DNA from: a bacterium
Lineage (GTDB): Bacteria > UBP15 > UBA6099 > JAJRTR01
Assembly (NCBI GenBank): GCA_024278215.1
Contig: JAJRTR010000073.1
Span: 1-55,970, forward strand
Length of the DNA: 55,970 nucleotides
Reading direction: 5' to 3'
Shown one piece after another: positions 1 to 55,970 of this stretch. The position numbers were made by a program, and so were the translations under genes. Under the pieces are notes generated by a model. That model was not told the DNA's origin, did no database searches, and saw nothing but the letters and a program-made list of their open reading frames with translations. Position 1 is the first letter of the stretch; each line of letters starts with the position of its first letter.

Positions 1-125
1 CCTGGTGTCGGATCGCCGCCATCGCCGTGGCGTCGACCGGCTCTCCGTCGGGACCGAGCACCGTCTGGTCCGCCGCGTAGATCGGCTCACCGAGGCGTCG
101 CGGGAGCGGCACGTCGTCGCGAACG

Positions 126-431
126 GCCGCCGCCCACCGCAACGAAACAGTCGCAATTGTTCTTCTTATAGAGATCGGCGACTTCGTTCACGACGAGATT
201 CGACGAATCCGGCGGTGTCTTGTCGTAAATAGTGCCGATTTCACAGTTCGAGCCGGCGAACGCTTTTTCGACAATCTCGACAAGGCCGGCGCCCTTGACG
301 CCCCGGTCTGTAACTATCATCGCCCTGTGCGCGCCAAGCTGGTCCATCTCATGGGGCAGATTCGACAGCGCCATAGTTCCGCTGACTATTTTTACGGGGC
401 AGAAGAATTCGTAATATGTTTTTTTCGCCAT
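126..431 (-). CDS. Iron-containing alcohol dehydrogenase, N-terminal part only (truncated at an apparent chimeric junction)
   Basis: MAKKTYYEFFCPVKIVSG...IVTDRGV..AGL...PPDSS..VVNE...DCFVAVGGG is the typical Fe-ADH N-terminus; similarity stops right after GGG at ~126. Confidence 0.85.
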
Positions 432-468
432 GTTCGACAACCTTCTTTCTTTGCTGTTATGCAACTCT

Positions 469-1011
469 TTATTTTGAAGATTTCAGTGCGAGTCCCGGCA
501 GGAGACCGGTGATCACAACAACTTTCCGCATCCTGTCGTTGAAAGACAGTTGGGGCGGTCGCTTCGAGTTTTTCCTGACCATGCCCTCGGGCAACAGGTA
601 CTTCTGCACGATTGCCATCGCCCTGACAGCCTGCACCGACTGGCCTATGTTGCCGTGCACAATCGTGCGGCGCTGCACAGCAGCCGTGTGCGCGCCCATA
701 AGTCCGGTGAACACCATCAGCGCGGAATCTATGTTTTTGAAGTAAAGAACCAGTTTGCCGTCCTTAACGCCTTTGCCCAGGTATTTGATCACGCCGTTCT
801 CCTTTTTCATCGACACAGCCGGGCCTCCGTGCATTACCGCCAGCGAAAACACGCGCCCGTCTTCCCAGTCACTGATTTCTTTCTGCATCTCGGGCACATT
901 CTTCGAGACGACCTCGAACCCCACTCCCAGCGCCAGCATTACTGTTTCAACTATCTTGTATTTCTTTTCGTATTCGAGATCGAAAACCTGAGATATAGAA
1001 AACAATTTCAT
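469..1011 (-). CDS. Hypothetical protein, probable SCP2/sterol-carrier-like fold
   Basis: ATG at 1011 with GGAAGG upstream; segment LVLYFKNIDSALMVFTGLMGAHTAAVQRRTIVHGNI resembles the SCP2 C-terminal pattern; co-oriented with the ADH. Confidence 0.55.
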   Translation of the reverse strand: MKLFSISQVFDLEYEKKYKIVETVMLALGVGFEVVSKNVPEMQKEISDWEDGRVFSLAVMHGGPAVSMKKENGVIKYLGKGVKDGKLVLYFKNIDSALMVFTGLMGAHTAAVQRRTIVHGNIGQSVQAVRAMAIVQKYLLPEGMVRKNSKRPPQLSFNDRMRKVVVITGLLPGLALKSSK

Positions 1012-1097
1012 TGTGTCCACCTTCCTCTGATCCTGATATCGGCAGGCGCAACAACCGCCTGGGCCGGGCAACTTGACGCACATCCTGATAATCATTC

Positions 1098-1272
1098 GAG
1101 CCGCCTGCAAAGCTCTGTTCTACTGTGGTCGGTTGCAATTGTCCATAGCAGAGTTGTCGCCGCAAAATCGTCCTCGACATACTTTGCGAGTACGTCCGTG
1201 GGGATTTATTTCTCCGCCTTGCCCTGATCAATCTCGCCCGGCCTCGCCACAAACGGACTTTGCAGGTGGCTC
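1098..1272 (-). mobile_element. MITE-like palindromic element, divergent copy 1
   Basis: TIR GAGCCGCCTGCAAAG...CTTTGCAGGTGGCTC; reverse complement aligns along its length with the copies at 17196, 26089 and 37142. Confidence 0.8.
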
Positions 1273-1450
1273 CTTTGTTGTGTCATAGGTTCAACGTCGT
1301 TTTACAACAGGTGAATTTTATCACAATCCCCGTCTTCATTAAAAGGAATATCAATAATTTGCGACATGTGGGAAAACTATTTATGATTCGTGTGTAATAA
1401 GTCATTTTCAAAAACAATGTTTTTGTCGAAGTCGGTCAAGATGCTTTAAA

Positions 1451-1472
1451 ATGATGAACGCACGTTCGTTAT
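1451..1472. promoter_or_regulatory. Imperfect palindrome, possible TetR-type operator
   Basis: ATGATGAACG-CA-CGTTCGTTAT upstream of the SCP2-like/ADH genes, close to a TTGACA at 1489. Confidence 0.3.
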
Positions 1473-1586
1473 AGTCGATCATTGTTGGTTGACATTTGTC
1501 GTCTTCGACTTATTACACACGAATCATTTATGTGTCTCGCACATTTTTTTAGCATAGACTTTTACAAGACCCTGTTTCGACGAATC

Positions 1587-1635
1587 TAACCCGGATTTCT
1601 CACAGAAGAATACGGAAGGATCACGATAGGCCCCC
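1587..1635. repeat. REP-like hairpin family, type A, degenerate
   Basis: TAACCCGGATTTCTCACAGAAGAATACGG matches the copies at 5041 and 25974. Confidence 0.65.
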
Positions 1636-1733
1636 ATTCTACTTACGTTGCGGCGGTGACCCGGGATATGTTGTCCCCGCCTTCACTTCATACGGTTGGC
1701 AATTGTGACGATTTATTGTTTCATGAAAAAAAA

Positions 1734-2411
1734 TCAATTGGATGGGCACACGAAAGCATTGTTTGTCGGGCAGTTCTCGAACATGTCCGGGAAGTAGCCG
1801 GCGGGATTAAGACATACGGGGCACTGTTTTGAATCCGCAGTCCGGACTTTCAATTCGTATGAGCGGCCATCATCAATGAAATCATATTCCATGTTTTCAA
1901 CATCACAGAATTCGGCCATATCCTTCATAGCGGCATCGGCACAGTCATTGGCTGTCAGACCGTCACACGTCCACGACATCCAGGTGGACTTCATCATGAA
2001 TAAATCTGATAAGTCGGCGGCATATTTTCCGTTGTTGATGCGATACTGCTCCTGCATCACACGCACTTCACCGACTGATTTTGTGCACTCACTGAAAATC
2101 TCGCTGCTGTTAAATATAAATGTTGTTCTTAGATAAAAGCCCCAGACCACAAGACACGCTATTCCCGAAACGATATACCATGTGCCGAGAGTGTGCGACC
2201 CGCCCGTCTTCTTTCTGAAAACATAAAACGACATTACAAAACCGAAAAAAGGGATCGCCAGCGATACGACAGGTGCAAGGACCCTGAACAAGCCCTTGCA
2301 AACAGACGATACTCTGCCGAGCACGCAGTTGATAAGGGGTTCGGGCTGACCGCAATGCACACACTCGCTCGCCCTGTAGCTGATTTCATTTCCGCACTTA
2401 CAGCATTTCAT
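1734..2411 (-). CDS. Zinc-ribbon membrane protein with a pilin-like C-terminal domain
   Basis: N-terminal CxxC-x10-CxxC, two hydrophobic helices, then EVRVMQEQYRINNGKYAADLSDL (pilin alpha-helix-like) and a Cys-rich tail. Confidence 0.55.
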   Translation of the reverse strand: MKCCKCGNEISYRASECVHCGQPEPLINCVLGRVSSVCKGLFRVLAPVVSLAIPFFGFVMSFYVFRKKTGGSHTLGTWYIVSGIACLVVWGFYLRTTFIFNSSEIFSECTKSVGEVRVMQEQYRINNGKYAADLSDLFMMKSTWMSWTCDGLTANDCADAAMKDMAEFCDVENMEYDFIDDGRSYELKVRTADSKQCPVCLNPAGYFPDMFENCPTNNAFVCPSN

Positions 2412-2592
2412 AACAGGCAGTATTCTAATTCAAAACCCACAATTTAGCTATGTGTTTGTGTATTCATGATTATATGTCCGTGAATTATCTGATAGTGTCG
2501 GTCGTGCTTGCGCAGGGAATCGCTTTTAAATGTGTAAGACTTAAATTATAATATTCATTCATTGAATACATGGGAAAAACGGAGGAAATGAT

Positions 2593-3786
2593 TTGAAAAA
2601 AACTATATCATTCAGAATTTCGAAATTGGTGTTCCTGTCGGCAATGCTGGTCGCGGTATTTACATGCTCGATTGTGAAAGCGGCACCGGAACTTATTGAA
2701 AAAGACGGGTTGCGTATCGTAAAACTTTCCGGCACGCCCTACGACATCGGCTTGCAGCACGGCAAGTTGCTCAAGGACGACATAATGCGAATCTACAAAA
2801 TATATTTAAAAGACCTTGTATACAATAAATGGATGAAGGAGTATGCCATACTCGGCAGAGGCGGCAAGGAGGCATATTCTAATCCGCGAAAAGTAATGAC
2901 AAAATTTGCAAAGGCAATGGAAAAAAACATACCTGAGGAATACATCCAGGAGATGAAAGGCATCGCCGACGGTGCGCAGATACCTTACTCCGAAGTGCTC
3001 AACATGAATTCGCATATAGATTATTTCGCAATACTCTGCTCGACACTTATTGCCACCGGGCCAGCCTCCAAAGACGGAAAACTCATCGAGGCAAGAAATC
3101 TCGATTGGGCGCAGGGCGGACTCAAAGACCTCGATAAATTCTCCACCGTTTTTGTGATCAAACCCGAAAAGGGACACGCTTTTGTTTCTGTTTTCTATCC
3201 CGGACTTGTGGGGGCGCTTACATCTGTCAATGATGCAAAAATCACATCGGAACTCAACTTCTCGATGGCAAAGGGAAACGCGAAGAATGGCACTCCGGCG
3301 CTTCTGCTTATGAGAAAAGTTGTTCAGTACGGCGGTTCGCTCGACGAAGCGGAAAAAATACTGCGCGACGCTCCGCGCCTTGCAGGCTACAACATCACTA
3401 TCGCAGACGGGAACACAAATAACGCGCGCCTGATCGAGATCACCGCGGATGTTGTGGACACTCTTTCGCCGACTGACGGCAAAATGGTGTCTACCAATCA
3501 TTTCATCACTGAAAAACTCGCCGACGGAAATATCGACACTTCAAATTTCAGTTCTTCACCGTCGGAAGACCGCTTCAACAGGCTAACTGAACTTCTGAAC
3601 GAAAATTACGGCAATGTGGACATGGCGCTCGCGCAGAAGATGATACACGACGGGCTCGTGAAGGTGTCCGGCACGGTGCAGACTGCAATATTCAAACCTG
3701 CGGATCAGCTCTTATGGGTCTGGACACGCAACAGGAAGCCGGGTGATTTCGTCAAGCTCAATGTCGCCGAACTGCTGGCCGATTGA
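2593..3786 (+). CDS. Secreted C45-family Ntn-hydrolase (acyl-CoA:6-APA acyltransferase / acid ceramidase-like)
   Basis: Signal peptide; GTPYDIGLQHG, EMKGIADG, nucleophile CST, ARNLDW, STNHF motifs; GGAGG RBS. Confidence 0.85.
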   Translation: MKKTISFRISKLVFLSAMLVAVFTCSIVKAAPELIEKDGLRIVKLSGTPYDIGLQHGKLLKDDIMRIYKIYLKDLVYNKWMKEYAILGRGGKEAYSNPRKVMTKFAKAMEKNIPEEYIQEMKGIADGAQIPYSEVLNMNSHIDYFAILCSTLIATGPASKDGKLIEARNLDWAQGGLKDLDKFSTVFVIKPEKGHAFVSVFYPGLVGALTSVNDAKITSELNFSMAKGNAKNGTPALLLMRKVVQYGGSLDEAEKILRDAPRLAGYNITIADGNTNNARLIEITADVVDTLSPTDGKMVSTNHFITEKLADGNIDTSNFSSSPSEDRFNRLTELLNENYGNVDMALAQKMIHDGLVKVSGTVQTAIFKPADQLLWVWTRNRKPGDFVKLNVAELLAD

Positions 3787-3810
3787 CCGGCGAATGGACT
3801 TTTATTCATC

Positions 3811-5043
3811 ATGAGCGACAGCAAAATGAGAAAAAAATCGTGTCTTGCGGGCATTGCCAAGTCTTTCATCAACCTGATAATAATCCTCTGCTTTTTCTTA
3901 TCATTGCTCATCGCATATCTGTTTTTCTCGAGTTCTCCCGTCGCATTCAACGAGGAAGCGGCAAAAAAGATTACTTATACACCGCTCGAAAAACTCGTTC
4001 CCGGCGATAAACTTCCGACCGGGCTGAAGTTGGGGAGATCAAACAACAATCTCGATCTGACACAGTTCAAAGGACGTTATTATTTCGCTTTCAGAACGGC
4101 ACCCACTCATTTTGCTTCCACCGAAACAATCATTTATGTGCTGAGTTCAAAAAATCTTGAAAAGTGGGAATACGAGACCGAGTTCAATCTTAAAGACGAT
4201 CTGCGCGAACCGCGTTTTCTTGTCTTCAAAAATAAACTCATTTTGTATTTTTTCCGCGGTGGCAGCAATCCACTCGCATTCGCACCGAAACATATTTACG
4301 CAACAGAGCGTACGGCAAAAGGGAAATGGACCGAACCGAAAGAAATATATGAACCGGGCTATGTCGACTGGCGTGCAAAGGTCCACAACGGGAAGGCCTA
4401 CATGAGCGTCTACTACGGCGCGGGCCTCTACACAAACGAAAACGAGCCGGGGAGCCTTCGGCTGCTGGTGTCCGACGACGGCTACAACTACAGGATGGTC
4501 GGCGGCAAAGAGGCAAGAACAAAGTATAGCTCGGAGGAAGGCGAATTCGAGTTTGACAATAAGGGAAATCTATGGGCGACAGTGCGGCTCGAAATGCTCG
4601 GCGGAGAAGTTTGCTTCGCGCCCAAAAAAGATTTGTCCGCCTGGGACTGTAAATTCACGAATTATAAATTCGACTCGGCTCTGATGTTCCGCCGTAAAGG
4701 TGAATTCTATGTCGTCGCACGCCGAAATATCGACGGTCCATACAATAAGCAGTCAAAGCTTATTCCTTCCGCACTAAGGTCGAAACTCTATCTCGTGCGG
4801 TATTCGGGAACAAGAAAAAGGACTGCGCTCTACCGGCTGAATAAGGAGAAAAAAGAACTCGAACCGCTCTTTGATTTTCCGTCACGGGGCGACACCGCAT
4901 ACGCCGGTATCACACAACTCGACGAAAACAAATACCTGCTGTTCAACTATAGTTGCGACATCGACGGCTTTGACTGGAGCTGGATTTTCGGACAGCTTAT
5001 CGGAACCAACATCTACTCGACTGTACTTGAATTCAGGGACTAA
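3811..5043 (+). CDS. Membrane-anchored beta-propeller / sialidase-like hypothetical protein
   Basis: N-terminal TM; SNNNLDL..FAFRTAPTHF, DLREPRF, Asp-box-like VSDDGYNY, GDTAYAG. Confidence 0.55.
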   Translation: MSDSKMRKKSCLAGIAKSFINLIIILCFFLSLLIAYLFFSSSPVAFNEEAAKKITYTPLEKLVPGDKLPTGLKLGRSNNNLDLTQFKGRYYFAFRTAPTHFASTETIIYVLSSKNLEKWEYETEFNLKDDLREPRFLVFKNKLILYFFRGGSNPLAFAPKHIYATERTAKGKWTEPKEIYEPGYVDWRAKVHNGKAYMSVYYGAGLYTNENEPGSLRLLVSDDGYNYRMVGGKEARTKYSSEEGEFEFDNKGNLWATVRLEMLGGEVCFAPKKDLSAWDCKFTNYKFDSALMFRRKGEFYVVARRNIDGPYNKQSKLIPSALRSKLYLVRYSGTRKRTALYRLNKEKKELEPLFDFPSRGDTAYAGITQLDENKYLLFNYSCDIDGFDWSWIFGQLIGTNIYSTVLEFRD

Positions 5044-5089
5044 CCCGTATTTCTCACAAAGAAATCCGGAAAATCGCGATAACGCCTGT
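5041..5089. repeat. REP-like hairpin family, type A (its TAA is the stop codon of the upstream CDS)
   Basis: TAACCCGTATTTCTCACAAAGAAATCCGG...CGCGATAACGCCTGT. Confidence 0.7.
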
Positions 5090-5172
5090 TTTACTGCATT
5101 GCGGTAGCGATTCGGGATCGATCACATACTAACAGTATGTTCCCTCACCACTCACTTGCCACGCCTTGTATT

Positions 5173-5222
5173 ACAGGCATTCTCCCGATTATTAGCCCGC
5201 ATTGGTGAAATATACGGACTAT
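5173..5222. repeat. REP-like hairpin family, type B
   Basis: ACAGGCATTCTCCCGATTATTAGCCCGCATTGGTGAAATATACGG is nearly identical to 48455-48500. Confidence 0.75.
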
Positions 5223-5302
5223 AGGGAATGCCCATACCGCGAGATCGAACAACTGGCGGAACAAGAGCGCAAACGGATATAATATCTTTTGGAGGATGTG
5301 CG

Positions 5303-6049
5303 ATGATAGTCGGCATTGTTGGTGTGCCGCCGTGGGAGACGATGCAGGATTACCTGCGGCGCGGGGCGAAGATTATTGACCTTGACGAACCGGTCAACGG
5401 CTTTCCCGTGCGTGACATTTATCTGCCCGCGACTTTCTGCCGGGTGCTCAAGCGAGTGGTTTCAAATATCTATTCGCTGCATGAGGCGGGCCGTCTCGAT
5501 ATGGTGCTGGCGACGGTGGGCGAGTGCAAATGCGACGGTATGCGAAATATCGCTCTCCGCATCAGGGCGACTTCCGGCATACCGATTGAAACGGTGAAGA
5601 ACGACAACATGGTCGGCGCGGGCTATCCGGTGTGCAGGAGTTCGCTTCCGCCCGCGAGAAAAATGGAACTGATCGTGAGCTCGGTATTCGCGCCGCTGCC
5701 GCGTGATGTGATCGTCGAAGAATGCGAACCCGTCTGCGGTTTCTGGGGTGTGCCGCCCGCAGACTTTTCCATAATGTCGCTTTTTCCCGACCGCACACAC
5801 ATCTATGGCTGGACACGCTGCATGGAGAACAAAACGCCTGCCGATCTCGATCTTGAATGTGTTGTCGACCCTGGCGTGCCGACTGTTTTCTTCGCGCAAT
5901 CCTTCTGCCAGAAAAACGCGCTCGCCTATAATCTCGCGAAAGAACACGGCGGGCTTTTTGTCGAGGTGGACAAGGCTCTCACACGATCTGCCAGGGCTAA
6001 AATCGAAGCGTTTTTACAGTTCAATATTCCCGGTGGAGGTACGCTGTGA
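5303..6049 (+). CDS. Short 2-hydroxyacyl-CoA dehydratase (HgdB/DCCP)-like Fe-S protein
   Basis: GGAGG RBS; LPATFC, KCDG, WTRC and SFCQ cysteines; C-terminal AKIEAFL; overlaps an activator ATPase. Confidence 0.6.
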   Translation: MIVGIVGVPPWETMQDYLRRGAKIIDLDEPVNGFPVRDIYLPATFCRVLKRVVSNIYSLHEAGRLDMVLATVGECKCDGMRNIALRIRATSGIPIETVKNDNMVGAGYPVCRSSLPPARKMELIVSSVFAPLPRDVIVEECEPVCGFWGVPPADFSIMSLFPDRTHIYGWTRCMENKTPADLDLECVVDPGVPTVFFAQSFCQKNALAYNLAKEHGGLFVEVDKALTRSARAKIEAFLQFNIPGGGTL

Positions 6050-6720
6050 ATAGTGAACGCCTTCTTGTAGACGCAGGTACGAGTTACACAAAAATATTGC
6101 GCCTGGGATCGGGCGAACGTAGTATTCTGCGCGCGAAAGATGCTAAAACTTTACTTGCTGATAAGAATGTTGTTGCCGCAACGGGACACCTGATACCGGG
6201 TGGAGAAATGTTGAAAGTCAACGAACTTGTCGCGCTTGCCGAAGGCGGCATGGCGCTTATCGGCGAGCCCGACTTCACGCTGCTGGACTGCGGAGCGCGT
6301 GATGTGAAATATGTGAAAGTGAGCGGCAGGCGCGTTGTGGGGATGGATTGGAACACGGAATGCGGCGCGTTTACGGGCCAGGTGATCGAGCTGCTGGCGC
6401 GCTACTTCGAGGTCGATCCGACGGCTGTGCCACGCGGCGTCGAGAAGATTCCTGTTGTGTGTGGTGTGCTCGGTATGACAAATATGTTCGATCTGATATC
6501 GCAGGGAGTGACACACGAGACGGCGTTCGGGCGTTTTCTGCGTGGCATCGCCTTTAATTGTGAGCGACTCGTCGGCAGGCCCGGAAAGATATTTCTGTCA
6601 GGCGGCCTCTGCGAAAACGCCCCATTCCTCGAAAGCTTTTCCTGCGAGGCTGTCCCGCTCGGGCGGCATGTCCTGCTCGAAGGATTAAAACGGATATATG
6701 AACGTGAGAACGGGGCATAA
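6046..6720 (+). CDS. BadF/BadG/BcrA/BcrD-family activator ATPase
   Basis: VDAGTSYTK, NELVALAEG, LDCGARDVK, WNTECGAFTG, VVCGVLG, SGGL; GTGA overlap with the upstream gene. Confidence 0.8.
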   Translation: MNSERLLVDAGTSYTKILRLGSGERSILRAKDAKTLLADKNVVAATGHLIPGGEMLKVNELVALAEGGMALIGEPDFTLLDCGARDVKYVKVSGRRVVGMDWNTECGAFTGQVIELLARYFEVDPTAVPRGVEKIPVVCGVLGMTNMFDLISQGVTHETAFGRFLRGIAFNCERLVGRPGKIFLSGGLCENAPFLESFSCEAVPLGRHVLLEGLKRIYERENGA

Positions 6721-6808
6721 CATACGCAGACTTGTAGCAATTTCCTGCACGGATGCTATAATGTTATTTTTGTGCGGAAATGTAAAATAACATGTCGGAG
6801 GCTGAAAA

Positions 6809-7864
6809 ATGAAAAAAATACAGGTGGGAGATTATGTCGAAGAGATATACGAACGGAGCGATCTGCCTGTCGAAAAAGCTCGTGAAATACTTAAGGATGA
6901 AACCGTTGCGGTCATTGGTTACGGTGTGCAGGGCAGGGCGCAATCACAGAATATGAGAGACAACGGGGTGAATGTGATAGTAGGGATGCGAAAAGGCGCA
7001 TCGTGGGACCTCGCGGAAGGAGATGGCTGGGTCGCGGGCGAAACACTTTTTGAGATAGAAGAGTGCGTGAAGAAAGGTACAATTGTGCAGTACCTGCTGT
7101 CGGACGCCGGGCAGAAACTGTGCTGGCCCCAAGTCAGGGACAACCTCGATGAAGGTGACTGCCTGTATTTCAGCCATGGTTTCTCGATTGTATATAAGGA
7201 AGCTTCAGGTGTTGTGCCGCCGGAGAATGTCGACGTGGTGCTGGTCGCGCCGAAAGGCTCGGGGACAACCGTGCGCAGCCTTTTCCTCGAAGGGCGTGGC
7301 ATCAACGGTTCGTATGCGATACACCAGGACGCCACAGGCCGCGCGCAGGAACGCTGCCTCGCCCTCGGTATCGCCATCGGGTCCGGCTACCTGTTCAAAA
7401 CCACTTTCGAGAATGAAGTGTACAGCGACCTGACGGGCGAACGCGGTGTGCTCATGGGCGCTATATACGGTTTATGGAAAGCGCAGTATGAACTCCTGCG
7501 CGAGGAAGGCCACTCACCGTCTGAAGCATTCAACGAAACTGTCGAAGAGGCCACTCAGAGCCTCTACCCGCTGATTGCTGAAAAAGGTATGGACTGGATG
7601 TACGCCAATTGCTCGACCACAGCACAGCGCGGCGCGCTGGACTGGTACCAGAAGTTCGCCGATGCCGTTAAACCCGTTTTCCGCGAACTCTACGACAAAG
7701 TGAAGTCGGGCGAGGAAGCGCGGATATCCATCGAGTCGAACAGCAAACCGGACTATAAAGAAAACCTTGCGAAAGAACTCAAAGAGATCGCAGACAGCGA
7801 GATGTGGAAGATCGGTGCCGAACTTCGTTCACTGCGCCCAGAACGGCAGAAAAAGAATGATTGA
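6809..7864 (+). CDS. ilvC: Ketol-acid reductoisomerase (Bacteroidetes/fungal-like type)
   Basis: VIGYGVQGRAQ, FSHGF, VAPKGSG, SDLTGERGVLMG, EAFNETVEE, NCSTTAQRGA. Confidence 0.97.
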   Translation: MKKIQVGDYVEEIYERSDLPVEKAREILKDETVAVIGYGVQGRAQSQNMRDNGVNVIVGMRKGASWDLAEGDGWVAGETLFEIEECVKKGTIVQYLLSDAGQKLCWPQVRDNLDEGDCLYFSHGFSIVYKEASGVVPPENVDVVLVAPKGSGTTVRSLFLEGRGINGSYAIHQDATGRAQERCLALGIAIGSGYLFKTTFENEVYSDLTGERGVLMGAIYGLWKAQYELLREEGHSPSEAFNETVEEATQSLYPLIAEKGMDWMYANCSTTAQRGALDWYQKFADAVKPVFRELYDKVKSGEEARISIESNSKPDYKENLAKELKEIADSEMWKIGAELRSLRPERQKKND

Positions 7865-7867
7865 AGA

Positions 7868-7896
7868 TAGCCCGCATTGGTGAAATATTCGCGTTA
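7868..7896. repeat. REP-like hairpin family, type B, degenerate
   Basis: TAGCCCGCATTGGTGAAATATTCGCGTTA just after the ilvC stop. Confidence 0.6.
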
Positions 7897-8101
7897 GCCG
7901 TTTTATCGTGTACAAGCAGAAGACTATTCAGCACCGCCTCCGAATGACAGGCTCGAGTCACGCAGGCTTATGTCATGCTGAACAAAGTGAAGCAGTTCGT
8001 TTTTCGGCACGTGACGAGTCGACCATCAAATTTCGAATAATGTGGAAAATACAATTTGAATACACCATACTATAATGAAACTTATATTATAAGTTAATAG
8101 A

Positions 8102-8644
8102 TTGCTGGAGAGAGAATTGAACGCTGATTTCCTTAATCCCTTTGTCAAATCGGTGCATAATGTATTAAGCGAAGTAATTTACGAAAAACCCGGCAGAGAT
8201 AAGCTTGAACTAAAGACAAAATACCCTTTCTTAACAAGTGAAGTGGCAATTATAGTTGGTTTTACCGGCGACATCGTCGGTCAGGTCGTCATCTCGATGG
8301 ATATCGACTGTGCCAGAGGAATCGCCGCGAAAATGATGATGGAGGAAGATATTCCGGAGCTCGACGAGTTCGCCAAAAGCGCCCTCGGTGAACTTGCAAA
8401 TATGATTTCGGCCAACGCCACAATAAGCCTCAGCGAAAAGGGTTTTGTCGCTGATATTACGCCTCCATCGGTAATCACCGGCAAAAAAATCGCTGTTTCG
8501 TGTCCGCAAAACATAAAAACGCTTATGGTTCCACTGACAGTATCTTCAGGAAGAATCGAGCTTTTTCTTTCTCTTATTGAAAACAAACACATTGAAGAAG
8601 AACATAAGAATCAGTTTACCAGTCACGATCTTTCAATGAATTAA
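8102..8644 (+). CDS. cheX: Chemotaxis phosphatase CheX
   Basis: FLNPFV, IVGFTGDIVGQ, SALGELANMISA, DITPPSVITG. Confidence 0.9.
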   Translation: MLERELNADFLNPFVKSVHNVLSEVIYEKPGRDKLELKTKYPFLTSEVAIIVGFTGDIVGQVVISMDIDCARGIAAKMMMEEDIPELDEFAKSALGELANMISANATISLSEKGFVADITPPSVITGKKIAVSCPQNIKTLMVPLTVSSGRIELFLSLIENKHIEEEHKNQFTSHDLSMN

Positions 8645-10134
8645 ATACGTCCGTAGATGGTAGTGAGGTGCAGGAGGTCCGCGGCGATGTTTTCATGTAG
8701 AACGCCGGGGGCGATGCGCCATTCCCAGTTGCCGTGTGCGACGGCAGGCGTGTTCAGCCGCGAGTCCGCGCCCAGTCCGAGAATGTCCTGAATGGGGAAA
8801 AGCGCGATGTCGCCAACACTCATCATGGCGAGCCTGATGAACTCCCGGTGCATCTGCCCGTCGGGAATTTCTTTTCCGAAGTAATCGCGTATTCTGCGTC
8901 TGTCGTCGGCGCCGGTTTCGTTGTCGAGCCAGCCGCGCACTGTGTTGTTGTCGTGCGTTCCGGTGTAAACGACACAATTACGCGGGTATGTATGCGGCAG
9001 GTAGGGGTGCATGGGATCGTCTTCGTGAAAAGCGTAAAGGAGAATCTTCATTCCTGGTATGTCGTATTTCGTCATTGACTCGCGAACCTGAGGGGGCATG
9101 TAGCCGAGGTCTTCCGCGATAACCGGCAATGTACAGAAACGTTTGCGCAACGCATGAAAAAAATCGTCGAAAGGCGCGTCGGCCCAGTGCCCGTCGACCG
9201 CTGTTTCCTCGCCGAACGGGACCTCCCAGTATTTGAATAATCCCACAAAGTGATCGATTCTAACCGCGTCGAAACATGAAATTGTTTGTTTCATTCGACT
9301 GACCCACCAGTGGAAATCGTCCGCTCTCAATGTGTCCCAGTCATAAACAGGATTGCCCCACAACTGGCCGGTGTCGCTGAAATAGTCCGGTGGCACACCG
9401 GATACGAAAAGCGGTCTGAGGTCTTCGTCGAGTTTGAAAATGCCGGGATTGCTCCATGTGTCCGAGGAGTCGTAATCGACATAAAGAGGCATGTCGCCGA
9501 TAATCTGTATACACTTTTCATTGCAATATTTCTTCAAGGCGCGCCACTGTTTGTGAAAAAGATACTGAGAGAACTTTTCTCTTTCTATTGCGTGATGATT
9601 CTCGTTGCGGGCGGTTTCGAGTGAGCCCTCGTGTCTGTACCTGTATTCGTCGGGCCAGTTGTCCCACGAGCGCATATCGAACTTTATTTTCAATGCTTTA
9701 AACAGAGCGTAGTCGTCGAGCCAGAAAGAGTTTTCGGCGCAGAAGTCGTCGAACAATGATCTTTCGCGGCCTGACAGAAAACGATTGAATGCGCGGTCGA
9801 GCAGATATGTTTTGTATTCGAGCACCCACTGGTAGTTGCATCTGTCGACGGGGAAGTCCGGCGGATTGACGATGTCGTTGCTGTCCAGCAATCCGTCCCG
9901 CACGATCAGTTCCGGGCTTATCAGGAGGGTGTTGTAAGCGAAAACAGAAATGCTGCTGTAGGGTGAACTGCCGTGTGCGGGGTCTGTAGGGTTAAGGGGA
10001 AGCACCTGCCAGTATGATTGGCCGCTGCGGTGCAGGAAGTCCGCGAAATCGAATGCGGCAGGTCCGAGGTCGCCGATCCCGTATCGCGAGGGAAGTGATG
10101 TAATATGACAAAGAAGTCCGCTGCCTCTTCTCAT
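8641..10134 (-). CDS. malQ: 4-alpha-glucanotransferase (GH77)
   Basis: HITSLP, WQVLPLNP, GVPPDYFS.TGQLWGNP, RIDHF, IAEDLG, YTGTHDN. Confidence 0.97.
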   Translation of the reverse strand: MRRGSGLLCHITSLPSRYGIGDLGPAAFDFADFLHRSGQSYWQVLPLNPTDPAHGSSPYSSISVFAYNTLLISPELIVRDGLLDSNDIVNPPDFPVDRCNYQWVLEYKTYLLDRAFNRFLSGRERSLFDDFCAENSFWLDDYALFKALKIKFDMRSWDNWPDEYRYRHEGSLETARNENHHAIEREKFSQYLFHKQWRALKKYCNEKCIQIIGDMPLYVDYDSSDTWSNPGIFKLDEDLRPLFVSGVPPDYFSDTGQLWGNPVYDWDTLRADDFHWWVSRMKQTISCFDAVRIDHFVGLFKYWEVPFGEETAVDGHWADAPFDDFFHALRKRFCTLPVIAEDLGYMPPQVRESMTKYDIPGMKILLYAFHEDDPMHPYLPHTYPRNCVVYTGTHDNNTVRGWLDNETGADDRRRIRDYFGKEIPDGQMHREFIRLAMMSVGDIALFPIQDILGLGADSRLNTPAVAHGNWEWRIAPGVLHENIAADLLHLTTIYGRI

Positions 10135-10234
10135 ATATGTTTCCTTTTGTCGATGACAGTTCCCATCTTTATTTGCGTGTATCGCAAAACCCGGTCAAAA
10201 CTGAAATTGGATATTGCGACGGCCAGACACAAGT

Positions 10235-12163
10235 TCAGTCGTGCTTTTCTTTTTTAAACAAAACAATGCCGAGCGGCGGAAGTGTCATCTGCAGCGAATG
10301 TGTGAAACCGTGATAGGGGACATCCTCGGCGTTCATGCCGCCGAAGTTGCCCACACCGCTGCCGCCGTATATTGTGGAATCGCTGTTAAGCAACTCTTTC
10401 CAGAAACCGCCCTGCGGCACACCCGCGCGGTAGCCCTCGCGCACGACAGGTGTGAAGTTGCATATAACAAGGATTTCATCGCCAGGCCTGCCGCTCATGC
10501 GCATGTAACTTAGTACACTGTTCCGGTAGTCGCTGTGGTCGATCCAGCGAAAGCCGCCGGGCTCGAAATCGAGCCTGTGCAGCGCAGGTTCCGCGCGGTA
10601 TAGGCTGTTGAGGTCGGCAACGCAGTTCCTTATGCCGGAGTGCAGGTGTGTTTCGAGCAGGTGCCAGTCGAGCGACACTTCATGGTACCACTCGTTCCAT
10701 TGTCCGAATTCGCCGCCCATGAAAAGCAGTTTCTTGCCGGGGTGCGTGAACATGTAGCCGAACATGACTCGAAGATTCGCCGCCTTCTGCCAGTTGTCTC
10801 CCGGCATTCGTCTCATCAGCGAACCTTTGCCGTGCACAACCTCGTCGTGCGACAGCGGCAGCACATAATTTTCTGAAAACGCATACCATATACTGAATGT
10901 CAGCCTGTTGTGGTCGTAGCTTCTGAATATCGGATCTCTGGACATGTAATCCAGAGTGTCGTGCATCCAGCCCATTTTCCATTTCATGCCGAAGCCGAGT
11001 CCGCCGACATACACAGGGCGCGAGACCATCGGCCAGGCGGTCGAGTCCTCGGCGATTGTCATTGTATCCGGGAAGAAATGATAAACGGTTTCATTGAGTC
11101 TCTTTATGAAATCCAGCGCTTCGAGATTCTCGCGGCCACCGTACTTGTTGGGTATCCATTCGCCTGCCGAGCGCGCGTAATCGCGATATATCATGGAAGC
11201 TATCGCGTCCACGCGCAGGCCGTCGGCGTGGTATTTGTCGAGCCAGAAGAGCGCGCTGGAGATGAGGAAATTGCGCACTTCGTTGCGTCCGTAATTAAAG
11301 ATGTAACTCTTCCATTCGGGGTGGAAACCCTCGCGTGGGTCCTGATGTTCGTAGAGGTTTGTGCCGTCGAAATAGACGAGTCCGTGCTCGTCGGAAGGGA
11401 AGTGCGAAGGCACCCAGTCGAGAATGACGCCGATACCGTACTGGTGGAGTTTGTCGACGAGATACATGAAATCCTGCGGCGAACCGTACCGGGCGGTGGG
11501 TGCGAAGAAGCCGGTCTTCTGATAGCCCCACGAAGGGTAATAGGGGTGTTCCATGATCGGCATGAATTCGACATGAGTGAAGCCGGTGTCGCGAACGTAG
11601 TCGGGAAGCGTCTCCGCTATTTCACGATATGAAAGGAGCCGTGCCGGGTTGTTCGGGTCTCGCTTCCACGAGCCGATATGTATCTCGTAGATAGACATCG
11701 GTGCGGCGAGAGAATTAGCTTCCGCGCGCGATTCCATCCATGACGAGTCTTTCCATTCGTAATCGAGTTCCCATACATAAGTGGCCGTCTCGGGAGGCGA
11801 TTGATGCGCGAAACCGAACGGATCGCTTTTTGCAGCCTCGTAATTGTTCGAGCCCGAACGCACGTAGTACTTGTAAAGAGCACCGGGTTTGATTCCCGGG
11901 ATGAAACCTTCCCATATACCGGAGCTGTCAAGCCGGCATGTAAGTTTGTGCGAGTCGCGGTTCCATCCGTTAAAGTCGCCGATAACCGATACTTCACGCG
12001 CGTTCGGCGCCCACACTGCGAACTGGACACCGCTCCTGCCCTTGAGTTTGCGCGTGTGTGCCCCAAGCTTATCGTACAGCTTGAAGTGGTTGCCTTCCTT
12101 AAAAAGATATATGTCCTGGTCCGTAAAAAGTGTCGGGCCGTATATTACGTTCTTTGCGTCCAT
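10235..12163 (-). CDS. glgB: 1,4-alpha-glucan branching enzyme (GH13)
   Basis: [43 protein letters not shown]. Confidence 0.97.
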
Positions 12164-12365
12164 AAAAGTATTCCCGGCGAATATTTACATATTCAATAAT
12201 CTAACGAGAATGGAGTTTATTGCAAGCGAATGAAAGATCAATGTGAAAAGCATATAATTGCTGAAAAGGGTCTTAATGAATATTTGATGTGTACAATTGA
12301 AATCAATAAGCATAAAATGTGTCATAAGAGCATAAGGAAATAATATGCAAACGGAGGATAATAAA

Positions 12366-12743
12366 ATGTCGGGGAGACGTATAAAAATAACTGCGGGAGA
12401 TGTCAGCGTCGAGGCGGTGCTTTCCGGCGGAACGACAGCAAATAAATTATGGGACGCTCTGCCGATCACAGGAAGCGCGAACACGTGGGGCGACGAGATA
12501 TATTTTTCGATACCGCTGAAGGCGGGCGTCGAACCCGGCGCGAGCGATGTTGTCGGGAAGGGCGACATAGCATACTGGCCTCCCGGCTCTGCATTTTGCA
12601 TTTTCTGGGGTCGAACACCGGCAAGCGTTGGCGACGAGATACGCGCGGCGAGCGAAGTGAATCATCTTGGCGCGATAGACGGCGACGCCGCTGTTTTCGG
12701 CGCTGTGCAGGGCGGCACTGAAGTGAAGATCGAGAAGGTATAA
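12366..12743 (+). CDS. Cyclophilin-like fold protein (DUF369/TM1367-type)
   Basis: ALPI..ANTWGDEIYF, GDIAYWPPG.AFCIFWG.TP; GGAGG RBS. Confidence 0.85.
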   Translation: MSGRRIKITAGDVSVEAVLSGGTTANKLWDALPITGSANTWGDEIYFSIPLKAGVEPGASDVVGKGDIAYWPPGSAFCIFWGRTPASVGDEIRAASEVNHLGAIDGDAAVFGAVQGGTEVKIEKV

Positions 12744-13648
12744 TGGTGGCTATGGCTGAAAGTTCATCGGACAACATTTGCGGTGTCATCGACGCCCACG
12801 TTCATATAACAACTCCTTTCAGACTGGCCGGACTCATGCGCTGGGTTCGATCATTCAACCCGAATCACCAGGTGCCGGTCGATGTCGACGAAAAGTATAT
12901 TCTGCATGATATGAAGTCGCTCGGCACACGCTATTTTTTCAATCTCATATATCCGCTTCGCCGAAAAGAAACCGGCACGCTGAACAAATACAATTATGAT
13001 ATTACGTGCCGTCTGCCGAACAGCGCAGGCTGGGGTTCGCTTCATCCGAGAAACGAGCGGAAGGCGGAGATTACGAGGCAGGCGATTGAGCAGTACGGTT
13101 TCATCGGCATGAAACTGCATCCGTTTGTTCAGAAGTTTTCTATAACAGATAGCTGTATGAGCCCGCTGTATGAGACACTTTCCGAACTTAAAAGACCTCT
13201 TTTCATACATACCGGCTTCGATGAATTTTACGAAATGAAATTGACAGCGGAGCAGATAAGTGGGATCGCGGGAGATTATCCCGACATGCCGATTATCATT
13301 TCACATACTTTGTTTCCGCGGCTGGACAAGGCGATAGAACTGATGGGCAGGCATGAGCAGATAATCGGCGACCTGACGAATGTGCCGGGTGCGATCAGGT
13401 ATTTGATGGGAAATAAGAAAAACGAATCGTTGTCGAAAACGGAAGCGGGCAAGCTGCTGGCCGCCGAGTTGCCTGCGTTTGCGGACAGGTTGCTATTCGG
13501 CACCGATCATCCGGCCGGTATAGGTACCTATAACAGCATCTATAATGATTTCTATGATCTGGGCCTGCCCGTCGAACTGGAGAAAAAGATTACCTGGAGC
13601 AACCCGATGAACATGGTCCGGAAATATCTGCCCGGCAGGTGGGACTGA
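12743..13648 (+). CDS. Amidohydrolase_2 family metallohydrolase
   Basis: DAHVH, GMKLHP, IHTG, LFGTDHP. Confidence 0.85.
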   Translation: MVAMAESSSDNICGVIDAHVHITTPFRLAGLMRWVRSFNPNHQVPVDVDEKYILHDMKSLGTRYFFNLIYPLRRKETGTLNKYNYDITCRLPNSAGWGSLHPRNERKAEITRQAIEQYGFIGMKLHPFVQKFSITDSCMSPLYETLSELKRPLFIHTGFDEFYEMKLTAEQISGIAGDYPDMPIIISHTLFPRLDKAIELMGRHEQIIGDLTNVPGAIRYLMGNKKNESLSKTEAGKLLAAELPAFADRLLFGTDHPAGIGTYNSIYNDFYDLGLPVELEKKITWSNPMNMVRKYLPGRWD

Positions 13649-13690
13649 CATACCAATGCGCGATTGTGTTGTTTTCGCGTCGCAGCAAAG

Positions 13691-16600
13691 TTAATTCAAA
13701 AAGAAGTTCGGATCGATAAGTTCTTCGAGTCCTTTCATAGCGAGATAATAATATCTTCGATTTTGCACAATTTTCATAAGCAACTCACGCGCTTCCCTTT
13801 TTTCGCCTTTGAGCGCGAGCGTCCTGCCGAGTTCAGCACGCATGTATACGTTTTCAGGTGCTATGAGCACTCCCTTTCTCAGGACGTTTTCAGCATCTGC
13901 ATATTGTTCTATCTCTATGCTGTACCTGCCGAGAGCGAGATAGCAGTCTTCACAGAATTGATTGTTCTCGATTGCGGACTTTTCGTATTTCGCCGCGAGT
14001 TCATACTCGTCGCGGCCCGCACACAGGCCCGCCATGAAGTGATGGATATACCAGCTATACGGCCACCTTTTCACGTAACGCCTGTATTCGTCGTGCAGGG
14101 AGTCGTAGTCTTCTGTCCGGTTAAAGACGGACATTCTACTGATAAGTGCGGCGGCCTCCCTGCTGTTGTCGGGGGGATGCGGCGCGCCCTTTATTTTCTT
14201 TATAAGTTCATTTGCCTTATCGCTGCGGCCTGCTTTGTAATATGCCACTACCTCCTTTATTCGAGGTGTCATGCCGGGTTCCGTTTCATGCGCTTTTCTG
14301 TAATAGGTGATTGCATCGTCGTACAATTTCCTGTCGAGGTCGACATCGGCAAGGCACAAATAGCCTTCCGTGTAATCCGGGTTTATCTCGACAGCTTTCT
14401 TACACCTTTTTTCCCTTTCGGAATTGTCGAAAATATTCAATTTTATAGTCGCGCATTCATAACATTTCGGGTCCATCTCAAGTGCGGCGTCCAGAAATGT
14501 CCGCGACTTCATCCTGTCTCCGAAAAAGGAATAGAACGCCGCGCCGGTTTTTGCTAAAGCCATCGCCTCGGCGTGTTTATTGTCTTCCGCTTTGTAATAC
14601 AGCCACATCAGTTCGGCGGCCTCTTTAATATTGCTTCTGTCCTTTTTGAGCACCAGCCACGCGAGCGGATATGTAAGGTCGCGCCAGTACGGCGCTTTCT
14701 GTTTTTCTACGATTTCACGTGCTTTTTTCTCTGATTTTTCATAATCGAAGATGGATTTCTGATAGAAGTTAAAGATATCCCTGTGGATCGTCGAGTAATC
14801 GTCGGCAAGTTTTTCCGCCTTAAGATATGTTTCTTCAGCATCATCGTCGAGATTCATTTTCTCAAGAATTTTCGCTTTCATCCATAACGAATCAAAGTCG
14901 TCGGCGTTTCTATCTATCAGGTTGTCGAGCAGTTCGACAGCTTTCTCATTGTCGCCGAGTCTGCTTGTTATGTGCGCCAGTTTTCTCATAGAGCGAATGT
15001 TGTCGCCGTCTTTCAGAACAGCTTTTGTGAGTGCCGCCCGTGCATCTGCAAGTCTGAATATCTTTTCGTATATGTCTGCAATATCCTGGAGTTCGTCGGA
15101 TGTGGGATTCATCGTTTCCGCGCGTTTGAGCGCCCTGAAAGTGTTTTTAGTACTACTGTTGTTTTCCGCAATTCTTATCATTGCGGCGACAGTTTTTCTA
15201 TCGGTCGCTTTTCTCCGCTTTTCCTCATCCTTCCATTTTCTATTCTTCTTTTCAGGGGTTGCCGCGGTGCCGTCATCGTTTGTCGCGTACAGGTAAGCGT
15301 TAACTTTAAGTTCCGGCTCGGTCAATCCGGCGATAATATCGGCGAGGCGGTCCTTAAAAGTAACCACCTTTTTCTCTTTTTTTCTTTGCTCCGCCGCGGC
15401 TTCCGTTTTCGCTCTTTGCGCGTCGACGTCAGGATTGGAAATATCTATTTCGGAGATTCCCATAGCGTCGGTAGTTCCGTCCCAGGCATAAGCTTTCAGG
15501 AAATATTTCCCGCTCGGAATGAAAGCCGGGACAGTGAAATCGACCAGGGCCGCGCCCGTGTCGTCGAGTTCAGTCTCCATTCTGTATGCGATCTTGTTGT
15601 TTGCATTTTGATAGTTGGAAGTTACAGCGTCAGATAGTTTGTTTCCGGCGAGGCCGTCGATATCAGTGATGTCGTAAATGATTTCAGTCGGGTGGCTTTC
15701 AAATGTGAAGAGGAGTTTTCCCTTCTTCTTTTCCTTCGTACGAATCGCCACATGCAGCTTTTCACCGGGGCCGGCCTTCGTGGGCGCGTCGATCTCGATC
15801 GTTTCCGCGGCATAAGGTATTTTCGTCGCGGGGTCGCCGATGTAGTTGTAAAGATAAATGTGATCATAGCTGTTCTTGATCTGCTCTTTCCTGCCCATGC
15901 CGAGCAGAGCGTATTGCTTGTCTATGAATTTACGGTCGGTGTCGAACCGCCACACGAGGGACCTGTAGATGTTGAGAATGCCTTCGCCGATGGTTGCGGG
16001 GCGTTTGTCCATCATATAGTACATAATATCTTTAGAGAGCATCGTGTTGGAGTAGGGATGCGACACCTCGGTTGCAGCGAAAACGCCGATGGGGCCGTCC
16101 GCCGCTTTGAACATCTCTTCAGCGATTGAATCCTCCTGGATATCGAATTTGCCGGTCAGGCAGCAGATGCTGAAAAAGAAAGGGGGCTTTCCGCCGGTTT
16201 TGATCCCGCCGACATCCTCATTCTGCATGATGCGTTTGCATTTGCCTTTGTAGCAAACGCTGCTGAGACCGGTAACGGAACCGTGTCCGATGTAGGTCAT
16301 GAAAAGTGAACCGTCGCTGAAGCGGTCGAATACTTTTTGTTTGAAATCGGCGGGCATCTGGAAATAGGGCATACTCGAACCGCCGTAAGTCATATTCAAG
16401 TCGAAGACCGGATCGAAATTGCTGCGAACGAGTTTTTTCGTTGTTTCTTCGAGCGTGGTATCGAAAATGCCGAAATTGCCTGTGCTCGCCAATACGGATG
16501 CGCGTCTCCGCCACGGGCCGGGCGTGGGATTCGTTTCATAGTTCAATATTTTCCTGACAGCCGCTGCGACTTCCTCTTTGTTATCCGCCGGTATCCTTCC

Positions 16601-17107
16601 GACGGCTATGTCGGGCACTTCGTCGCCGTCGACATCCCCGAACGCCGTGTCCGACGCCGCGAGTTTCTCTCCATCTTCTTCGTCCTCATCCTCGAGTTTC
16701 ACAATAAATGTCGGCATCATTAAACCATTGGGATCGTACTGCTCGAAAACATTTATGTCGCCGACCAGCAGGAGATATTTCGGTGTGCCTTTCTTCCAGT
16801 TGTGAGCCGCAAAAGTTACGAATTCCTTAATGGGCCACGGACCGGGCGGGCGGCGGTCGAACTCTGTATATATGTCTTTCGGACTTACAAGCGCGACCGA
16901 CATACCGCCTGCCGCCCTGTGGTCGAGCAGCGGCTGCAACTCATCATGAAACGCCTTCGGCGCGACAACGAGATAGACGGCTCCGTTTTTTCTCGACTTC
17001 AATTTTTTCACGGAATATTTATTGACGGCGCTCGCGCCGGCGGGATGCAGAATCGAGACAGCGAATATCGCCAGAAGGAAAATAATCGATTTTCTTATTG
17101 AATTCAT
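13691..17107 (-). CDS. Secreted C25 (gingipain-family) cysteine peptidase with C-terminal TPR array
   Basis: Signal peptide; YLLLVGD, SDTAFGDVDGD, AVGRIP, catalytic GHGS and CCLTG, YIGDP; Ig-like segment then many TPR-like helices. Confidence 0.85.
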   Translation of the reverse strand: MNSIRKSIIFLLAIFAVSILHPAGASAVNKYSVKKLKSRKNGAVYLVVAPKAFHDELQPLLDHRAAGGMSVALVSPKDIYTEFDRRPPGPWPIKEFVTFAAHNWKKGTPKYLLLVGDINVFEQYDPNGLMMPTFIVKLEDEDEEDGEKLAASDTAFGDVDGDEVPDIAVGRIPADNKEEVAAAVRKILNYETNPTPGPWRRRASVLASTGNFGIFDTTLEETTKKLVRSNFDPVFDLNMTYGGSSMPYFQMPADFKQKVFDRFSDGSLFMTYIGHGSVTGLSSVCYKGKCKRIMQNEDVGGIKTGGKPPFFFSICCLTGKFDIQEDSIAEEMFKAADGPIGVFAATEVSHPYSNTMLSKDIMYYMMDKRPATIGEGILNIYRSLVWRFDTDRKFIDKQYALLGMGRKEQIKNSYDHIYLYNYIGDPATKIPYAAETIEIDAPTKAGPGEKLHVAIRTKEKKKGKLLFTFESHPTEIIYDITDIDGLAGNKLSDAVTSNYQNANNKIAYRMETELDDTGAALVDFTVPAFIPSGKYFLKAYAWDGTTDAMGISEIDISNPDVDAQRAKTEAAAEQRKKEKKVVTFKDRLADIIAGLTEPELKVNAYLYATNDDGTAATPEKKNRKWKDEEKRRKATDRKTVAAMIRIAENNSSTKNTFRALKRAETMNPTSDELQDIADIYEKIFRLADARAALTKAVLKDGDNIRSMRKLAHITSRLGDNEKAVELLDNLIDRNADDFDSLWMKAKILEKMNLDDDAEETYLKAEKLADDYSTIHRDIFNFYQKSIFDYEKSEKKAREIVEKQKAPYWRDLTYPLAWLVLKKDRSNIKEAAELMWLYYKAEDNKHAEAMALAKTGAAFYSFFGDRMKSRTFLDAALEMDPKCYECATIKLNIFDNSEREKRCKKAVEINPDYTEGYLCLADVDLDRKLYDDAITYYRKAHETEPGMTPRIKEVVAYYKAGRSDKANELIKKIKGAPHPPDNSREAAALISRMSVFNRTEDYDSLHDEYRRYVKRWPYSWYIHHFMAGLCAGRDEYELAAKYEKSAIENNQFCEDCYLALGRYSIEIEQYADAENVLRKGVLIAPENVYMRAELGRTLALKGEKREARELLMKIVQNRRYYYLAMKGLEELIDPNFFLN

Positions 17108-17195
17108 AAAGTCGGCACCTCATCTCTTTATACAGGAAAAGCACAGGCAGACTGTCGACTGATTTTAATTCGTAGAGACGATAAATACAAATGTA

Positions 17196-17376
17196 GAGCC
17201 AATTGCAAAATCATGTTCGTAGCGAGGTCGAACGAAATTTTACAGAAGCAAGGCGGAGGTGCAAAATCCCCGCAGGCGTACTCGCCGAGTACGTTGAGGA
17301 AGATTTTGTGCTGACAACGCTGCTATGGACACAATTGCAACCGACCGCAGCCGAATCAGAATTTTGCAATTGGCTC
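17196..17376 (+). mobile_element. MITE-like palindromic element, copy 2
   Basis: 16-bp TIR GAGCCAATTGCAAAAT/ATTTTGCAATTGGCTC flanked by a TGTA direct repeat. Confidence 0.88.
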
Positions 17377-17492
17377 TGTATAATTTCAGATCATTGCAAC
17401 ATGGATTCACGTCGCCGGTGTGACATGAACACATGAAAACTGTGCTATAATTATATTAACCTGTAAAAAGGAATTTTACTTAAGTTCATTGC

Positions 17493-20400
17493 ATGATTTC
17501 ATATTGTCGTTACCTGTACACAACAATAATCATTTTAACATTAGTTATAGTTTTACCTGCACGTTTATATGCCTTTACGGATTCCGGCCAGTCTATAGGA
17601 AGCGGCAATGTATTGTCGGCGGCAGTCGGAGATATCGACGGCGACGGCGACCCCGATTTAATCACCGGATTGAATACACTTGGCGATAAGCTGTTTCTCA
17701 ATAGCGGCGGTACACTTACTGATTCGGGGCAGGCCCTGGACCCTGGAGATACATCCGGGATTTTCATTTTCGACGTAGATGGAGACGGTGATCTGGACTA
17801 TGTTGCAGGGAATCTCAACGGAAACGGCGGACTGTGGCTGAATGACGGGACAGGTACATTTTCTGATTCCGGATTGTCCGTCGGTAACAGTACTTACAGC
17901 TTCTATGCCGTCGATCTCGACATGGACGGCGATTACGACCTGCTCGAAGGAACAGATAATGGAGTCAGCAATAAAGCATGGCTGAATAACGGCGGTGGTG
18001 TCTTTACAGATTCCGGCCGGTCTTTCGACACTTCTACATACGCAGCCGTTGCAGGAAGTGATTTGGACGGCGACGGCGACACGGATTTTGTGGCTGCGGT
18101 TTTGGGAAGTTTACCTAATAAAGTGTGGAAGAATAACGGAACAGGAATCTTCACGGATTCCGGCCAGACACTGGGTGCCTGTGATTCGTCAAGTGTAGCT
18201 ATTTACGATTTTGACGCCGATGGAGACGCGGACGTGTTTTTTGGAAATGTCGGTGCTTCGAACACTGTCTGGCTGAATGACGGTTCCGGCGTACTAACCG
18301 ATTCGGGACAGGCGACGGGTGCGTCCGATACATACTCGGTAGCAGGCGCCGATATGGATGGCGACGGGGATTACGATGTCATATCAGGCAATGCGAATCC
18401 AATAAGCGGCATGCCGAATACATTTTGGATAAACAACGGAAGCGGTGTTTTCACTGACTCCGGCGAGGAGATAGGCGATAACGATTCATTTGCAATCGCT
18501 CTTTCCGACTTCGACGCGGACGGCGACATTGACATTTTCGACGGCAACCTGAGCGCCTCATCCGCCCTTTTCATCAACGACAACAACCATGCGAACACGA
18601 CACCGACAGCGCCGCCGCTGACGGCCGAGCCGGATATTGTAATTCTCGAAGCGACGGCGGCGATAACACTCGAGTGGGGCGCGGGCAGCGATGCAGAGGC
18701 AGCGGACACCGATCTGCTGACCTATGACCTGCGGGTCGGCACTTCAGCCGGAGCGTGCGATGTTTACTGCGGCACTTTTCCGACCGTGGGCGTGAGCCCG
18801 TATCACAGCGTGCTCCCCGGAAACGCGGGGGCGGCTCTATCTCATATTGTAGCGCTTGCGACCGGTACTTATTACTGGTCTGTGCGCACGGTGGACACAA
18901 CATATAAGGCAAGCGCGTGGAGCGTCGACGATTCGTTTATCGTCAGGCCGATTTACACCGATTCGGGCCAGTCGTTCGACGGCGCTAATACTTTCGCCGT
19001 TCACCCGCTGGACGCCGACGGCGACGGTGATGTCGATTTTATCGAAACGATATATCTCGACGACGATGTGCTGTGGAAAAACGACGGGGCCGGCACATTT
19101 ACAAAGGTAACGCAGGTCTGGAACGATATGAATGAGCTGGACGGCTGCACTGCCGACATCGACGGTGACGGCGACATCGATTTTATTTCCGCCAATAACG
19201 CGGCGCAGTCCAACAGGGTATGGAAAAACGACGGGAGCGGCACTTTTACGGACACCGGCCAGGCGCTGGGCAGCGGCAGGACGTATGACTGTGTGACCGT
19301 GGATGTGGATTCCGACGGCGATTACGATCTCGTTGCGGCAAATGAAAACGGAGACCCCAACAAGCTGTATAAAAACAACGGCACCGGGGTTTTCTCCGAT
19401 ACCTTGCAGTCGATGGGTGCGGAATACACGATGGAAGTTGTCGCCGGTGATTTCGACGACGACGGCGACGAGGATGTCGTCTTTGCGAACCGCTATGCGC
19501 CGAGTCAATTGTGGCTCAACGATGGCACAGGTGCGTTGACGGACTCGGGGCAGGCGATCGGCTCCGATGAGGCGCGATCGGTCTTCGCGGCGGATACCGA
19601 CGCGGACGGCGACGCGGACATTCTGATAGGATACGACAACGCGACGGACAGGATATTCATAAATGACGGTTCGGCTACATTCTCCGATTCGGGGCAGTCG
19701 CTCGTGTCACCGAAAACGAGGTCCGTGCATGTCATCGACGTGGATATAGACGGCGACCTGGATATTATAGCGGGCAACTATAATGCAGGCGACAAAGTCT
19801 GGTACAACGACGGTTCGGGCAATTTCAACGATTCGTTCATGAGCCTCGGAACCGGCGAAACGCAGAGTATATTCGCAGTTGATGTGGATGGCGACGGCGA
19901 CACGGACATAATCGAAGGCAACAGCAGCGGCGAGGGGTGCGCGGTATGGGAGAATATTCTCGATCCGTCGAACACGGCACCGTCGGCTCCTTCGATTACG
20001 ACAAAAGCTGATACGATAATTCCCGGAACGGCGACTGTTACATTTGAATGGTCGGACGGAAGCGACCCGGAAACAGCCGACGCCGATCTGCTGACTTATG
20101 ATATTCGTATCGGCACGAGCAGCGGCGGGTGCGAGGCTTTCTGCGGATCGCTGCCGTGGTCGGGCGCGGTGCCGTGGAGAAACACCGGGCCGGGTGCGAT
20201 GGGTGCCACGGGCTCGTTTTCAATCATTATGTCGACGGGAACATATTACTGGTCGATGCGCACGGTGGACCCGGCGAGCCTTGCTGGTGCGTGGGGAACG
20301 GAGGATTCTTTCGTTCTGATACAGGATGACGCAGCCGCTCCGACCGTTATTGACAACCAGGACGGCGATGACACATGGCGGAATGCGGCGGGCACAACTT

Positions 20401-23400
20401 ATGATGTCGATTTCGCCGATACAGGCGATTCGCTGCTCGACAATGTCCAATATACTATATGGTCCGCCGCTTCGATGGCGGGTACGGAACTCGTTTCGTG
20501 GACTGATATCGCCGATAACATTGATTCCATTTCATACACGACCGACTGGGAGATAGACTTCGAATCCGCCACCTCCGGAGTGAATTACGTTTCAGTGCGC
20601 GCTTTCGATAATTTCGGGAATGTTTCAGATGTCGCGACGGACGTTTTTTATGTGAAAAAGGAGACATCGCCGCCCACAGTAACGGACAACCAGGGCGGCG
20701 ACGCCATCTGGCGGAACGCGGCGGGCACAACTTATGATGTCGATTTCGCCGACACGGGCGGTTCGCAACTTGCCGATGTCCAATATACTATATACGATGG
20801 GGCGGGGCAGGGCGGCTCTATGATACTTGGCTGGTCCGGCATCGCGACCGGCGTCGACGCCGATTCTTATACGACAGACTGGCAGATAGATTTCAACGCG
20901 GCCGCCACGGGTACTAATTACGTATCCGTCCGCGCGACCGACAATGCAGGTAATATTTCCGCCGTAGCCACGGACGTGTTTTATGTAAAAAAAGATACGG
21001 CGCTCCCGACAATAGATGATCAAGTGAGCGGCGACGACAACTGGTATGCCGCCGATCCGGGTGCGATTTATAATGTCGATTTCAATGACTCGGGCGGCTC
21101 GATGTTATCCGCCGCTTCTTATACCGTATATACGGGTACAGGCATGTCCGGTTCGCAAGTCATCTCCTGGGCAACTATCGCAGCCGGCATCGGCTCCGAC
21201 TCATATACAGATAACTGGGGTATAGATTTTGCTTCGTTGCCGTTCGGCATCTCCTATATTTCCGTCAGGGCAGCAGATAACGCTCAGAACAGTTCGGGCG
21301 TCGTTCAGGATGTGTTTTACGTGCGGAAGACGCAGATCGCAATGTCGCTCTCATCATATCCCTCCGGAAGCAACAACACGACAGATATAAAAGCGGGCGA
21401 CCTGGACGGCGACGGTGATCTCGATATCATCGAAGGAAACACCGCCCAGACTAATATGGTATGGCTCGGAGACGGAACCGGTGGCTTCACACAGTTGGTT
21501 TCAGTCATGGGGTCTTACTACACGCAATCTGTTTTTATCGCCGACCTCGACAACGACGGCGACCTCGATGTCGTCTGTGGAAACGCATCAGCGGGCGATG
21601 TGAAAAACCGGGTATGGTTCAATGACGGCGTCGCGAATTTTACCGATGCGGGCCTGAACGACAGCCTGGGTTCGAGCGATACTATGTCCGTATTCGCGGC
21701 GGACCTGGACCGTGACGGCGATATGGATTTCATCGCGGGCAATTATGCGCAGGCCGATAAAGTATGGATAAATGACGGTGCAGGCGCGTTCGCTGATTCC
21801 GGGCAATCACTCGGTTCGTATAATACAAATTCAATATTCGGTATTGATGTCGACGGCGACGGCGATATGGATTTTATCGAGGGCAATAATGGAGCGGACA
21901 GAATCCTGCTCAACGACGGTGCCGCCTCGTTTACAGACTCCGGCCAGAGCCTGGGACTTGCTGATACGAAACATATATATTCCACAGACATCGATGCCGA
22001 CGGTGATGCCGACATAATCGCGGCCAATTACGGTGACGATAAAATATGGTTGAATGACGGCGGCGGTATGTTCACGGATTCCGGGCAGTCGCTTTCGTCG
22101 GGTCTGACGGATTCATTCGCGGCGGGCGACCTGGACGGCGACGGCGATTCTGATTTCATCACCGGTCGCGACGGTACGGATTACATCTGGATAAACGACG
22201 GTTCCGGTACGTTCTCCGCGAATGCGCAGACATTTCTATCAATACCTTCTGACGCTGTCGAAGCTCTGGATATGGACGGTGATGGAGACCTGGATATATA
22301 CGTCGGGCGTTATCAATCGAACAATCGTGTTTATATTAACAATAACAACCATGCCAACGCTGCGCCGATCGCGCCTGCGCTTGTTGGCGAACCGACGCAG
22401 GAATTGTCTTCCGACGACGCTGTCGATGTGACACTCGAATGGACCGGCGGAAGCGATGCCGAGACAGGCGACACCGACCTTCTGACTTATGACGTGCGTG
22501 TCGGTACAACAGGCGGCGGCTGCGAAGTTTTCTGCGGCTGGTTTCCGAAAACGGCGGCATGGCTCGGGCATCGGCCCGGCAACGCGGGCGCGACACACGG
22601 TATTTCGTTGTCGCTTCCGCTCGGCAGCTATTACTGGTCGGTGCGCACGGTGGACACAACATTTAAGGCGAGTTCGTGGGCTGCTGAAGATACGTTCACT
22701 CTTTTTCGCCCAGTATTTGTCGATTCCGGCCAGGAACTCGGGAGCGGAGATACGAACGAATTGTGTGTCGCGGATTTCACAGGCAACGGCCACATGGATT
22801 TTGTCGCGGTCGACGATTCCTCAAATGACCTGTTGTGGGTTAATTTCGAGAATGGAACTTTCAGCGACTCCGGCCAGGGCATGAACGCTGCTTATTCCGT
22901 CGACGTATCATGCGCCGACATCGACGGCGATTCCGATATAGACTACATAGTTGCGTTATCGGGAAATTCAAATATTGTTTGGAAGAACAACGGCACAGGA
23001 ACATTTTCTCAGTCCACATCTTTTGATTCGTCCGACACTGAAGGTGTTGTCTTTGCGGATGTCGATAATGACGGCGATGTCGATGTGATAGATGGGAACA
23101 GCGGTACGGGAAACACTGTGTTCCTGAATGACGGAAGCGGTTCTTTTTCGGATTCCGGACAGTCGCTCGGTGTCAGTAACACTACAGATGTTTTTATAGC
23201 CGATCTGGACTCCGATGGCGACAAAGACATTTATGAATCGAATGATGGAGCGGGCAACGTCGTATGGATGAACGATGGAACAGGCGTTTTCTCCGACTCG
23301 GGCCAGTCTCTAGGGACAGATACGACGACGAAGTCTTTTGGAGCGGATGTCGACGGCGATGGTGATATCGACATGATTGAAGGCAATACGCCGGGAGCGC

Positions 23401-25865
23401 CCAACAGAGTAAGGATCAACGACGGTGCGGGTGTTTTCTCCGGCACAGGCGGAGAATACGGCGGCAGCGACACAACAGCTGTTTATCCCGGCGATATCGA
23501 TGTGGACGGCGACTATGATTTCATCGCGGGCAACACGGCGCAGGGAAACGTCGTGTGGTTCAACAGCGCGGGCGTGTTTTCGGATGCCGGTAATTCGCTC
23601 GGCAGCAGCCTGACAAATACTGTTGTACTTGTCGACGTGGACGGCGACGGGGGCCTTGACTATATCGAAGGCAACGGATCCGGCCCCGATAGAATATGGT
23701 TCAATAACCTCGACACGCCGAACACGAATCCTTCGCCGCCCGCTCCGACTGCTCAGCCGGATTACGAAACGGCTTCCATGACGGTTTCCGTAACGCTCGA
23801 GTGGCCGGACGGAACCGACGCCGAAACTGCGGCCGCCGGACTATTGACTTATGAGGTGCGAGTCGGCACGAGCAGCGGAGCCTGCGACATATTATGCGCC
23901 GCGAAAGAGCGTAACCTGACAGCCGGACCCGGCAGCGGGCCGGGAGTGTTCGGACCTATGAACACGCTCGACCTCGATCTCGCATCCGGCACTTATTACT
24001 GGTCGCTGCGTACGGTCGATCCTACATATTACAGGAGCGCGTGGAGCGCCGAGGATTCGTTCTCTATTACTGTCGACAGCACTGCTCCTTCGACGATAAC
24101 GACCGTCAACGACGGCCTCGGCGACGACATCGACTTTTCTACCGATACTGCCTCCTTTTCCGCAAACTGGAGTGAAGCCGCAGACGGTGAGACTTCCATC
24201 GCGCGCTACTGGTACAGCATCGGCACAAGCGCGGGCGCGTCCGATACCGTAGGCTGGACGGATAACGGAACAGCAACATCGGTAACTGTTACGGGACTAA
24301 GTCTCACAGGTGGCCTGACATATTATATATCCGTGAAGGCCGAGAACGGCGCGGGGCTCATAGGCAATCCCGCCGTCTCCGACGGGCTTCTTGTGGACGG
24401 GACATTACCGTCGGCGGTTGCCTTCGTTTACGACGGCGCGGTTGACGGTGCCGACATTGATTTCTCTTCATCCTCATCCCGGCTTTCCGCAAACTGGGCG
24501 ACTTCATCCGATGATGAAACAAGCATCGCCGGTTACTGGTACAGCATCGGCACAAACGCGGGCGCCTCCGATACTGTGCCATGGACCGACAACGCCGCTT
24601 CCACTTCTGTCACCCTTTCTTCTCTTTCTCTCGCAAATGGACAAACTTATTTTTTCTCTGTGAAAGCCGAAAACGGCGCGGGCGCTTTCGGCAGCGTTGA
24701 AACTTCCGACGGGGCGACTGTAGACTGGACTGCGCCCGATGCTGTTCTGGTCGTTTACGACGGCACGGGTGCCGACATCGATTATTCAACCGACACAACA
24801 CAACTATCCGCAAACTGGAGCGCCGCGTCCGATCCCGAATCGGGCATCCTTTCCTACACATACTCGATAGGAACGACGGTGGGCGCGTGCGACGTTGTTT
24901 CCTGGACGGACAACGCTTCAGGCACATCCGTGACCCACACCGGGTTGTCTCTCGCGGACGGACAGGTTTACTTCTTCAGTGTCAGGGCGTTGAACTATGC
25001 CGGACTTTATTCCTCGAAGGTGTTTTCAGACGGTGTGACCATAAATATTTCAGGTCCGGGCGAAGTTGCAGACCTTATGGCCGATCCGGCAATATCCGAG
25101 ATACTTCTGAGTTGGACGAATCCCGCGGACACAGACTTTGCGGGCACAATAATAATGAGAAGTCAGGTTTCTTACCCTTCGAACGCTTCGGAAGGCACTC
25201 GAATATGCGACGAAGCAACAAACGAATTCTGCACCGATGAGACGAGTCTCGCACAGGGACTCACATATTATTATTCAGCTTTTGCTTATGATATTGCAGG
25301 CAATTATTCGACAGCCGCAGGCGAGGGTGCGCGTGCCACGGCTTCTCTTATTACACCCGGCCTGACAATATATTCCGGCTGGAACGCCGCAGGCATTTCG
25401 CTCGATCAGGTTTATATCGACCTCGCCGCGGTTTTCCCATCCGGCGATTATACGATTATCCGCTGCGACGGCCCGGTGACGAATTACGATGGATACATAA
25501 ATGCCACGGGCACCATACAACTCGATTACGCGGGCGGCTACTGGATATTCTCAGGTGAAGATATAGGTGTTGTCGATTACACAGGCGGAAACGCGCAGAC
25601 GGAAAACTACTACCAGATTTCACTTGCCGCCGGTTGGAATATGTTCTCGCTTCCTTATAACAGTGAGATCGAATGGAACGACACGAACGCCGCCCTCGAA
25701 TGCGGCGGCACAGGCACGTCGCTTCCCACTGTTTACTACTACGACAACAGTACAGGAGAATACACGGAAATCGAAGGTGGAGCCGGGAAGTCACTCATGC
25801 CGTGGAGAGGCTACTGGGTCGAAGTGAATGAGTCATGTACATTGACAATTAATAAACCGCAATAG
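17493..25865 (+). CDS. Giant secreted FG-GAP/VCBS-repeat protein with FN3-like domains (adhesin/surface protein)
   Basis: Signal peptide; 28 DxDxDGDxD-type motifs in four blocks of 7; FN3-like modules; C-terminal GWN...GYW domain; TGCTATAAT upstream. Confidence 0.88.
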   Translation: MISYCRYLYTTIIILTLVIVLPARLYAFTDSGQSIGSGNVLSAAVGDIDGDGDPDLITGLNTLGDKLFLNSGGTLTDSGQALDPGDTSGIFIFDVDGDGDLDYVAGNLNGNGGLWLNDGTGTFSDSGLSVGNSTYSFYAVDLDMDGDYDLLEGTDNGVSNKAWLNNGGGVFTDSGRSFDTSTYAAVAGSDLDGDGDTDFVAAVLGSLPNKVWKNNGTGIFTDSGQTLGACDSSSVAIYDFDADGDADVFFGNVGASNTVWLNDGSGVLTDSGQATGASDTYSVAGADMDGDGDYDVISGNANPISGMPNTFWINNGSGVFTDSGEEIGDNDSFAIALSDFDADGDIDIFDGNLSASSALFINDNNHANTTPTAPPLTAEPDIVILEATAAITLEWGAGSDAEAADTDLLTYDLRVGTSAGACDVYCGTFPTVGVSPYHSVLPGNAGAALSHIVALATGTYYWSVRTVDTTYKASAWSVDDSFIVRPIYTDSGQSFDGANTFAVHPLDADGDGDVDFIETIYLDDDVLWKNDGAGTFTKVTQVWNDMNELDGCTADIDGDGDIDFISANNAAQSNRVWKNDGSGTFTDTGQALGSGRTYDCVTVDVDSDGDYDLVAANENGDPNKLYKNNGTGVFSDTLQSMGAEYTMEVVAGDFDDDGDEDVVFANRYAPSQLWLNDGTGALTDSGQAIGSDEARSVFAADTDADGDADILIGYDNATDRIFINDGSATFSDSGQSLVSPKTRSVHVIDVDIDGDLDIIAGNYNAGDKVWYNDGSGNFNDSFMSLGTGETQSIFAVDVDGDGDTDIIEGNSSGEGCAVWENILDPSNTAPSAPSITTKADTIIPGTATVTFEWSDGSDPETADADLLTYDIRIGTSSGGCEAFCGSLPWSGAVPWRNTGPGAMGATGSFSIIMSTGTYYWSMRTVDPASLAGAWGTEDSFVLIQDDAAAPTVIDNQDGDDTWRNAAGTTYDVDFADTGDSLLDNVQYTIWSAASMAGTELVSWTDIADNIDSISYTTDWEIDFESATSGVNYVSVRAFDNFGNVSDVATDVFYVKKETSPPTVTDNQGGDAIWRNAAGTTYDVDFADTGGSQLADVQYTIYDGAGQGGSMILGWSGIATGVDADSYTTDWQIDFNAAATGTNYVSVRATDNAGNISAVATDVFYVKKDTALPTIDDQVSGDDNWYAADPGAIYNVDFNDSGGSMLSAASYTVYTGTGMSGSQVISWATIAAGIGSDSYTDNWGIDFASLPFGISYISVRAADNAQNSSGVVQDVFYVRKTQIAMSLSSYPSGSNNTTDIKAGDLDGDGDLDIIEGNTAQTNMVWLGDGTGGFTQLVSVMGSYYTQSVFIADLDNDGDLDVVCGNASAGDVKNRVWFNDGVANFTDAGLNDSLGSSDTMSVFAADLDRDGDMDFIAGNYAQADKVWINDGAGAFADSGQSLGSYNTNSIFGIDVDGDGDMDFIEGNNGADRILLNDGAASFTDSGQSLGLADTKHIYSTDIDADGDADIIAANYGDDKIWLNDGGGMFTDSGQSLSSGLTDSFAAGDLDGDGDSDFITGRDGTDYIWINDGSGTFSANAQTFLSIPSDAVEALDMDGDGDLDIYVGRYQSNNRVYINNNNHANAAPIAPALVGEPTQELSSDDAVDVTLEWTGGSDAETGDTDLLTYDVRVGTTGGGCEVFCGWFPKTAAWLGHRPGNAGATHGISLSLPLGSYYWSVRTVDTTFKASSWAAEDTFTLFRPVFVDSGQELGSGDTNELCVADFTGNGHMDFVAVDDSSNDLLWVNFENGTFSDSGQGMNAAYSVDVSCADIDGDSDIDYIVALSGNSNIVWKNNGTGTFSQSTSFDSSDTEGVVFADVDNDGDVDVIDGNSGTGNTVFLNDGSGSFSDSGQSLGVSNTTDVFIADLDSDGDKDIYESNDGAGNVVWMNDGTGVFSDSGQSLGTDTTTKSFGADVDGDGDIDMIEGNTPGAPNRVRINDGAGVFSGTGGEYGGSDTTAVYPGDIDVDGDYDFIAGNTAQGNVVWFNSAGVFSDAGNSLGSSLTNTVVLVDVDGDGGLDYIEGNGSGPDRIWFNNLDTPNTNPSPPAPTAQPDYETASMTVSVTLEWPDGTDAETAAAGLLTYEVRVGTSSGACDILCAAKERNLTAGPGSGPGVFGPMNTLDLDLASGTYYWSLRTVDPTYYRSAWSAEDSFSITVDSTAPSTITTVNDGLGDDIDFSTDTASFSANWSEAADGETSIARYWYSIGTSAGASDTVGWTDNGTATSVTVTGLSLTGGLTYYISVKAENGAGLIGNPAVSDGLLVDGTLPSAVAFVYDGAVDGADIDFSSSSSRLSANWATSSDDETSIAGYWYSIGTNAGASDTVPWTDNAASTSVTLSSLSLANGQTYFFSVKAENGAGAFGSVETSDGATVDWTAPDAVLVVYDGTGADIDYSTDTTQLSANWSAASDPESGILSYTYSIGTTVGACDVVSWTDNASGTSVTHTGLSLADGQVYFFSVRALNYAGLYSSKVFSDGVTINISGPGEVADLMADPAISEILLSWTNPADTDFAGTIIMRSQVSYPSNASEGTRICDEATNEFCTDETSLAQGLTYYYSAFAYDIAGNYSTAAGEGARATASLITPGLTIYSGWNAAGISLDQVYIDLAAVFPSGDYTIIRCDGPVTNYDGYINATGTIQLDYAGGYWIFSGEDIGVVDYTGGNAQTENYYQISLAAGWNMFSLPYNSEIEWNDTNAALECGGTGTSLPTVYYYDNSTGEYTEIEGGAGKSLMPWRGYWVEVNESCTLTINKPQ
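20330..21330 (+). repeat. Three tandem ~111-aa (333-bp) domains inside the giant CDS
   Basis: PT..DNQ.GD..W.....YDVDF...DVFYV(K/R)K three times; units 1 and 2 are near-identical in DNA over long stretches. Confidence 0.85.
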
Positions 25866-25940
25866 GACATTATTTCGACGGAAGCGACAGGATGTTGTTG
25901 ACAAGAACTTAACGGTGAAAGCCGGTGATTTCCAGATGCG

Positions 25941-25969
25941 GCGTTCCCAGGGTGGCCCCTGGAGACGAG
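25941..25969. repeat. REP-like palindrome (GCGTTCCCA-GGTGG type)
   Basis: GCGTTCCCAGGGTGGCCCCTGGAGACGAG; related copies at 48540-48594. Confidence 0.5.
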
Positions 25970-25973
25970 CAAT

Positions 25974-26055
25974 TAACCCGGATTTCTTTGTGAGAAATCC
26001 GGGTTATGGGCGTTCTTCCGATTTTTCACCCGCATCAGGTGCAATATGCGGGTTA
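25974..26055. repeat. Tandem REP-like hairpins, types A and B
   Basis: Perfect TAACCCGGATTTCT-TTGTG-AGAAATCCGGGTTA followed by GGGCGTTCTTCCGATTTTTCACCCGCAT...ATGCGGGTTA. Confidence 0.8.
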
Positions 26056-26088
26056 ACACTATCCAATGCAAAAAGTCAATCATTATAG

Positions 26089-26266
26089 GAGCTAATTGCA
26101 AAATTGTGTTCGTAGCGAGGTCGAGCGAAATTGTTCAGAGCAAGGCGGAGGTGTAAAATCCTCGCAGGCGTACTTCTATAGTACGTCGAGGACGATTTCG
26201 CGCCGACAACGCAACTATGGACAATAGCAGCCGACCGCAGCAGAATCAGAATCTTGCAATCGGCTC
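26089..26266 (+). mobile_element. MITE-like palindromic element, copy 3
   Basis: GAGCTAATTGCAAAATT...AATCTTGCAATCGGCTC; closely similar to the copy at 37142. Confidence 0.88.
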
Positions 26267-26307
26267 ATCCGTCAGCGTAATTACGAATATACGTACTTAT
26301 CGAGTAT

Positions 26308-26622
26308 CTACATCTTGTCACGTCCGGGCCGGCTGTTGAGTTTATTTATCAGGTTCATAATCGCATAAGCATTTATCGCAATATCGTCGATCGGCCCGGG
26401 TATAATATCCGGCATGATAAAATATACAACCGCCAGCAATACCCATATCCAGGCCATTCGCACCTTGCGTGCATATATAGACTTGTCTGTGTCGTTATTA
26501 TTCGGGCCGGAGGAATATGTTTTGTAGTGTCGCCGGTTACCAGTGCCGGGGATCTCTTCGTCGGCATCTAATATCTCGTCCGGTGTCCGGGCTTTCGTTT
26601 CATTATCATCGCCGGTTTTCAT
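26308..26622 (-). CDS. Small membrane protein, DUF1232/YkvA-like
   Basis: LAVVYFIMPDIIPGPIDD motif; GGAG RBS. Confidence 0.65.
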   Translation of the reverse strand: MKTGDDNETKARTPDEILDADEEIPGTGNRRHYKTYSSGPNNNDTDKSIYARKVRMAWIWVLLAVVYFIMPDIIPGPIDDIAINAYAIMNLINKLNSRPGRDKM

Positions 26623-26718
26623 CTATGCTCCATCAGTTATGTAAAAACAAAGAAGGGAACTTACCGCTCTTGTTATATTATAAGTAGAATAAACACAAAA
26701 GGTTCGCAGTGAAAAAAA

Positions 26719-29172
26719 TCACTTCTTTTCAATGACAATCTTTCCGTCGTCGAGTTTTGCAACAGCAGTGTCGCCTTCGCCGATCCTGCCTTCGATAAGC
26801 TGCATGCTTAAAGGATTCTCGATCATGTTCTCAATAGTGCGTTTCAGCGGTCTTGCCCCGAACAAAGGGCTGTAACCGAGTTCGGCGAGTTTGTCCTTCA
26901 CTTCGTCTCCGACCTCGATGAATACTTTTTTCTCAGCAAGTCTCATATTCAAATCGTGCAGAGTAAGATCGACTATTTTTCTTATGTTATCCTGCGATAA
27001 CTGATGAAAAACAATCAGATCGTCAATACGGTTCAGAAACTCGGGTTTAAAAACTTTTTTTACTTCGTTCATTACGAGTTCAGTGATGTCGTCATGGTCG
27101 TAGACGCTGCCGCCCTGTCGGAACCCGACAGTTTTCTTTTCGCGCGTTATCAGGTCGCTTCCGATGTTGCTGGTGCCGATAATGATTGTGTTGTTAAAAC
27201 TCACAGTGCGGCCCTGTCCGTCTGTGAGGCGGCCTTCGTCGAGTATCTGGAGGAATACGTTATAGACATCCTGGTGAGCTTTTTCGACCTCGTCGAGCAG
27301 GATCACCGAGTAAGGATTTCGCCTGACACGGTCAGTGAGCTGCCCTCCCTCGTCGTAGCCGACATACCCCGGAGGCGCGCCGATCAGTCTCGAAGTCGTG
27401 TGCGATTCCTGAAACTCGCTCATGTCGACACGTATGATCTTGTTTTCGTCATCGAAAAGAAACTCGGCGAGCGCTTTTGCGAGTTCAGTTTTTCCAACGC
27501 CGGTGGGGCCGAGAAAAATGAAACTGCCGATGGGTCTGTTCGCCGGCTTGAGCCCGGCCCGGTTGCGCCTTATGGCATTGCTGACTGCTGTAACAGCATT
27601 GTTTTGTCCGACCAGTCTTAAATGGATGTTTTCTTCCATCTTCATCAGCTTATGTGCTTCGGACTCGAGCATCCTGTTGACTTTTATGCCTGTCCACTGC
27701 GCCACAACTTCGGCCACATCATCGGGGTGCACGACCCTGTCCTGCGAATTAGTCCGACCGGCCCATTCCTTTTTCTTATCAGAAAGTTCTTTCTCTATTT
27801 CAATAAGTTGCTGGTGAAGAGCAGCGGCGGTCGGGTAGTCCTCTATCCTGAAGGCTTCTTCTTTTTTCTCTTCTATGTTGCGCCGTTTCTGCTCGAGTTC
27901 ACGTATATCGGGCGGTGCGTAGATACTGTTGAGATATTTATTCGCGCCTGCCTCGTCTATCAAGTCGATAGCTTTATCCGGGAGAAACCTGTCCGGGATA
28001 TAACGTTCGGAAATCTTCGCGGCAGTCACGAGCGCTTCATCCTCGAACACGACACTGTGGTGATCCTCGTAATGTTTCTTGAGCCCCCTGAGTATCTCTA
28101 TGGTCTCCTCGACGGTCGGTTCGGAAACAGTAATCGGCTGAAAACGCCTCTCGAGCGCCTTGTCCTTTTCGATATGTTTCTTATACTCATCGGTAGTCGT
28201 AGCGCCGATGCACTGCATCAGTCCGCGCGCAAGAGCCGGTTTCAGCATATTCGACGCGTCCATACCACCCCCACCGCTGCCCGCTCCGATCATTGTATGC
28301 AGCTCGTCGATGAATATAATCACTTCACCGGCACTCTTTTCGATTTCCTCTCTCAGAAGTTTCAAGCGTTCCTCGAATTCGCCCCTGAATTTTGCGCCGG
28401 CCAGAACATCCGTGATATTCAGACTTAGCAGCCGCCTGTTTATCAGCACATCCGGTACTTCCGCATCAGCGATCATTTGCGCAAGACCTTCTGCAATAAC
28501 TGTTTTCCCCACACCCGGCTCGCCTATAAGCACAGGATTGTTCTTTTTTCGACGCACCAGTATCTGTATGACACGCTTGATTTCTTTCTCACGTCCGATC
28601 ACAGGATCGAGCGCGCCGCGCCGGGCCATCTCCGTAAGGTCCGTTGTATATTCCTTAAGCACATCGACACGTGTTTCAGCATCGCGGCTCTTGATCGTCT
28701 GTCCACTGCGCACATTCAGCAGCGCTTTCCGGCACTCTTCCTGATTGAGTCCGGCAGATGTGAGGATTTTCGCGATCTCGCCTGAACGCACATCAAACAT
28801 CGCAAGAAAAAGTGTTCCGGTGCTAAGATATTTGTCCCCGAGATCAAGAGCAATCCTGTTTGCAGACTCGAACACCTGCTCCATCTCAGGCGACAACTCG
28901 ATATTAAGCGCTTCGCCCTGTGGGGGGGCTTTCTCCGGCTCCAGTTCCTGTATCAGAGCGAGAATCTGTCCGAAAACCGTATCGCGAACCAGTTCCGCGT
29001 CCTTGTCCTGATCCCTGATCAGCTTCATCACAATCGAATCTTCCTGAATAAAAAGAGAAACCGCAAGGAACGCAGGTGTCAGATGTGTCTGCTTTCTGTT
29101 GACCATCTCCTGCATAGCCATCTGCAGAGCCTGCATGGCTTTCTGTGTGCACTTATTGAAATACTGTTGCAT
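26719..29172 (-). CDS. clpC: ATP-dependent Clp protease ATP-binding subunit (ClpC type)
   Basis: Clp N-domain, GEPGVGKT, FIDELH, short UVR-like middle coil, GPTGVGKT, GAPPGYVGY, VGF loop, FGARPL. Confidence 0.9.
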   Translation of the reverse strand: MQQYFNKCTQKAMQALQMAMQEMVNRKQTHLTPAFLAVSLFIQEDSIVMKLIRDQDKDAELVRDTVFGQILALIQELEPEKAPPQGEALNIELSPEMEQVFESANRIALDLGDKYLSTGTLFLAMFDVRSGEIAKILTSAGLNQEECRKALLNVRSGQTIKSRDAETRVDVLKEYTTDLTEMARRGALDPVIGREKEIKRVIQILVRRKKNNPVLIGEPGVGKTVIAEGLAQMIADAEVPDVLINRRLLSLNITDVLAGAKFRGEFEERLKLLREEIEKSAGEVIIFIDELHTMIGAGSGGGGMDASNMLKPALARGLMQCIGATTTDEYKKHIEKDKALERRFQPITVSEPTVEETIEILRGLKKHYEDHHSVVFEDEALVTAAKISERYIPDRFLPDKAIDLIDEAGANKYLNSIYAPPDIRELEQKRRNIEEKKEEAFRIEDYPTAAALHQQLIEIEKELSDKKKEWAGRTNSQDRVVHPDDVAEVVAQWTGIKVNRMLESEAHKLMKMEENIHLRLVGQNNAVTAVSNAIRRNRAGLKPANRPIGSFIFLGPTGVGKTELAKALAEFLFDDENKIIRVDMSEFQESHTTSRLIGAPPGYVGYDEGGQLTDRVRRNPYSVILLDEVEKAHQDVYNVFLQILDEGRLTDGQGRTVSFNNTIIIGTSNIGSDLITREKKTVGFRQGGSVYDHDDITELVMNEVKKVFKPEFLNRIDDLIVFHQLSQDNIRKIVDLTLHDLNMRLAEKKVFIEVGDEVKDKLAELGYSPLFGARPLKRTIENMIENPLSMQLIEGRIGEGDTAVAKLDDGKIVIEKK

Positions 29173-29200
29173 CGCCTGATAACCTCCCGGTGGTTAATTT

Positions 29201-29360
29201 GTGGCTGAACGAAAGCCAGCTCCTGCCGGAATATGCGTAAATTGCCCGCTATCTTCGTTATCCTCAGTCAACAATGCGCTGCGTTGCTTCCCTCGTCCGC
29301 CTCGCTATCGAACACTTTTCACACATTCCGGCTTTACGGAGCCGTTTTTCGCTCAACCAC
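29201..29360 (-). mobile_element. 160-bp palindromic MITE-like element, related but distinct subfamily
   Basis: Ends GTGGCTGAACGAAA/TTTCGCTCAACCAC and inner arms GCCGGAATATGCGTAAA/TTTCACACATTCCGGC; lies 28 bp upstream of the clpC ATG. Confidence 0.65.
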
Positions 29361-29590
29361 TTTTCAAGATGTATTTCGAAGATGCCGGTCATTTTATTGC
29401 CATATTTCGTGTTTGTTCGTTTATTACTGCTTTCCTTGCATTTGAATTGCCGATCTTCGTTTGCACTTTTGCGTGAATCCTTCCTTTATTGACAGGGCTT
29501 TCAGGGTTTTCGTTCAGCTACCAATTTATCTATGAATTCTACCATCACTTACACAATAACATAACATACGGCTTCATAGTTCCATATATT

Positions 29591-29619
29591 TTACCCGCAC
29601 CGGTGAAATATGCGGGCAA
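29591..29619. repeat. REP-like hairpin family, type B
   Basis: TTACCCGCACCGGTGAAATATGCGGGCAA. Confidence 0.65.
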
Positions 29620-29659
29620 GGGCCTGCACAAAAACAAGTCGGTATTTGTGCAGAGCGGA

Positions 29660-30718
29660 TCAATCGCTCAACTTGTCAAAAAGAGAATCCATGAAACCGA
29701 CTCGATCCGCGATATTATCCCGCTCCAGCGGATCATTTATCTCGTAAACCGTTTCGCCGTTATGCTCAACTGTCAATATCCACGGCCTTTTCAACACTCG
29801 GATGTTCATGTATGCTGCAAAATATTCGGCGAAATCCTCCATGTAGGACAGGCCTCCGTAGAGTGTGATAAATGGGGAATGTTCCAGTCTTTCATATATC
29901 TCCGGGGCCTGTGAAATCTTCAGTTTCGGACCGCCGAAGAGTCCGTAGAAGACCACATCGCTCCTGCCTTTGAAATCGTATTTTTTCGCGGGTGTTCTGT
30001 ATCCCATCCAGTAGTTTTGTATGAAAGGATACGTTTTATTATCCATAGCCCCGGGCCGCTGCTGGAGCGCAAAGCCCTCTGCCTGGGCTCCGGTCGGTTC
30101 ACCCGGCGTAATGTTTGTCGAGTAGTCGAGTATGTGCCCCATCTCGTGATAGAAAATATAATAGAAACCCGACATACCTGCGCCGATATTTATGTTGATT
30201 GAATATGACGGATCATCGACGGCGAATACGGTTCTTTCTTTATCGGTCAGCCATTGCGACGCATCCTTTTTCAACACAATGTGATTCAGGGCCATAATAT
30301 AGTACTTGTTGCCGTCATCGTCTTTGAACCATTCGGTCCATCCGCTTCCGATCATATTTTCAATGAAGTAGATACCGACCAGCCGGGAACCTATCGGGCC
30401 TTTCATCCGCGGCGGCAGTTGCTCGACAGCAGCTTTTATTTCCGCAAGTTCCGACACTGTCGGGAAATACGCTTTGTATGGTTTGTCCGGCGGAATAATG
30501 TCTTTGTCGAAAGAGGCAAAGTAATCGAGCACGAAATCGGGTGTCGGCTGCACCCGTTCATAGAGTTCGCCGACAGGCGGTATCGTGTAGCTCTCCGGCC
30601 TGACGGCCTGGGGGCTTTCCCCGTATTTTTCGTTGTCGGCAACCGCTGAATTCACGGCTGTGATAATCGTCAACAGCATTAGTAATAATAGTTTTCGTGC
30701 AAAGTATTTTTTGTTCAT
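29660..30718 (-). CDS. Secreted putative zinc metallopeptidase
   Basis: Signal peptide; YHEMGH (HExxH) and downstream EDFAE. Confidence 0.7.
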   Translation of the reverse strand: MNKKYFARKLLLLMLLTIITAVNSAVADNEKYGESPQAVRPESYTIPPVGELYERVQPTPDFVLDYFASFDKDIIPPDKPYKAYFPTVSELAEIKAAVEQLPPRMKGPIGSRLVGIYFIENMIGSGWTEWFKDDDGNKYYIMALNHIVLKKDASQWLTDKERTVFAVDDPSYSININIGAGMSGFYYIFYHEMGHILDYSTNITPGEPTGAQAEGFALQQRPGAMDNKTYPFIQNYWMGYRTPAKKYDFKGRSDVVFYGLFGGPKLKISQAPEIYERLEHSPFITLYGGLSYMEDFAEYFAAYMNIRVLKRPWILTVEHNGETVYEINDPLERDNIADRVGFMDSLFDKLSD

Positions 30719-30787
30719 ATTTCGTTACCGTTCTTCAGTTCTGCTTCATAATATAAAATAGATTATACATTTTATCGTGAATTTCGG

Positions 30788-31000
30788 CTATGTATCCTCA
30801 TGCGCGCGAACTTTTTCTTTTTCAAGATTCACAAGGCCGATCAGCCTGTTGCAGGGTTCAAGTACTATGCCTGCATTGATCGTGCATATATGGAGTTGAT
30901 TGCTTACGCTGATTATCATGAGAGGAATCACCTCACCCGAACATAATTTCCGCAGGTCCTCGAAGCTGAATTCCTCCGAAACTTTGTGGTTTTTACAGTG
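30788..31000 (-). pseudogene. Possible C-terminal remnant of a cation:proton antiporter (CPA1)
   Basis: KVSEEFSFEDLRKLCSGEVIPLMIISVSNQLHICT...LIGLV resembles the recalled tail of long NhaP-like antiporters; no N-terminal TM region present. Confidence 0.4.
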
Positions 31001-31082
31001 CAGCCTTGCAGGACAAGGTAGTTGATGTGATAGCAGAACAAACCCGACATCGCCCATAAGTTCCAGATGGATCAGGAAGCGG

Positions 31083-32108
31083 CTACCCGCGGGATGCCAT
31101 TGTTTCCAGCAGCGAGGCGGCGTTGCTGTAAAGGATTTTGTGGCGCAGTGCGGCATCGCCGCCGGTTGCGACAAGTACTTTGGCGAGAGGAAGAACGATC
31201 GGGAAGAACGGCCAGTCTGTGCCGAACAGGATGCGGTCGTGGTCCACAGCGTCGAGGATGCGCAGGAGGTTGTCTGGCGGCTGCCCGTCTATTTCGAGGT
31301 ATACGTTATCATATTGATTGGCGTAGCTGATGGCTTTTTCATAGAAGTCCATGCCCGCATGGCCGAGAATGAAAGTAATGCCGGGAAACATTCTGAGTGC
31401 TTTTTCGTATGTTTACATTCGGGCGAGAATCTGGAGGAAACCCGGCGCGAGGCTGTTGTAGGCGGTGTGAAACTGAACCGGCAGGCCGGTGCGCTCCCAG
31501 CGGCGCAGCATTTTTATGATAAGCGGATGGTCGCTCGTCATGAATTCGCTGTAGGGGTGTATCTTCAGTCCGCGCGCGCCGTCGGCCACCATGCGGTCCA
31601 TGCGAGCCTCCCAGCCCGGTCTCAGCGGGTTGATCGCCACAAACGGGACAAGGGCGTTTTTGCCCCGCATGGCTTGCAGGTACGCATCCGAATTCTGTGT
31701 GCCGAACGCGAAATCTATAGCCATAACAATAGTTCTTTCTACATTCATATCCTTCATATCCGCCAGAAGATTGGGCACTGTGTGTGTGGCGTTGTCGCCC
31801 TGGTTAGAGACCATCGAAAGCATGTATTGCTGTACGACGCGGCCCGGCAAGTGGTGTTCAAGGTTCATGCCGGACTCCAGAGACAGGTCCACAGGAACAC
31901 CTTTCATGGGGAAATTGTAGAGTGTTCGCGCAGTGCGCCGGTTCAGGTCGAGAGGTGGCGAGAAGAATATCGCGAAGCCGAGATGGGCATGGAAATCTAT
32001 AATCGGTCCGATGTCGTCGGGTTCGGAAAGTACGATGCGGTCGTTCTCGTCGATTTTAAACCAGGGCATTTCCGCAAGCGCCCGGCAGTCATCATAATTA
32101 AGTTTCAT
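31083..32108 (-). pseudogene. Amidohydrolase_2 family gene split by an in-frame TAA at 31413-31415
   Basis: DFHAH, GLKIHP and FHT lie before the stop; LGHAG and LFGTDWP after it in the same frame (RM*TYEKALRMFPG). Confidence 0.85.
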
Positions 32109-32278
32109 TTGAGCATCTCCCGTTTTTGGCCCTGTCGCGCAGGAAGCAACAACGTGCTGTCGCGAAAAAAAAGTGTGTACGCTCACAACATTCAGCTATT
32201 GTGTCGTATCAACATTACATGACACTTGAAACCTGACACGCCGGCTTTCAGCTTATACAACTTCCATCCAATAAAGGT

Positions 32279-32758
32279 TCACACCGGTTCGAAGTGATCG
32301 ACATCAAGGATCGTGTTGGTTGTTTCATCGGCGAAAACGGCTTTGACTTTCATACCGAGCTCGACCTTGCCGGGCTCGATGCCTTCGAGTATGTGCGGCA
32401 GGGGAGTGTCCGCGCCCCCGAGTTTTATCATAGCGAGAATATATGGCGGCTTGCGCGGCAGGTGTTTGTCTTCGTAGTTGACCACAGTGTAGTTGGTGAG
32501 CTCGCCGGTGTCGGAGAGTTCGACCCAACTGTCGCTGAGGTCTTCCATGCAGCGTTCGCAACGCTGACGAGGCGGCACGAAAACCCTGTTGCATTTTTCG
32601 CATTTTACGCCAAGTATCTGCTTTTTGTCGCGCAGCGCGATCAGGAATCTGCTGCCGACGCGGCCCGCGAAATACTGATATGGAAGCGCCAGTTTGCCGT
32701 CTCTTATATAACAATGTTCGTGCTTGTCGTCTTTTTGTCTTAGTTTCTGTCTTGCCAT
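32279..32758 (-). CDS. DUF35 Zn-ribbon/OB-fold protein
   Basis: CEKC..VFVPPRQRCERC, GELTNYTVV, GMKVKAVF; GGAGG RBS. Confidence 0.9.
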   Translation of the reverse strand: MARQKLRQKDDKHEHCYIRDGKLALPYQYFAGRVGSRFLIALRDKKQILGVKCEKCNRVFVPPRQRCERCMEDLSDSWVELSDTGELTNYTVVNYEDKHLPRKPPYILAMIKLGGADTPLPHILEGIEPGKVELGMKVKAVFADETTNTILDVDHFEPV

Positions 32759-32769
32759 TTGCTGCCTCC

Positions 32770-33930
32770 TCATCTCACCTTTTCAAAATAGAGGATATCG
32801 TTGACGGAGCCGGTTCGCTCGTCCGCCCACACGGGCCTCACCCGGTCGCCGGGCTGCGCATCGAAAAGGTCGTTCTTCTTCAGCATGTGCCAGAAAGTTT
32901 CATTGTCTTTGCAACCGTCCAGCAGGACATGCAGGCTGCCGTAAGGTGTTTCACGTGTTTCGCCCGTCAGGGGGTCGGGGCTGGCATAGTATGTGTCGTC
33001 GATCATGGTGATCTCGCCCCCGGGGCCTACCTCGACAAACTCGTCCGCCCGGCACCTGCACGGCGCGCACACCTCGCGCGGCGGCAACTGTTTCCTGCCG
33101 CACTTCGGACACACGTTCGCCAGTATCTTCTTTTCCATCAGGCCTTCGAAAAACTGTCCCATCACAGGTCCGGTCGAGTATTCCATGTCGACTGAAATGA
33201 TCTTTTTCAGCACTATGAGTTCTTCGACCGCTTCCGCTTCTTCGGACGGTACAAATTTCGCGAAGATTTTGGGCAGTTTCATCGCGAGTTCCATATCGCC
33301 CACAAGCTTTAGTCTGCCCGAGCCGAAAGCGACCATCGGATCGAGTTTGCCCAGCATCAGATCGACGTAATCTTCAGCGCTGACGATGTTGCTGACCGTC
33401 AGGTTGTCGCGCAGGCCCTCTTCGAGCGTGCATTTGCCGTCCTTTATGACAGCGGTCCATTGGCCGCCGCCCTTGCCCGTGAAATCGTAGCCGACAGTAA
33501 CGTCGAGTTCCTGCGCGTACTGCGGCTGGAAGCGATCGACGGCTGTTTCGATGATGTCGCGTGCAGTGATGGGTTTTTTCGGCGGCACATATTTGGTGAA
33601 CATCTGCGGCAGCCTGAGCAGCATCGCCATGTCGCCTTCGGCCCTGACGCGGCCCGCCTGGAAAGCTTCCATGCCGTCGATGCGACCGACCGTCATGCCG
33701 ACGAAAGTTTCCGCGTCCGTAATCATTTTCGCAGTGAATTCGGCGGGGAGGCTGTCGAGTTTTTTAGTTTCGGACTTGCCGCCTCCGATGGCGACCATCC
33801 ATCGGCCGCCGCCGGCGCCGCTTATGTCATAGGCGATAACGGCGTCTACGCCTTCCGCGCCCTCGGGCCGGAACCGTTCCGTCTGTGTACTGAAAATATC
33901 ATCAACTGTAGTTCCGAAATATTCTGCCAT
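32770..33930 (-). CDS. SCP2-SCP2-DUF35 fusion protein
   Basis: Two SCP2 domains (GGGRW...AFQAGRVRAEGDM; GGGQW...AFGSGRLKLVGDM), then CPKC..LPPREVCAPC OB fold. Confidence 0.88.
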   Translation of the reverse strand: MAEYFGTTVDDIFSTQTERFRPEGAEGVDAVIAYDISGAGGGRWMVAIGGGKSETKKLDSLPAEFTAKMITDAETFVGMTVGRIDGMEAFQAGRVRAEGDMAMLLRLPQMFTKYVPPKKPITARDIIETAVDRFQPQYAQELDVTVGYDFTGKGGGQWTAVIKDGKCTLEEGLRDNLTVSNIVSAEDYVDLMLGKLDPMVAFGSGRLKLVGDMELAMKLPKIFAKFVPSEEAEAVEELIVLKKIISVDMEYSTGPVMGQFFEGLMEKKILANVCPKCGRKQLPPREVCAPCRCRADEFVEVGPGGEITMIDDTYYASPDPLTGETRETPYGSLHVLLDGCKDNETFWHMLKKNDLFDAQPGDRVRPVWADERTGSVNDILYFEKVR

Positions 33931-33940
33931 AGTATCCTCC

Positions 33941-35137
33941 TCACCAGTCCAGGTCTTTTTCGAGCATCGTGAGCACAGTCCAGAGAGTGCCGCCGAAACC
34001 CGAGGCCAGCGCGTGTTTCACTTCGCTGGGAATCTGATGTCCACCCGCGTCGCCGCGAATCTGTAGCGCGGCCTCGGCGACACGAACCATGGCCGTAGCG
34101 CCTATCGGGTTCGCGGCCACGACACCGCCGGATGGGTTCAACGGCAGCCTGCCGCCGATCTTCAACTCGTCGTTCTCGACCATCTTCAGATGTTCGTCGC
34201 CTTCGAGCAACATGAACTCGCGGAGCCAGTCGAGGCCCCACCAGGACGACGGGTCGTACATCTCGAACACATCGAAGTAATCGACCGGATTGTCGATGCC
34301 GTTGCGCTCGAACAACTTTCGCGCGGCGAAGCGGTGGGTCGTCTCTTCGCGTTCGGCGTCTTCTTTTCCGAAAAGATTGAATGTTTCTTCGCGATGTATC
34401 GTGATATGGTCGCGTATCCAGACGGGTTTGTCGCTCAGTTCCTTTGCCTTTTCTTCGGAGGCAAATATCATGGCGCAGGCACCGTCGCTCTGTGAGCACA
34501 TGTGAATGAGACGCAGTTCGCCGACGAGTTTGGGTGAATTCTCCATCAGGTCGTCGAGCTGGTCGTAGTCGAGACCGAAGCTGCGGTGCGAGTTCGGGTT
34601 GAGCATAGCGTGCTTATCCATGTCGATGCGAAGTTTCATCGCGGCGCGGCGTGCGCGTTCTTCGCCGAATTCGCGGATCATAGCGCCTGCGGTCGCGCCG
34701 GTGAGCGCGCCGGTCTGAAGGTTGCGGGACCATAGCGGATCGGCCATGTTCGTAATGCCGCCGGTCGTGTGGCCTTCCTGTAGTTTTTCGAAACCGACGG
34801 CGAGTACGATGTCGTACATGCCTGAGGCGACAAGGTTGTCCGCGGCGCATACGAGCGTGGCACCTGTCGTGCCGCCTGTCGTAACGCGGTATGCGTCCTT
34901 GCCGTATGCGCCGGTGCCGATTGTGTGCCACAGGTCCGGCTGGTGGACCATCTCGAATAGTTCCATGTTGCCGTGCACGACGCAGTCGATGTCGTCGTAG
35001 GTCAGGCCAGCGTCTTCGAGAGCGAACCGCACGGCTTCGTTTATCATTTCCGGTTGATTGACATCTTCGCGGTGGCTGGAGTACTGCGTCTGCCCGATGC
35101 CGATTATACCAACATTCCTGTTTCTCTTATGGCTCAA
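33941..35137 (-). CDS. Thiolase-fold protein, Ltp3-like (aldolase subunit candidate)
   Basis: GIGQT, RVTTGGTTG (no nucleophilic Cys), GFEK, SDGA, EMYDP, NPSGG..ANPIGAT. Confidence 0.8.
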   Translation of the reverse strand: MSHKRNRNVGIIGIGQTQYSSHREDVNQPEMINEAVRFALEDAGLTYDDIDCVVHGNMELFEMVHQPDLWHTIGTGAYGKDAYRVTTGGTTGATLVCAADNLVASGMYDIVLAVGFEKLQEGHTTGGITNMADPLWSRNLQTGALTGATAGAMIREFGEERARRAAMKLRIDMDKHAMLNPNSHRSFGLDYDQLDDLMENSPKLVGELRLIHMCSQSDGACAMIFASEEKAKELSDKPVWIRDHITIHREETFNLFGKEDAEREETTHRFAARKLFERNGIDNPVDYFDVFEMYDPSSWWGLDWLREFMLLEGDEHLKMVENDELKIGGRLPLNPSGGVVAANPIGATAMVRVAEAALQIRGDAGGHQIPSEVKHALASGFGGTLWTVLTMLEKDLDW

Positions 35138-35150
35138 TGTGTGACCTCCT

Positions 35151-36299
35151 TTACTCGGAATCGAGAACGAGCACGGAATGGAATTGGCCGGCCGCGCCGG
35201 TCGTCCCGTGAGCGAGGGCTTTCTTAGCGCCTTCGACCTGCCGGTCGCCGGCTTCGCCGCGGAGTTGTATTACGGCTTCAGCGGCGCGGGCGAGACCGCC
35301 TATCATCAGTGGGTTGCCCGCAAGCATGCCGCCCGATTTGTTCACGTTGCATGTTTTGAGTCCGCCGCCGTCGATCAGGGCGCTGCCTTTGCCTTCGCCG
35401 CACAGTCCGAGTCCTTCGAGCCACATCGGCGTCTGGTAAGCGAAGCAGTCGTTGACTTCCACGAGGTCGAACTCCTCGGCGGGGTTCTTCACGCCTGCTT
35501 TCCTGTAAGCGCGTTCGGCGGCTTTTTTCAGCGAGAAGTTACCGACGAGGTCTTTGTCGCCGAGGAAATAGCTGTCCATGCAGTTGGCGAAACCGCTGAT
35601 CCAGACCGGTTTATCTGTGAATTCCGAGGCGCGCTCTTCGCACACGAGCAGCATGGCGACAGCGCCGTCTGAGACCGGGTATTCATGAAGAAGGCGGATG
35701 GGATCGCACGTCATCGGCGATTTAAGCACCTGCTCTTCGGTCAGCAATTCCCTGGCGTTCGCCGCCGGGTTGAGGGCGGCGTTTTTCCTTGAGTTGACGA
35801 CCACCTTCGCGAGGTGCTCGTCGGTGACACCGGATTTGTTCATATAGGCGCGAGCCTGGAGCGCGGCGACATTCTTAAAGTCCAGTCCCAGCGGCCTGTA
35901 GTAGAACGGATCGAAAGCCAGGTTTGTGACCATATCGCGGCTTTCGGACTGCGATTCCTTGCAGTGGCCGACTATCAGAATGATATCGTCGTGACCCGAC
36001 AACACGCAGGCGAGCCCGTAGCCGATGGCGTTTATTCCATCCATCGTTACCTTCTCTTCGCCCCTGTAATGAGCGCCGACAGCATCGGTCATAGCGTTGT
36101 CGGAGATAGTGCGGGCGTCGAAAACATCGTCCGAGCATGTGATAATATTCCTTATACCGGTGGCCATGTCGAAAGTGACGCCGGTTTTCCGGATTATCGG
36201 TTCCACGATGTCGAACGCCATCTCCTGGAAGCGCTTTTGCCACAGATTGGTGAAGAAACCAGTCTGTTCGACAGCGCAGACAGCAACACGTTTTCCCAT
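35151..36299 (-). CDS. Thiolase-fold protein, Ltp4-like
   Basis: CSDDVFDARTIS, KVTMDG, PVSDGA, NKSGGMLAGNPLMIGGL. Confidence 0.78.
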   Translation of the reverse strand: MGKRVAVCAVEQTGFFTNLWQKRFQEMAFDIVEPIIRKTGVTFDMATGIRNIITCSDDVFDARTISDNAMTDAVGAHYRGEEKVTMDGINAIGYGLACVLSGHDDIILIVGHCKESQSESRDMVTNLAFDPFYYRPLGLDFKNVAALQARAYMNKSGVTDEHLAKVVVNSRKNAALNPAANARELLTEEQVLKSPMTCDPIRLLHEYPVSDGAVAMLLVCEERASEFTDKPVWISGFANCMDSYFLGDKDLVGNFSLKKAAERAYRKAGVKNPAEEFDLVEVNDCFAYQTPMWLEGLGLCGEGKGSALIDGGGLKTCNVNKSGGMLAGNPLMIGGLARAAEAVIQLRGEAGDRQVEGAKKALAHGTTGAAGQFHSVLVLDSE

Positions 36300-36403
36300 T
36301 CGTTTACCTCCTGTCGTTATTAAGCATCTATTTTATAATCAATATCTCAATTCCGTTATGTGTCGGCCCTGATCGCCGCCATGCTGTGTGATTATAACAC
36401 TAT

Positions 36404-36955
36404 TTACCGCGCGAAGCAGTTCCAGAAGCGGCCTTTTTTTATGGCGCGGATAATAGAGTCCTTGTTGCGTTTGCAGTCCATCTCGATCCAGGCGCGACCA
36501 CAGCCGGCGCGTGTGTGTGAATCGTCCACGACCAGTTTTGGATATTTTATCTCCGGCGTGTCGAATTCCTTATCGAGAAAACCCTTGGTTGTTATCTCGA
36601 CAGCGTCGAGAGGATAGCGTTTTTCCAGCGCGTGGAGCCGGTCCATAATCTGCTCGAACGACAGGTCGTATTCGCCGAGATGGCAGAAGACGTGAAGCTG
36701 CTCTTCGTCGCCGAAAATCTGGGTTACATGAACGTAGCCTTTCTCGAAAACCGTATGCTCGATGCCCCGAAAAATTATCAAGTCGGTTTCCACAGCATCG
36801 AAAATCCGCTCGTGTGCGGGTTTCAGGAGATAGTCATGATCGGTGAAAGCGATAAAATCGAAACCGAGTTCCGAATAGACATCGGCGACCTGTTGGGGCG
36901 TCAGTTTCCCATCCGAGCAGGTAGTGTGGCAGTGGAGACCGCCTTTCAGTATCAT
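36404..36955 (-). CDS. Short PHP-domain metallophosphoesterase
   Basis: [22 protein letters not shown]. Confidence 0.85.
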
Positions 36956-37141
36956 TTATAAATCTCCGTGGTACAGCATAAGTGTTATCAGTCGCTGTAG
37001 GGCGACCGCGAGATAATGCACATTATAGTACTTATAAGGAAATAAAATGAAGAGAATAAGTGATAATTTTCACTAAGTTGCGTTTTCGCAATAATATTTT
37101 ACAACTTTGATGTGATTTCCGGCTTGTGTGAATTCTGTTAT

Positions 37142-37319
37142 GAGCCAATTGCAAAATTATGTTCGTAGCGAGGTCGAGCGAAATTGTTCAGAGCAAGGCG
37201 GAGGTGTAAAATCCTCGCAGGCGTACTTGTAGAGTACGTCGAGGGCGATTTTGCGCCGGCAACGCAGCTATGGACAATAGCAGCCGACCACAGCAGAATC
37301 AGAATTTTGCAATTGGCTC
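37142..37319 (+). mobile_element. MITE-like palindromic element, copy 4
   Basis: Perfect 17-bp TIR GAGCCAATTGCAAAATT/AATTTTGCAATTGGCTC flanked by a TTAT direct repeat. Confidence 0.9.
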
Positions 37320-37492
37320 TTATGTGTGAGGATTTCTATGACATGGTTGAAATTCAATTCTCGAATGGATTTCAGTCCTGGATTTAAACTGATTATGTGT
37401 GGTTGCGATTCCTTTTACCACCGCAAATAGTTGTGCTATTATAAAGTGACTGATTTCATGCGGTTACAATTTCCGAAAGGAATAATATTCTG

Positions 37493-40400
37493 ATGACGGA
37501 TGAGCAGAGAAATTTCGCGGAATACAATCGCCCGGAGCTGGCGAAGCTGCTGACGGCCTTGAGGCTGGATGTGGAATATGTGCGGGGGCGTGGCGATTAT
37601 CTTTATTACAAGAACGAAAAAGGTGAAGAAGTCGAAGTGCTGGACCTCGCGGGCGGCATGGGGTCGACCGTGCTCGGACACAACAATCCCGAGATAAAAG
37701 AAGTCATGCAATCATGTATCGACAACGATGTGCCTATGCACGCGCAGGGTTCGTTTCGCGAGTCGGCCGGCAGGCTGGGCAGGAAGCTGTCCGAGCTGTA
37801 TCCCGGCAAGGAAAAGCGGGTCACGATTCTATGCAATTCCGGCACCGAAGCGGTCGAGTGCGCGCTCAAACACGCAGAGTTCAACCGCATGTTGCGGTTC
37901 CGGGAGATCGGCAGGGACATCTACCGTAATTATAAGGAGATGAAAGAATATTTCAGGATGCACTCGAACCTGAAACTGCCGAAAAAATATGCTGAAAAGG
38001 GCGCTGAGGCGCTGCTCAACGATATCCTTCTCCAGACACAGGTGCTCGAACAACTGCCGCCGGTAGTGATCTCGACAGAGAAATCGTTCCACGGGAAAAC
38101 CACCGGGGCGCTGCGTGTTACAGGCAGCACGATGTACCGCGAAGCGTTCCAGCGACTCAGCGGCATCGACGCGAGATTCATCGAATTCAACAACCTCGAC
38201 GATCTGAAAAAAGTACTCGAAAAGAGCTATTTCACTATAAAGAAGATCACAGTGGACGACGGCGTTGTGAAACTTGTCGGCCGCCGGTACCTGAACGTGA
38301 CGGCGTTTATAATGGAGCTGATACAGGGCGAGGGCGGCATAAATGTCGCTACGCGCGATTTCGTGCGCGGCATTGTTAAACTGCGCAAGCAACACGGCTT
38401 CGAATGGATCGTCGACGAGATACAGACGGGCCTTGGCCGCACGGGAAAACTTTTCTGCATCGAGAATTATGCCGTAGACAAAGACGCGGTCGATTACATG
38501 GTGTTGTCGAAGGCGCTGGGCGGCGCCACGCACAAAGTAGGCGCTATGCTCGTGCGTGAGTCGATACACAACAGCCGGTTCGGCATCCTGCACACTTCAA
38601 CATTCGCCGAGGACTCACCCGGTTGCATGGTTGCCCTCAAGGCACTCGAGATCACTACGGCCAACAAAGGCGAGGCATTCAGGATGGCCGCCGAAAAAGG
38701 CAACTACATGAAGGCGAAGCTCAAGGAGATAAAAAAGGAATACCCGGACATTATCAGGGAAGTGCGCGGCATGGGACTGATGATCGGGGTCGATTTCCAT
38801 ATCTTCAAAGAAAGCAATTCGCTGTTCTTCAACCGGTGCAGCAAGCAGGGCGTTTTCGCATCGGTTCTCGCGGGCTACCTTCTGCACGAGCACAGAATCC
38901 GCACAGCGCCGCCGCTCAATTCGCTTGTCGCGGCCCGACCGATGAATGTATTGCGCATCGAGCCGTCGGTTTATATTTCCCGCAAGGATATGGACCGTGT
39001 GATATTCGCTATACGGCGCGCCTGCAAGATCGTCCGCAGGGCCAACGCCTACGAATTCAGCAAGTTTGTAATCGGCAAAGAGACGCCCGGCAAGTACGGC
39101 AGGATAGAAGACTACTCCGGTCCGGCATACAAGCCGCCCGTCGATCCGGAATTCGAGAAATGCCGCCGGATGGCTTTCCTTATCCACCCGCTGGACATCC
39201 ACCAGGTGATGGAGGACTTTGACAGGTCTCTGAGCGGATTCTCCAGGGAGAAGGACCCGGAGACGGGACTGAGCGAACGCGAACGTTACTGGGACATCAT
39301 CGTACCGCTGCTCGATTCGTTTGTGTTCAGAGTCGTACATGTGAAATCGCCGCGAACGGGCGACAGGGTCAAAGCCCATTTCATCGGGTTCCTCTACACG
39401 ACGCAACAGATGGTGAAACTTCGCAAAACCAACCCGGAAGTCCTGATCGAGGGCATACAGAAGGCCGTCGACCTGGGCGCGAGCCTGGGCGCGGAAGTAT
39501 GCGGGCTCGGCGCTTTCACTTCGATCGTAACACACAACGGCACGGATATGGACGATACATACATCAATATCACGAGCGGCAATTCGTACACGGCCGCGCT
39601 GGTGTGGCAGAGTGTGCTCAAGGCGGCGGATTATGCCGGTCTGAAACTCGACGAGTGTACGGGCGCAGTGGTCGGAGCGGGCGGCAACATAGGCAGTGTT
39701 TGCGCAAGCCTGCTGTCCGAGGACATACCACGTCTGTTGCTGATAGGCAGCAGAAAATCGCAGACGGTCGACAGGCTTCGCGAAGTCGCTTATTCCATCT
39801 ATTCTGACAGTGTCGACATAATCCGCACAGCCCGCCCGCAGGACCTCAAGGGCCTCCCGGCCGCGCTCGCCCGGGACCTCGTGCTGCCGTTCGCCGCTCT
39901 TAACTCCCGGGAATACCGCTTCAAAGAAAAAGCGATTAACAATTTTATCGAAAAAAATTATTCGGGCAAAGACCAGAAAATCGGACACCTTGTGAAATCT
40001 ATTTTCTACTCGCGTCCCGATTCCGACATTGGCCGCAAGGTCTACCAGGCTATTCAGCTCAAGCACGGGACCGATCCTTATATCACACTGACAACCAACC
40101 TGAAAAGATATATTCCGCAGGCCGACGTGATCATTTCCGCCGTAAGTGCCGACAGGTCCATCATGGATGTGAAGTGGTTCAAGCCCGGCGCGGTTGTGAA
40201 CGACGCGAGCCTGCCGCCAAGCATATCGACTCAGCTCTACAAAGAACGCCCCGACGTGATCGCCACGCAGGGCGGGGTCGGCCACCTGCCCGAGTACATC
40301 AACCTCGGCATACCAGGACTCGCCGCAGGCGCCACTCTCGGATGTATGGCCGAAACATTCATCCTGACAATGATGCACATGGCCGACAACTACAGCTTCG

Positions 40401-40543
40401 GCAGAATCACAAAACAGCAGGTTGTGAAAATATGGGAGGCCGGCAAAATCCTCGGATTCGGCATCGCAGCAATCAAATATATGGGTAACAAAAAACTCAC
40501 ACGAGACATAGCCGCGGAAATTATGCGCAAATCAGAAAAGTGA
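37493..40543 (+). CDS. Class III aminotransferase fused to an acyl-thioester reductase (TamH-like fatty-amine synthase candidate)
   Basis: NSGTEAVE, SFHGKT, ELIQGEGG, DEIQTGLGRTG, LSKALGG; then FLIHPL, GLGAFTSIV, TSGNSYT, VVGAGGNIG, GCMAET. Confidence 0.85.
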   Translation: MTDEQRNFAEYNRPELAKLLTALRLDVEYVRGRGDYLYYKNEKGEEVEVLDLAGGMGSTVLGHNNPEIKEVMQSCIDNDVPMHAQGSFRESAGRLGRKLSELYPGKEKRVTILCNSGTEAVECALKHAEFNRMLRFREIGRDIYRNYKEMKEYFRMHSNLKLPKKYAEKGAEALLNDILLQTQVLEQLPPVVISTEKSFHGKTTGALRVTGSTMYREAFQRLSGIDARFIEFNNLDDLKKVLEKSYFTIKKITVDDGVVKLVGRRYLNVTAFIMELIQGEGGINVATRDFVRGIVKLRKQHGFEWIVDEIQTGLGRTGKLFCIENYAVDKDAVDYMVLSKALGGATHKVGAMLVRESIHNSRFGILHTSTFAEDSPGCMVALKALEITTANKGEAFRMAAEKGNYMKAKLKEIKKEYPDIIREVRGMGLMIGVDFHIFKESNSLFFNRCSKQGVFASVLAGYLLHEHRIRTAPPLNSLVAARPMNVLRIEPSVYISRKDMDRVIFAIRRACKIVRRANAYEFSKFVIGKETPGKYGRIEDYSGPAYKPPVDPEFEKCRRMAFLIHPLDIHQVMEDFDRSLSGFSREKDPETGLSERERYWDIIVPLLDSFVFRVVHVKSPRTGDRVKAHFIGFLYTTQQMVKLRKTNPEVLIEGIQKAVDLGASLGAEVCGLGAFTSIVTHNGTDMDDTYINITSGNSYTAALVWQSVLKAADYAGLKLDECTGAVVGAGGNIGSVCASLLSEDIPRLLLIGSRKSQTVDRLREVAYSIYSDSVDIIRTARPQDLKGLPAALARDLVLPFAALNSREYRFKEKAINNFIEKNYSGKDQKIGHLVKSIFYSRPDSDIGRKVYQAIQLKHGTDPYITLTTNLKRYIPQADVIISAVSADRSIMDVKWFKPGAVVNDASLPPSISTQLYKERPDVIATQGGVGHLPEYINLGIPGLAAGATLGCMAETFILTMMHMADNYSFGRITKQQVVKIWEAGKILGFGIAAIKYMGNKKLTRDIAAEIMRKSEK

Positions 40544-40627
40544 ATGTGTCGCGAAAAACAGGAATCAGGCACTTAGGCCGATTTTCGCAACAACCGCCTG
40601 TCGCTTACGGCAGACCAAGGAATTAAA

Positions 40628-42250
40628 GTGAGTCCCGACTGCACTACAGATTCAAGGTCAAATTTCTCGACAGCATACCTCGTCGCCTTCTTCATATTCT
40701 TCGCGGCTTTCTATGCGCTATTCGTTCGCGGCATACCTCCGAACGGCGACCCGGTCAATTATTTTGTTGTCGCTCAGAACCTTGTGGAAACCGGCACGTT
40801 CGGAATGGAAAAGAATCAGTACGTGCCGCTCGAGCAAGGGCGGGACGGGGCGTATTACTCGAAGTTCGCGCCCGGTCAATCTCTTCTCGAAGCACCTTTT
40901 TACGCACTCGGCAGGATGGTAGCGCCGTCAACTGATGATCAACGTTATCTCTACGCATTCAAATATTTTGTCTCTGTTTTGTGTGTGCCGCCGGTGTCCG
41001 CGCTCACACTTATTTTTTTCATGTTGACGATTCAACTGCTGGGTTATGATCGGCGCACCGCGATCCTTTCGACTTTGCTGCTCGGACTCGGCACAATGAT
41101 GTGGCCTTATGCCAGACTCGGTTTCAGCGAACCGCTTCAGGCCTGCGCGATTGCGGCGGGTTTCTACTATTCGACACGTGCGAGAAGAGAGGGGAGTTTG
41201 ACTGCGGCGGCTTTTGCCGGTGCCGCGATAGGGATGCTTCTGCTGACAAAAGTGTCGGCGGCAATTGTAGCGCCCGGATTCGCTTTGTATCTCATTACGG
41301 GAGCACACGGCCAGAAAAAAAGGTTCAGAGCCGCGATGCTGTTTTCGCTTGTTTTTCTCATTTTTCTATGCCTTTCTCTTGCATACAACCAGTTGCGATT
41401 CGGCGAACTGTTGAATTTCGGGTATTTCAGCGGCAAAGATGCCTCATTCGGCTTTAATGTAAACTGCCTGTCCGGTTTATACGGATTCCTGTTCAGTCCT
41501 GGAAAGAGTATATTCCTGTACGCGCCTGCCGTGTTGCTGTCGTTGTGGGGCGCGCGGCGGCTGCAAAGCGATCATGGCGATGTGAGCACACTTGTATGGT
41601 TCTGCGTGGCGTCGCACCTGGCGGTGTACTGCCGCTGGTGGGCGTGGCACGGCGACTGGAGCTGGGGGCCTCGCTTTCTTGTGCCGCTCATGCCGCTGCT
41701 TATGATACCTGCCGCCGCCCTGGTTGCGACCTTAAAAGAATCTGTTTTTATCCACAGATTCGCATTCATCACGATTGTTGTCGTTTCGTTTTTCATACAG
41801 ACGCTCGGCGTCGCGGTTAATCCTTATGAATACATTATGATCACACGTCACCAGGTGCCCCATGGACCGTTTTTCACACCTGGCCGCGAGGACCTGCGCG
41901 ACGACCAGACCGGCATTCACTTTGTCCCGGATTTCTCACCTGTTGCCGGCCACTGGTGGCTTCTGAAACATACAATAACCGGCGCGGGCCGGACAGCAGA
42001 GCAACAGCGTGCCGCGATGCAGAAAGATTTTCCGTGGCGCGGGCTGATGCGCTATGCCGTGCCGCCGCACCCGGAGCGCGGCGCGGTATTCGATTTCTGG
42101 TGGGTTTATTTTCCCGAATATTTCCCCGAGTCGACAACGTGGGTGAAAGTGTTTCTGATGTCTTTGCTCTTTATGGTTATTACTGTCCCGCTATTCGGAT
42201 TTATCGCGAAAAGGAGAGCGAATAAGTTTGCATCGGAAATCGAGCCGTGA
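40628..42250 (+). CDS. GT-C fold membrane glycosyltransferase (ArnT/PMT-like)
   Basis: Many TM helices; N-terminal loop Asp (GDPVNY), YSKF.PGQS, FSEP, WHGDWSWGPRFL. Confidence 0.7.
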   Translation: MSPDCTTDSRSNFSTAYLVAFFIFFAAFYALFVRGIPPNGDPVNYFVVAQNLVETGTFGMEKNQYVPLEQGRDGAYYSKFAPGQSLLEAPFYALGRMVAPSTDDQRYLYAFKYFVSVLCVPPVSALTLIFFMLTIQLLGYDRRTAILSTLLLGLGTMMWPYARLGFSEPLQACAIAAGFYYSTRARREGSLTAAAFAGAAIGMLLLTKVSAAIVAPGFALYLITGAHGQKKRFRAAMLFSLVFLIFLCLSLAYNQLRFGELLNFGYFSGKDASFGFNVNCLSGLYGFLFSPGKSIFLYAPAVLLSLWGARRLQSDHGDVSTLVWFCVASHLAVYCRWWAWHGDWSWGPRFLVPLMPLLMIPAAALVATLKESVFIHRFAFITIVVVSFFIQTLGVAVNPYEYIMITRHQVPHGPFFTPGREDLRDDQTGIHFVPDFSPVAGHWWLLKHTITGAGRTAEQQRAAMQKDFPWRGLMRYAVPPHPERGAVFDFWWVYFPEYFPESTTWVKVFLMSLLFMVITVPLFGFIAKRRANKFASEIEP

Positions 42251-42308
42251 ACAGGGTTCCGGGAGCGGCTTTTTGATGCGGAAGTCTGTTGTATAAACCT
42301 ACGAACAG

Positions 42309-43508
42309 TTACCGTTTATAAAATGAAACTATGCGCGTCAGCGCGTCCACGACATCCTGCACGTCGCGTCGCGTCATTTTAGGGAACAGGGGCAGTGTGA
42401 TAATCGATTCGCTGATCTCTTCGCAGACAGGAAAATCTTCACGCTTCAAATTCAGCGCGCGCTCGAAATACGAATGCCTGTATATCGGCCTGTAATGGAT
42501 ATTGGCATAAATATTTTCCGTACGCAACGCTGAAAGCACCCTGTCGCGGTCCACCCGCAACGCGCCCGGCGTGATGCGAATCACATACAGGTGATGTGAC
42601 GATTTCGAGCCGGGCGTCAGGACCGGTTTTATCAATTCGTCGACACCCGAAAACGCCTCATTGTAGAAATCGACATAAGAAGCTCTTAGCCTGTTGAACT
42701 CATTGATTTTGCCGAGCTGCACGAGCCCTATTGCCGCGCAGATATCCGGCATGTTGCACTTGAATCCGGGCGCGGAGACATCGTACTGCCATGGTTTATC
42801 GCTGTCCGCGCGGCTGTAGGCGTCATTATCTATCCCGAAGAAACTCAGCGCCTTCGCCTTCGATGCGAGTCCGGCGTCATCCGTTGTGATCATGCCGCCT
42901 TCGACGCTTGTCATATTCTTTATCGCATGAAAACTGAAACATGTCATGTCTCCGAAAGTGCCTATCCTTCGTCCCCTGTACTCTGCGCCGACTGCGTGAG
43001 CGCCGTCCTCGATCACCTTCAATCCGTGCTGTTTCGCGATGGCCGTAATATCGTCCATATCGGCGGGATTACCGGCATAATGCACCGGGATAATCGCCTT
43101 CGTTTTTCCCGTTATCTTTTTCTCAATCGAAGCCGGATCGATATTGTATGTGTCCATCTTTATATCCGCGAGCACAGGCGTCGCACCGCTATAAATGATT
43201 GATAAAACCGTGGCGGCAAATGTCAGAGGAGTCGTAATCACCTCGTCGCCCGGTCCGACGCCGAGAGCTGCTACAGACACAGTGAGCGCGCCGGTGCATG
43301 AGTTCAAGCCCACCGCATACTTCGCGCCGACATAACCGGCGAAGGCATCCTGAAACTCGGCGGTTCGCGGTCCGGTTGTTATCCACACGGACTTCAGCGT
43401 CTCGACAACGGCAGCGATCTCTTCCTCGCCGATCCACTGCGTTGCATAAGGAAGCGGTTCAGTGCGAACGGGCGTTCCGCCCTCGATTGCGGGTTTATCT
43501 ATAGCCAT
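42309..43508 (-). CDS. DegT/DnrJ/EryC1/StrS nucleotide-sugar aminotransferase (SpsC/PseC/ArnB-like)
   Basis: WITTGP, NSCTGAL, PVHYAG, EDGAHA, FSFHAIKNMTSVEGG, LPLFP. Confidence 0.93.
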   Translation of the reverse strand: MAIDKPAIEGGTPVRTEPLPYATQWIGEEEIAAVVETLKSVWITTGPRTAEFQDAFAGYVGAKYAVGLNSCTGALTVSVAALGVGPGDEVITTPLTFAATVLSIIYSGATPVLADIKMDTYNIDPASIEKKITGKTKAIIPVHYAGNPADMDDITAIAKQHGLKVIEDGAHAVGAEYRGRRIGTFGDMTCFSFHAIKNMTSVEGGMITTDDAGLASKAKALSFFGIDNDAYSRADSDKPWQYDVSAPGFKCNMPDICAAIGLVQLGKINEFNRLRASYVDFYNEAFSGVDELIKPVLTPGSKSSHHLYVIRITPGALRVDRDRVLSALRTENIYANIHYRPIYRHSYFERALNLKREDFPVCEEISESIITLPLFPKMTRRDVQDVVDALTRIVSFYKR

Positions 43509-44488
43509 TTGGAATTCTTCTCAGCAATAAGTTTTTCGAGCCACTTTCTTGTGCGCCCAAGTCCGTCTTCGATATCGACGCGGGGTCTCCATCCAAGTAC
43601 TTTCTGCGCTGCGGAACTGTCCCCGCACAGCTTCATTATTTCACTCTGAGGATGTATGTGCTTTATTCGCCTGATCTTCGAGCCTGTTTTATCGGGTGCC
43701 GAATCGACGACTGTACGCGCAAGTTTATTTATAGTAATATCGCTGCCCGTGGCGGCGTTCAGAGTGCGCCCCCACACCTTGCCCGACGTCGACGCGCGTA
43801 GCAGGAAATCGGCGCAGTCTTCGACATACAGCAAATCTCGTGTCTGGTGTCCCGTCCCATATATAAGGAGGTCTTCACCCCTGATCTGGCGAGTTAGAAA
43901 GATCGAAACCACCCCACCCTCACCCGTCGCCTTCTGGTGTGGTCCATACGTGTTGAACGGCCTTAGCACCGCAGTCGGCATACCATAGGCATGATAATAA
44001 GAAATCGTCATGTTTTCACCAGCCAGCTTCGCGCCCGCATAAGGCGAACGAGGCAGCACAGGATGCGTTTCATCTATCGCGCCTTCCGGCTTCGACAGAT
44101 CATATACCATGCACGTGCTCATGAAAACGAACTTCGTTCCTGCCGCACGACACGCTTCGAGCAGATAAAATGTGCCGTCCACATCCGACTCGAACGTCCG
44201 CACGGGATCGTCAATACTGTCCTGGACGACTATCTGAGCCGCAAGATGCAGGCAGATATCCGGCTTGATCTTCGCAACGAGGCCCCCCACCATTTTTCTC
44301 TGGCGTATGCTGCCTTTCTTCACTTCGGCAAGTCGAGGTTCATTCGCGAATTCCGCAAGATTCTCACGCAGTCCGTTCGAGAAATCATCAAGGACATATA
44401 CCCTGTGCGGCGTATCGTCGAGAAACGCTTTGACGACCCACCTGCCGATGAAGCCCGCTCCGCCTGTTATAAGTACGTTTTTTTTCAT
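43499..44488 (-). CDS. NAD-dependent nucleotide-sugar epimerase/dehydratase
   Basis: ITGGAGFIG, HLAAQ, STCMVY, YAGAK, RPFNTYGP. Confidence 0.92.
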   Translation of the reverse strand: MKKNVLITGGAGFIGRWVVKAFLDDTPHRVYVLDDFSNGLRENLAEFANEPRLAEVKKGSIRQRKMVGGLVAKIKPDICLHLAAQIVVQDSIDDPVRTFESDVDGTFYLLEACRAAGTKFVFMSTCMVYDLSKPEGAIDETHPVLPRSPYAGAKLAGENMTISYYHAYGMPTAVLRPFNTYGPHQKATGEGGVVSIFLTRQIRGEDLLIYGTGHQTRDLLYVEDCADFLLRASTSGKVWGRTLNAATGSDITINKLARTVVDSAPDKTGSKIRRIKHIHPQSEIMKLCGDSSAAQKVLGWRPRVDIEDGLGRTRKWLEKLIAEKNSKWL

Positions 44489-44680
44489 AACGCTATTCCA
44501 GAAAAACCGAATGTATTTGCGCACGCACAGAAAAACCCAAATACCACGCATTCTTTAATATCGGCCATTATGCCCGGTTTATGAAATATCACGGAAAAAA
44601 AGATTGCACTGTGCTAAAATACATAATCGTGAAATCCTTGCCTGTGAATCGCACCGGCTGAACGGTTTGGGGATATCGAC

Positions 44681-45793
44681 ATGGATTCTGACTTTTTATT
44701 CGCACGAACAGCAATACTTGGGCTCGGCCTGCTGGGTGGCTCGATAGCGATTGCCGGAAAGAAGCGGGGACTGTTGAACAGAGTCGCCGGCTACGGACGC
44801 AAACCCGAGCGGCTCCGGTACGCGCTGGACAATAACATCGCCGACGAGACACATACGACACCCGAAGAAACTGTCAGGGATGCGGACCTTGTGATCGTAT
44901 GCACACCTGTCGGCCTGATACCGGAAATGATCGAGCGCATCGGACCGCATCTGCGCGACGGTGCGATTGTTACAGACGTAGGAAGTACAAAGCAGAATAT
45001 AGTGGAACATGCGGAGCGAGTGTTGCCCGGCACAGTCAGTTTCGTCGGTGGCCACCCGATGGCAGGCTCCGAGGAATCCGGTGTCGAAGCGGCAAATGAA
45101 GCACTGTTCGAAAACGCCCTTTGCATACTGACATCGTCGGCCGGCACGAATATCGGTGCACTCAACAAGCTCGAGCGGTTCTGGTCCGGCCTGAAAGCAA
45201 AGGTGCTTATCGCATCGCCGGAAGAACACGACCTGCTCGTCGCGGCCTCCAGCCACCTTGCGCATATAGTGGCCGTTTCACTCACTCGATGCGTCGAAAA
45301 AGTCAGTGAAGACAACGAAAAAGTTATTCCGCTTCTCGCGGGCGGATTCCGCGACACAACGAGAATCGCTTCCGGCAATCCCGAGATGTGGCGTGACATC
45401 TGCATCCAGAACAGGGACCATATACAGGCAGTCATCGACAGGTTCACCGAGTCGATATCCGAAATATCGGAACTTATAAGCGCAGGCAACGACAGCGCGC
45501 TGACCGATCTCTTTTCCGCAACCAAACTTTTTCGCGACGATCTGCCCGCGCGTGGCCGCGGTATCCTCGAACCAGTAAATGAGCTGCTGGTGGACGTAAC
45601 GGACAGGCCCGGTGTCATCGGCCAAATCGCTACCTCGCTCGGCAGCGGCGGGATAAACATCAGGAACATAAATGTTCAGCATGTCAGGGAAATAAAAGGC
45701 GGCACACTCAGTCTCATACTGGAAAAGGATTCCGATATGGAGCCCGCTATCGAGATTCTCATGCAACACGGTTTCTCGGCCCGTAAACGATGA
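44681..45793 (+). CDS. tyrA: Prephenate dehydrogenase with C-terminal ACT domain
   Basis: GLGLLGGS, TDVGSTK, GGHPMAGSE, SHLAH, GGFRDTTRIA, DRPGVIG. Confidence 0.95.
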   Translation: MDSDFLFARTAILGLGLLGGSIAIAGKKRGLLNRVAGYGRKPERLRYALDNNIADETHTTPEETVRDADLVIVCTPVGLIPEMIERIGPHLRDGAIVTDVGSTKQNIVEHAERVLPGTVSFVGGHPMAGSEESGVEAANEALFENALCILTSSAGTNIGALNKLERFWSGLKAKVLIASPEEHDLLVAASSHLAHIVAVSLTRCVEKVSEDNEKVIPLLAGGFRDTTRIASGNPEMWRDICIQNRDHIQAVIDRFTESISEISELISAGNDSALTDLFSATKLFRDDLPARGRGILEPVNELLVDVTDRPGVIGQIATSLGSGGINIRNINVQHVREIKGGTLSLILEKDSDMEPAIEILMQHGFSARKR

Positions 45794-45850
45794 GGCGATG
45801 AACGCGGCAGGAGCGTTCAGGCTATGCGTTCCGGGCCAGAGCCAACTTTA

Positions 45851-46849
45851 TTAACGCAGTTTGAGTTTTGCGCCTTCTTTTCTCTTTGCCGCGCCGGTTT
45901 CTGCTTCATCCTTTCGGAAGATAAGTATGCTGTAGTGGACAATATTGGGTACATAAGTGTGAGGATAGCCGTAGGGACGTAGTTTTTCTGCTTTGTTTTC
46001 CCATATTTTTTCACCTTTTAGTATGAAGCCTGCGTCTTCGGCGACTGATGTGAAATAAGGCGCCATGAATACGTAGCGGCTTTTGTTGTAGAGATTTCTT
46101 GTAAAAACGGCGATGTATTTTTTATTTTTCAGCCCTTTGTAACAGTTGACGAGCACCTGTCGAATGAAGTCGAAATATTCTTCGAGCGGTTTTTCGGGCG
46201 GTTCGGCTTCGGGCATCCACTCTTCGGGTGTGAGCGGGTCGGGCGGGTCGACAACAATGAAATCGATAGTGTCGGGCGGAATGTAGGCTGTCATGTATGC
46301 GGAATCGCCGAAAACAAGCTTCTGTCGTTCGATGCTTTCCTGCTTGCATATCTTGTAGTAGATGTCGATCCAGTCCTGGTTGATCTCGAAACCGATGGCA
46401 TCGCGACCGAGCAGGGATGCGGAGAGCAGGGAGGTGCCTGTGCCGGCGAAGGGGTCGACGATGTGGTCGCCCTGTTTGGTGAAGAAGGCGATAAGCTGTC
46501 CGATGAGGTGAGGGCTTTTATAGTCGGGATGGTGGCGGCGCATGTCGTGTCCGAGTATGTGCGGGAATTTCGGATTGAAAACTGTGCGAGTGAAGGTGAG
46601 CCATTCGCCGCTGGAAAGCTCGTTCATTTTATTCTTTTTATCCTGCTTGAAAGTCCGCTCATTGAGGAAAGGAAAATTGGTCATGTAGTCGAACTCGGGA
46701 GCCTTCTCTTCGACTCTGAAAGTTCTGAGCAGGTTAAGGAGATCGCGGCAGTTTTCCGCATGTGTGCATGAGGGACACATATAGATGGGACTGCGGCAAT
46801 AGAAAGAGAGCTCTTCTTCTGATTTTACATCTTTCAGGTCTTTTGACAT
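45851..46849 (-). CDS. N4/N6 DNA-methyltransferase-like SAM-dependent methyltransferase with atypical DPPD motif
   Basis: HP..K.P.LI..LI.FFTK, DPFAGTGT, GFEIN, VDPPD; Cys-rich N-terminus. Confidence 0.75.
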   Translation of the reverse strand: MSKDLKDVKSEEELSFYCRSPIYMCPSCTHAENCRDLLNLLRTFRVEEKAPEFDYMTNFPFLNERTFKQDKKNKMNELSSGEWLTFTRTVFNPKFPHILGHDMRRHHPDYKSPHLIGQLIAFFTKQGDHIVDPFAGTGTSLLSASLLGRDAIGFEINQDWIDIYYKICKQESIERQKLVFGDSAYMTAYIPPDTIDFIVVDPPDPLTPEEWMPEAEPPEKPLEEYFDFIRQVLVNCYKGLKNKKYIAVFTRNLYNKSRYVFMAPYFTSVAEDAGFILKGEKIWENKAEKLRPYGYPHTYVPNIVHYSILIFRKDEAETGAAKRKEGAKLKLR

Positions 46850-46850
46850 G

Positions 46851-48272
46851 TCATACGATGGGTTCTTTCCGGAAGTCTGTGGATTCGCCGAGGTAGAGGT
46901 CTTTCAGGTTTTTCAGGTTGAGCACCTTGCCTTCGACCTGTTTGTTGGGGTCGGTGTAGCACTTGATGAGTTCGACGACGGGTCTGTCCGGTCGCCCCTT
47001 ATTCTGCTCTTTAATCACACATTTAAATATCGGGTCGGTGGATTTAACATGGTAGAGGTCGACGACCTCGCCGACTTCGTAGAGCATTAGTATCTGTTCG
47101 AAAGCGATAACAAGGTCCCTGTCGAACATAGGCTCGACGATTGTGCCGTCCGGTGTTGTTTTGACTTCCGAGGAATCGTACAGCCACTCGAGTACTTTTG
47201 CGCGCGAGAATTTTTTTCGCCAGGGCCGGTCTATCACCATGGAGTCGAAACAATCGATCATGCCAAGAATCTTAGCGAACGTGTGCAGCTTCGTTTTATG
47301 TTTGGGGTAGCCGGAGCCGTCGAGCCGTTCGTGGTGGTTCTCGATAGTAGTTTTCGCGAGCGGCCGGTTGGTGAAAAAGATATGATACTGGATCACGTTC
47401 ATTGTGACTTCGACATGTTTTTTCAGTATGTTGTGTTCTTCCGGTCCGATGCGACCGTCCTTGAAGAGTATCTCGGCCATGCCGTCGTGGAGATAGCCGA
47501 CATCGTGCATGAAAGCCGCAAGCGTGCCGCTCATGACTTCTTCGTCGCTGTAAAAGAAAAGAGTCTCTTTCCGTTTCTTGTGGTCGAATCCCGGTGAATA
47601 TTTGAGTTCCGAACTCACCGCTCCTTTTTTCTTGAGGTCGGCGTTGTACCTTTGCAGGGTCGCCAGGAAATAGAGACCGCAGTTTGCCATGTGATTGAAA
47701 AGATAGCTGCCCTCGATCCGGTTGTCGTTAAGATTCAACTGCACTTTATCAATTTCGTGTGGTGCGAACTCTTTTTCAATGAGATCGTAGCACATGCTCT
47801 GGAACTTCTCGAGTTTCTTGACACTGATAACAGACTCAGAGAATATCTTCAGTGCCTTAATCTGAGACGGCGGCCTGTCGGGGTCGAGGGTTGTGAGCGC
47901 GCCTCTTTTCATCAGCGCTCCGGCACCCCGGCTGATATTCCTGATCCGGAGCATTTCACGCTGAGGATCCTTTTCAGTCATTATGTCTGCAAGACTAACT
48001 GCGATATCATTCTTCAACAGGCTGTACTTTTCCGTCTTCGAAAGCTGGTCGGCCTCCTCCTCGTCGTCGTCGCCCGACAGTATATGCACCTGCTGCTCAT
48101 CCTTGCCCCTTACCCATACTTCATGGAAACCGAGCCGTTTGAGTGCGGCCAGCACTGTTTCGGAAACCGGCACGCCGGAACTGAACCCTTTCACACCGGT
48201 TCCGAGAATAACCGGCCGCGCCAGCACAAGTTCTTCATTCAGATCGATCTCATCAAGTGTAATCTTCTGCAT
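46851..48272 (-). CDS. HD-GYP domain protein (probable c-di-GMP phosphodiesterase)
   Basis: MHDVG, HHERLDGSGYP, DCFDSM..DRPWRK. Confidence 0.88.
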   Translation of the reverse strand: MQKITLDEIDLNEELVLARPVILGTGVKGFSSGVPVSETVLAALKRLGFHEVWVRGKDEQQVHILSGDDDEEEADQLSKTEKYSLLKNDIAVSLADIMTEKDPQREMLRIRNISRGAGALMKRGALTTLDPDRPPSQIKALKIFSESVISVKKLEKFQSMCYDLIEKEFAPHEIDKVQLNLNDNRIEGSYLFNHMANCGLYFLATLQRYNADLKKKGAVSSELKYSPGFDHKKRKETLFFYSDEEVMSGTLAAFMHDVGYLHDGMAEILFKDGRIGPEEHNILKKHVEVTMNVIQYHIFFTNRPLAKTTIENHHERLDGSGYPKHKTKLHTFAKILGMIDCFDSMVIDRPWRKKFSRAKVLEWLYDSSEVKTTPDGTIVEPMFDRDLVIAFEQILMLYEVGEVVDLYHVKSTDPIFKCVIKEQNKGRPDRPVVELIKCYTDPNKQVEGKVLNLKNLKDLYLGESTDFRKEPIV

Positions 48273-48454
48273 TTTTTTATTTTCTATAATTTAGTCTTTA
48301 TTGACCATTATTGTAACATGCTTTTTGATTCAATGGAACCAAAAAGCTCCTATTTAATATATTATTCGCGTTTCTTAATAAAATCAAACTAAAAACCTTA
48401 GAAAAGTGACACAGCGTCGTTGACATGACAGTGAGCCCTTGTCCGCCGTAAGCG

Positions 48455-48503
48455 ACAGGCATTCTCCCGATTTTTGGCCCGCATTGGTGAAATATGCGGG
48501 ATA
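48455..48503. repeat. REP-like hairpin family, type B
   Basis: ACAGGCATTCTCCCGATTTTTGGCCCGCATTGGTGAAATATGCGGG. Confidence 0.75.
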
Positions 48504-48708
48504 AAAGTTTTATGGTGAAAGTCGGCGCTTTCAGTTGCGCCGTTCCCATGGTGGACACATGGAAAGATGAAAAAGGGTGGCCCCCGGGAATGATGAAAAT
48601 CTGTGTGCCGTGCTCAAACCGCATTTATTTGGGCACGAAAATGCGACCTTTTTGGTTCCGGCTATGCGGGGTTAATGTGTGAGGAGATAAAAGTACAGGT
48701 AACTCATC

Positions 48709-49953
48709 TTATTTCAGATTCATGACCTGTCCGGGGGCAATGCGGAAAGCCGTGGTCGGAGAATAATCAGTGATGATCGCAGTTTCCATATCGAGATGTA
48801 CGCCTGTCGCAGTGAAAGCGACATAAACGCCTTCAACAGGCGGTTCGATAGTCTCGCGTTGCAATGAGATAAATATTTCGTTTCCCCTTTTTTCACAATT
48901 CACGATACCTGTATCGTTTATCCAGTGCCGGCCGCGCCTGATGATAGCGGCGCACGATTGTGTGATGCAGCGGCCTTCACGTTCATTATGCTCGCGCTGC
49001 ATTATGACGTTTTTGTCTTCCTCATCTGTAAAAGGGGGACAGGGCGCGCGGGTACACGGTGCGTTCGGTTCGTTGTTAAACTCGGTTTCGCCGAATCCCG
49101 TGCGGTAACTTGAGCATGTGGAACTGAGGAAATAGAGTGGTGAAAAAAGAACGAAAGTTGTTTTATGATAGGGATCGACATCAGTCGGGCGACCGGGATC
49201 GTAAAGTGCGAGAAGATAGAAGTAGTAATTGGCGGGAAAAAGTTCGCCTTCCGCTATGTCGCCGACTGCCTGTATCCTGAAATAGAAACGCCGATCATCT
49301 ATAGCGATCCACGATTTTGTCAGATCGAGTGCGGGGTCTATGGCGAAATTTTTCGTTTTCTCATAAGTGGAATCCTCAGACATCGGAAAGAAACAATCTT
49401 TTGAGCCGGGATGAGGTTCAGTAGTCTCGCAGGGCAATTCGATGTACGTATTCCTGTCTTCATCGCCAAGGCGCGCAAGATAATACAGCGAATCCGCATC
49501 GCGCGGCAGTTTTATTTCTGCTTTCCATCTTTTCTCGACAGGCTCGAGATCGGGAATCACCCCAACCCAGTTTTCCGTGCCGTTCGTTGAATACGCGAAC
49601 TTCGCTTTCAGACCTATCATATATTCTACGTCGGTGTCCTTGGGAGTCATGTAGATGTCCATACTTTCGCCCGCGCGCGGCGAAGACGGCAGTATTTCCA
49701 TTTTATCCAGAATCGGCGGTTTGAGCCTGTCTCGAACGCGTTTAATCAGGAAATCGATACCTGTTGGAAGCTCGACATCATCCTCGGAAGAACACTCCTG
49801 CTGGCAGGAGAAAAGACCGTCCTTATTGCGCGGAAAACACACATTCGAGCACACTTCTTCGCTGAGTTCATCTACAGCGCGCGCCTGCTGCACAAATAAA
49901 ACATGCGGTGCAAGCACCGTAACAAAAACCAATATCCATATTGTATTTCTCAT
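48709..49953 (-). CDS. Secreted Cys-rich hypothetical protein
   Basis: Signal peptide ending ARA; long ORF with several Cys clusters; no family recognised. Confidence 0.7.
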   Translation of the reverse strand: MRNTIWILVFVTVLAPHVLFVQQARAVDELSEEVCSNVCFPRNKDGLFSCQQECSSEDDVELPTGIDFLIKRVRDRLKPPILDKMEILPSSPRAGESMDIYMTPKDTDVEYMIGLKAKFAYSTNGTENWVGVIPDLEPVEKRWKAEIKLPRDADSLYYLARLGDEDRNTYIELPCETTEPHPGSKDCFFPMSEDSTYEKTKNFAIDPALDLTKSWIAIDDRRFYFRIQAVGDIAEGELFPANYYFYLLALYDPGRPTDVDPYHKTTFVLFSPLYFLSSTCSSYRTGFGETEFNNEPNAPCTRAPCPPFTDEEDKNVIMQREHNEREGRCITQSCAAIIRRGRHWINDTGIVNCEKRGNEIFISLQRETIEPPVEGVYVAFTATGVHLDMETAIITDYSPTTAFRIAPGQVMNLK

Positions 49954-50449
49954 GCGTTATAGTTTAACACCGGTCATGAATATGATGAAGTAAAACAGAA
50001 TTATTATTGGCTGTTCACGAGAACAGGATTTGTGAAAACTGCCATTATTTTACCGGATATTCTTCACTCTGCGTGGTAAAGACAGCCGCTGTTTTTGAGT
50101 TTTCACAGCACTATCTGAAAAGCCTGGAATGCAATAACGTAAGTTTTTGCGAAATGGGTCTTTTCTTTTCAAGTGACACTGCACCTGCAACGACATAGTC
50201 GTTGCATTCCAAAGCATTTCAAATACATACCTGTGAACAGTTATCTTTATTGGAGGTTTCCCGTGCTGGTGAAGCAGGCGCGATGAGGTTACTTTAATGC
50301 GGTGCACATAATTCATAGTGAATTTGCGATGCCTGTGTTCCCTAATGTAATTGAACTGTGTTTTTCTTGATTTTACATACGATATTTCTATTGATAGCCG
50401 CTATAATAACAATATTATGCCCAAAGCGATTCGGGACGAGGTTCAGTTT

Positions 50450-52756
50450 ATGCCGCATAAATATACAGGAATAAAAACATTCATTCCGGTGATATTGATT
50501 TTAGTTATTTCCGTTTGCTCTCGGTCTGCCGCGTTTGAGAACACTGGAAACAATGCGGCGCAGATTGATCTGTTTCAGGCGTATCCGTGGTTGAAGGACA
50601 GGATTGCGCTCAGCCAGGAATATGATTTGTCGAAGAGCAGGCCGGCTATGTCGTCGCGGGGCGTGTACGGCGTAGGAAACGGACGTGTATTTGCGCTCGT
50701 GGGTGTCGGCCTGCCCCAGAATACGCTCACTAATCTTGTCGGGCCTGTTTATGAGAAATCAGAAACCGTGCAATTCACCCCGGTATGGAACAGGTTGATA
50801 AGAAACAACGCTGAGATTACGCAAAAACCTGTGGAGAATATAGAACTGCCGAAATGCCTTTTATATCGCGTGCGAGGGGCGGCTATCGTGGTAAACAGGG
50901 AAAGCAACGGCGGCGTTTCGATGTATTCGGTTACTTATGCGCCGCCGGGCGATGAAACAATTTACAGGATAGTTACAGTCAGGAACGAAACGAAAGAACC
51001 GGTGGAGGGGCTGTCACTTGTTGTCGAATCGCACACGATAGAGGAGACGGCGGAGGTGTTCGCCGGAAGCGCGCTCTCGTATAAGTCCGGAGACAGGATA
51101 ATGTTGATAGACCTTCCCGGCGCATCGGCGAAAGCGGCGCCGGGCAAACTCGAGTTTCCCCTGGGCGTACTTGCGCCGGGCGGTGAGGCGGCGGCAATCG
51201 TCAGGATTTCATTTTTCAGGGATGAAGTCGACAGGGGGAAAATCGAGTCGGCCCCGGAATCGTTCTATCCGAAACTCGAAGAAACCCGCGCATACTGGCA
51301 CAACTGGCTCGACGGTTCTCTTTCGGCCCGGTCGTCCGATAAAAAACTCGCGGACTTGTTTGAAAACACGCTCGTGATGCTCAAAACACAGATTGTCGAA
51401 AGCAACGGCGCGCTGGTCGTCATGGCAAGATATTCGGGCGCGTGGTGTCGCGATGCTTACGGCCCGATAAGGTATCTGCTGTGGGGCGGAAAATATAAAG
51501 ATGCGGGCCGGATCGCTGCCTACTACGATTACGCTACCCGCCTGACGGGTTTCAGGAACCGCTACAATGCCGACCTGGATATTAAGGCGGCCCCTGAAGA
51601 ATTCGACTGGCAGATGCTCGACCCGCTGCAGGGCGATGATCCGAACATACTTATCCTTCACATCTACAACTATTATCGTTTCACAGGCGACAGAGATTTT
51701 ATCAGGGAACATTACGGCTTTATGCGCCGCAATATGCTGGGACAGAAATATGATAACTTCATGATGCCTTTTCATGGCGATGAGACTTTCCAGGTGTATG
51801 TGATGATGGCCGAATCCGCTGCCATGCGCGATTTCTATTCGGTGGATACGAATTTCTGGTATACGGTTGCTGCGGAGGCGATGGCGGATATGGCCGGGCA
51901 GATCGGCGAAAAAGAGGATGCCGCTCTATTCAGGAAGCTTGCGAAACAATGCCGCGCCGTCACCGATGAAACCTACTGGCGGGAAGACAGCGGCTTTTAT
52001 ATACCTTATAAAAGGAAAGACACATTGGAGCCTGCGCAGTACCCGTTTGCCAACATAAATCTGCATCCGCTCTGGAACGGTTACGGCAAACCGGCGGATA
52101 GAAAACAAAAAAAGAACCTGCTTAAGACTGTAAAAACTCTTATGTCGAAAAACGGAACAATCAACACCACTCCCCGCGTGAGCTACTACACGGGAATGAC
52201 ACCGGGACTGCTCCTGTACGACCTGAAAAAAATGGGCGCGTACAGGGTTGCCGACCGCGCGTTCACTGCAATGACGAAGGTAATAATGTCGCCGACCGGC
52301 GAATTTGCCGAAGCTTATGACGGCAAGGACCGATGGATAAATTATGCCGCAAATCCTAATCTATACCGTCCATGGGAGACTGCGATTGATGTCGAGGCGC
52401 TGCTCTATTACATACTCGGAATGGAGTACGACCACACTGAAAACCTGTTGACGCTCTATCCCTGTCTGCCCCCCGGTGTCGGCTGGATAGAATTCAGTGA
52501 TCTTCACGCGGGTCCGGCTTCTATCGACATCGGGATAAAGAAGAGTGATTCGGGAACGATCGAAGTCAATATCAGAAATTCGGGGGAAGGTTCTGTCGGT
52601 GTGCAGGTTTATATGGAAGCCGACATGGGCCGCGACACACCGGAAGGCGCGGTGAATTTCGACACTCACGCATGGGCGCGCCGCTTATGGTTATATAAAA
52701 GCAACCTCGCGCCTGGAATGGAAATGAAGAATATCAGCGGCACTATTTCACGTTGA
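50450..52756 (+). CDS. Secreted six-hairpin (alpha/alpha)6 glycoside hydrolase-like protein (GH15-like)
   Basis: Signal peptide; YSGAWCRDA, YWHNWL, GEFAEAYD, C-terminal PCLPPG beta domain; start uncertain. Confidence 0.65.
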   Translation: MPHKYTGIKTFIPVILILVISVCSRSAAFENTGNNAAQIDLFQAYPWLKDRIALSQEYDLSKSRPAMSSRGVYGVGNGRVFALVGVGLPQNTLTNLVGPVYEKSETVQFTPVWNRLIRNNAEITQKPVENIELPKCLLYRVRGAAIVVNRESNGGVSMYSVTYAPPGDETIYRIVTVRNETKEPVEGLSLVVESHTIEETAEVFAGSALSYKSGDRIMLIDLPGASAKAAPGKLEFPLGVLAPGGEAAAIVRISFFRDEVDRGKIESAPESFYPKLEETRAYWHNWLDGSLSARSSDKKLADLFENTLVMLKTQIVESNGALVVMARYSGAWCRDAYGPIRYLLWGGKYKDAGRIAAYYDYATRLTGFRNRYNADLDIKAAPEEFDWQMLDPLQGDDPNILILHIYNYYRFTGDRDFIREHYGFMRRNMLGQKYDNFMMPFHGDETFQVYVMMAESAAMRDFYSVDTNFWYTVAAEAMADMAGQIGEKEDAALFRKLAKQCRAVTDETYWREDSGFYIPYKRKDTLEPAQYPFANINLHPLWNGYGKPADRKQKKNLLKTVKTLMSKNGTINTTPRVSYYTGMTPGLLLYDLKKMGAYRVADRAFTAMTKVIMSPTGEFAEAYDGKDRWINYAANPNLYRPWETAIDVEALLYYILGMEYDHTENLLTLYPCLPPGVGWIEFSDLHAGPASIDIGIKKSDSGTIEVNIRNSGEGSVGVQVYMEADMGRDTPEGAVNFDTHAWARRLWLYKSNLAPGMEMKNISGTISR

Positions 52757-52800
52757 TTTCATACCGTGATCTTCGAAATATTGAAAGAGGTGGAAGGACA

Positions 52801-53238
52801 ATGTCGAATGAATGTGAAATACCGATGAGCAATGCCTCCAGCAAGGAAATCGTGGATATTCTGAAAGAATCGAAGACGATTGCTGTTGTCGGGATATCGG
52901 CGAAGCCGGAGAGAGACAGTAATAGTGTGGCTGCATACTTGCAGAAAAACGGCTACAGGATCATACCTGTGAATCCGAATCTCGACGAAGTGCTCGGAGA
53001 GAAAGCGTATGCGAGTCTGAAAAATATTACTGAGAAAGTCGATGTGGTTGATATCTTCAGAAAACCGGACGCAATTCCGGGTATTGTGGATGAAGCCATA
53101 GAGATCGGCGCGAAAACGGTATGGATGCAGGAAGGACTCGCGCATAACGAATCGGCGAAGAAAGCAAGAGACAAGGGGCTGAAGGTCGTTATGAGCAAGT
53201 GCATCAAAAAAGAGCATATGGCGGCATTTCAGAGTTGA
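52801..53238 (+). CDS. CoA-binding protein (YccU-like)
   Basis: IAVVGIS.KPERDS, IIPVNP, VDIFR, VWMQEG, KCIK. Confidence 0.9.
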   Translation: MSNECEIPMSNASSKEIVDILKESKTIAVVGISAKPERDSNSVAAYLQKNGYRIIPVNPNLDEVLGEKAYASLKNITEKVDVVDIFRKPDAIPGIVDEAIEIGAKTVWMQEGLAHNESAKKARDKGLKVVMSKCIKKEHMAAFQS

Positions 53239-53305
53239 CTTTTGACAAACGACGGGGATATGAGAAATCGGAGCGCGGAAAGCTATAAGGTGCTGTTAAT
53301 ATCCG

Positions 53306-54922
53306 TTAATTGTCGAGCTGTTCTGTTTCGGTGTATCTTTTCCTGATGTAGGTATTCTCGAATGACGGAGCGCCTCCGATGCCTGATTGAATGCCGAAGA
53401 TGAAGGGCTGGTATACATAGGCGGGCCGCTTTGCAAACAGCATAATAACGGCGGCTCCGGGTGTGTCGGCGGTCTCTCCGTAAGTGTTGATCGACGTCCG
53501 GAGACTCATGGCTGAGTTGCGGGACCTGTATTTTTTGTTGTAGAGTGGTTCGCTGACGGATTCAGCGACATTTTCAAGCAGAGGGATCGACCTGAGGATG
53601 AACGCCGGGGCAGCATCGGTCGGGTACTGGAACAGGCCGGGTATAGTGCGGTTTTCCGGCACGATCCGCATACCGAGTTTACCGAGATCGGATTTGATTT
53701 TTTCCGCGACATCTTTAATTTCCGGTATATACTCCGTATACCACAGAGGGAACGAAACCGTAACTTCCTTCATTGCCGGTTCTCCGTCGGCAGTCGCAGC
53801 GTTTTCCTCGTCCGGCACAAACACCTGTTTTGACGCTTCGAGCCGCACGCCCTCGTCGTCACCGGGGCCTTCGAGTCCGTTTGTCACGACAGCTTTCCCG
53901 TCGAGAATCCCCTTTACTATTCCTTTTCTGTCGATCGCATTTGAGATGGAAATCCTGAAAGCGGGTGAAGAAAGCGCTGTGTATGTGGGATTGACATCAA
54001 GCATGTAAGCCCATTTTACCGGGCTGATGACAGGCGTGCGGAACATAGATTGTTCCTGTTTCGAGAGACCGCCGATCGGTACATCGCAAACATCCAGCTC
54101 GCCACGTTTAAAAGCGATCAGGCGGTCGCGCTCACCGCGTATGAGTTTAAATATTATGCGGTCGAGATATGGACGGCCCTCGTGATGGTCCTTGAATGCT
54201 TCGAGAATGATGTCGCCCTGCGGAGTTTTGTCCACATATTTGAAAGGCCCGGTGCCTATCGGCGGTTCGAACAGGCGGTCTGTGGTGGGAATGATAGCTG
54301 TGGCGGGGAAACTGAGATATTTGATGAAATCCGGCTGTTCTCTTTTCATGACTATCTCGAAACGGAGTGAATCTTTTATGATGAAGCCGCTTATGGTTCT
54401 TGATTTTCCCGTTCTGTAGTCGTCGGCGCCCACTACGTTGCTGAATATCCACGAATATGCGGAGTGCTTATTGTTGACAAGTTGTTTGAAACTGTGGAGC
54501 ACGTCTGCGACATCGAGGGGCGAGCCGTCGTGAAATTTTATCCCGCTCCTGAGCTTGAAGTAATACTTCATATTATCGTCCGATGCGATGGGCATGGTGT
54601 CGAGAAGCACAGGGCGAAGTGTGCCTCCGGGACCGGGTGCGATGAGAGTTTCATATATGCAGCCGAGCATCATGAACTCGTGCTTGTTGACACCGAGCAC
54701 CGGGTTTAATCTCGACATTCGGTCGGGCACAGGCACCTTCAGAGTGCCGCCGAATTTTGGGGGCAGCATTGCAGACGCTGGTGCGCAGGCTGTCAGAAAA
54801 GCAATAAGCATGAAAACAAATGTTGCGTTGGCGGCGGCTGAAAATATATTGAAATTCCTGTCGCCGCCGCATTTGCAAAAAGGAATCCGATCAGCTTTTT
54901 TTCTGTGTGTCAAATCATTCAT
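53306..54922 (-). CDS. ABC transporter family 5 substrate-binding-like protein (OppA/DppA type)
   Basis: GGTLKV, IYETL, LRSGIKFHDG, PIGTGPF; start overlaps the upstream stop (ATGAATGA). Confidence 0.8.
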   Translation of the reverse strand: MNDLTHRKKADRIPFCKCGGDRNFNIFSAAANATFVFMLIAFLTACAPASAMLPPKFGGTLKVPVPDRMSRLNPVLGVNKHEFMMLGCIYETLIAPGPGGTLRPVLLDTMPIASDDNMKYYFKLRSGIKFHDGSPLDVADVLHSFKQLVNNKHSAYSWIFSNVVGADDYRTGKSRTISGFIIKDSLRFEIVMKREQPDFIKYLSFPATAIIPTTDRLFEPPIGTGPFKYVDKTPQGDIILEAFKDHHEGRPYLDRIIFKLIRGERDRLIAFKRGELDVCDVPIGGLSKQEQSMFRTPVISPVKWAYMLDVNPTYTALSSPAFRISISNAIDRKGIVKGILDGKAVVTNGLEGPGDDEGVRLEASKQVFVPDEENAATADGEPAMKEVTVSFPLWYTEYIPEIKDVAEKIKSDLGKLGMRIVPENRTIPGLFQYPTDAAPAFILRSIPLLENVAESVSEPLYNKKYRSRNSAMSLRTSINTYGETADTPGAAVIMLFAKRPAYVYQPFIFGIQSGIGGAPSFENTYIRKRYTETEQLDN

Positions 54923-55970
54923 TTTCAGTCTCAGGTTCGTTCGTCTTTTCCGTTCCGATAATATCGACATCACTGTCGAGTCTCCTGGCGGTGTCTTTGT
55001 ATTCGGGCAGCAGTCGGAAAAGAATCTGGCGGCCCGTACCGGTCTGGAGAACACCCAGAAGTTCCATTTCTCCGTTTTTGTCGAGGTCGCAGTCTGTGAG
55101 TTGAACGACAGCGCCGCCGAGCGGGTCCGTGCGCCATACCTCGGTAATCTCGCTGCCGGTATAATTCAGCATCACTATCGCATCGTCCGTGTCGGAACTT
55201 GTAGTTGTGAAAAGATAGCTTCCATCCGGTGTGCGCGGACCGCAAACGAGCTGTCCGCCATATTCCGGTTCCGTCCGCGCCATGAGTTTGCTCGGTCCCT
55301 GGAAGACCTTCACTGCGCCGGTTTCAGTCACAACAGCGATTCTCGCAAGCTCGGCGCTTACAAGCGTCCATCTCATGATGCAGCCCGAATAGTAGTTTTC
55401 CTGTATCGGAAACCCTGTTTTACGGGGTTCCGCGTCGTTTGCTTCCACGAAATGAGTGCTGCCGCCGTCGCGTGAGATAATACCTTCTCCATAGTCGGCC
55501 ATCAGATATACGGACTGCATGGGCAGCAGGTCCACCATATATGAATTGATCCTGCCCGCTTTCTCGAGGCTATGGTTGTTGATACTCCATCTATACGCGA
55601 AAGACTTAGTGAATTTGTTCAGTGAAACGAACACCATGCGACGCCCTTTATGCGTGCCTGCGAAAACCGTGGCGGCGGTACCGCGCCGTGGGAAACTCTT
55701 TGCGAATTCACCCTTCCATTCACGCACGAGACGTCCCTTTTTATTGAAACGAAAAACCTCCATCGACGAGGTCGTCATCATTACAATTCCCGGCGTATCA
55801 ATTTCATCGAGCGAAATCACATCTATTGCTATAATGTCACCCGTCGGCTGCTCACCCTCGAAATATTCGATCTTGCCGGGAACAGCGAGCGGTAGTTCAT
55901 GCAGAAGGTCGATGTCGGACTCGGGGACTTCGCTTGCAAGAAAATTGTCGTCATCGAACGGAGTTGAAAA
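54915..55970 (-). CDS. Hypothetical beta-propeller/FG-GAP-like protein, 5' end outside the window
   Basis: Frame is open to the window edge; DLDKNGEMEL motif. Confidence 0.65.
   Translation of the reverse strand, partial: FSTPFDDDNFLASEVPESDIDLLHELPLAVPGKIEYFEGEQPTGDIIAIDVISLDEIDTPGIVMMTTSSMEVFRFNKKGRLVREWKGEFAKSFPRRGTAATVFAGTHKGRRMVFVSLNKFTKSFAYRWSINNHSLEKAGRINSYMVDLLPMQSVYLMADYGEGIISRDGGSTHFVEANDAEPRKTGFPIQENYYSGCIMRWTLVSAELARIAVVTETGAVKVFQGPSKLMARTEPEYGGQLVCGPRTPDGSYLFTTTSSDTDDAIVMLNYTGSEITEVWRTDPLGGAVVQLTDCDLDKNGEMELLGVLQTGTGRQILFRLLPEYKDTARRLDSDVDIIGTEKTNEPETENE

What the first reader, a model, noticed from the sequence alone, without database searches (positions are those of the whole stretch)
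37493..42250. Stand-alone TamH-like fatty-amine synthase next to a GT-C glycosyltransferase: candidate unknown amino-lipid pathway
Seen: the 1016-aa protein joins a complete class III (omega) aminotransferase (PLP Lys in LSKALGG) to a domain with the hallmarks of cyanobacterial acyl-ACP reductase (FLIHP, LGAFTSIV, TSGN, GAGGNIG, Cys in GCMAE). Known: this architecture (TamH of tambjamine biosynthesis) converts acyl-thioester to aldehyde to long-chain amine. No pyrrole, NRPS or PKS genes are in this window. The co-oriented downstream gene is a lipid-phosphate-sugar-dependent GT-C enzyme, and an amino-sugar pair (epimerase + DegT) converges on it. Inference: the organism may make long-chain alkylamines for an undescribed N-alkyl or glycosylated membrane lipid or metabolite.
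Basis: partly seen in the sequence, partly recalled or inferred. Interest (0 to 1): 0.7.

Follow-up and report, generated by a model that had tools for sequence, protein, structure and literature searches.

The report
Transaminase–thioester reductase fusion beside glycosyltransferase
This gene encodes a two-part enzyme of a known type that should turn an activated fatty acid into an amine; almost every sampled member of an uncultured bacterial phylum has it, but its tie to the neighbouring sugar-transferase gene holds only in its closest relatives.

Summary
ORF 37493-40543 (+) encodes a 1016-aa protein. Its N-terminal half is a complete class III transaminase (PLP Lys340). Its C-terminal half is an acyl-ACP-reductase-like thioester reductase (GAGGNIG, Cys951). 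This is the PtTamH architecture. The reductase groups with AAR and PigE by sequence and fold, not with shikimate or semialdehyde dehydrogenases. No PKS, NRPS, pyrrole, ANL or ACP gene lies in the window.

New here:
- The gene is found in 11 of 13 held genomes of an isolated one-order phylum, in 10 of 10 genera, and its neighbours vary.
- The architecture is common: 89 of the 150 best cluster representatives are TA-TR.
- The GT-C neighbour is kept only in the window's own subclade. It was seen directly in one metagenome contig and inferred from matching contig lengths in three more.
- The GT-C is missing beside all 12 homologue loci from the 10 related genomes that carry the gene. Two genomes have the GT-C orthologue but no fusion.
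- The DegT/dehydratase pair is conserved nowhere.

The chemistry (thioester to aldehyde to amine) is well supported by homology. A dedicated glyco-aminolipid pathway is only weakly supported.

The scan had already reported this genome's paralogue, which sits beside a glycyl radical enzyme (e1-916755, e1-916754). I rate this a new member of a known kind, of moderate interest.

The parts
37414..37442 (+). sigma-70-like promoter match with an extended -10 (TG), about 50 bp upstream of the start codon
   Evidence: Consensus scan, 9 of 12 matches. This is weak evidence only: 14 sites were found in the region against 7.8 expected.
37493..40543 (+). 1016-aa bifunctional transaminase-thioester reductase (TamH-type TA-TR), protein P0001
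   Evidence: AlphaFold model pLDDT 88.8, pTM 0.81.
37493..39070 (+). N-terminal class III (omega) transaminase domain, about residues 1-526, including the CrmG-type extra helices and hairpin
   Evidence: Pfam PF00202 E 3.8e-63. PDB CrmG 5dds E 2.3e-69. Foldseek CrmG TMt 0.91-0.93 over about 512 residues.
38510..38512 (+). codon of Lys340, the PLP Schiff-base lysine (LSKALGG)
   Evidence: Invariant in 20 of 20 family members. Position. Corresponds to K340 of PtTamH as named in PMC9594044.
39158..40540 (+). C-terminal AAR-like thioester reductase domain, about residues 556-1016, with a 111-residue helical insert at about 752-862
   Evidence: NCBIfam PigE 4.4e-33 and AAR 2.5e-16. PDB hits. Foldseek AAR 6jzy/6jzz TMt 0.79-0.81. 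Insert lengths across the family.
39674..39694 (+). GAGGNIG nucleotide-binding motif (GxxGxxG), residues 728-734
   Evidence: G728 and G731 invariant, G734 at least 90% conserved in alignment A1. Position.
40343..40345 (+). codon of Cys951, the predicted acyl-accepting catalytic cysteine (GCMAE)
   Evidence: Aligns with the Cys of AAR FACFAE and PigE GCMAE. Invariant in 22 of 22 TR-domain sequences of A2 and at least 90% conserved in A1.
40544..40627 (+). 84-bp spacer between the two genes, with an AAGGA ribosome-binding-like site 5 nt before the GTG start
   Evidence: Sequence read. No + strand terminator-like or promoter-like site in the spacer. Co-transcription is inferred, not shown.
40628..42250 (+). 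540-aa GT-C-type (PMT_2 / GT39-like) membrane glycosyltransferase candidate, protein P0002
   Evidence: Pfam PMT_2 E 1.9e-4, below cut-off; NCBIfam LA_3751/LA_3752 family E 6.5e-10, below cut-off. Asp41 and Glu168 at least 90% conserved in 20 homologues. Atlas neighbours PMT_2/PMT/RgtA-D-like at score 0.99. No sequence relative in the PDB.
42309..43508 (-). DegT-family sugar aminotransferase (context only; the linkage is not conserved)
   Evidence: Pfam PF01041 E 3.3e-123. NCBIfam PseC 1.3e-115 and ArnB-type 4.1e-113, both below cut-off. Absent beside 9 of 9 GT-C homologue loci.
43499..44551 (-). NDP-sugar 4,6-dehydratase/epimerase (context only; the linkage is not conserved)
   Evidence: Pfam GDP_Man_Dehyd/Epimerase. 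NCBIfam dTDP-glucose 4,6-dehydratase 2.8e-52, below cut-off. Absent beside 9 of 9 GT-C homologue loci.

Best explanation
The 1016-aa protein is a TamH-type bifunctional enzyme. The C-terminal AAR-like domain takes an acyl group from a phosphopantetheine thioester (acyl-ACP or acyl-CoA) onto Cys951. It then reduces the acyl group with NAD(P)H, bound at GAGGNIG, to an aldehyde. The N-terminal class III transaminase (PLP on Lys340) converts that aldehyde into a primary amine, using an amino acid as donor.

Unlike TamH and PigE, the gene is not part of a pigment or antibiotic cluster. It is the orthologue kept in nearly all sampled genomes of an isolated, uncultured, apparently anaerobic phylum, usually as a single gene with changing neighbours. 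This points to a lineage-wide, probably lipid- or envelope-related, use of the amine.

No dedicated ANL-ACP loader is encoded nearby, so the acyl donor is most likely the general acyl-ACP or acyl-CoA pool. In the window's own subclade the gene is followed by, and probably co-transcribed with, a GT-C glycosyltransferase.

Shown: the domain identities, the catalytic residues, the fold, the distribution and the gene order. Inferred: the direction of the reaction, the chain length of the substrate, and the fate of the amine.
For: Fold:
- TA matches CrmG with TMt 0.91-0.93.
- TR matches AAR with TMt 0.79-0.81.

Precedent: PtTamH has the same order of domains, a GxxGxxG motif and a catalytic Cys. 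It makes C12 amine from acyl-TamA with NADH and L-Glu (PMC9594044, passages read). PigE also both reduces a thioester and transaminates (abstract of PMC8341465 in the listing).

Family context pointing to activated fatty acids:
- In Kangiella locus L025 the homologue lies between two AMP-binding genes, an ACP, a reductase and an MMPL exporter.
- Six clusters, P0079-P0084, fuse AMP-binding with TA and TR.

Distribution and evolution:
- The TR domain is found in 11 of 13 genomes of the phylum and in 10 of 10 genera.
- The main clade of the quick tree roughly follows the genome families.
- Neighbours vary across 12 loci.

G000 has only two stand-alone carrier proteins, and neither is next to an ANL gene.

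There is no terminator-like site in the 84-bp gap before the GT-C.
Against: - No activity was measured, and PtTamH itself was not compared directly because its sequence was not in hand.
- The protein is at most about 35% identical to any relative outside its phylum, so substrate and direction may differ.
- PtTamH did not accept C12-CoA and needed its own ANL-ACP partner. No such partner was found in this window or genome.
- The AAR superfamily also holds the carmabin TAD, for which a non-reductive amidation is proposed.
- Two genomes of the phylum lack the gene: G007 (92% complete) and G009 (67% complete). It is therefore not strictly essential.
- The chain length of the substrate rests only on analogy and on distant contexts.
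Confidence: 0.6

Rival explanations
1. First reader's full proposal. The amine made by the fusion is handed to the GT-C enzyme, with the DegT/dehydratase pair supplying an amino sugar, to build an undescribed N-alkyl or glycosylated amino-lipid of the envelope.
For: - The pair TA-TR then GT-C is co-oriented with an 84-bp gap that has no terminator-like site.
- The same pair, with 69% and 51% identity, is adjacent in metagenome contig L105 although both flanks differ.
- Three more subclade members (P0004, P0006, P0007) share contig length and source label with GT-C homologues P0108, P0109 and P0112. That these are the same contigs is inferred.
- Other envelope-lipid genes recur beside homologues: Lnt in L015 and L019, a DUF368 undecaprenyl-phosphate translocase-like gene in L026, and MMPL in L025.
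Against: - None of the 12 homologue loci from 10 related genomes has a GT-C, DegT or epimerase homologue. Nine of the 12 have at least 2 kb of DNA on the downstream side.
- The GT-C orthologues of those genomes (38-48% identity) lie on other contigs.
- G007 and G009 have the GT-C orthologue but no fusion, and G004 has two fusions but no GT-C match.
- Of 14 GT-C clusters at 46% identity or more, 10 share no contig length with a fusion cluster. Two of those 10 are on contigs too short to tell.
- DegT and the dehydratase are beside none of the 9 GT-C homologue loci.
- I know of no GT-C enzyme that glycosylates a free alkylamine. This is from recall and was not searched.
Confidence: 0.15
2. The enzyme works in the catabolic direction. 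The transaminase turns a primary amine (an alkylamine, polyamine or omega-amino acid) into an aldehyde. The AAR-like domain then oxidises it on Cys951 to a thioester that is passed to CoA, which would save energy for an anaerobe.
For:
- The paralogue follows a glycyl radical enzyme and its activase and precedes an MFS transporter, which looks like a substrate-use operon.
- The window gene faces a thiolase/SCP2/DUF35 operon.
- The closest non-pathway transaminases are putrescine and acetylornithine transaminases.
- The thioester/aldehyde step is chemically reversible (established chemistry of acylating aldehyde dehydrogenases; my inference for this family).
Against: - Both characterised fusions (TamH, PigE) and AAR act reductively.
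- The thiolase operon is not conserved beside any homologue.
- No amine transporter or regulator is conserved beside the main-clade gene.
Confidence: 0.12
3. The chemistry is the same, but the substrate is a non-fatty or functionalised thioester (for example a keto-acyl intermediate as in PigE). The product would then be a small amine or cyclic imine metabolite rather than a long-chain amine.
For: - The best NCBIfam hit is PigE, whose substrate is a branched keto-thioester.
- Neighbours of distant homologues are heterogeneous: DapB, pantothenate kinase, B12-radical-SAM and complex-I-type genes.
- The family is large and mostly uncharacterised.
Against: - No gene for making such a thioester (PigD-like, PKS, NRPS) is in the window.
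- One concrete version was tested and dropped: a malonyl-thioester to beta-alanine route. G000 has PanD next to PanC.
Confidence: 0.1
4. The C-terminal domain acts like the carmabin terminal amidation domain (TAD) and gives an amide, not an aldehyde. The transaminase domain would serve as the nitrogen source.
For: The TAD structures (9e4s, 9e56 and others) are the second-best fold matches, with TMt 0.64-0.70 and E about 1e-15. The nitrogen source of TAD is unknown (preprint 10.1101/2024.10.28.620694, sections 5 and 8 read).
Against: - AAR matches better in fold (TMt 0.79-0.81) and in sequence. PigE and AAR models hit, and no TAD chain appears in the PDB sequence search.
- A fused aldehyde-type transaminase closest to CrmG and PigE fits an aldehyde intermediate.
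- The TAD authors found no consistently co-occurring partner.
Confidence: 0.03

Closest known systems
PtTamH (Pseudoalteromonas tunicata, tambjamine YP1 pathway; PMC9594044)
   Same: One polypeptide with an N-terminal class III transaminase (PLP Lys, numbered K340 in both) followed by an AAR-like thioester reductase with GxxGxxG and a catalytic Cys. The predicted reaction is acyl-thioester to aldehyde to primary amine.
   Different: - 1016 aa against 941 aa.
- No tambjamine or bipyrrole genes and no TamA-type ANL-ACP partner in the window or genome.
- Conserved across a phylum rather than confined to a biosynthetic cluster.
- A longer helical insert in the reductase.
- No direct sequence comparison with PtTamH was made.
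PigE (Serratia prodigiosin MAP pathway; NCBIfam NF053554, PDB 4ppm)
   Same: Both domains are homologous. PigE is the best NCBIfam hit (E 1.5e-102 for the whole protein; E 4.4e-33 for the reductase part alone), and GCMAE is shared around the catalytic Cys.
   Different: The domain order is reversed (PigE is TR then TA). The score of 344.5 bits is far below the 850-bit cut-off. PigE acts on a keto-thioester inside a pigment cluster.
Cyanobacterial acyl-ACP reductase AAR (TIGR04058; PDB 6jzq/6jzy)
   Same: It is the best fold match of the C-terminal domain (TMt 0.79-0.81, E 2.6e-17). The catalytic Cys and the nucleotide motif align.
   Different: AAR is a stand-alone protein of about 340 aa that works with the aldehyde-deformylating oxygenase. 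Here the score is 59.9 bits against a 449.7-bit cut-off. The domain is fused to a transaminase and has a 111-residue insert where stand-alone relatives have about 20.
CrmG (caerulomycin aldehyde transaminase; PDB 5dds)
   Same: It is the best sequence and fold match of the N-terminal domain: E 2.3e-69, and TMt 0.91-0.93 over about 512 residues, covering the whole extended domain.
   Different: CrmG is a stand-alone enzyme of a bipyridine antibiotic pathway. Identity is about 30%.
CarI terminal amidation domain, TAD (carmabin pathway; PDB 9e4s; preprint 10.1101/2024.10.28.620694)
   Same: It belongs to the AAR superfamily, has an invariant Cys next to NAD(H), and is the second-best fold match.
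   Different: TAD sits at NRPS C-termini and has a macrodomain-type N-terminal subdomain. The fold match is weaker (TMt 0.64-0.70), and the PDB sequence search gave no TAD hit.
PMT_2 / GT39-GT83-type GT-C glycosyltransferases (ArnT, RgtA-D, protein O-mannosyltransferases), for the neighbour P0002
   Same: Similar length, a weak PMT_2 match, and a conserved acidic residue near the N-terminus (Asp41). The nearest Atlas clusters carry PMT_2/PMT and an RgtA-D-like name.
   Different: Both curated cut-offs are missed. There is no sequence relative in the PDB. The acceptor and the sugar are unknown. There are five paralogues in this genome.

Membership tests
TamH-type TA-TR bifunctional enzymes | N-terminal class III PLP transaminase with the Schiff-base lysine | tested here: met
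   PF00202 E 3.8e-63. Lys340 invariant in 20 of 20 sequences. CrmG fold match TMt 0.91-0.93.
TamH-type TA-TR bifunctional enzymes | C-terminal AAR-like thioester reductase with GxxGxxG and a catalytic cysteine | tested here: met
   GAGGNIG at 728-734 and Cys951. The Cys is invariant in 22 of 22 sequences.
TamH-type TA-TR bifunctional enzymes | Order TA then TR in one polypeptide | tested here: met
   Single ORF. Domain limits. One confident model. Of the 150 best TR-domain representatives, 89 share this order.
TamH-type TA-TR bifunctional enzymes | Dedicated ANL-ACP acyl donor (TamA-like) encoded with it | tested here: not met
   No AMP-binding or PP-binding gene among the 26 window ORFs scanned. 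G000 has two stand-alone ACPs, and neither is beside an ANL gene.
TamH-type TA-TR bifunctional enzymes | Location in a tambjamine/prodiginine gene cluster | tested here: not met
   The neighbours are housekeeping or unrelated genes.
TamH-type TA-TR bifunctional enzymes | Direct sequence relatedness to PtTamH itself | not tested
Relatedness is inferred through PigE, AAR and CrmG. The paper's supplementary alignments were not seen.
TamH-type TA-TR bifunctional enzymes | Acyl-ACP plus NAD(P)H plus amino donor gives a primary amine | not testable with these tools
   This needs an enzyme assay.
PigE (NF053554 equivalog) | Score above the curated cut-off and order TR then TA | tested here: not met
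   344.5 bits against an 850-bit cut-off. The transaminase part matches model positions 506-728 while lying N-terminal here.
Cyanobacterial AAR (TIGR04058 equivalog) | Score above the curated cut-off; stand-alone protein of about 340 aa | tested here: not met
   59.9 bits against a 449.7-bit cut-off. Here the domain is fused.
   Shikimate_DH scores E 2.1e-4 over 50 residues only, below cut-off. Foldseek gives E about 1e-3 and TMt 0.35-0.43, against 2.6e-17 and 0.79-0.81 for AAR.
GT-C glycosyltransferases (PMT_2 type), for P0002 | Pfam or NCBIfam match above the curated cut-off | tested here: not met
   PMT_2 22.1 bits against 26.1. LA_3751/LA_3752 family 38.4 bits against 200. The L105 orthologue scores 25.9 bits.
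GT-C glycosyltransferases (PMT_2 type), for P0002 | Conserved acidic residue in the first loop and a family-like profile | tested here: inconclusive
   Asp41 and Glu168 are at least 90% conserved. Atlas neighbours carry PMT_2/PMT on only 10-20% of their members. More distant homologues carry PF13231/PF02366. Membrane topology was not computed, and there is no PDB relative by sequence.

The most novel reading that the evidence does not exclude
An entire uncultured, one-order bacterial phylum makes primary (fatty) amines as part of its core metabolism, using a TamH-type enzyme fed directly from the general acyl-ACP/CoA pool. In one family-level subclade the amine, or a lipid built from it, is the acceptor of the co-transcribed GT-C glycosyltransferase. 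That would give a new class of amine-based envelope glycolipid.
Probability: 0.15. Interest if true: 0.7.

Novelty: new member of a known kind. Interest (0 to 1): 0.4.

Why it matters
Only two enzymes of this fusion type (TamH and PigE) have been characterised, and both come from pigment or antibiotic clusters.

This work shows two things:
- The TA-TR architecture is common: 89 of the 150 nearest cluster representatives have it.
- One deep branch is kept throughout a whole uncultured phylum, outside any biosynthetic cluster, sometimes in two paralogues.

This suggests that making an amine from a thioester has a physiological, probably lipid-related, role that nobody has described. If the substrate is ordinary acyl-ACP or acyl-CoA, the enzyme would also be a partner-independent fatty-amine biocatalyst, which TamH is not.

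The proposed link to a glycosyltransferase is only lineage-specific, so it should be taken as a lead, not as a pathway.

Tried and rejected
1. Beta-alanine route (malonyl-thioester to malonate semialdehyde to beta-alanine). I considered this because a distant split homologue follows pantothenate kinase in L031. I dropped it because G000 has PanD adjacent to PanC.
2. Small ORFs (77-80 aa) just upstream of the gene in L017, L020 and L023 were checked as possible carrier proteins. By eye their sequences are low-complexity or Cys-rich and unlike ACPs.
3. A regulatory RNA in the 537-bp upstream spacer. Rfam gave no match at gathering score over the whole window, and none at E up to 1 over 36900-37550.
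4. The genome-contig scan with the family alignment chose generic transaminase motifs. About 5 of the 80 loci it returned were full-length relatives.
5. The metagenome scan returned one locus, L105.
6. Sequencing runs: none was listed, and no RNA holder was listed.
8. The careful tree search did not finish in two 300-s runs. The quick IQ-TREE tree is used instead.
9. A profile of the GT-C family found no solved structure by sequence.
10. I did not analyse the acyl pocket or predict ACP docking.

Full report
**1. The observation**

The + strand ORF 37493-40543 is open and encodes 1016 residues.
- LSKALGG at residues 338-344 (Lys340)
- FLIHP at 562-566
- LGAFTSIV at 672-679
- TSGN at 694-697
- GAGGNIG at 728-734
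- GCMAE at 950-954 (Cys951)

Pfam finds a full class III aminotransferase domain over residues 27-475 (E 3.8e-63). The closest solved proteins are the aldehyde transaminase CrmG (E 2.3e-69) and PigE (E 2.8e-55).

The last 486 residues, searched alone, hit four targets:
- the reductase part of the NCBIfam PigE model (E 4.4e-33)
- the cyanobacterial acyl-ACP reductase model TIGR04058 (E 2.5e-16)
- PDB PigE 4ppm (3.1e-17)
- PDB AAR 6jzq (1.8e-9)

In the printed alignments Cys951 lies opposite the Cys of AAR 'FACFAE' and of PigE 'GCMAE'. All of these scores are far below the equivalog cut-offs. The protein is therefore a relative of PigE and AAR, not a member of either family.

**2. Fold**

A model of the whole protein is confident (pLDDT 88.8, pTM 0.81). 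Its N-terminal half superposes on CrmG with TMt 0.91-0.93 over about 512 residues.

A separate model of the C-terminal domain (pLDDT 89.0) matches these structures:
- best, AAR structures 6jzy, 6jzu and 6jzz (E 2.6e-17, TMt 0.79-0.81)
- next, the AAR-related terminal amidation domain of the carmabin pathway (TMt 0.64-0.70)
- shikimate dehydrogenases only at E about 1e-3 and TMt 0.35-0.43

It does not occur.

The reductase carries a 111-residue helical insert at about residues 752-862. Its length varies across the family:
- about 20 residues in stand-alone AAR-like proteins
- 47-86 in many TA-TR proteins
- 101 in a Gemmatimonadota/Planctomycetota-type group

The insert is therefore not unique to this protein.

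**3. Conservation of catalytic residues**

In an alignment of 20 family members:
- Lys340, Asp308 and Glu309 are invariant.
- G728 and G731 of the nucleotide motif are invariant, as is Glu954.
- Cys951 is conserved in at least 90% of the sequences.

In a second alignment of 22 reductase domains, which includes stand-alone relatives, the Cys is invariant.

**4. What is known**

PtTamH is described as an N-terminal omega-transaminase (K340) fused to a C-terminal AAR-like thioester reductase (GxxGxxG, Cys887). It converts C12 acyl carried on the ANL-ACP protein TamA into C12 amine with NADH and L-Glu, and it did not accept C12-CoA (PMC9594044, passages read). A 2025 preprint restates this (10.1101/2025.08.11.669332, passages read).

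PigE was shown to reduce a thioester as well as transaminate (abstract of PMC8341465 in the listing).

The carmabin TAD is an AAR relative with an invariant Cys, for which amidation is proposed (10.1101/2024.10.28.620694; abstract and sections 5 and 8 read).

I did not see any supplementary files. The TamH alignments in the supplement of PMC9594044 could sharpen the comparison.

**5. How common the architecture is**

An exhaustive search with the reductase domain found 2162 cluster representatives at E up to 1e-3, of which 1374 were at E up to 1e-10 and 124 at E up to 1e-30.

All of the window's close relatives collapse into one 50%-identity cluster, represented by P0023 at 61% identity. The next-best full-length relative is only 34% identical.

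The 150 best representatives divide as follows:

| Architecture | Count |
|---|---|
| TA then TR, up to 1150 aa | 76 |
| TA-TR inside longer multidomain proteins | 13 |
| Reductase only, up to 520 aa | 45 |
| Reductase with something else | 16 |

Six clusters fuse an AMP-binding domain to TA and TR (P0079-P0084). So the fusion is widespread, and this protein belongs to a deep, isolated branch of it.

**6. Distribution in the lineage**

The window is contig C43 of genome G000 (4.55 Mb, 95% complete). The 'phylum' scope holds only 13 genomes, all in one order, spanning 4 families and 10 genera.

The reductase domain is found in 11 of the 13 genomes and in all 10 genera. It is missing only from G007 (92% complete) and G009 (67% complete), both in a genus where two other genomes have it.

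The quick IQ-TREE tree (SH-aLRT support; the careful search did not finish) has 37 rows, after six exact duplicates were removed from 43. It splits the lineage's proteins into two clades:
- A main clade of 27 rows that broadly follows the genome families.
- A paralogue clade of 5 rows (support 100). This includes G000's second copy at C151:85248-88283, which is 58% identical.

The window's protein belongs to a six-member subclade with support 98: the window, P0003, P0004, L105 (identical to P0005), P0006 and P0007.

**7. Neighbours**

In the window:
- Upstream, across a 537-bp spacer, a divergent operon encodes a PHP-domain protein, two thiolase-like proteins, an SCP2/zinc-ribbon protein and a DUF35 protein.
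- Downstream lies the GT-C gene.
- Beyond that, converging on the GT-C gene, lie a DegT aminotransferase and an NDP-sugar 4,6-dehydratase/epimerase.

No PKS, NRPS, pyrrole, AMP-binding or carrier-protein gene was found among the 26 window ORFs scanned.

I fetched 12 loci around homologues from the 10 related genomes that carry the gene, plus G000's paralogue. I then searched them with 17 window proteins by tblastn (E up to 1e-5, at least 30% coverage). Only the fusion itself matched.

Clustering all 167 ORFs found only three recurring neighbour groups:
- A glycyl radical enzyme, found with the three paralogue copies (L013, L021, L022).
- Its activase, found in two of them (L013, L022).
- An Lnt-type N-acyltransferase, found beside two main-clade copies (L015, L019).

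Nine of the 12 loci have at least 2 kb of DNA on the side where the GT-C would lie.

**8. The GT-C link**

The one metagenome locus recovered is L105, whose fusion is 69% identical. It has a GT-C homologue (51% identity over 476 residues) directly downstream and co-oriented. Its flanks differ from the window's: a DHDPS-like fragment and an unknown ORF lie upstream, and an arabinofuranosidase lies downstream.

Contig lengths recorded with the protein clusters give indirect evidence. Each fusion/GT-C pair below has the same source label:

| Fusion cluster | GT-C cluster | Shared contig length (bp) |
|---|---|---|
| P0004 | P0108 | 42,819 |
| P0005 | P0114 | 7,882 (this is L105) |
| P0006 | P0109 | 6,896 |
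| P0007 | P0112 | 8,324 |

That these are the same contigs is inferred, except for L105. The contig of P0003 (3,241 bp) is too short to tell. Within the subclade, then, the pair holds in the window and in all four other informative members.

The evidence against a general link is as follows:
- The best GT-C orthologues in G003, G006, G007, G009, G010, G011 and G012 (42-48% identity) lie on contigs other than those of the fusion. The same holds for the GT-C homologues of G001, G002 and G005 (38-40% identity).
- None of the 9 GT-C homologue loci examined, other than L105, has the fusion.
- G007 and G009 have the GT-C orthologue but no fusion.
- G004 (78% complete) has two fusions but no GT-C match.
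- Of 14 GT-C clusters at 46% identity or more, 10 share no contig length with a fusion cluster. Two of those 10 are on contigs under 2.3 kb.
- DegT and the dehydratase are beside none of the 9 loci.

In the window the 84-bp gap has an AAGGA site before the GTG start and no terminator-like or promoter-like site on the + strand. Co-transcription is plausible but not shown.

**9. The GT-C protein itself**

- The PMT_2 match is below cut-off: 22.1 bits against 26.1 in the window protein, and 25.9 bits in the L105 orthologue.
- The NCBIfam LA_3751/LA_3752 match is below cut-off.
- A family profile finds no solved structure by sequence.
- More distant homologues carry PF13231/PF02366 and are named phospholipid-carrier-dependent or family 39 glycosyltransferases by their sources.
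- Asp41 and Glu168 are at least 90% conserved.
- The nearest Atlas clusters carry PMT_2/PMT on 10-20% of their members, and one is named RgtA-D-like.

GT-C membership is probable. G000 has five matches to this protein.

**10. Where the acyl group could come from**

G000 has only two detectable carrier proteins, both small stand-alone ORFs. One is followed by RNase III and the other by an HMGL-like gene and a phosphotransacylase. Neither is beside an ANL gene.

In the wider family the partners do point to activated fatty acids. The Kangiella locus L025 reads AMP-binding, TA-TR, AMP-binding, ACP, ferredoxin reductase, MMPL exporter.

Other distant loci are heterogeneous:
- L026 has a DUF368 undecaprenyl-phosphate translocase-like gene and DapB.
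- L028 has two B12-radical-SAM genes and a FemAB-like gene.
- L027 has complex-I/hydrogenase genes.
- L031 has pantothenate kinase followed by split TA and TR genes.

**11. Explanation**

The best-supported reading is the TamH mechanism. An acyl group is transferred to Cys951 and reduced by hydride to an aldehyde. The aldehyde is then transaminated on the Lys340-PLP site to a primary amine. In this lineage the acyl group is probably drawn from the general acyl-ACP or acyl-CoA pool, and the enzyme serves a lineage-wide function (confidence 0.6).

The other rivals are:
- a catabolic direction from amine to acyl-CoA (0.12)
- a non-fatty or PigE-like substrate (0.10)
- TAD-like amidation (0.03)

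A beta-alanine route was tested and dropped because PanD and PanC are present.

**12. Relation to earlier notes of the scan**

Notes e1-916755 and e1-916754 already described this genome's paralogue as a TA-TR fusion in an operon with a glycyl radical enzyme.

I confirmed the operon: a PFL-like glycyl radical enzyme of 990 aa, a radical-SAM activase of 300 aa, then the fusion. It recurs in two other genomes. I could not confirm the reported SCP2 domain with Pfam.

**13. Verdict**

The enzyme is a new, deep-branching member of a known kind. The stand-alone, phylum-wide conservation and the subclade-specific pairing with a GT-C gene are the new elements. The amino-lipid pathway is a lead that needs an assay.

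Noticed in passing
L013 4277-11305 (= G000:C151, about 81276-88304); also L021 and L022: G000's paralogue of the fusion (58% identical) lies directly after a 990-aa PFL-like glycyl radical enzyme. NCBIfam places that enzyme in the PFL2/glycerol-dehydratase subfamily, with HypD as the best named hit, below cut-off. A 300-aa radical-SAM activase follows the radical enzyme in L013 and L022, and an MFS transporter lies downstream in L013. The radical enzyme plus fusion recurs in G004 and G008. Earlier notes e1-916754/5 call the radical enzyme SCP2-fused. Pfam found nothing in its first 210 residues.
   Followed up: partly
L015 11442-12926 (-) and L019 6225-7814 (-): An Lnt-type apolipoprotein N-acyltransferase (LNT_N + CN_hydrolase) lies next to the main-clade fusion in two genomes of different families. 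In L015 it is co-oriented and upstream. In L019 it is divergent.
   Followed up: no
L014 8200-9606 (+); L028 10531-13343 (+): B12-binding radical-SAM genes flank the fusion both in a genome of this phylum (G006) and in a distant Pyrinomonadaceae homologue locus. In the latter, two of them and a FemAB-like gene follow the fusion.
   Followed up: no
L025 6323-16581 (Kangiella taiwanensis): A tidy candidate fatty-amine cluster: AMP-binding, TA-TR (995 aa), AMP-binding, ACP, Fer2/FAD reductase, MMPL exporter.
   Followed up: partly
L031 7121-10755: In an unclassified MAG the transaminase and reductase are separate genes with a 146-aa ORF between them, directly after type III pantothenate kinase. 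This prompted the beta-alanine idea, which was rejected for G000.
   Followed up: partly
L026 7141-11474 (Limnochordia MAG): An 891-aa homologue is preceded by a DUF368 (undecaprenyl-phosphate translocase-like) gene and followed by DapB.
   Followed up: no
proteins P0097, P0099, P0100: Natural fusions of a YfhO-type (PF09586) membrane protein with a class III aminotransferase, 804-1281 aa. This is a possible Rosetta-stone link between such transaminases and large membrane glycosyltransferase-like proteins.
   Followed up: no
protein P0086: A 1067-aa homologue from the chytrid fungus Spizellomyces punctatus carries Aminotran_3 plus a semialdehyde-dehydrogenase NAD-binding domain (PF01118). This is a eukaryotic protein with an analogous layout.
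   Followed up: no
window 32279-36955 (-): An operon divergent from the fusion: a PHP-domain protein, two SCP-x-type thiolase-like proteins, an SCP2 + ChsH2 zinc-ribbon protein and a DUF35 OB-fold protein. This is the set typical of thiolase/lipid-transfer complexes. It is not conserved beside any homologue.
   Followed up: partly
window 36956-37492: An unusually long (537 bp) AT-rich spacer lies upstream of the fusion gene. It has no Rfam match.
   Followed up: partly
window 13691-25865: A 2790-aa protein with 19 FG-GAP-like repeats and an fn3 domain (+ strand). Divergently transcribed upstream of it, on the - strand, is a 1138-aa peptidase C25 (gingipain family) with TPR repeats.
   Followed up: no

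Follow-up and report, generated by a model that had tools for sequence, protein, structure and literature searches.

The locus studied here raises two questions: what a fusion of an aminotransferase and a thioester reductase may produce in a genomic setting of its own, and whether the membrane glycosyltransferase encoded directly downstream belongs to the same pathway. There is a demand for TamH-type fusions, which could lead from acid to amine in a single protein; so far, they are understood only within pigment pathways. As presented in the available part of its published description, PtTamH, from the tambjamine YP1 system of Pseudoalteromonas tunicata, consists of an N-terminal class III omega-transaminase followed by a C-terminal thioester reductase resembling acyl-ACP reductase (AAR), and, using NADH and Glu, converts acyl-TamA to a C12 amine, acyl-CoA being given there as not accepted (PMC9594044). 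Thioester reduction is likewise ascribed to PigE in the part of a second paper that was available (PMC8341465). In the 55,970-nt stretch of DNA analysed in this work (the window), a sequence-only reading had recognised a similar fusion next to a GT-C glycosyltransferase gene, and had proposed an amino-lipid pathway.

The fusion gene (TA-TR; Table 1) is a single uninterrupted ORF, and its translation contains every motif named in the sequence-only reading (LSKALGG, FLIHP, LGAFTSIV, TSGN, GAGGNIG and GCMAE). Together with the Pfam and PDB matches, this bears out the description of the product as a complete class III aminotransferase joined to an AAR-type domain. The N-terminal half carries the class III domain with its PLP lysine, as in TamH-type enzymes. 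Its closest solved relative is CrmG of caerulomycin (5dds, E 6.8e-70, aligned over residues 18-512), which it resembles nearly end to end, including an insertion after residue 125; unlike the fusion, CrmG is a single-domain protein, and it acts in a bipyridine pathway. CrmG is also cited as a homologous class III omega-transaminase in the available part of the TamH paper (PMC9594044). In an alignment of 24 close homologues, K340, the dinucleotide-site residues G728, A729, G731, N732, I733 and G734, and C951 show no variation, and both active sites are retained in 28 fusion homologues with 58-83% identity. An Rfam scan of positions 36000-43000 gave zero matches at E up to 0.1.

Table 1. Features of the fusion locus and its neighbours (positions in the window)
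Feature	Position	Strand	Details
Promoter-like site	37414..37442	+	TTTACC, 17 nt spacer, TATTAT, with TG; ~50 nt upstream of fusion start; consensus match only
Fusion gene TA-TR	37493..40543	+	Class III aminotransferase + AAR-type thioester reductase, 1016 aa
Aminotransferase domain, residues 27-475	37571..38917	+	Pfam Aminotran_3, E 3.8e-63
Lys340 codon (LSKALGG, PLP-binding lysine)	38510..38512	+	Aligned to Lys of CrmG LAKAIGG
Thioester-reductase domain, about residues 558-1016	39164..40540	+	Model pLDDT 91.3
GAGGNIG dinucleotide-binding motif, residues 728-734	39674..39694	+	Translation, homologue alignment
Five-helix insertion, about residues 758-858	39764..40066	+	Between Rossmann strands 2 and 3
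Cys951 codon (GCMAE)	40343..40345	+	Aligned to Cys of PigE GCMAET and AAR ACFAE
GT-C fold membrane glycosyltransferase, 540 aa	40628..42250	+	AlphaFold model, Foldseek
DegT/PseC/ArnB-type sugar aminotransferase	42309..43508	-	Converges on GT-C
NDP-sugar 4,6-dehydratase/epimerase	43499..44551	-	10-nt overlap with DegT

For the reductase half, the PDB sequence search gave PigE as the top match (4ppm, E 2.9e-17) and then AAR (6jzq, E 1.7e-9), whereas the top Foldseek matches of the modelled domain are cyanobacterial AAR (6jzy, E 2.1e-17, TM 0.79 on the target) and the carmabin TAD (9e56). The model has the AAR fold, with the cysteine where the two lobes meet; the catalytic Cys and the nucleotide site align with those of AAR (6jzy/6jzq), the best structural match, at a structure-based identity of 18%. 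Both the GxxGxxG signature and the catalytic Cys of TamH-type reductases are present, and Cys951 is unchanged in 41 reductase domains. The TAD of carmabin CarI (9e4s, 9e56) shares the AAR-like two-lobed fold and, as described in the available part of its report, an invariant Cys next to the NAD site (bioRxiv 10.1101/2024.10.28.620694), but its place is at the end of NRPS modules, and structure-based identity to the fusion reductase is 13-14%. Shikimate dehydrogenases are more distant: Pfam Shikimate_DH scores 21.8 bits on the fusion, below its cut-off of 24.3, and Foldseek aligns these enzymes to the reductase model at TM about 0.4 and E about 1e-4, outside the family level. On sequence and modelled structure, the reductase is thus assigned to the group of AAR, PigE and TAD and not to shikimate/semialdehyde dehydrogenases, so the grouping that the sequence-only reading had named as evidence against itself was not what was found.

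None of these relatives matches the fusion completely. PigE (prodigiosin MAP) is the top NCBIfam match of the whole protein and has an identical GCMAET cysteine motif, but its two domains stand in the opposite order, the reductase coming first, and the fusion reaches 344.5 bits against the 850-bit cut-off of NF053554, outside this family; pig genes are absent around the fusion. The C-terminal half alone scores 114.7 bits with the PigE model and 60 bits with TIGR04058 (acyl-ACP reductase), in each case short of the cut-off (449.7 for TIGR04058). AAR itself is a stand-alone 341-aa enzyme that makes alkanes with ADO, with neither a transaminase nor the insertion. At the place where the fusion reductase has ~96 inserted residues, AAR has ~11 and PigE ~34; with this helical insertion the fusion reductase comes to ~475 aa, compared with ~395 aa in TamH as published.

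Compared by its published description, PtTamH has in common with the fusion the domain order, the PLP Lys, GxxGxxG and the catalytic Cys, and the TamH architecture proposed earlier agrees in domain order with the part of PMC9594044 available. Unlike PtTamH, the fusion is accompanied neither by a tam/MBC cluster nor by a TamA ANL-ACP partner. Pfam scans of the 38 window ORFs detected no PKS, NRPS, carrier-protein or AMP-binding domains and no bipyrrole (MBC) cluster genes, in line with the earlier statement that pyrrole, NRPS and PKS genes are missing from the window. A TamA-type ANL-ACP loader was found neither in the window nor in the source genome, where two small PP-binding ORFs both lie off the fusion contig and the AMP-binding enzymes are all of ordinary kinds.

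By a narrow preference, we place the fusion with TamH and PigE as a bifunctional enzyme converting an acyl thioester via an aldehyde to a primary amine; domain homology, conservation of the catalytic residues and fold are observed, and its chemistry, direction and substrate are argued by analogy with characterised relatives. The acyl group of an acyl thioester (acyl-ACP or acyl-CoA) would be transferred onto Cys951 of the AAR-like domain, the acyl-enzyme would be reduced to a free aldehyde by NAD(P)H bound at GAGGNIG, and the aldehyde would be aminated by the CrmG-like transaminase, with PLP on Lys340 and an amino acid as donor. Such an enzyme would operate outside bipyrrole pathways and without a dedicated TamA-type loader. 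Counted against this assignment are the 24-30% identity to the proteobacterial TamH-like group, the low NCBIfam scores, the extra residues of the insertion, the missing loader, the published failure of TamH to accept acyl-CoA, the conserved partner of the paralog and the charged residues described below, and the absence of the GT-C link from most loci and from the related genomes.

A genome scan with the single protein yielded no confirmed relative, whereas an alignment-based scan (A1) recovered relatives: of 12 genomes from the same order, 10 carry the fusion, compared with none of 18 more distant ones. Neighbour clustering of 12 genome loci revealed no conserved partner for the window-type fusion. 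The source genome also encodes a paralog with 58% identity, located directly behind a glycyl-radical enzyme, and a glycyl-radical eliminase accompanies the paralog in all five distinct paralog loci, with an activase in between in four. The Cys loop of this partner reads GCVEP, as in 1,2-eliminases, whose products are aldehydes; its conserved position suggests that this lineage may have a further, reductase-independent source of aldehydes. Members of the nearest outgroup clade (Gemmatimonadota/Polyangiaceae, 28-35% identity) have a gene for an AMP-binding enzyme directly downstream in 7 loci, and AMP-binding/TA/TR fusions of 1463-1481 aa occur, both of which fit a cassette leading from acid through thioester and aldehyde to amine. 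A 1510-aa ORF at a further locus (L027) was considered as another such fusion and rejected, since Pfam shows no AMP-binding domain in it; the ORF is probably over-extended. The neighbours of stand-alone AAR-like genes in Nitrospira and Fimbriimonadales loci (L084, L085) were uninformative.

The fold of the downstream gene product was confirmed as that of a GT-C membrane enzyme, as the sequence-only reading had it: the AlphaFold model has a pLDDT of 91.4, and its best 41 PDB matches in Foldseek are all GT-C enzymes (TM 0.4-0.5), including STT3/AglB/PglB, ALG9/12/3, ArnT, Pmt, AftB and Emb. Asp41 in the first extracytoplasmic loop, for which a catalytic role is inferred, is invariant in 40 homologues. 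Compared with named subfamilies (PMT_2, ArnT, LA_3751/2), the protein scores 22.1 bits against the PMT_2 cut-off of 26.1 and 38.4 against 200 for NF047440; it is one of four GT-C paralogs in the source genome.

Conservation of the linkage between the fusion and the GT-C gene, which the sequence-only reading had named as a test of its proposal, holds within narrow limits. Searching 28 close-clade loci with the window GT-C (tblastn) gave a sole match, L093, in which the fusion is 69% and the GT-C 49-50% identical to those of the window. Once 7 near-identical pairs have been merged and 4 distinct paralog-type loci excluded, 17 distinct window-type loci remain; the GT-C gene is linked in one (L093) and absent from 16. 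Contigs of the same sizes were returned by two independent searches (42819, 6896, 8324 and 7882), which suggests that the pair is present on three further contigs, all in the window's own subclade. The linked GT-Cs form a single clade, and linked pairs are limited to one subclade in both the TA-TR tree (a quick tree) and the GT-C tree (FastTree).

We consider it likely, partly on this restriction to one subclade, that the adjacency reflects inherited gene order and no shared pathway, the GT-C serving general envelope glycosylation, possibly with the sugar made by the DegT/dehydratase pair. Nine of the 12 same-order genomes hold both genes, each time on different contigs; the 92% complete G007 has the GT-C orthologue and lacks the fusion, and G001, from the same family, has the fusion and no GT-C closer than 39%. 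Fusion, DegT and epimerase genes are all absent from the GT-C orthologue loci of 6 relatives, and Pfam scans of the window revealed no polyprenyl-phosphate glycosyltransferase (GT2). The amino-sugar pair does converge on the GT-C gene in the window, as noted earlier, but homologues lie near the fusion at only one other locus, L096, and close DegT orthologues in 5 relatives are on other contigs. Against a purely inherited order, the pair is kept in L093 although both flanks differ from those of the window; an 84-nt gap, in which no plus-strand terminator-like site was found, separates the two co-oriented genes; and envelope genes recur beside fusion orthologues, namely Lnt (two lineages), a cytidylyltransferase (L096, L011) and DegT/epimerase (L096). 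In the preferred reading, the fusion and GT-C genes are taken to be inherited as a two-gene unit in the window's subclade, which hints at an envelope product.

The same chemistry may also act on a non-fatty substrate, a short, polar or amino-acid-derived thioester giving rise to a diamine, a polyamine precursor or a head-group amine, a reading that we hold to be possible but rather unlikely. Several invariant charged residues (R596, R621, D624 and D577) fall in the N-terminal subdomain of the reductase, which binds the alkyl chain in AAR and, by the published description, in TamH, and thus leave room for such a substrate. Furthermore, a PLP-dependent decarboxylase is encoded directly downstream of the fusion in the close-clade locus L012, and wherever annotation is given in 127 Ralstonia megaplasmid records, the TA-TR homologue stands beside a decarboxylase, an adjacency reminiscent of diamine synthesis, in which aminotransferases and decarboxylases are paired. 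Among the conserved neighbours of the fusion in the loci compared there is no fatty-acid gene. On the other hand, all characterised relatives (AAR, TamH and PigE), as far as their descriptions were available, act on C8-C18 acyl chains, and the nearest outgroup is paired with acyl-CoA-ligase-like enzymes.

More ambitiously, the TamH/PigE-like enzyme might make a long-chain alkylamine from the fatty-acid pool, the co-inherited GT-C might build it into an amine-based envelope glycolipid, and pairs of AAR-like reductases and class III transaminases might be a general source of bacterial lipid alkylamines; as a whole, this scheme appears improbable. Its envelope lipid would correspond to the N-glyceroyl alkylamine phosphoglycolipids found in Thermus, Deinococcus and some Bacillota, which are membrane glycolipids on a long-chain alkylamine. 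Contrary to what the sequence-only reading had supposed, alkylamine glycolipids are not undescribed, since these compounds are already known in Thermus and Bacillota from sources available in part (PMC9636437, PMC13274423). The portions of the literature searched on them name no gene for the source of the amine. The TIGR04058 AAR model also gives matches below cut-off in Thermus and Deinococcus control genomes, the only hint tying alkylamine lipids to the fusion; a plasmid search for homologues returned no Deinococcus or Thermus record.

Equally improbable is the reverse, catabolic direction, in which an amine would be turned into an aldehyde by the transaminase and then oxidised to acyl-CoA by the Cys domain, in the manner of a CoA-acylating aldehyde dehydrogenase, feeding fermentation or beta-oxidation in an anaerobe: the paralog's constant place behind a glycyl-radical enzyme, the anaerobic life indicated by such chemistry and the divergent thiolase/SCP2/ChsH2-OB cluster of the window (32279-36299) speak for it, but that cluster adjoins the fusion in none of 12 related loci compared, no amine transporter or regulator is conserved nearby in these comparisons, and TamH and AAR, by the descriptions available, run toward aldehyde or amine, with PigE likewise reducing a thioester (PMC8341465).

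In this clade, the TamH-type architecture is conserved, and often duplicated, across a whole uncultured order; it has no carrier-protein partner, a new helical insert, and two lineage-specific partners, the GT-C and the glycyl-radical eliminase. Should the product be a lipid amine, the fusion would be a candidate for the bacterial synthesis of the alkylamines in amine-based membrane lipids; should the enzyme work in reverse together with the eliminase, it would represent a new aldehyde-handling module for anaerobes.

The 1016-aa fusion protein (TA-TR) is soundly assigned as an aminotransferase joined to an acyl-ACP reductase (AAR)-like reductase, and all motifs quoted in the sequence-only reading were found in its translation. 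The Pfam model Aminotran_3 covers residues 27-475 (E 3.8e-63), and the nearest PDB relative of the N-terminal half is CrmG (5dds, E 6.8e-70, over residues 18-512), with whose lysine Lys340 of the fusion aligns. The top NCBIfam model for the whole protein is PigE (344.5 bits versus a cut-off of 850); the C-terminal 476 residues alone score 114.7 bits with PigE and 60 bits with the acyl-ACP reductase model TIGR04058 (cut-off 449.7), and the Pfam match to Shikimate_DH is sub-threshold (21.8 versus 24.3 bits). Among PDB sequences, the reductase half matches PigE (4ppm, E 2.9e-17) and AAR (6jzq, E 1.7e-9), and the cysteine of its GCMAE motif aligns with those of GCMAET in PigE and ACFAE in AAR, where the catalytic residue is reported as Cys294 (PMC9594044; bioRxiv 10.1101/2024.10.28.620694). 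Lys340, the GAGGNIG glycines and Cys951 are invariant in 24 close homologues.

The AlphaFold model of the reductase domain (pLDDT 91.3, pTM 0.89) has AAR as its first Foldseek match in PDB (6jzy_A, E 2.1e-17, TM 0.79 on target), followed by carmabin "terminal amidation domain" chains (9e56_B, E 6.5e-17, TM 0.68). Since shikimate and quinate dehydrogenases (E only ~1e-4, TM ~0.4) match the Rossmann lobe alone, the domain goes with AAR and not with the shikimate/semialdehyde dehydrogenases, a grouping named beforehand as evidence against the proposal. The model and the alignments (alignment A2 comprises 41 reductase domains) show an insertion of five helices (~758-858) between Rossmann strands 2 and 3, a site occupied by ~11 residues in AAR and ~34 in PigE.

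A protein search gave 102 matches among 8000 scored candidates: 28 are 58-83% identical to the fusion, all of them uncultured "bacterium" records, and the others (24-37% identity) come from many phyla and include forms of 1463-1481 aa with an extra AMP-binding domain. Of 367 pattern matches in species-representative genomes, 316 encode relatives. The 80 best were retained, and 12 of these fall in the close clade. Within the same order, 10 of 12 genomes contain the fusion; it was found in none of 18 more distant ones. The reductase-domain profile also retrieves a large stand-alone family of ~360 aa (Bacillota, Armatimonadota and others). At loci of Oxalobacteraceae, Jeongeupia and Pseudoalteromonas (L022, L029, L031, L034-L039, L047, L062), TA-TR homologues stand in a recurring gene set of ThiF-rhodanese, ThiS, fatty-acid desaturase, fatty-acid hydroxylase, ferredoxin reductase, MMPL-LolA-like exporter and amino-acid permease; the set has the look of a lipid pathway, possibly sulfur-bearing, and is not a tambjamine cluster. 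On Ralstonia solanacearum megaplasmids (H8-H30), a homologue found in 127 Ralstonia plasmid records adjoins a decarboxylase in the records giving annotation.

Homology, conserved residues and fold make TamH-like chemistry the best-supported reading of the fusion, for which direction, substrate and donor are predicted. Cys951 would take the acyl group, NAD(P)H would give a hydride to acyl-Cys951 to yield an aldehyde, and the aldehyde would move to the PLP domain and be released as a primary amine. This reading is favoured by the described direction of TamH (PMC9594044) and AAR (bioRxiv 10.1101/2024.10.28.620694) toward aldehyde or amine, by the thioester reduction reported for PigE (PMC8341465), and by the nearest outgroup clade, in which an AMP-binding enzyme lies directly 3' of the fusion in seven loci. 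In this outgroup (L027, L043-L045, L052, L056, L071; Gemmatimonadota, Polyangiaceae) the enzyme has 613 aa, with no carrier domain detected by Pfam at E up to 0.1. TamH is described as requiring acyl-TamA and refusing acyl-CoA, its authors also remarking on distant homologues of unknown role (PMC9594044), and the Streptomyces tambjamine route as using unrelated enzymes (bioRxiv 10.1101/2025.08.11.669332).

As had been read from the sequence, PKS and NRPS domains are absent from the 38 window ORFs scanned with Pfam, as are carrier-protein and AMP-binding domains. The PP-binding family has two matches in the whole genome, neither on the window's contig, and the outgroup AMP-binding partner as a query retrieved ordinary ligase-like genes only. 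Of the proposed TamH-like long-chain amine synthase, the enzyme stands on its architecture, conserved residues and fold; for the fatty substrate nothing positive was seen. Against a fatty acyl substrate also speak the lack of a loader in the window and genome scans, invariant charged residues in the reductase subdomain with which TamH binds the chain (PMC9594044), and decarboxylase neighbours in L012 and the Ralstonia records.

TIGR04058 scored below its cut-off in the control genomes Thermus thermophilus, Deinococcus radiodurans, Synechococcus and Methanocaldococcus jannaschii and had no match in 10 others. Deinococcus, like Thermus, is an alkylamine-lipid producer. Alkylamine-based phosphoglycolipids are described in Thermus (PMC9636437) and, according to a citation in PMC13274423, in Bacillota; the literature found on these lipids names no genes for the alkylamine.

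The window's genome holds a second copy of the fusion (contig 151, 58% identical), which immediately follows the gene for a 990-aa glycyl-radical enzyme (PFL2/dehydratase subfamily; Cys loop GCVEP, glycine motif RISGY). This arrangement recurs in all five distinct paralog loci of the order (L006, L015/L099, L016, L098, L100/L101), with an activase between the two genes in four, and the paralogs form a single clade (support 100, quick tree). The L006 enzyme carries an N-terminal extension of ~200 aa. Since eliminase-type glycyl-radical enzymes produce aldehydes, the module may, in this lineage, handle aldehydes that arise elsewhere, or work in the reverse direction.

Features of the window and of compared loci
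Feature	Location	Strand	Description
Fusion ORF	window 37493-40543	+	uninterrupted, 1016 aa
GT-C ORF	window 40628-42250	+	540 aa, 84 nt past fusion
Thiolase cluster	window 32279-36299	-	two thiolase-like proteins, SCP2/zinc-ribbon protein, ChsH2-type OB-fold protein; divergent from fusion
PHP-domain ORF	window 36404-36955		short; between thiolase cluster and fusion
Peptidase C25 and repeat genes	window 13691-25865		1138-aa gingipain-like TPR protein adjoining 2790-aa FG-GAP/fibronectin-III repeat protein
Paralog cassette	contig 151 (L006) 6029-13057		glycyl-radical eliminase-type enzyme, activase, 58% paralog
Gene after fusion fragment	L108 320-1381		multi-pass membrane protein, terminal GDS(A)-type SGNH-like motif
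Lnt	beside fusion orthologues		two lineages
Cytidylyltransferase	beside fusion orthologues		L096, L011
GNAT	beside fusion orthologue		L096
PLP decarboxylase	beside fusion orthologue		L012
TPR proteins	beside fusion orthologues		L013, L105

The gap between the fusion and the downstream membrane glycosyltransferase (GT-C) gene holds no + strand terminator-like site. Sequence models of the GT-C are weak (PMT_2, 22.1 bits versus 26.1; NF047440, 38.4 versus 200); its structural model (pLDDT 91.4), whose 41 best PDB matches are all GT-C enzymes, supports the original call. Its Asp41 does not vary among 40 homologues. The DegT and NDP-sugar dehydratase/epimerase genes, noted earlier as an amino-sugar pair, do converge on it.

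Conservation of this neighbour held in part. At L093, from a metagenome scan, a 69%-identical fusion has a 49-50%-identical GT-C next to it, downstream and co-oriented, and both flanks are unlike the window's. The longest contigs of fusion matches P0004, P0005, P0006 and P0007 (42819, 7882, 6896 and 8324 bp) share sizes and sources with those of GT-C matches P0225, P0231, P0226 and P0229; gene order was read on the 7882-bp contig (L093) only, and the pair is probably also on the other three. P0004-P0007, P0001 and P0003 make up the window's subclade (SH-aLRT 94, quick tree). In a FastTree tree, linked GT-Cs make a clade of their own (98), separate from unlinked ones. On the other side, tblastn with the GT-C against 28 close-clade loci matched L093 only, leaving 16 of 17 distinct window-type loci without it (7 near-identical pairs collapsed, 4 distinct paralog-type loci set aside). 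GT-C, DegT, epimerase, PHP and thiolase homologues are absent from all 12 genome loci compared, and the thiolase cluster is not conserved beside the fusion at other loci. All nine relatives with both fusion and GT-C carry them on separate contigs, an orthologue of the GT-C is encoded in G007 (92% complete), where no fusion was found, and six GT-C orthologue loci of relatives lack fusion, DegT and epimerase. In L108, the closest fragment (83% identical over the last 96 residues), a membrane protein other than a GT-C comes next. On this evidence, fusion and GT-C form a lineage-specific cassette, which would fit an operon as well as inherited gene order.

Only in L096 are there DegT/epimerase homologues (56-57% identical) near the fusion, at 3.8-6 kb on its upstream side, and close DegT orthologues of five relatives are on contigs other than the fusion's. 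Neighbours of fusion orthologues are often envelope-related, but variable. For the proposed amino-glycolipid pathway, the pair in the window's subclade speaks in favour and its confinement to that lineage against; such a pathway is possible, its support being thin and limited to this lineage.
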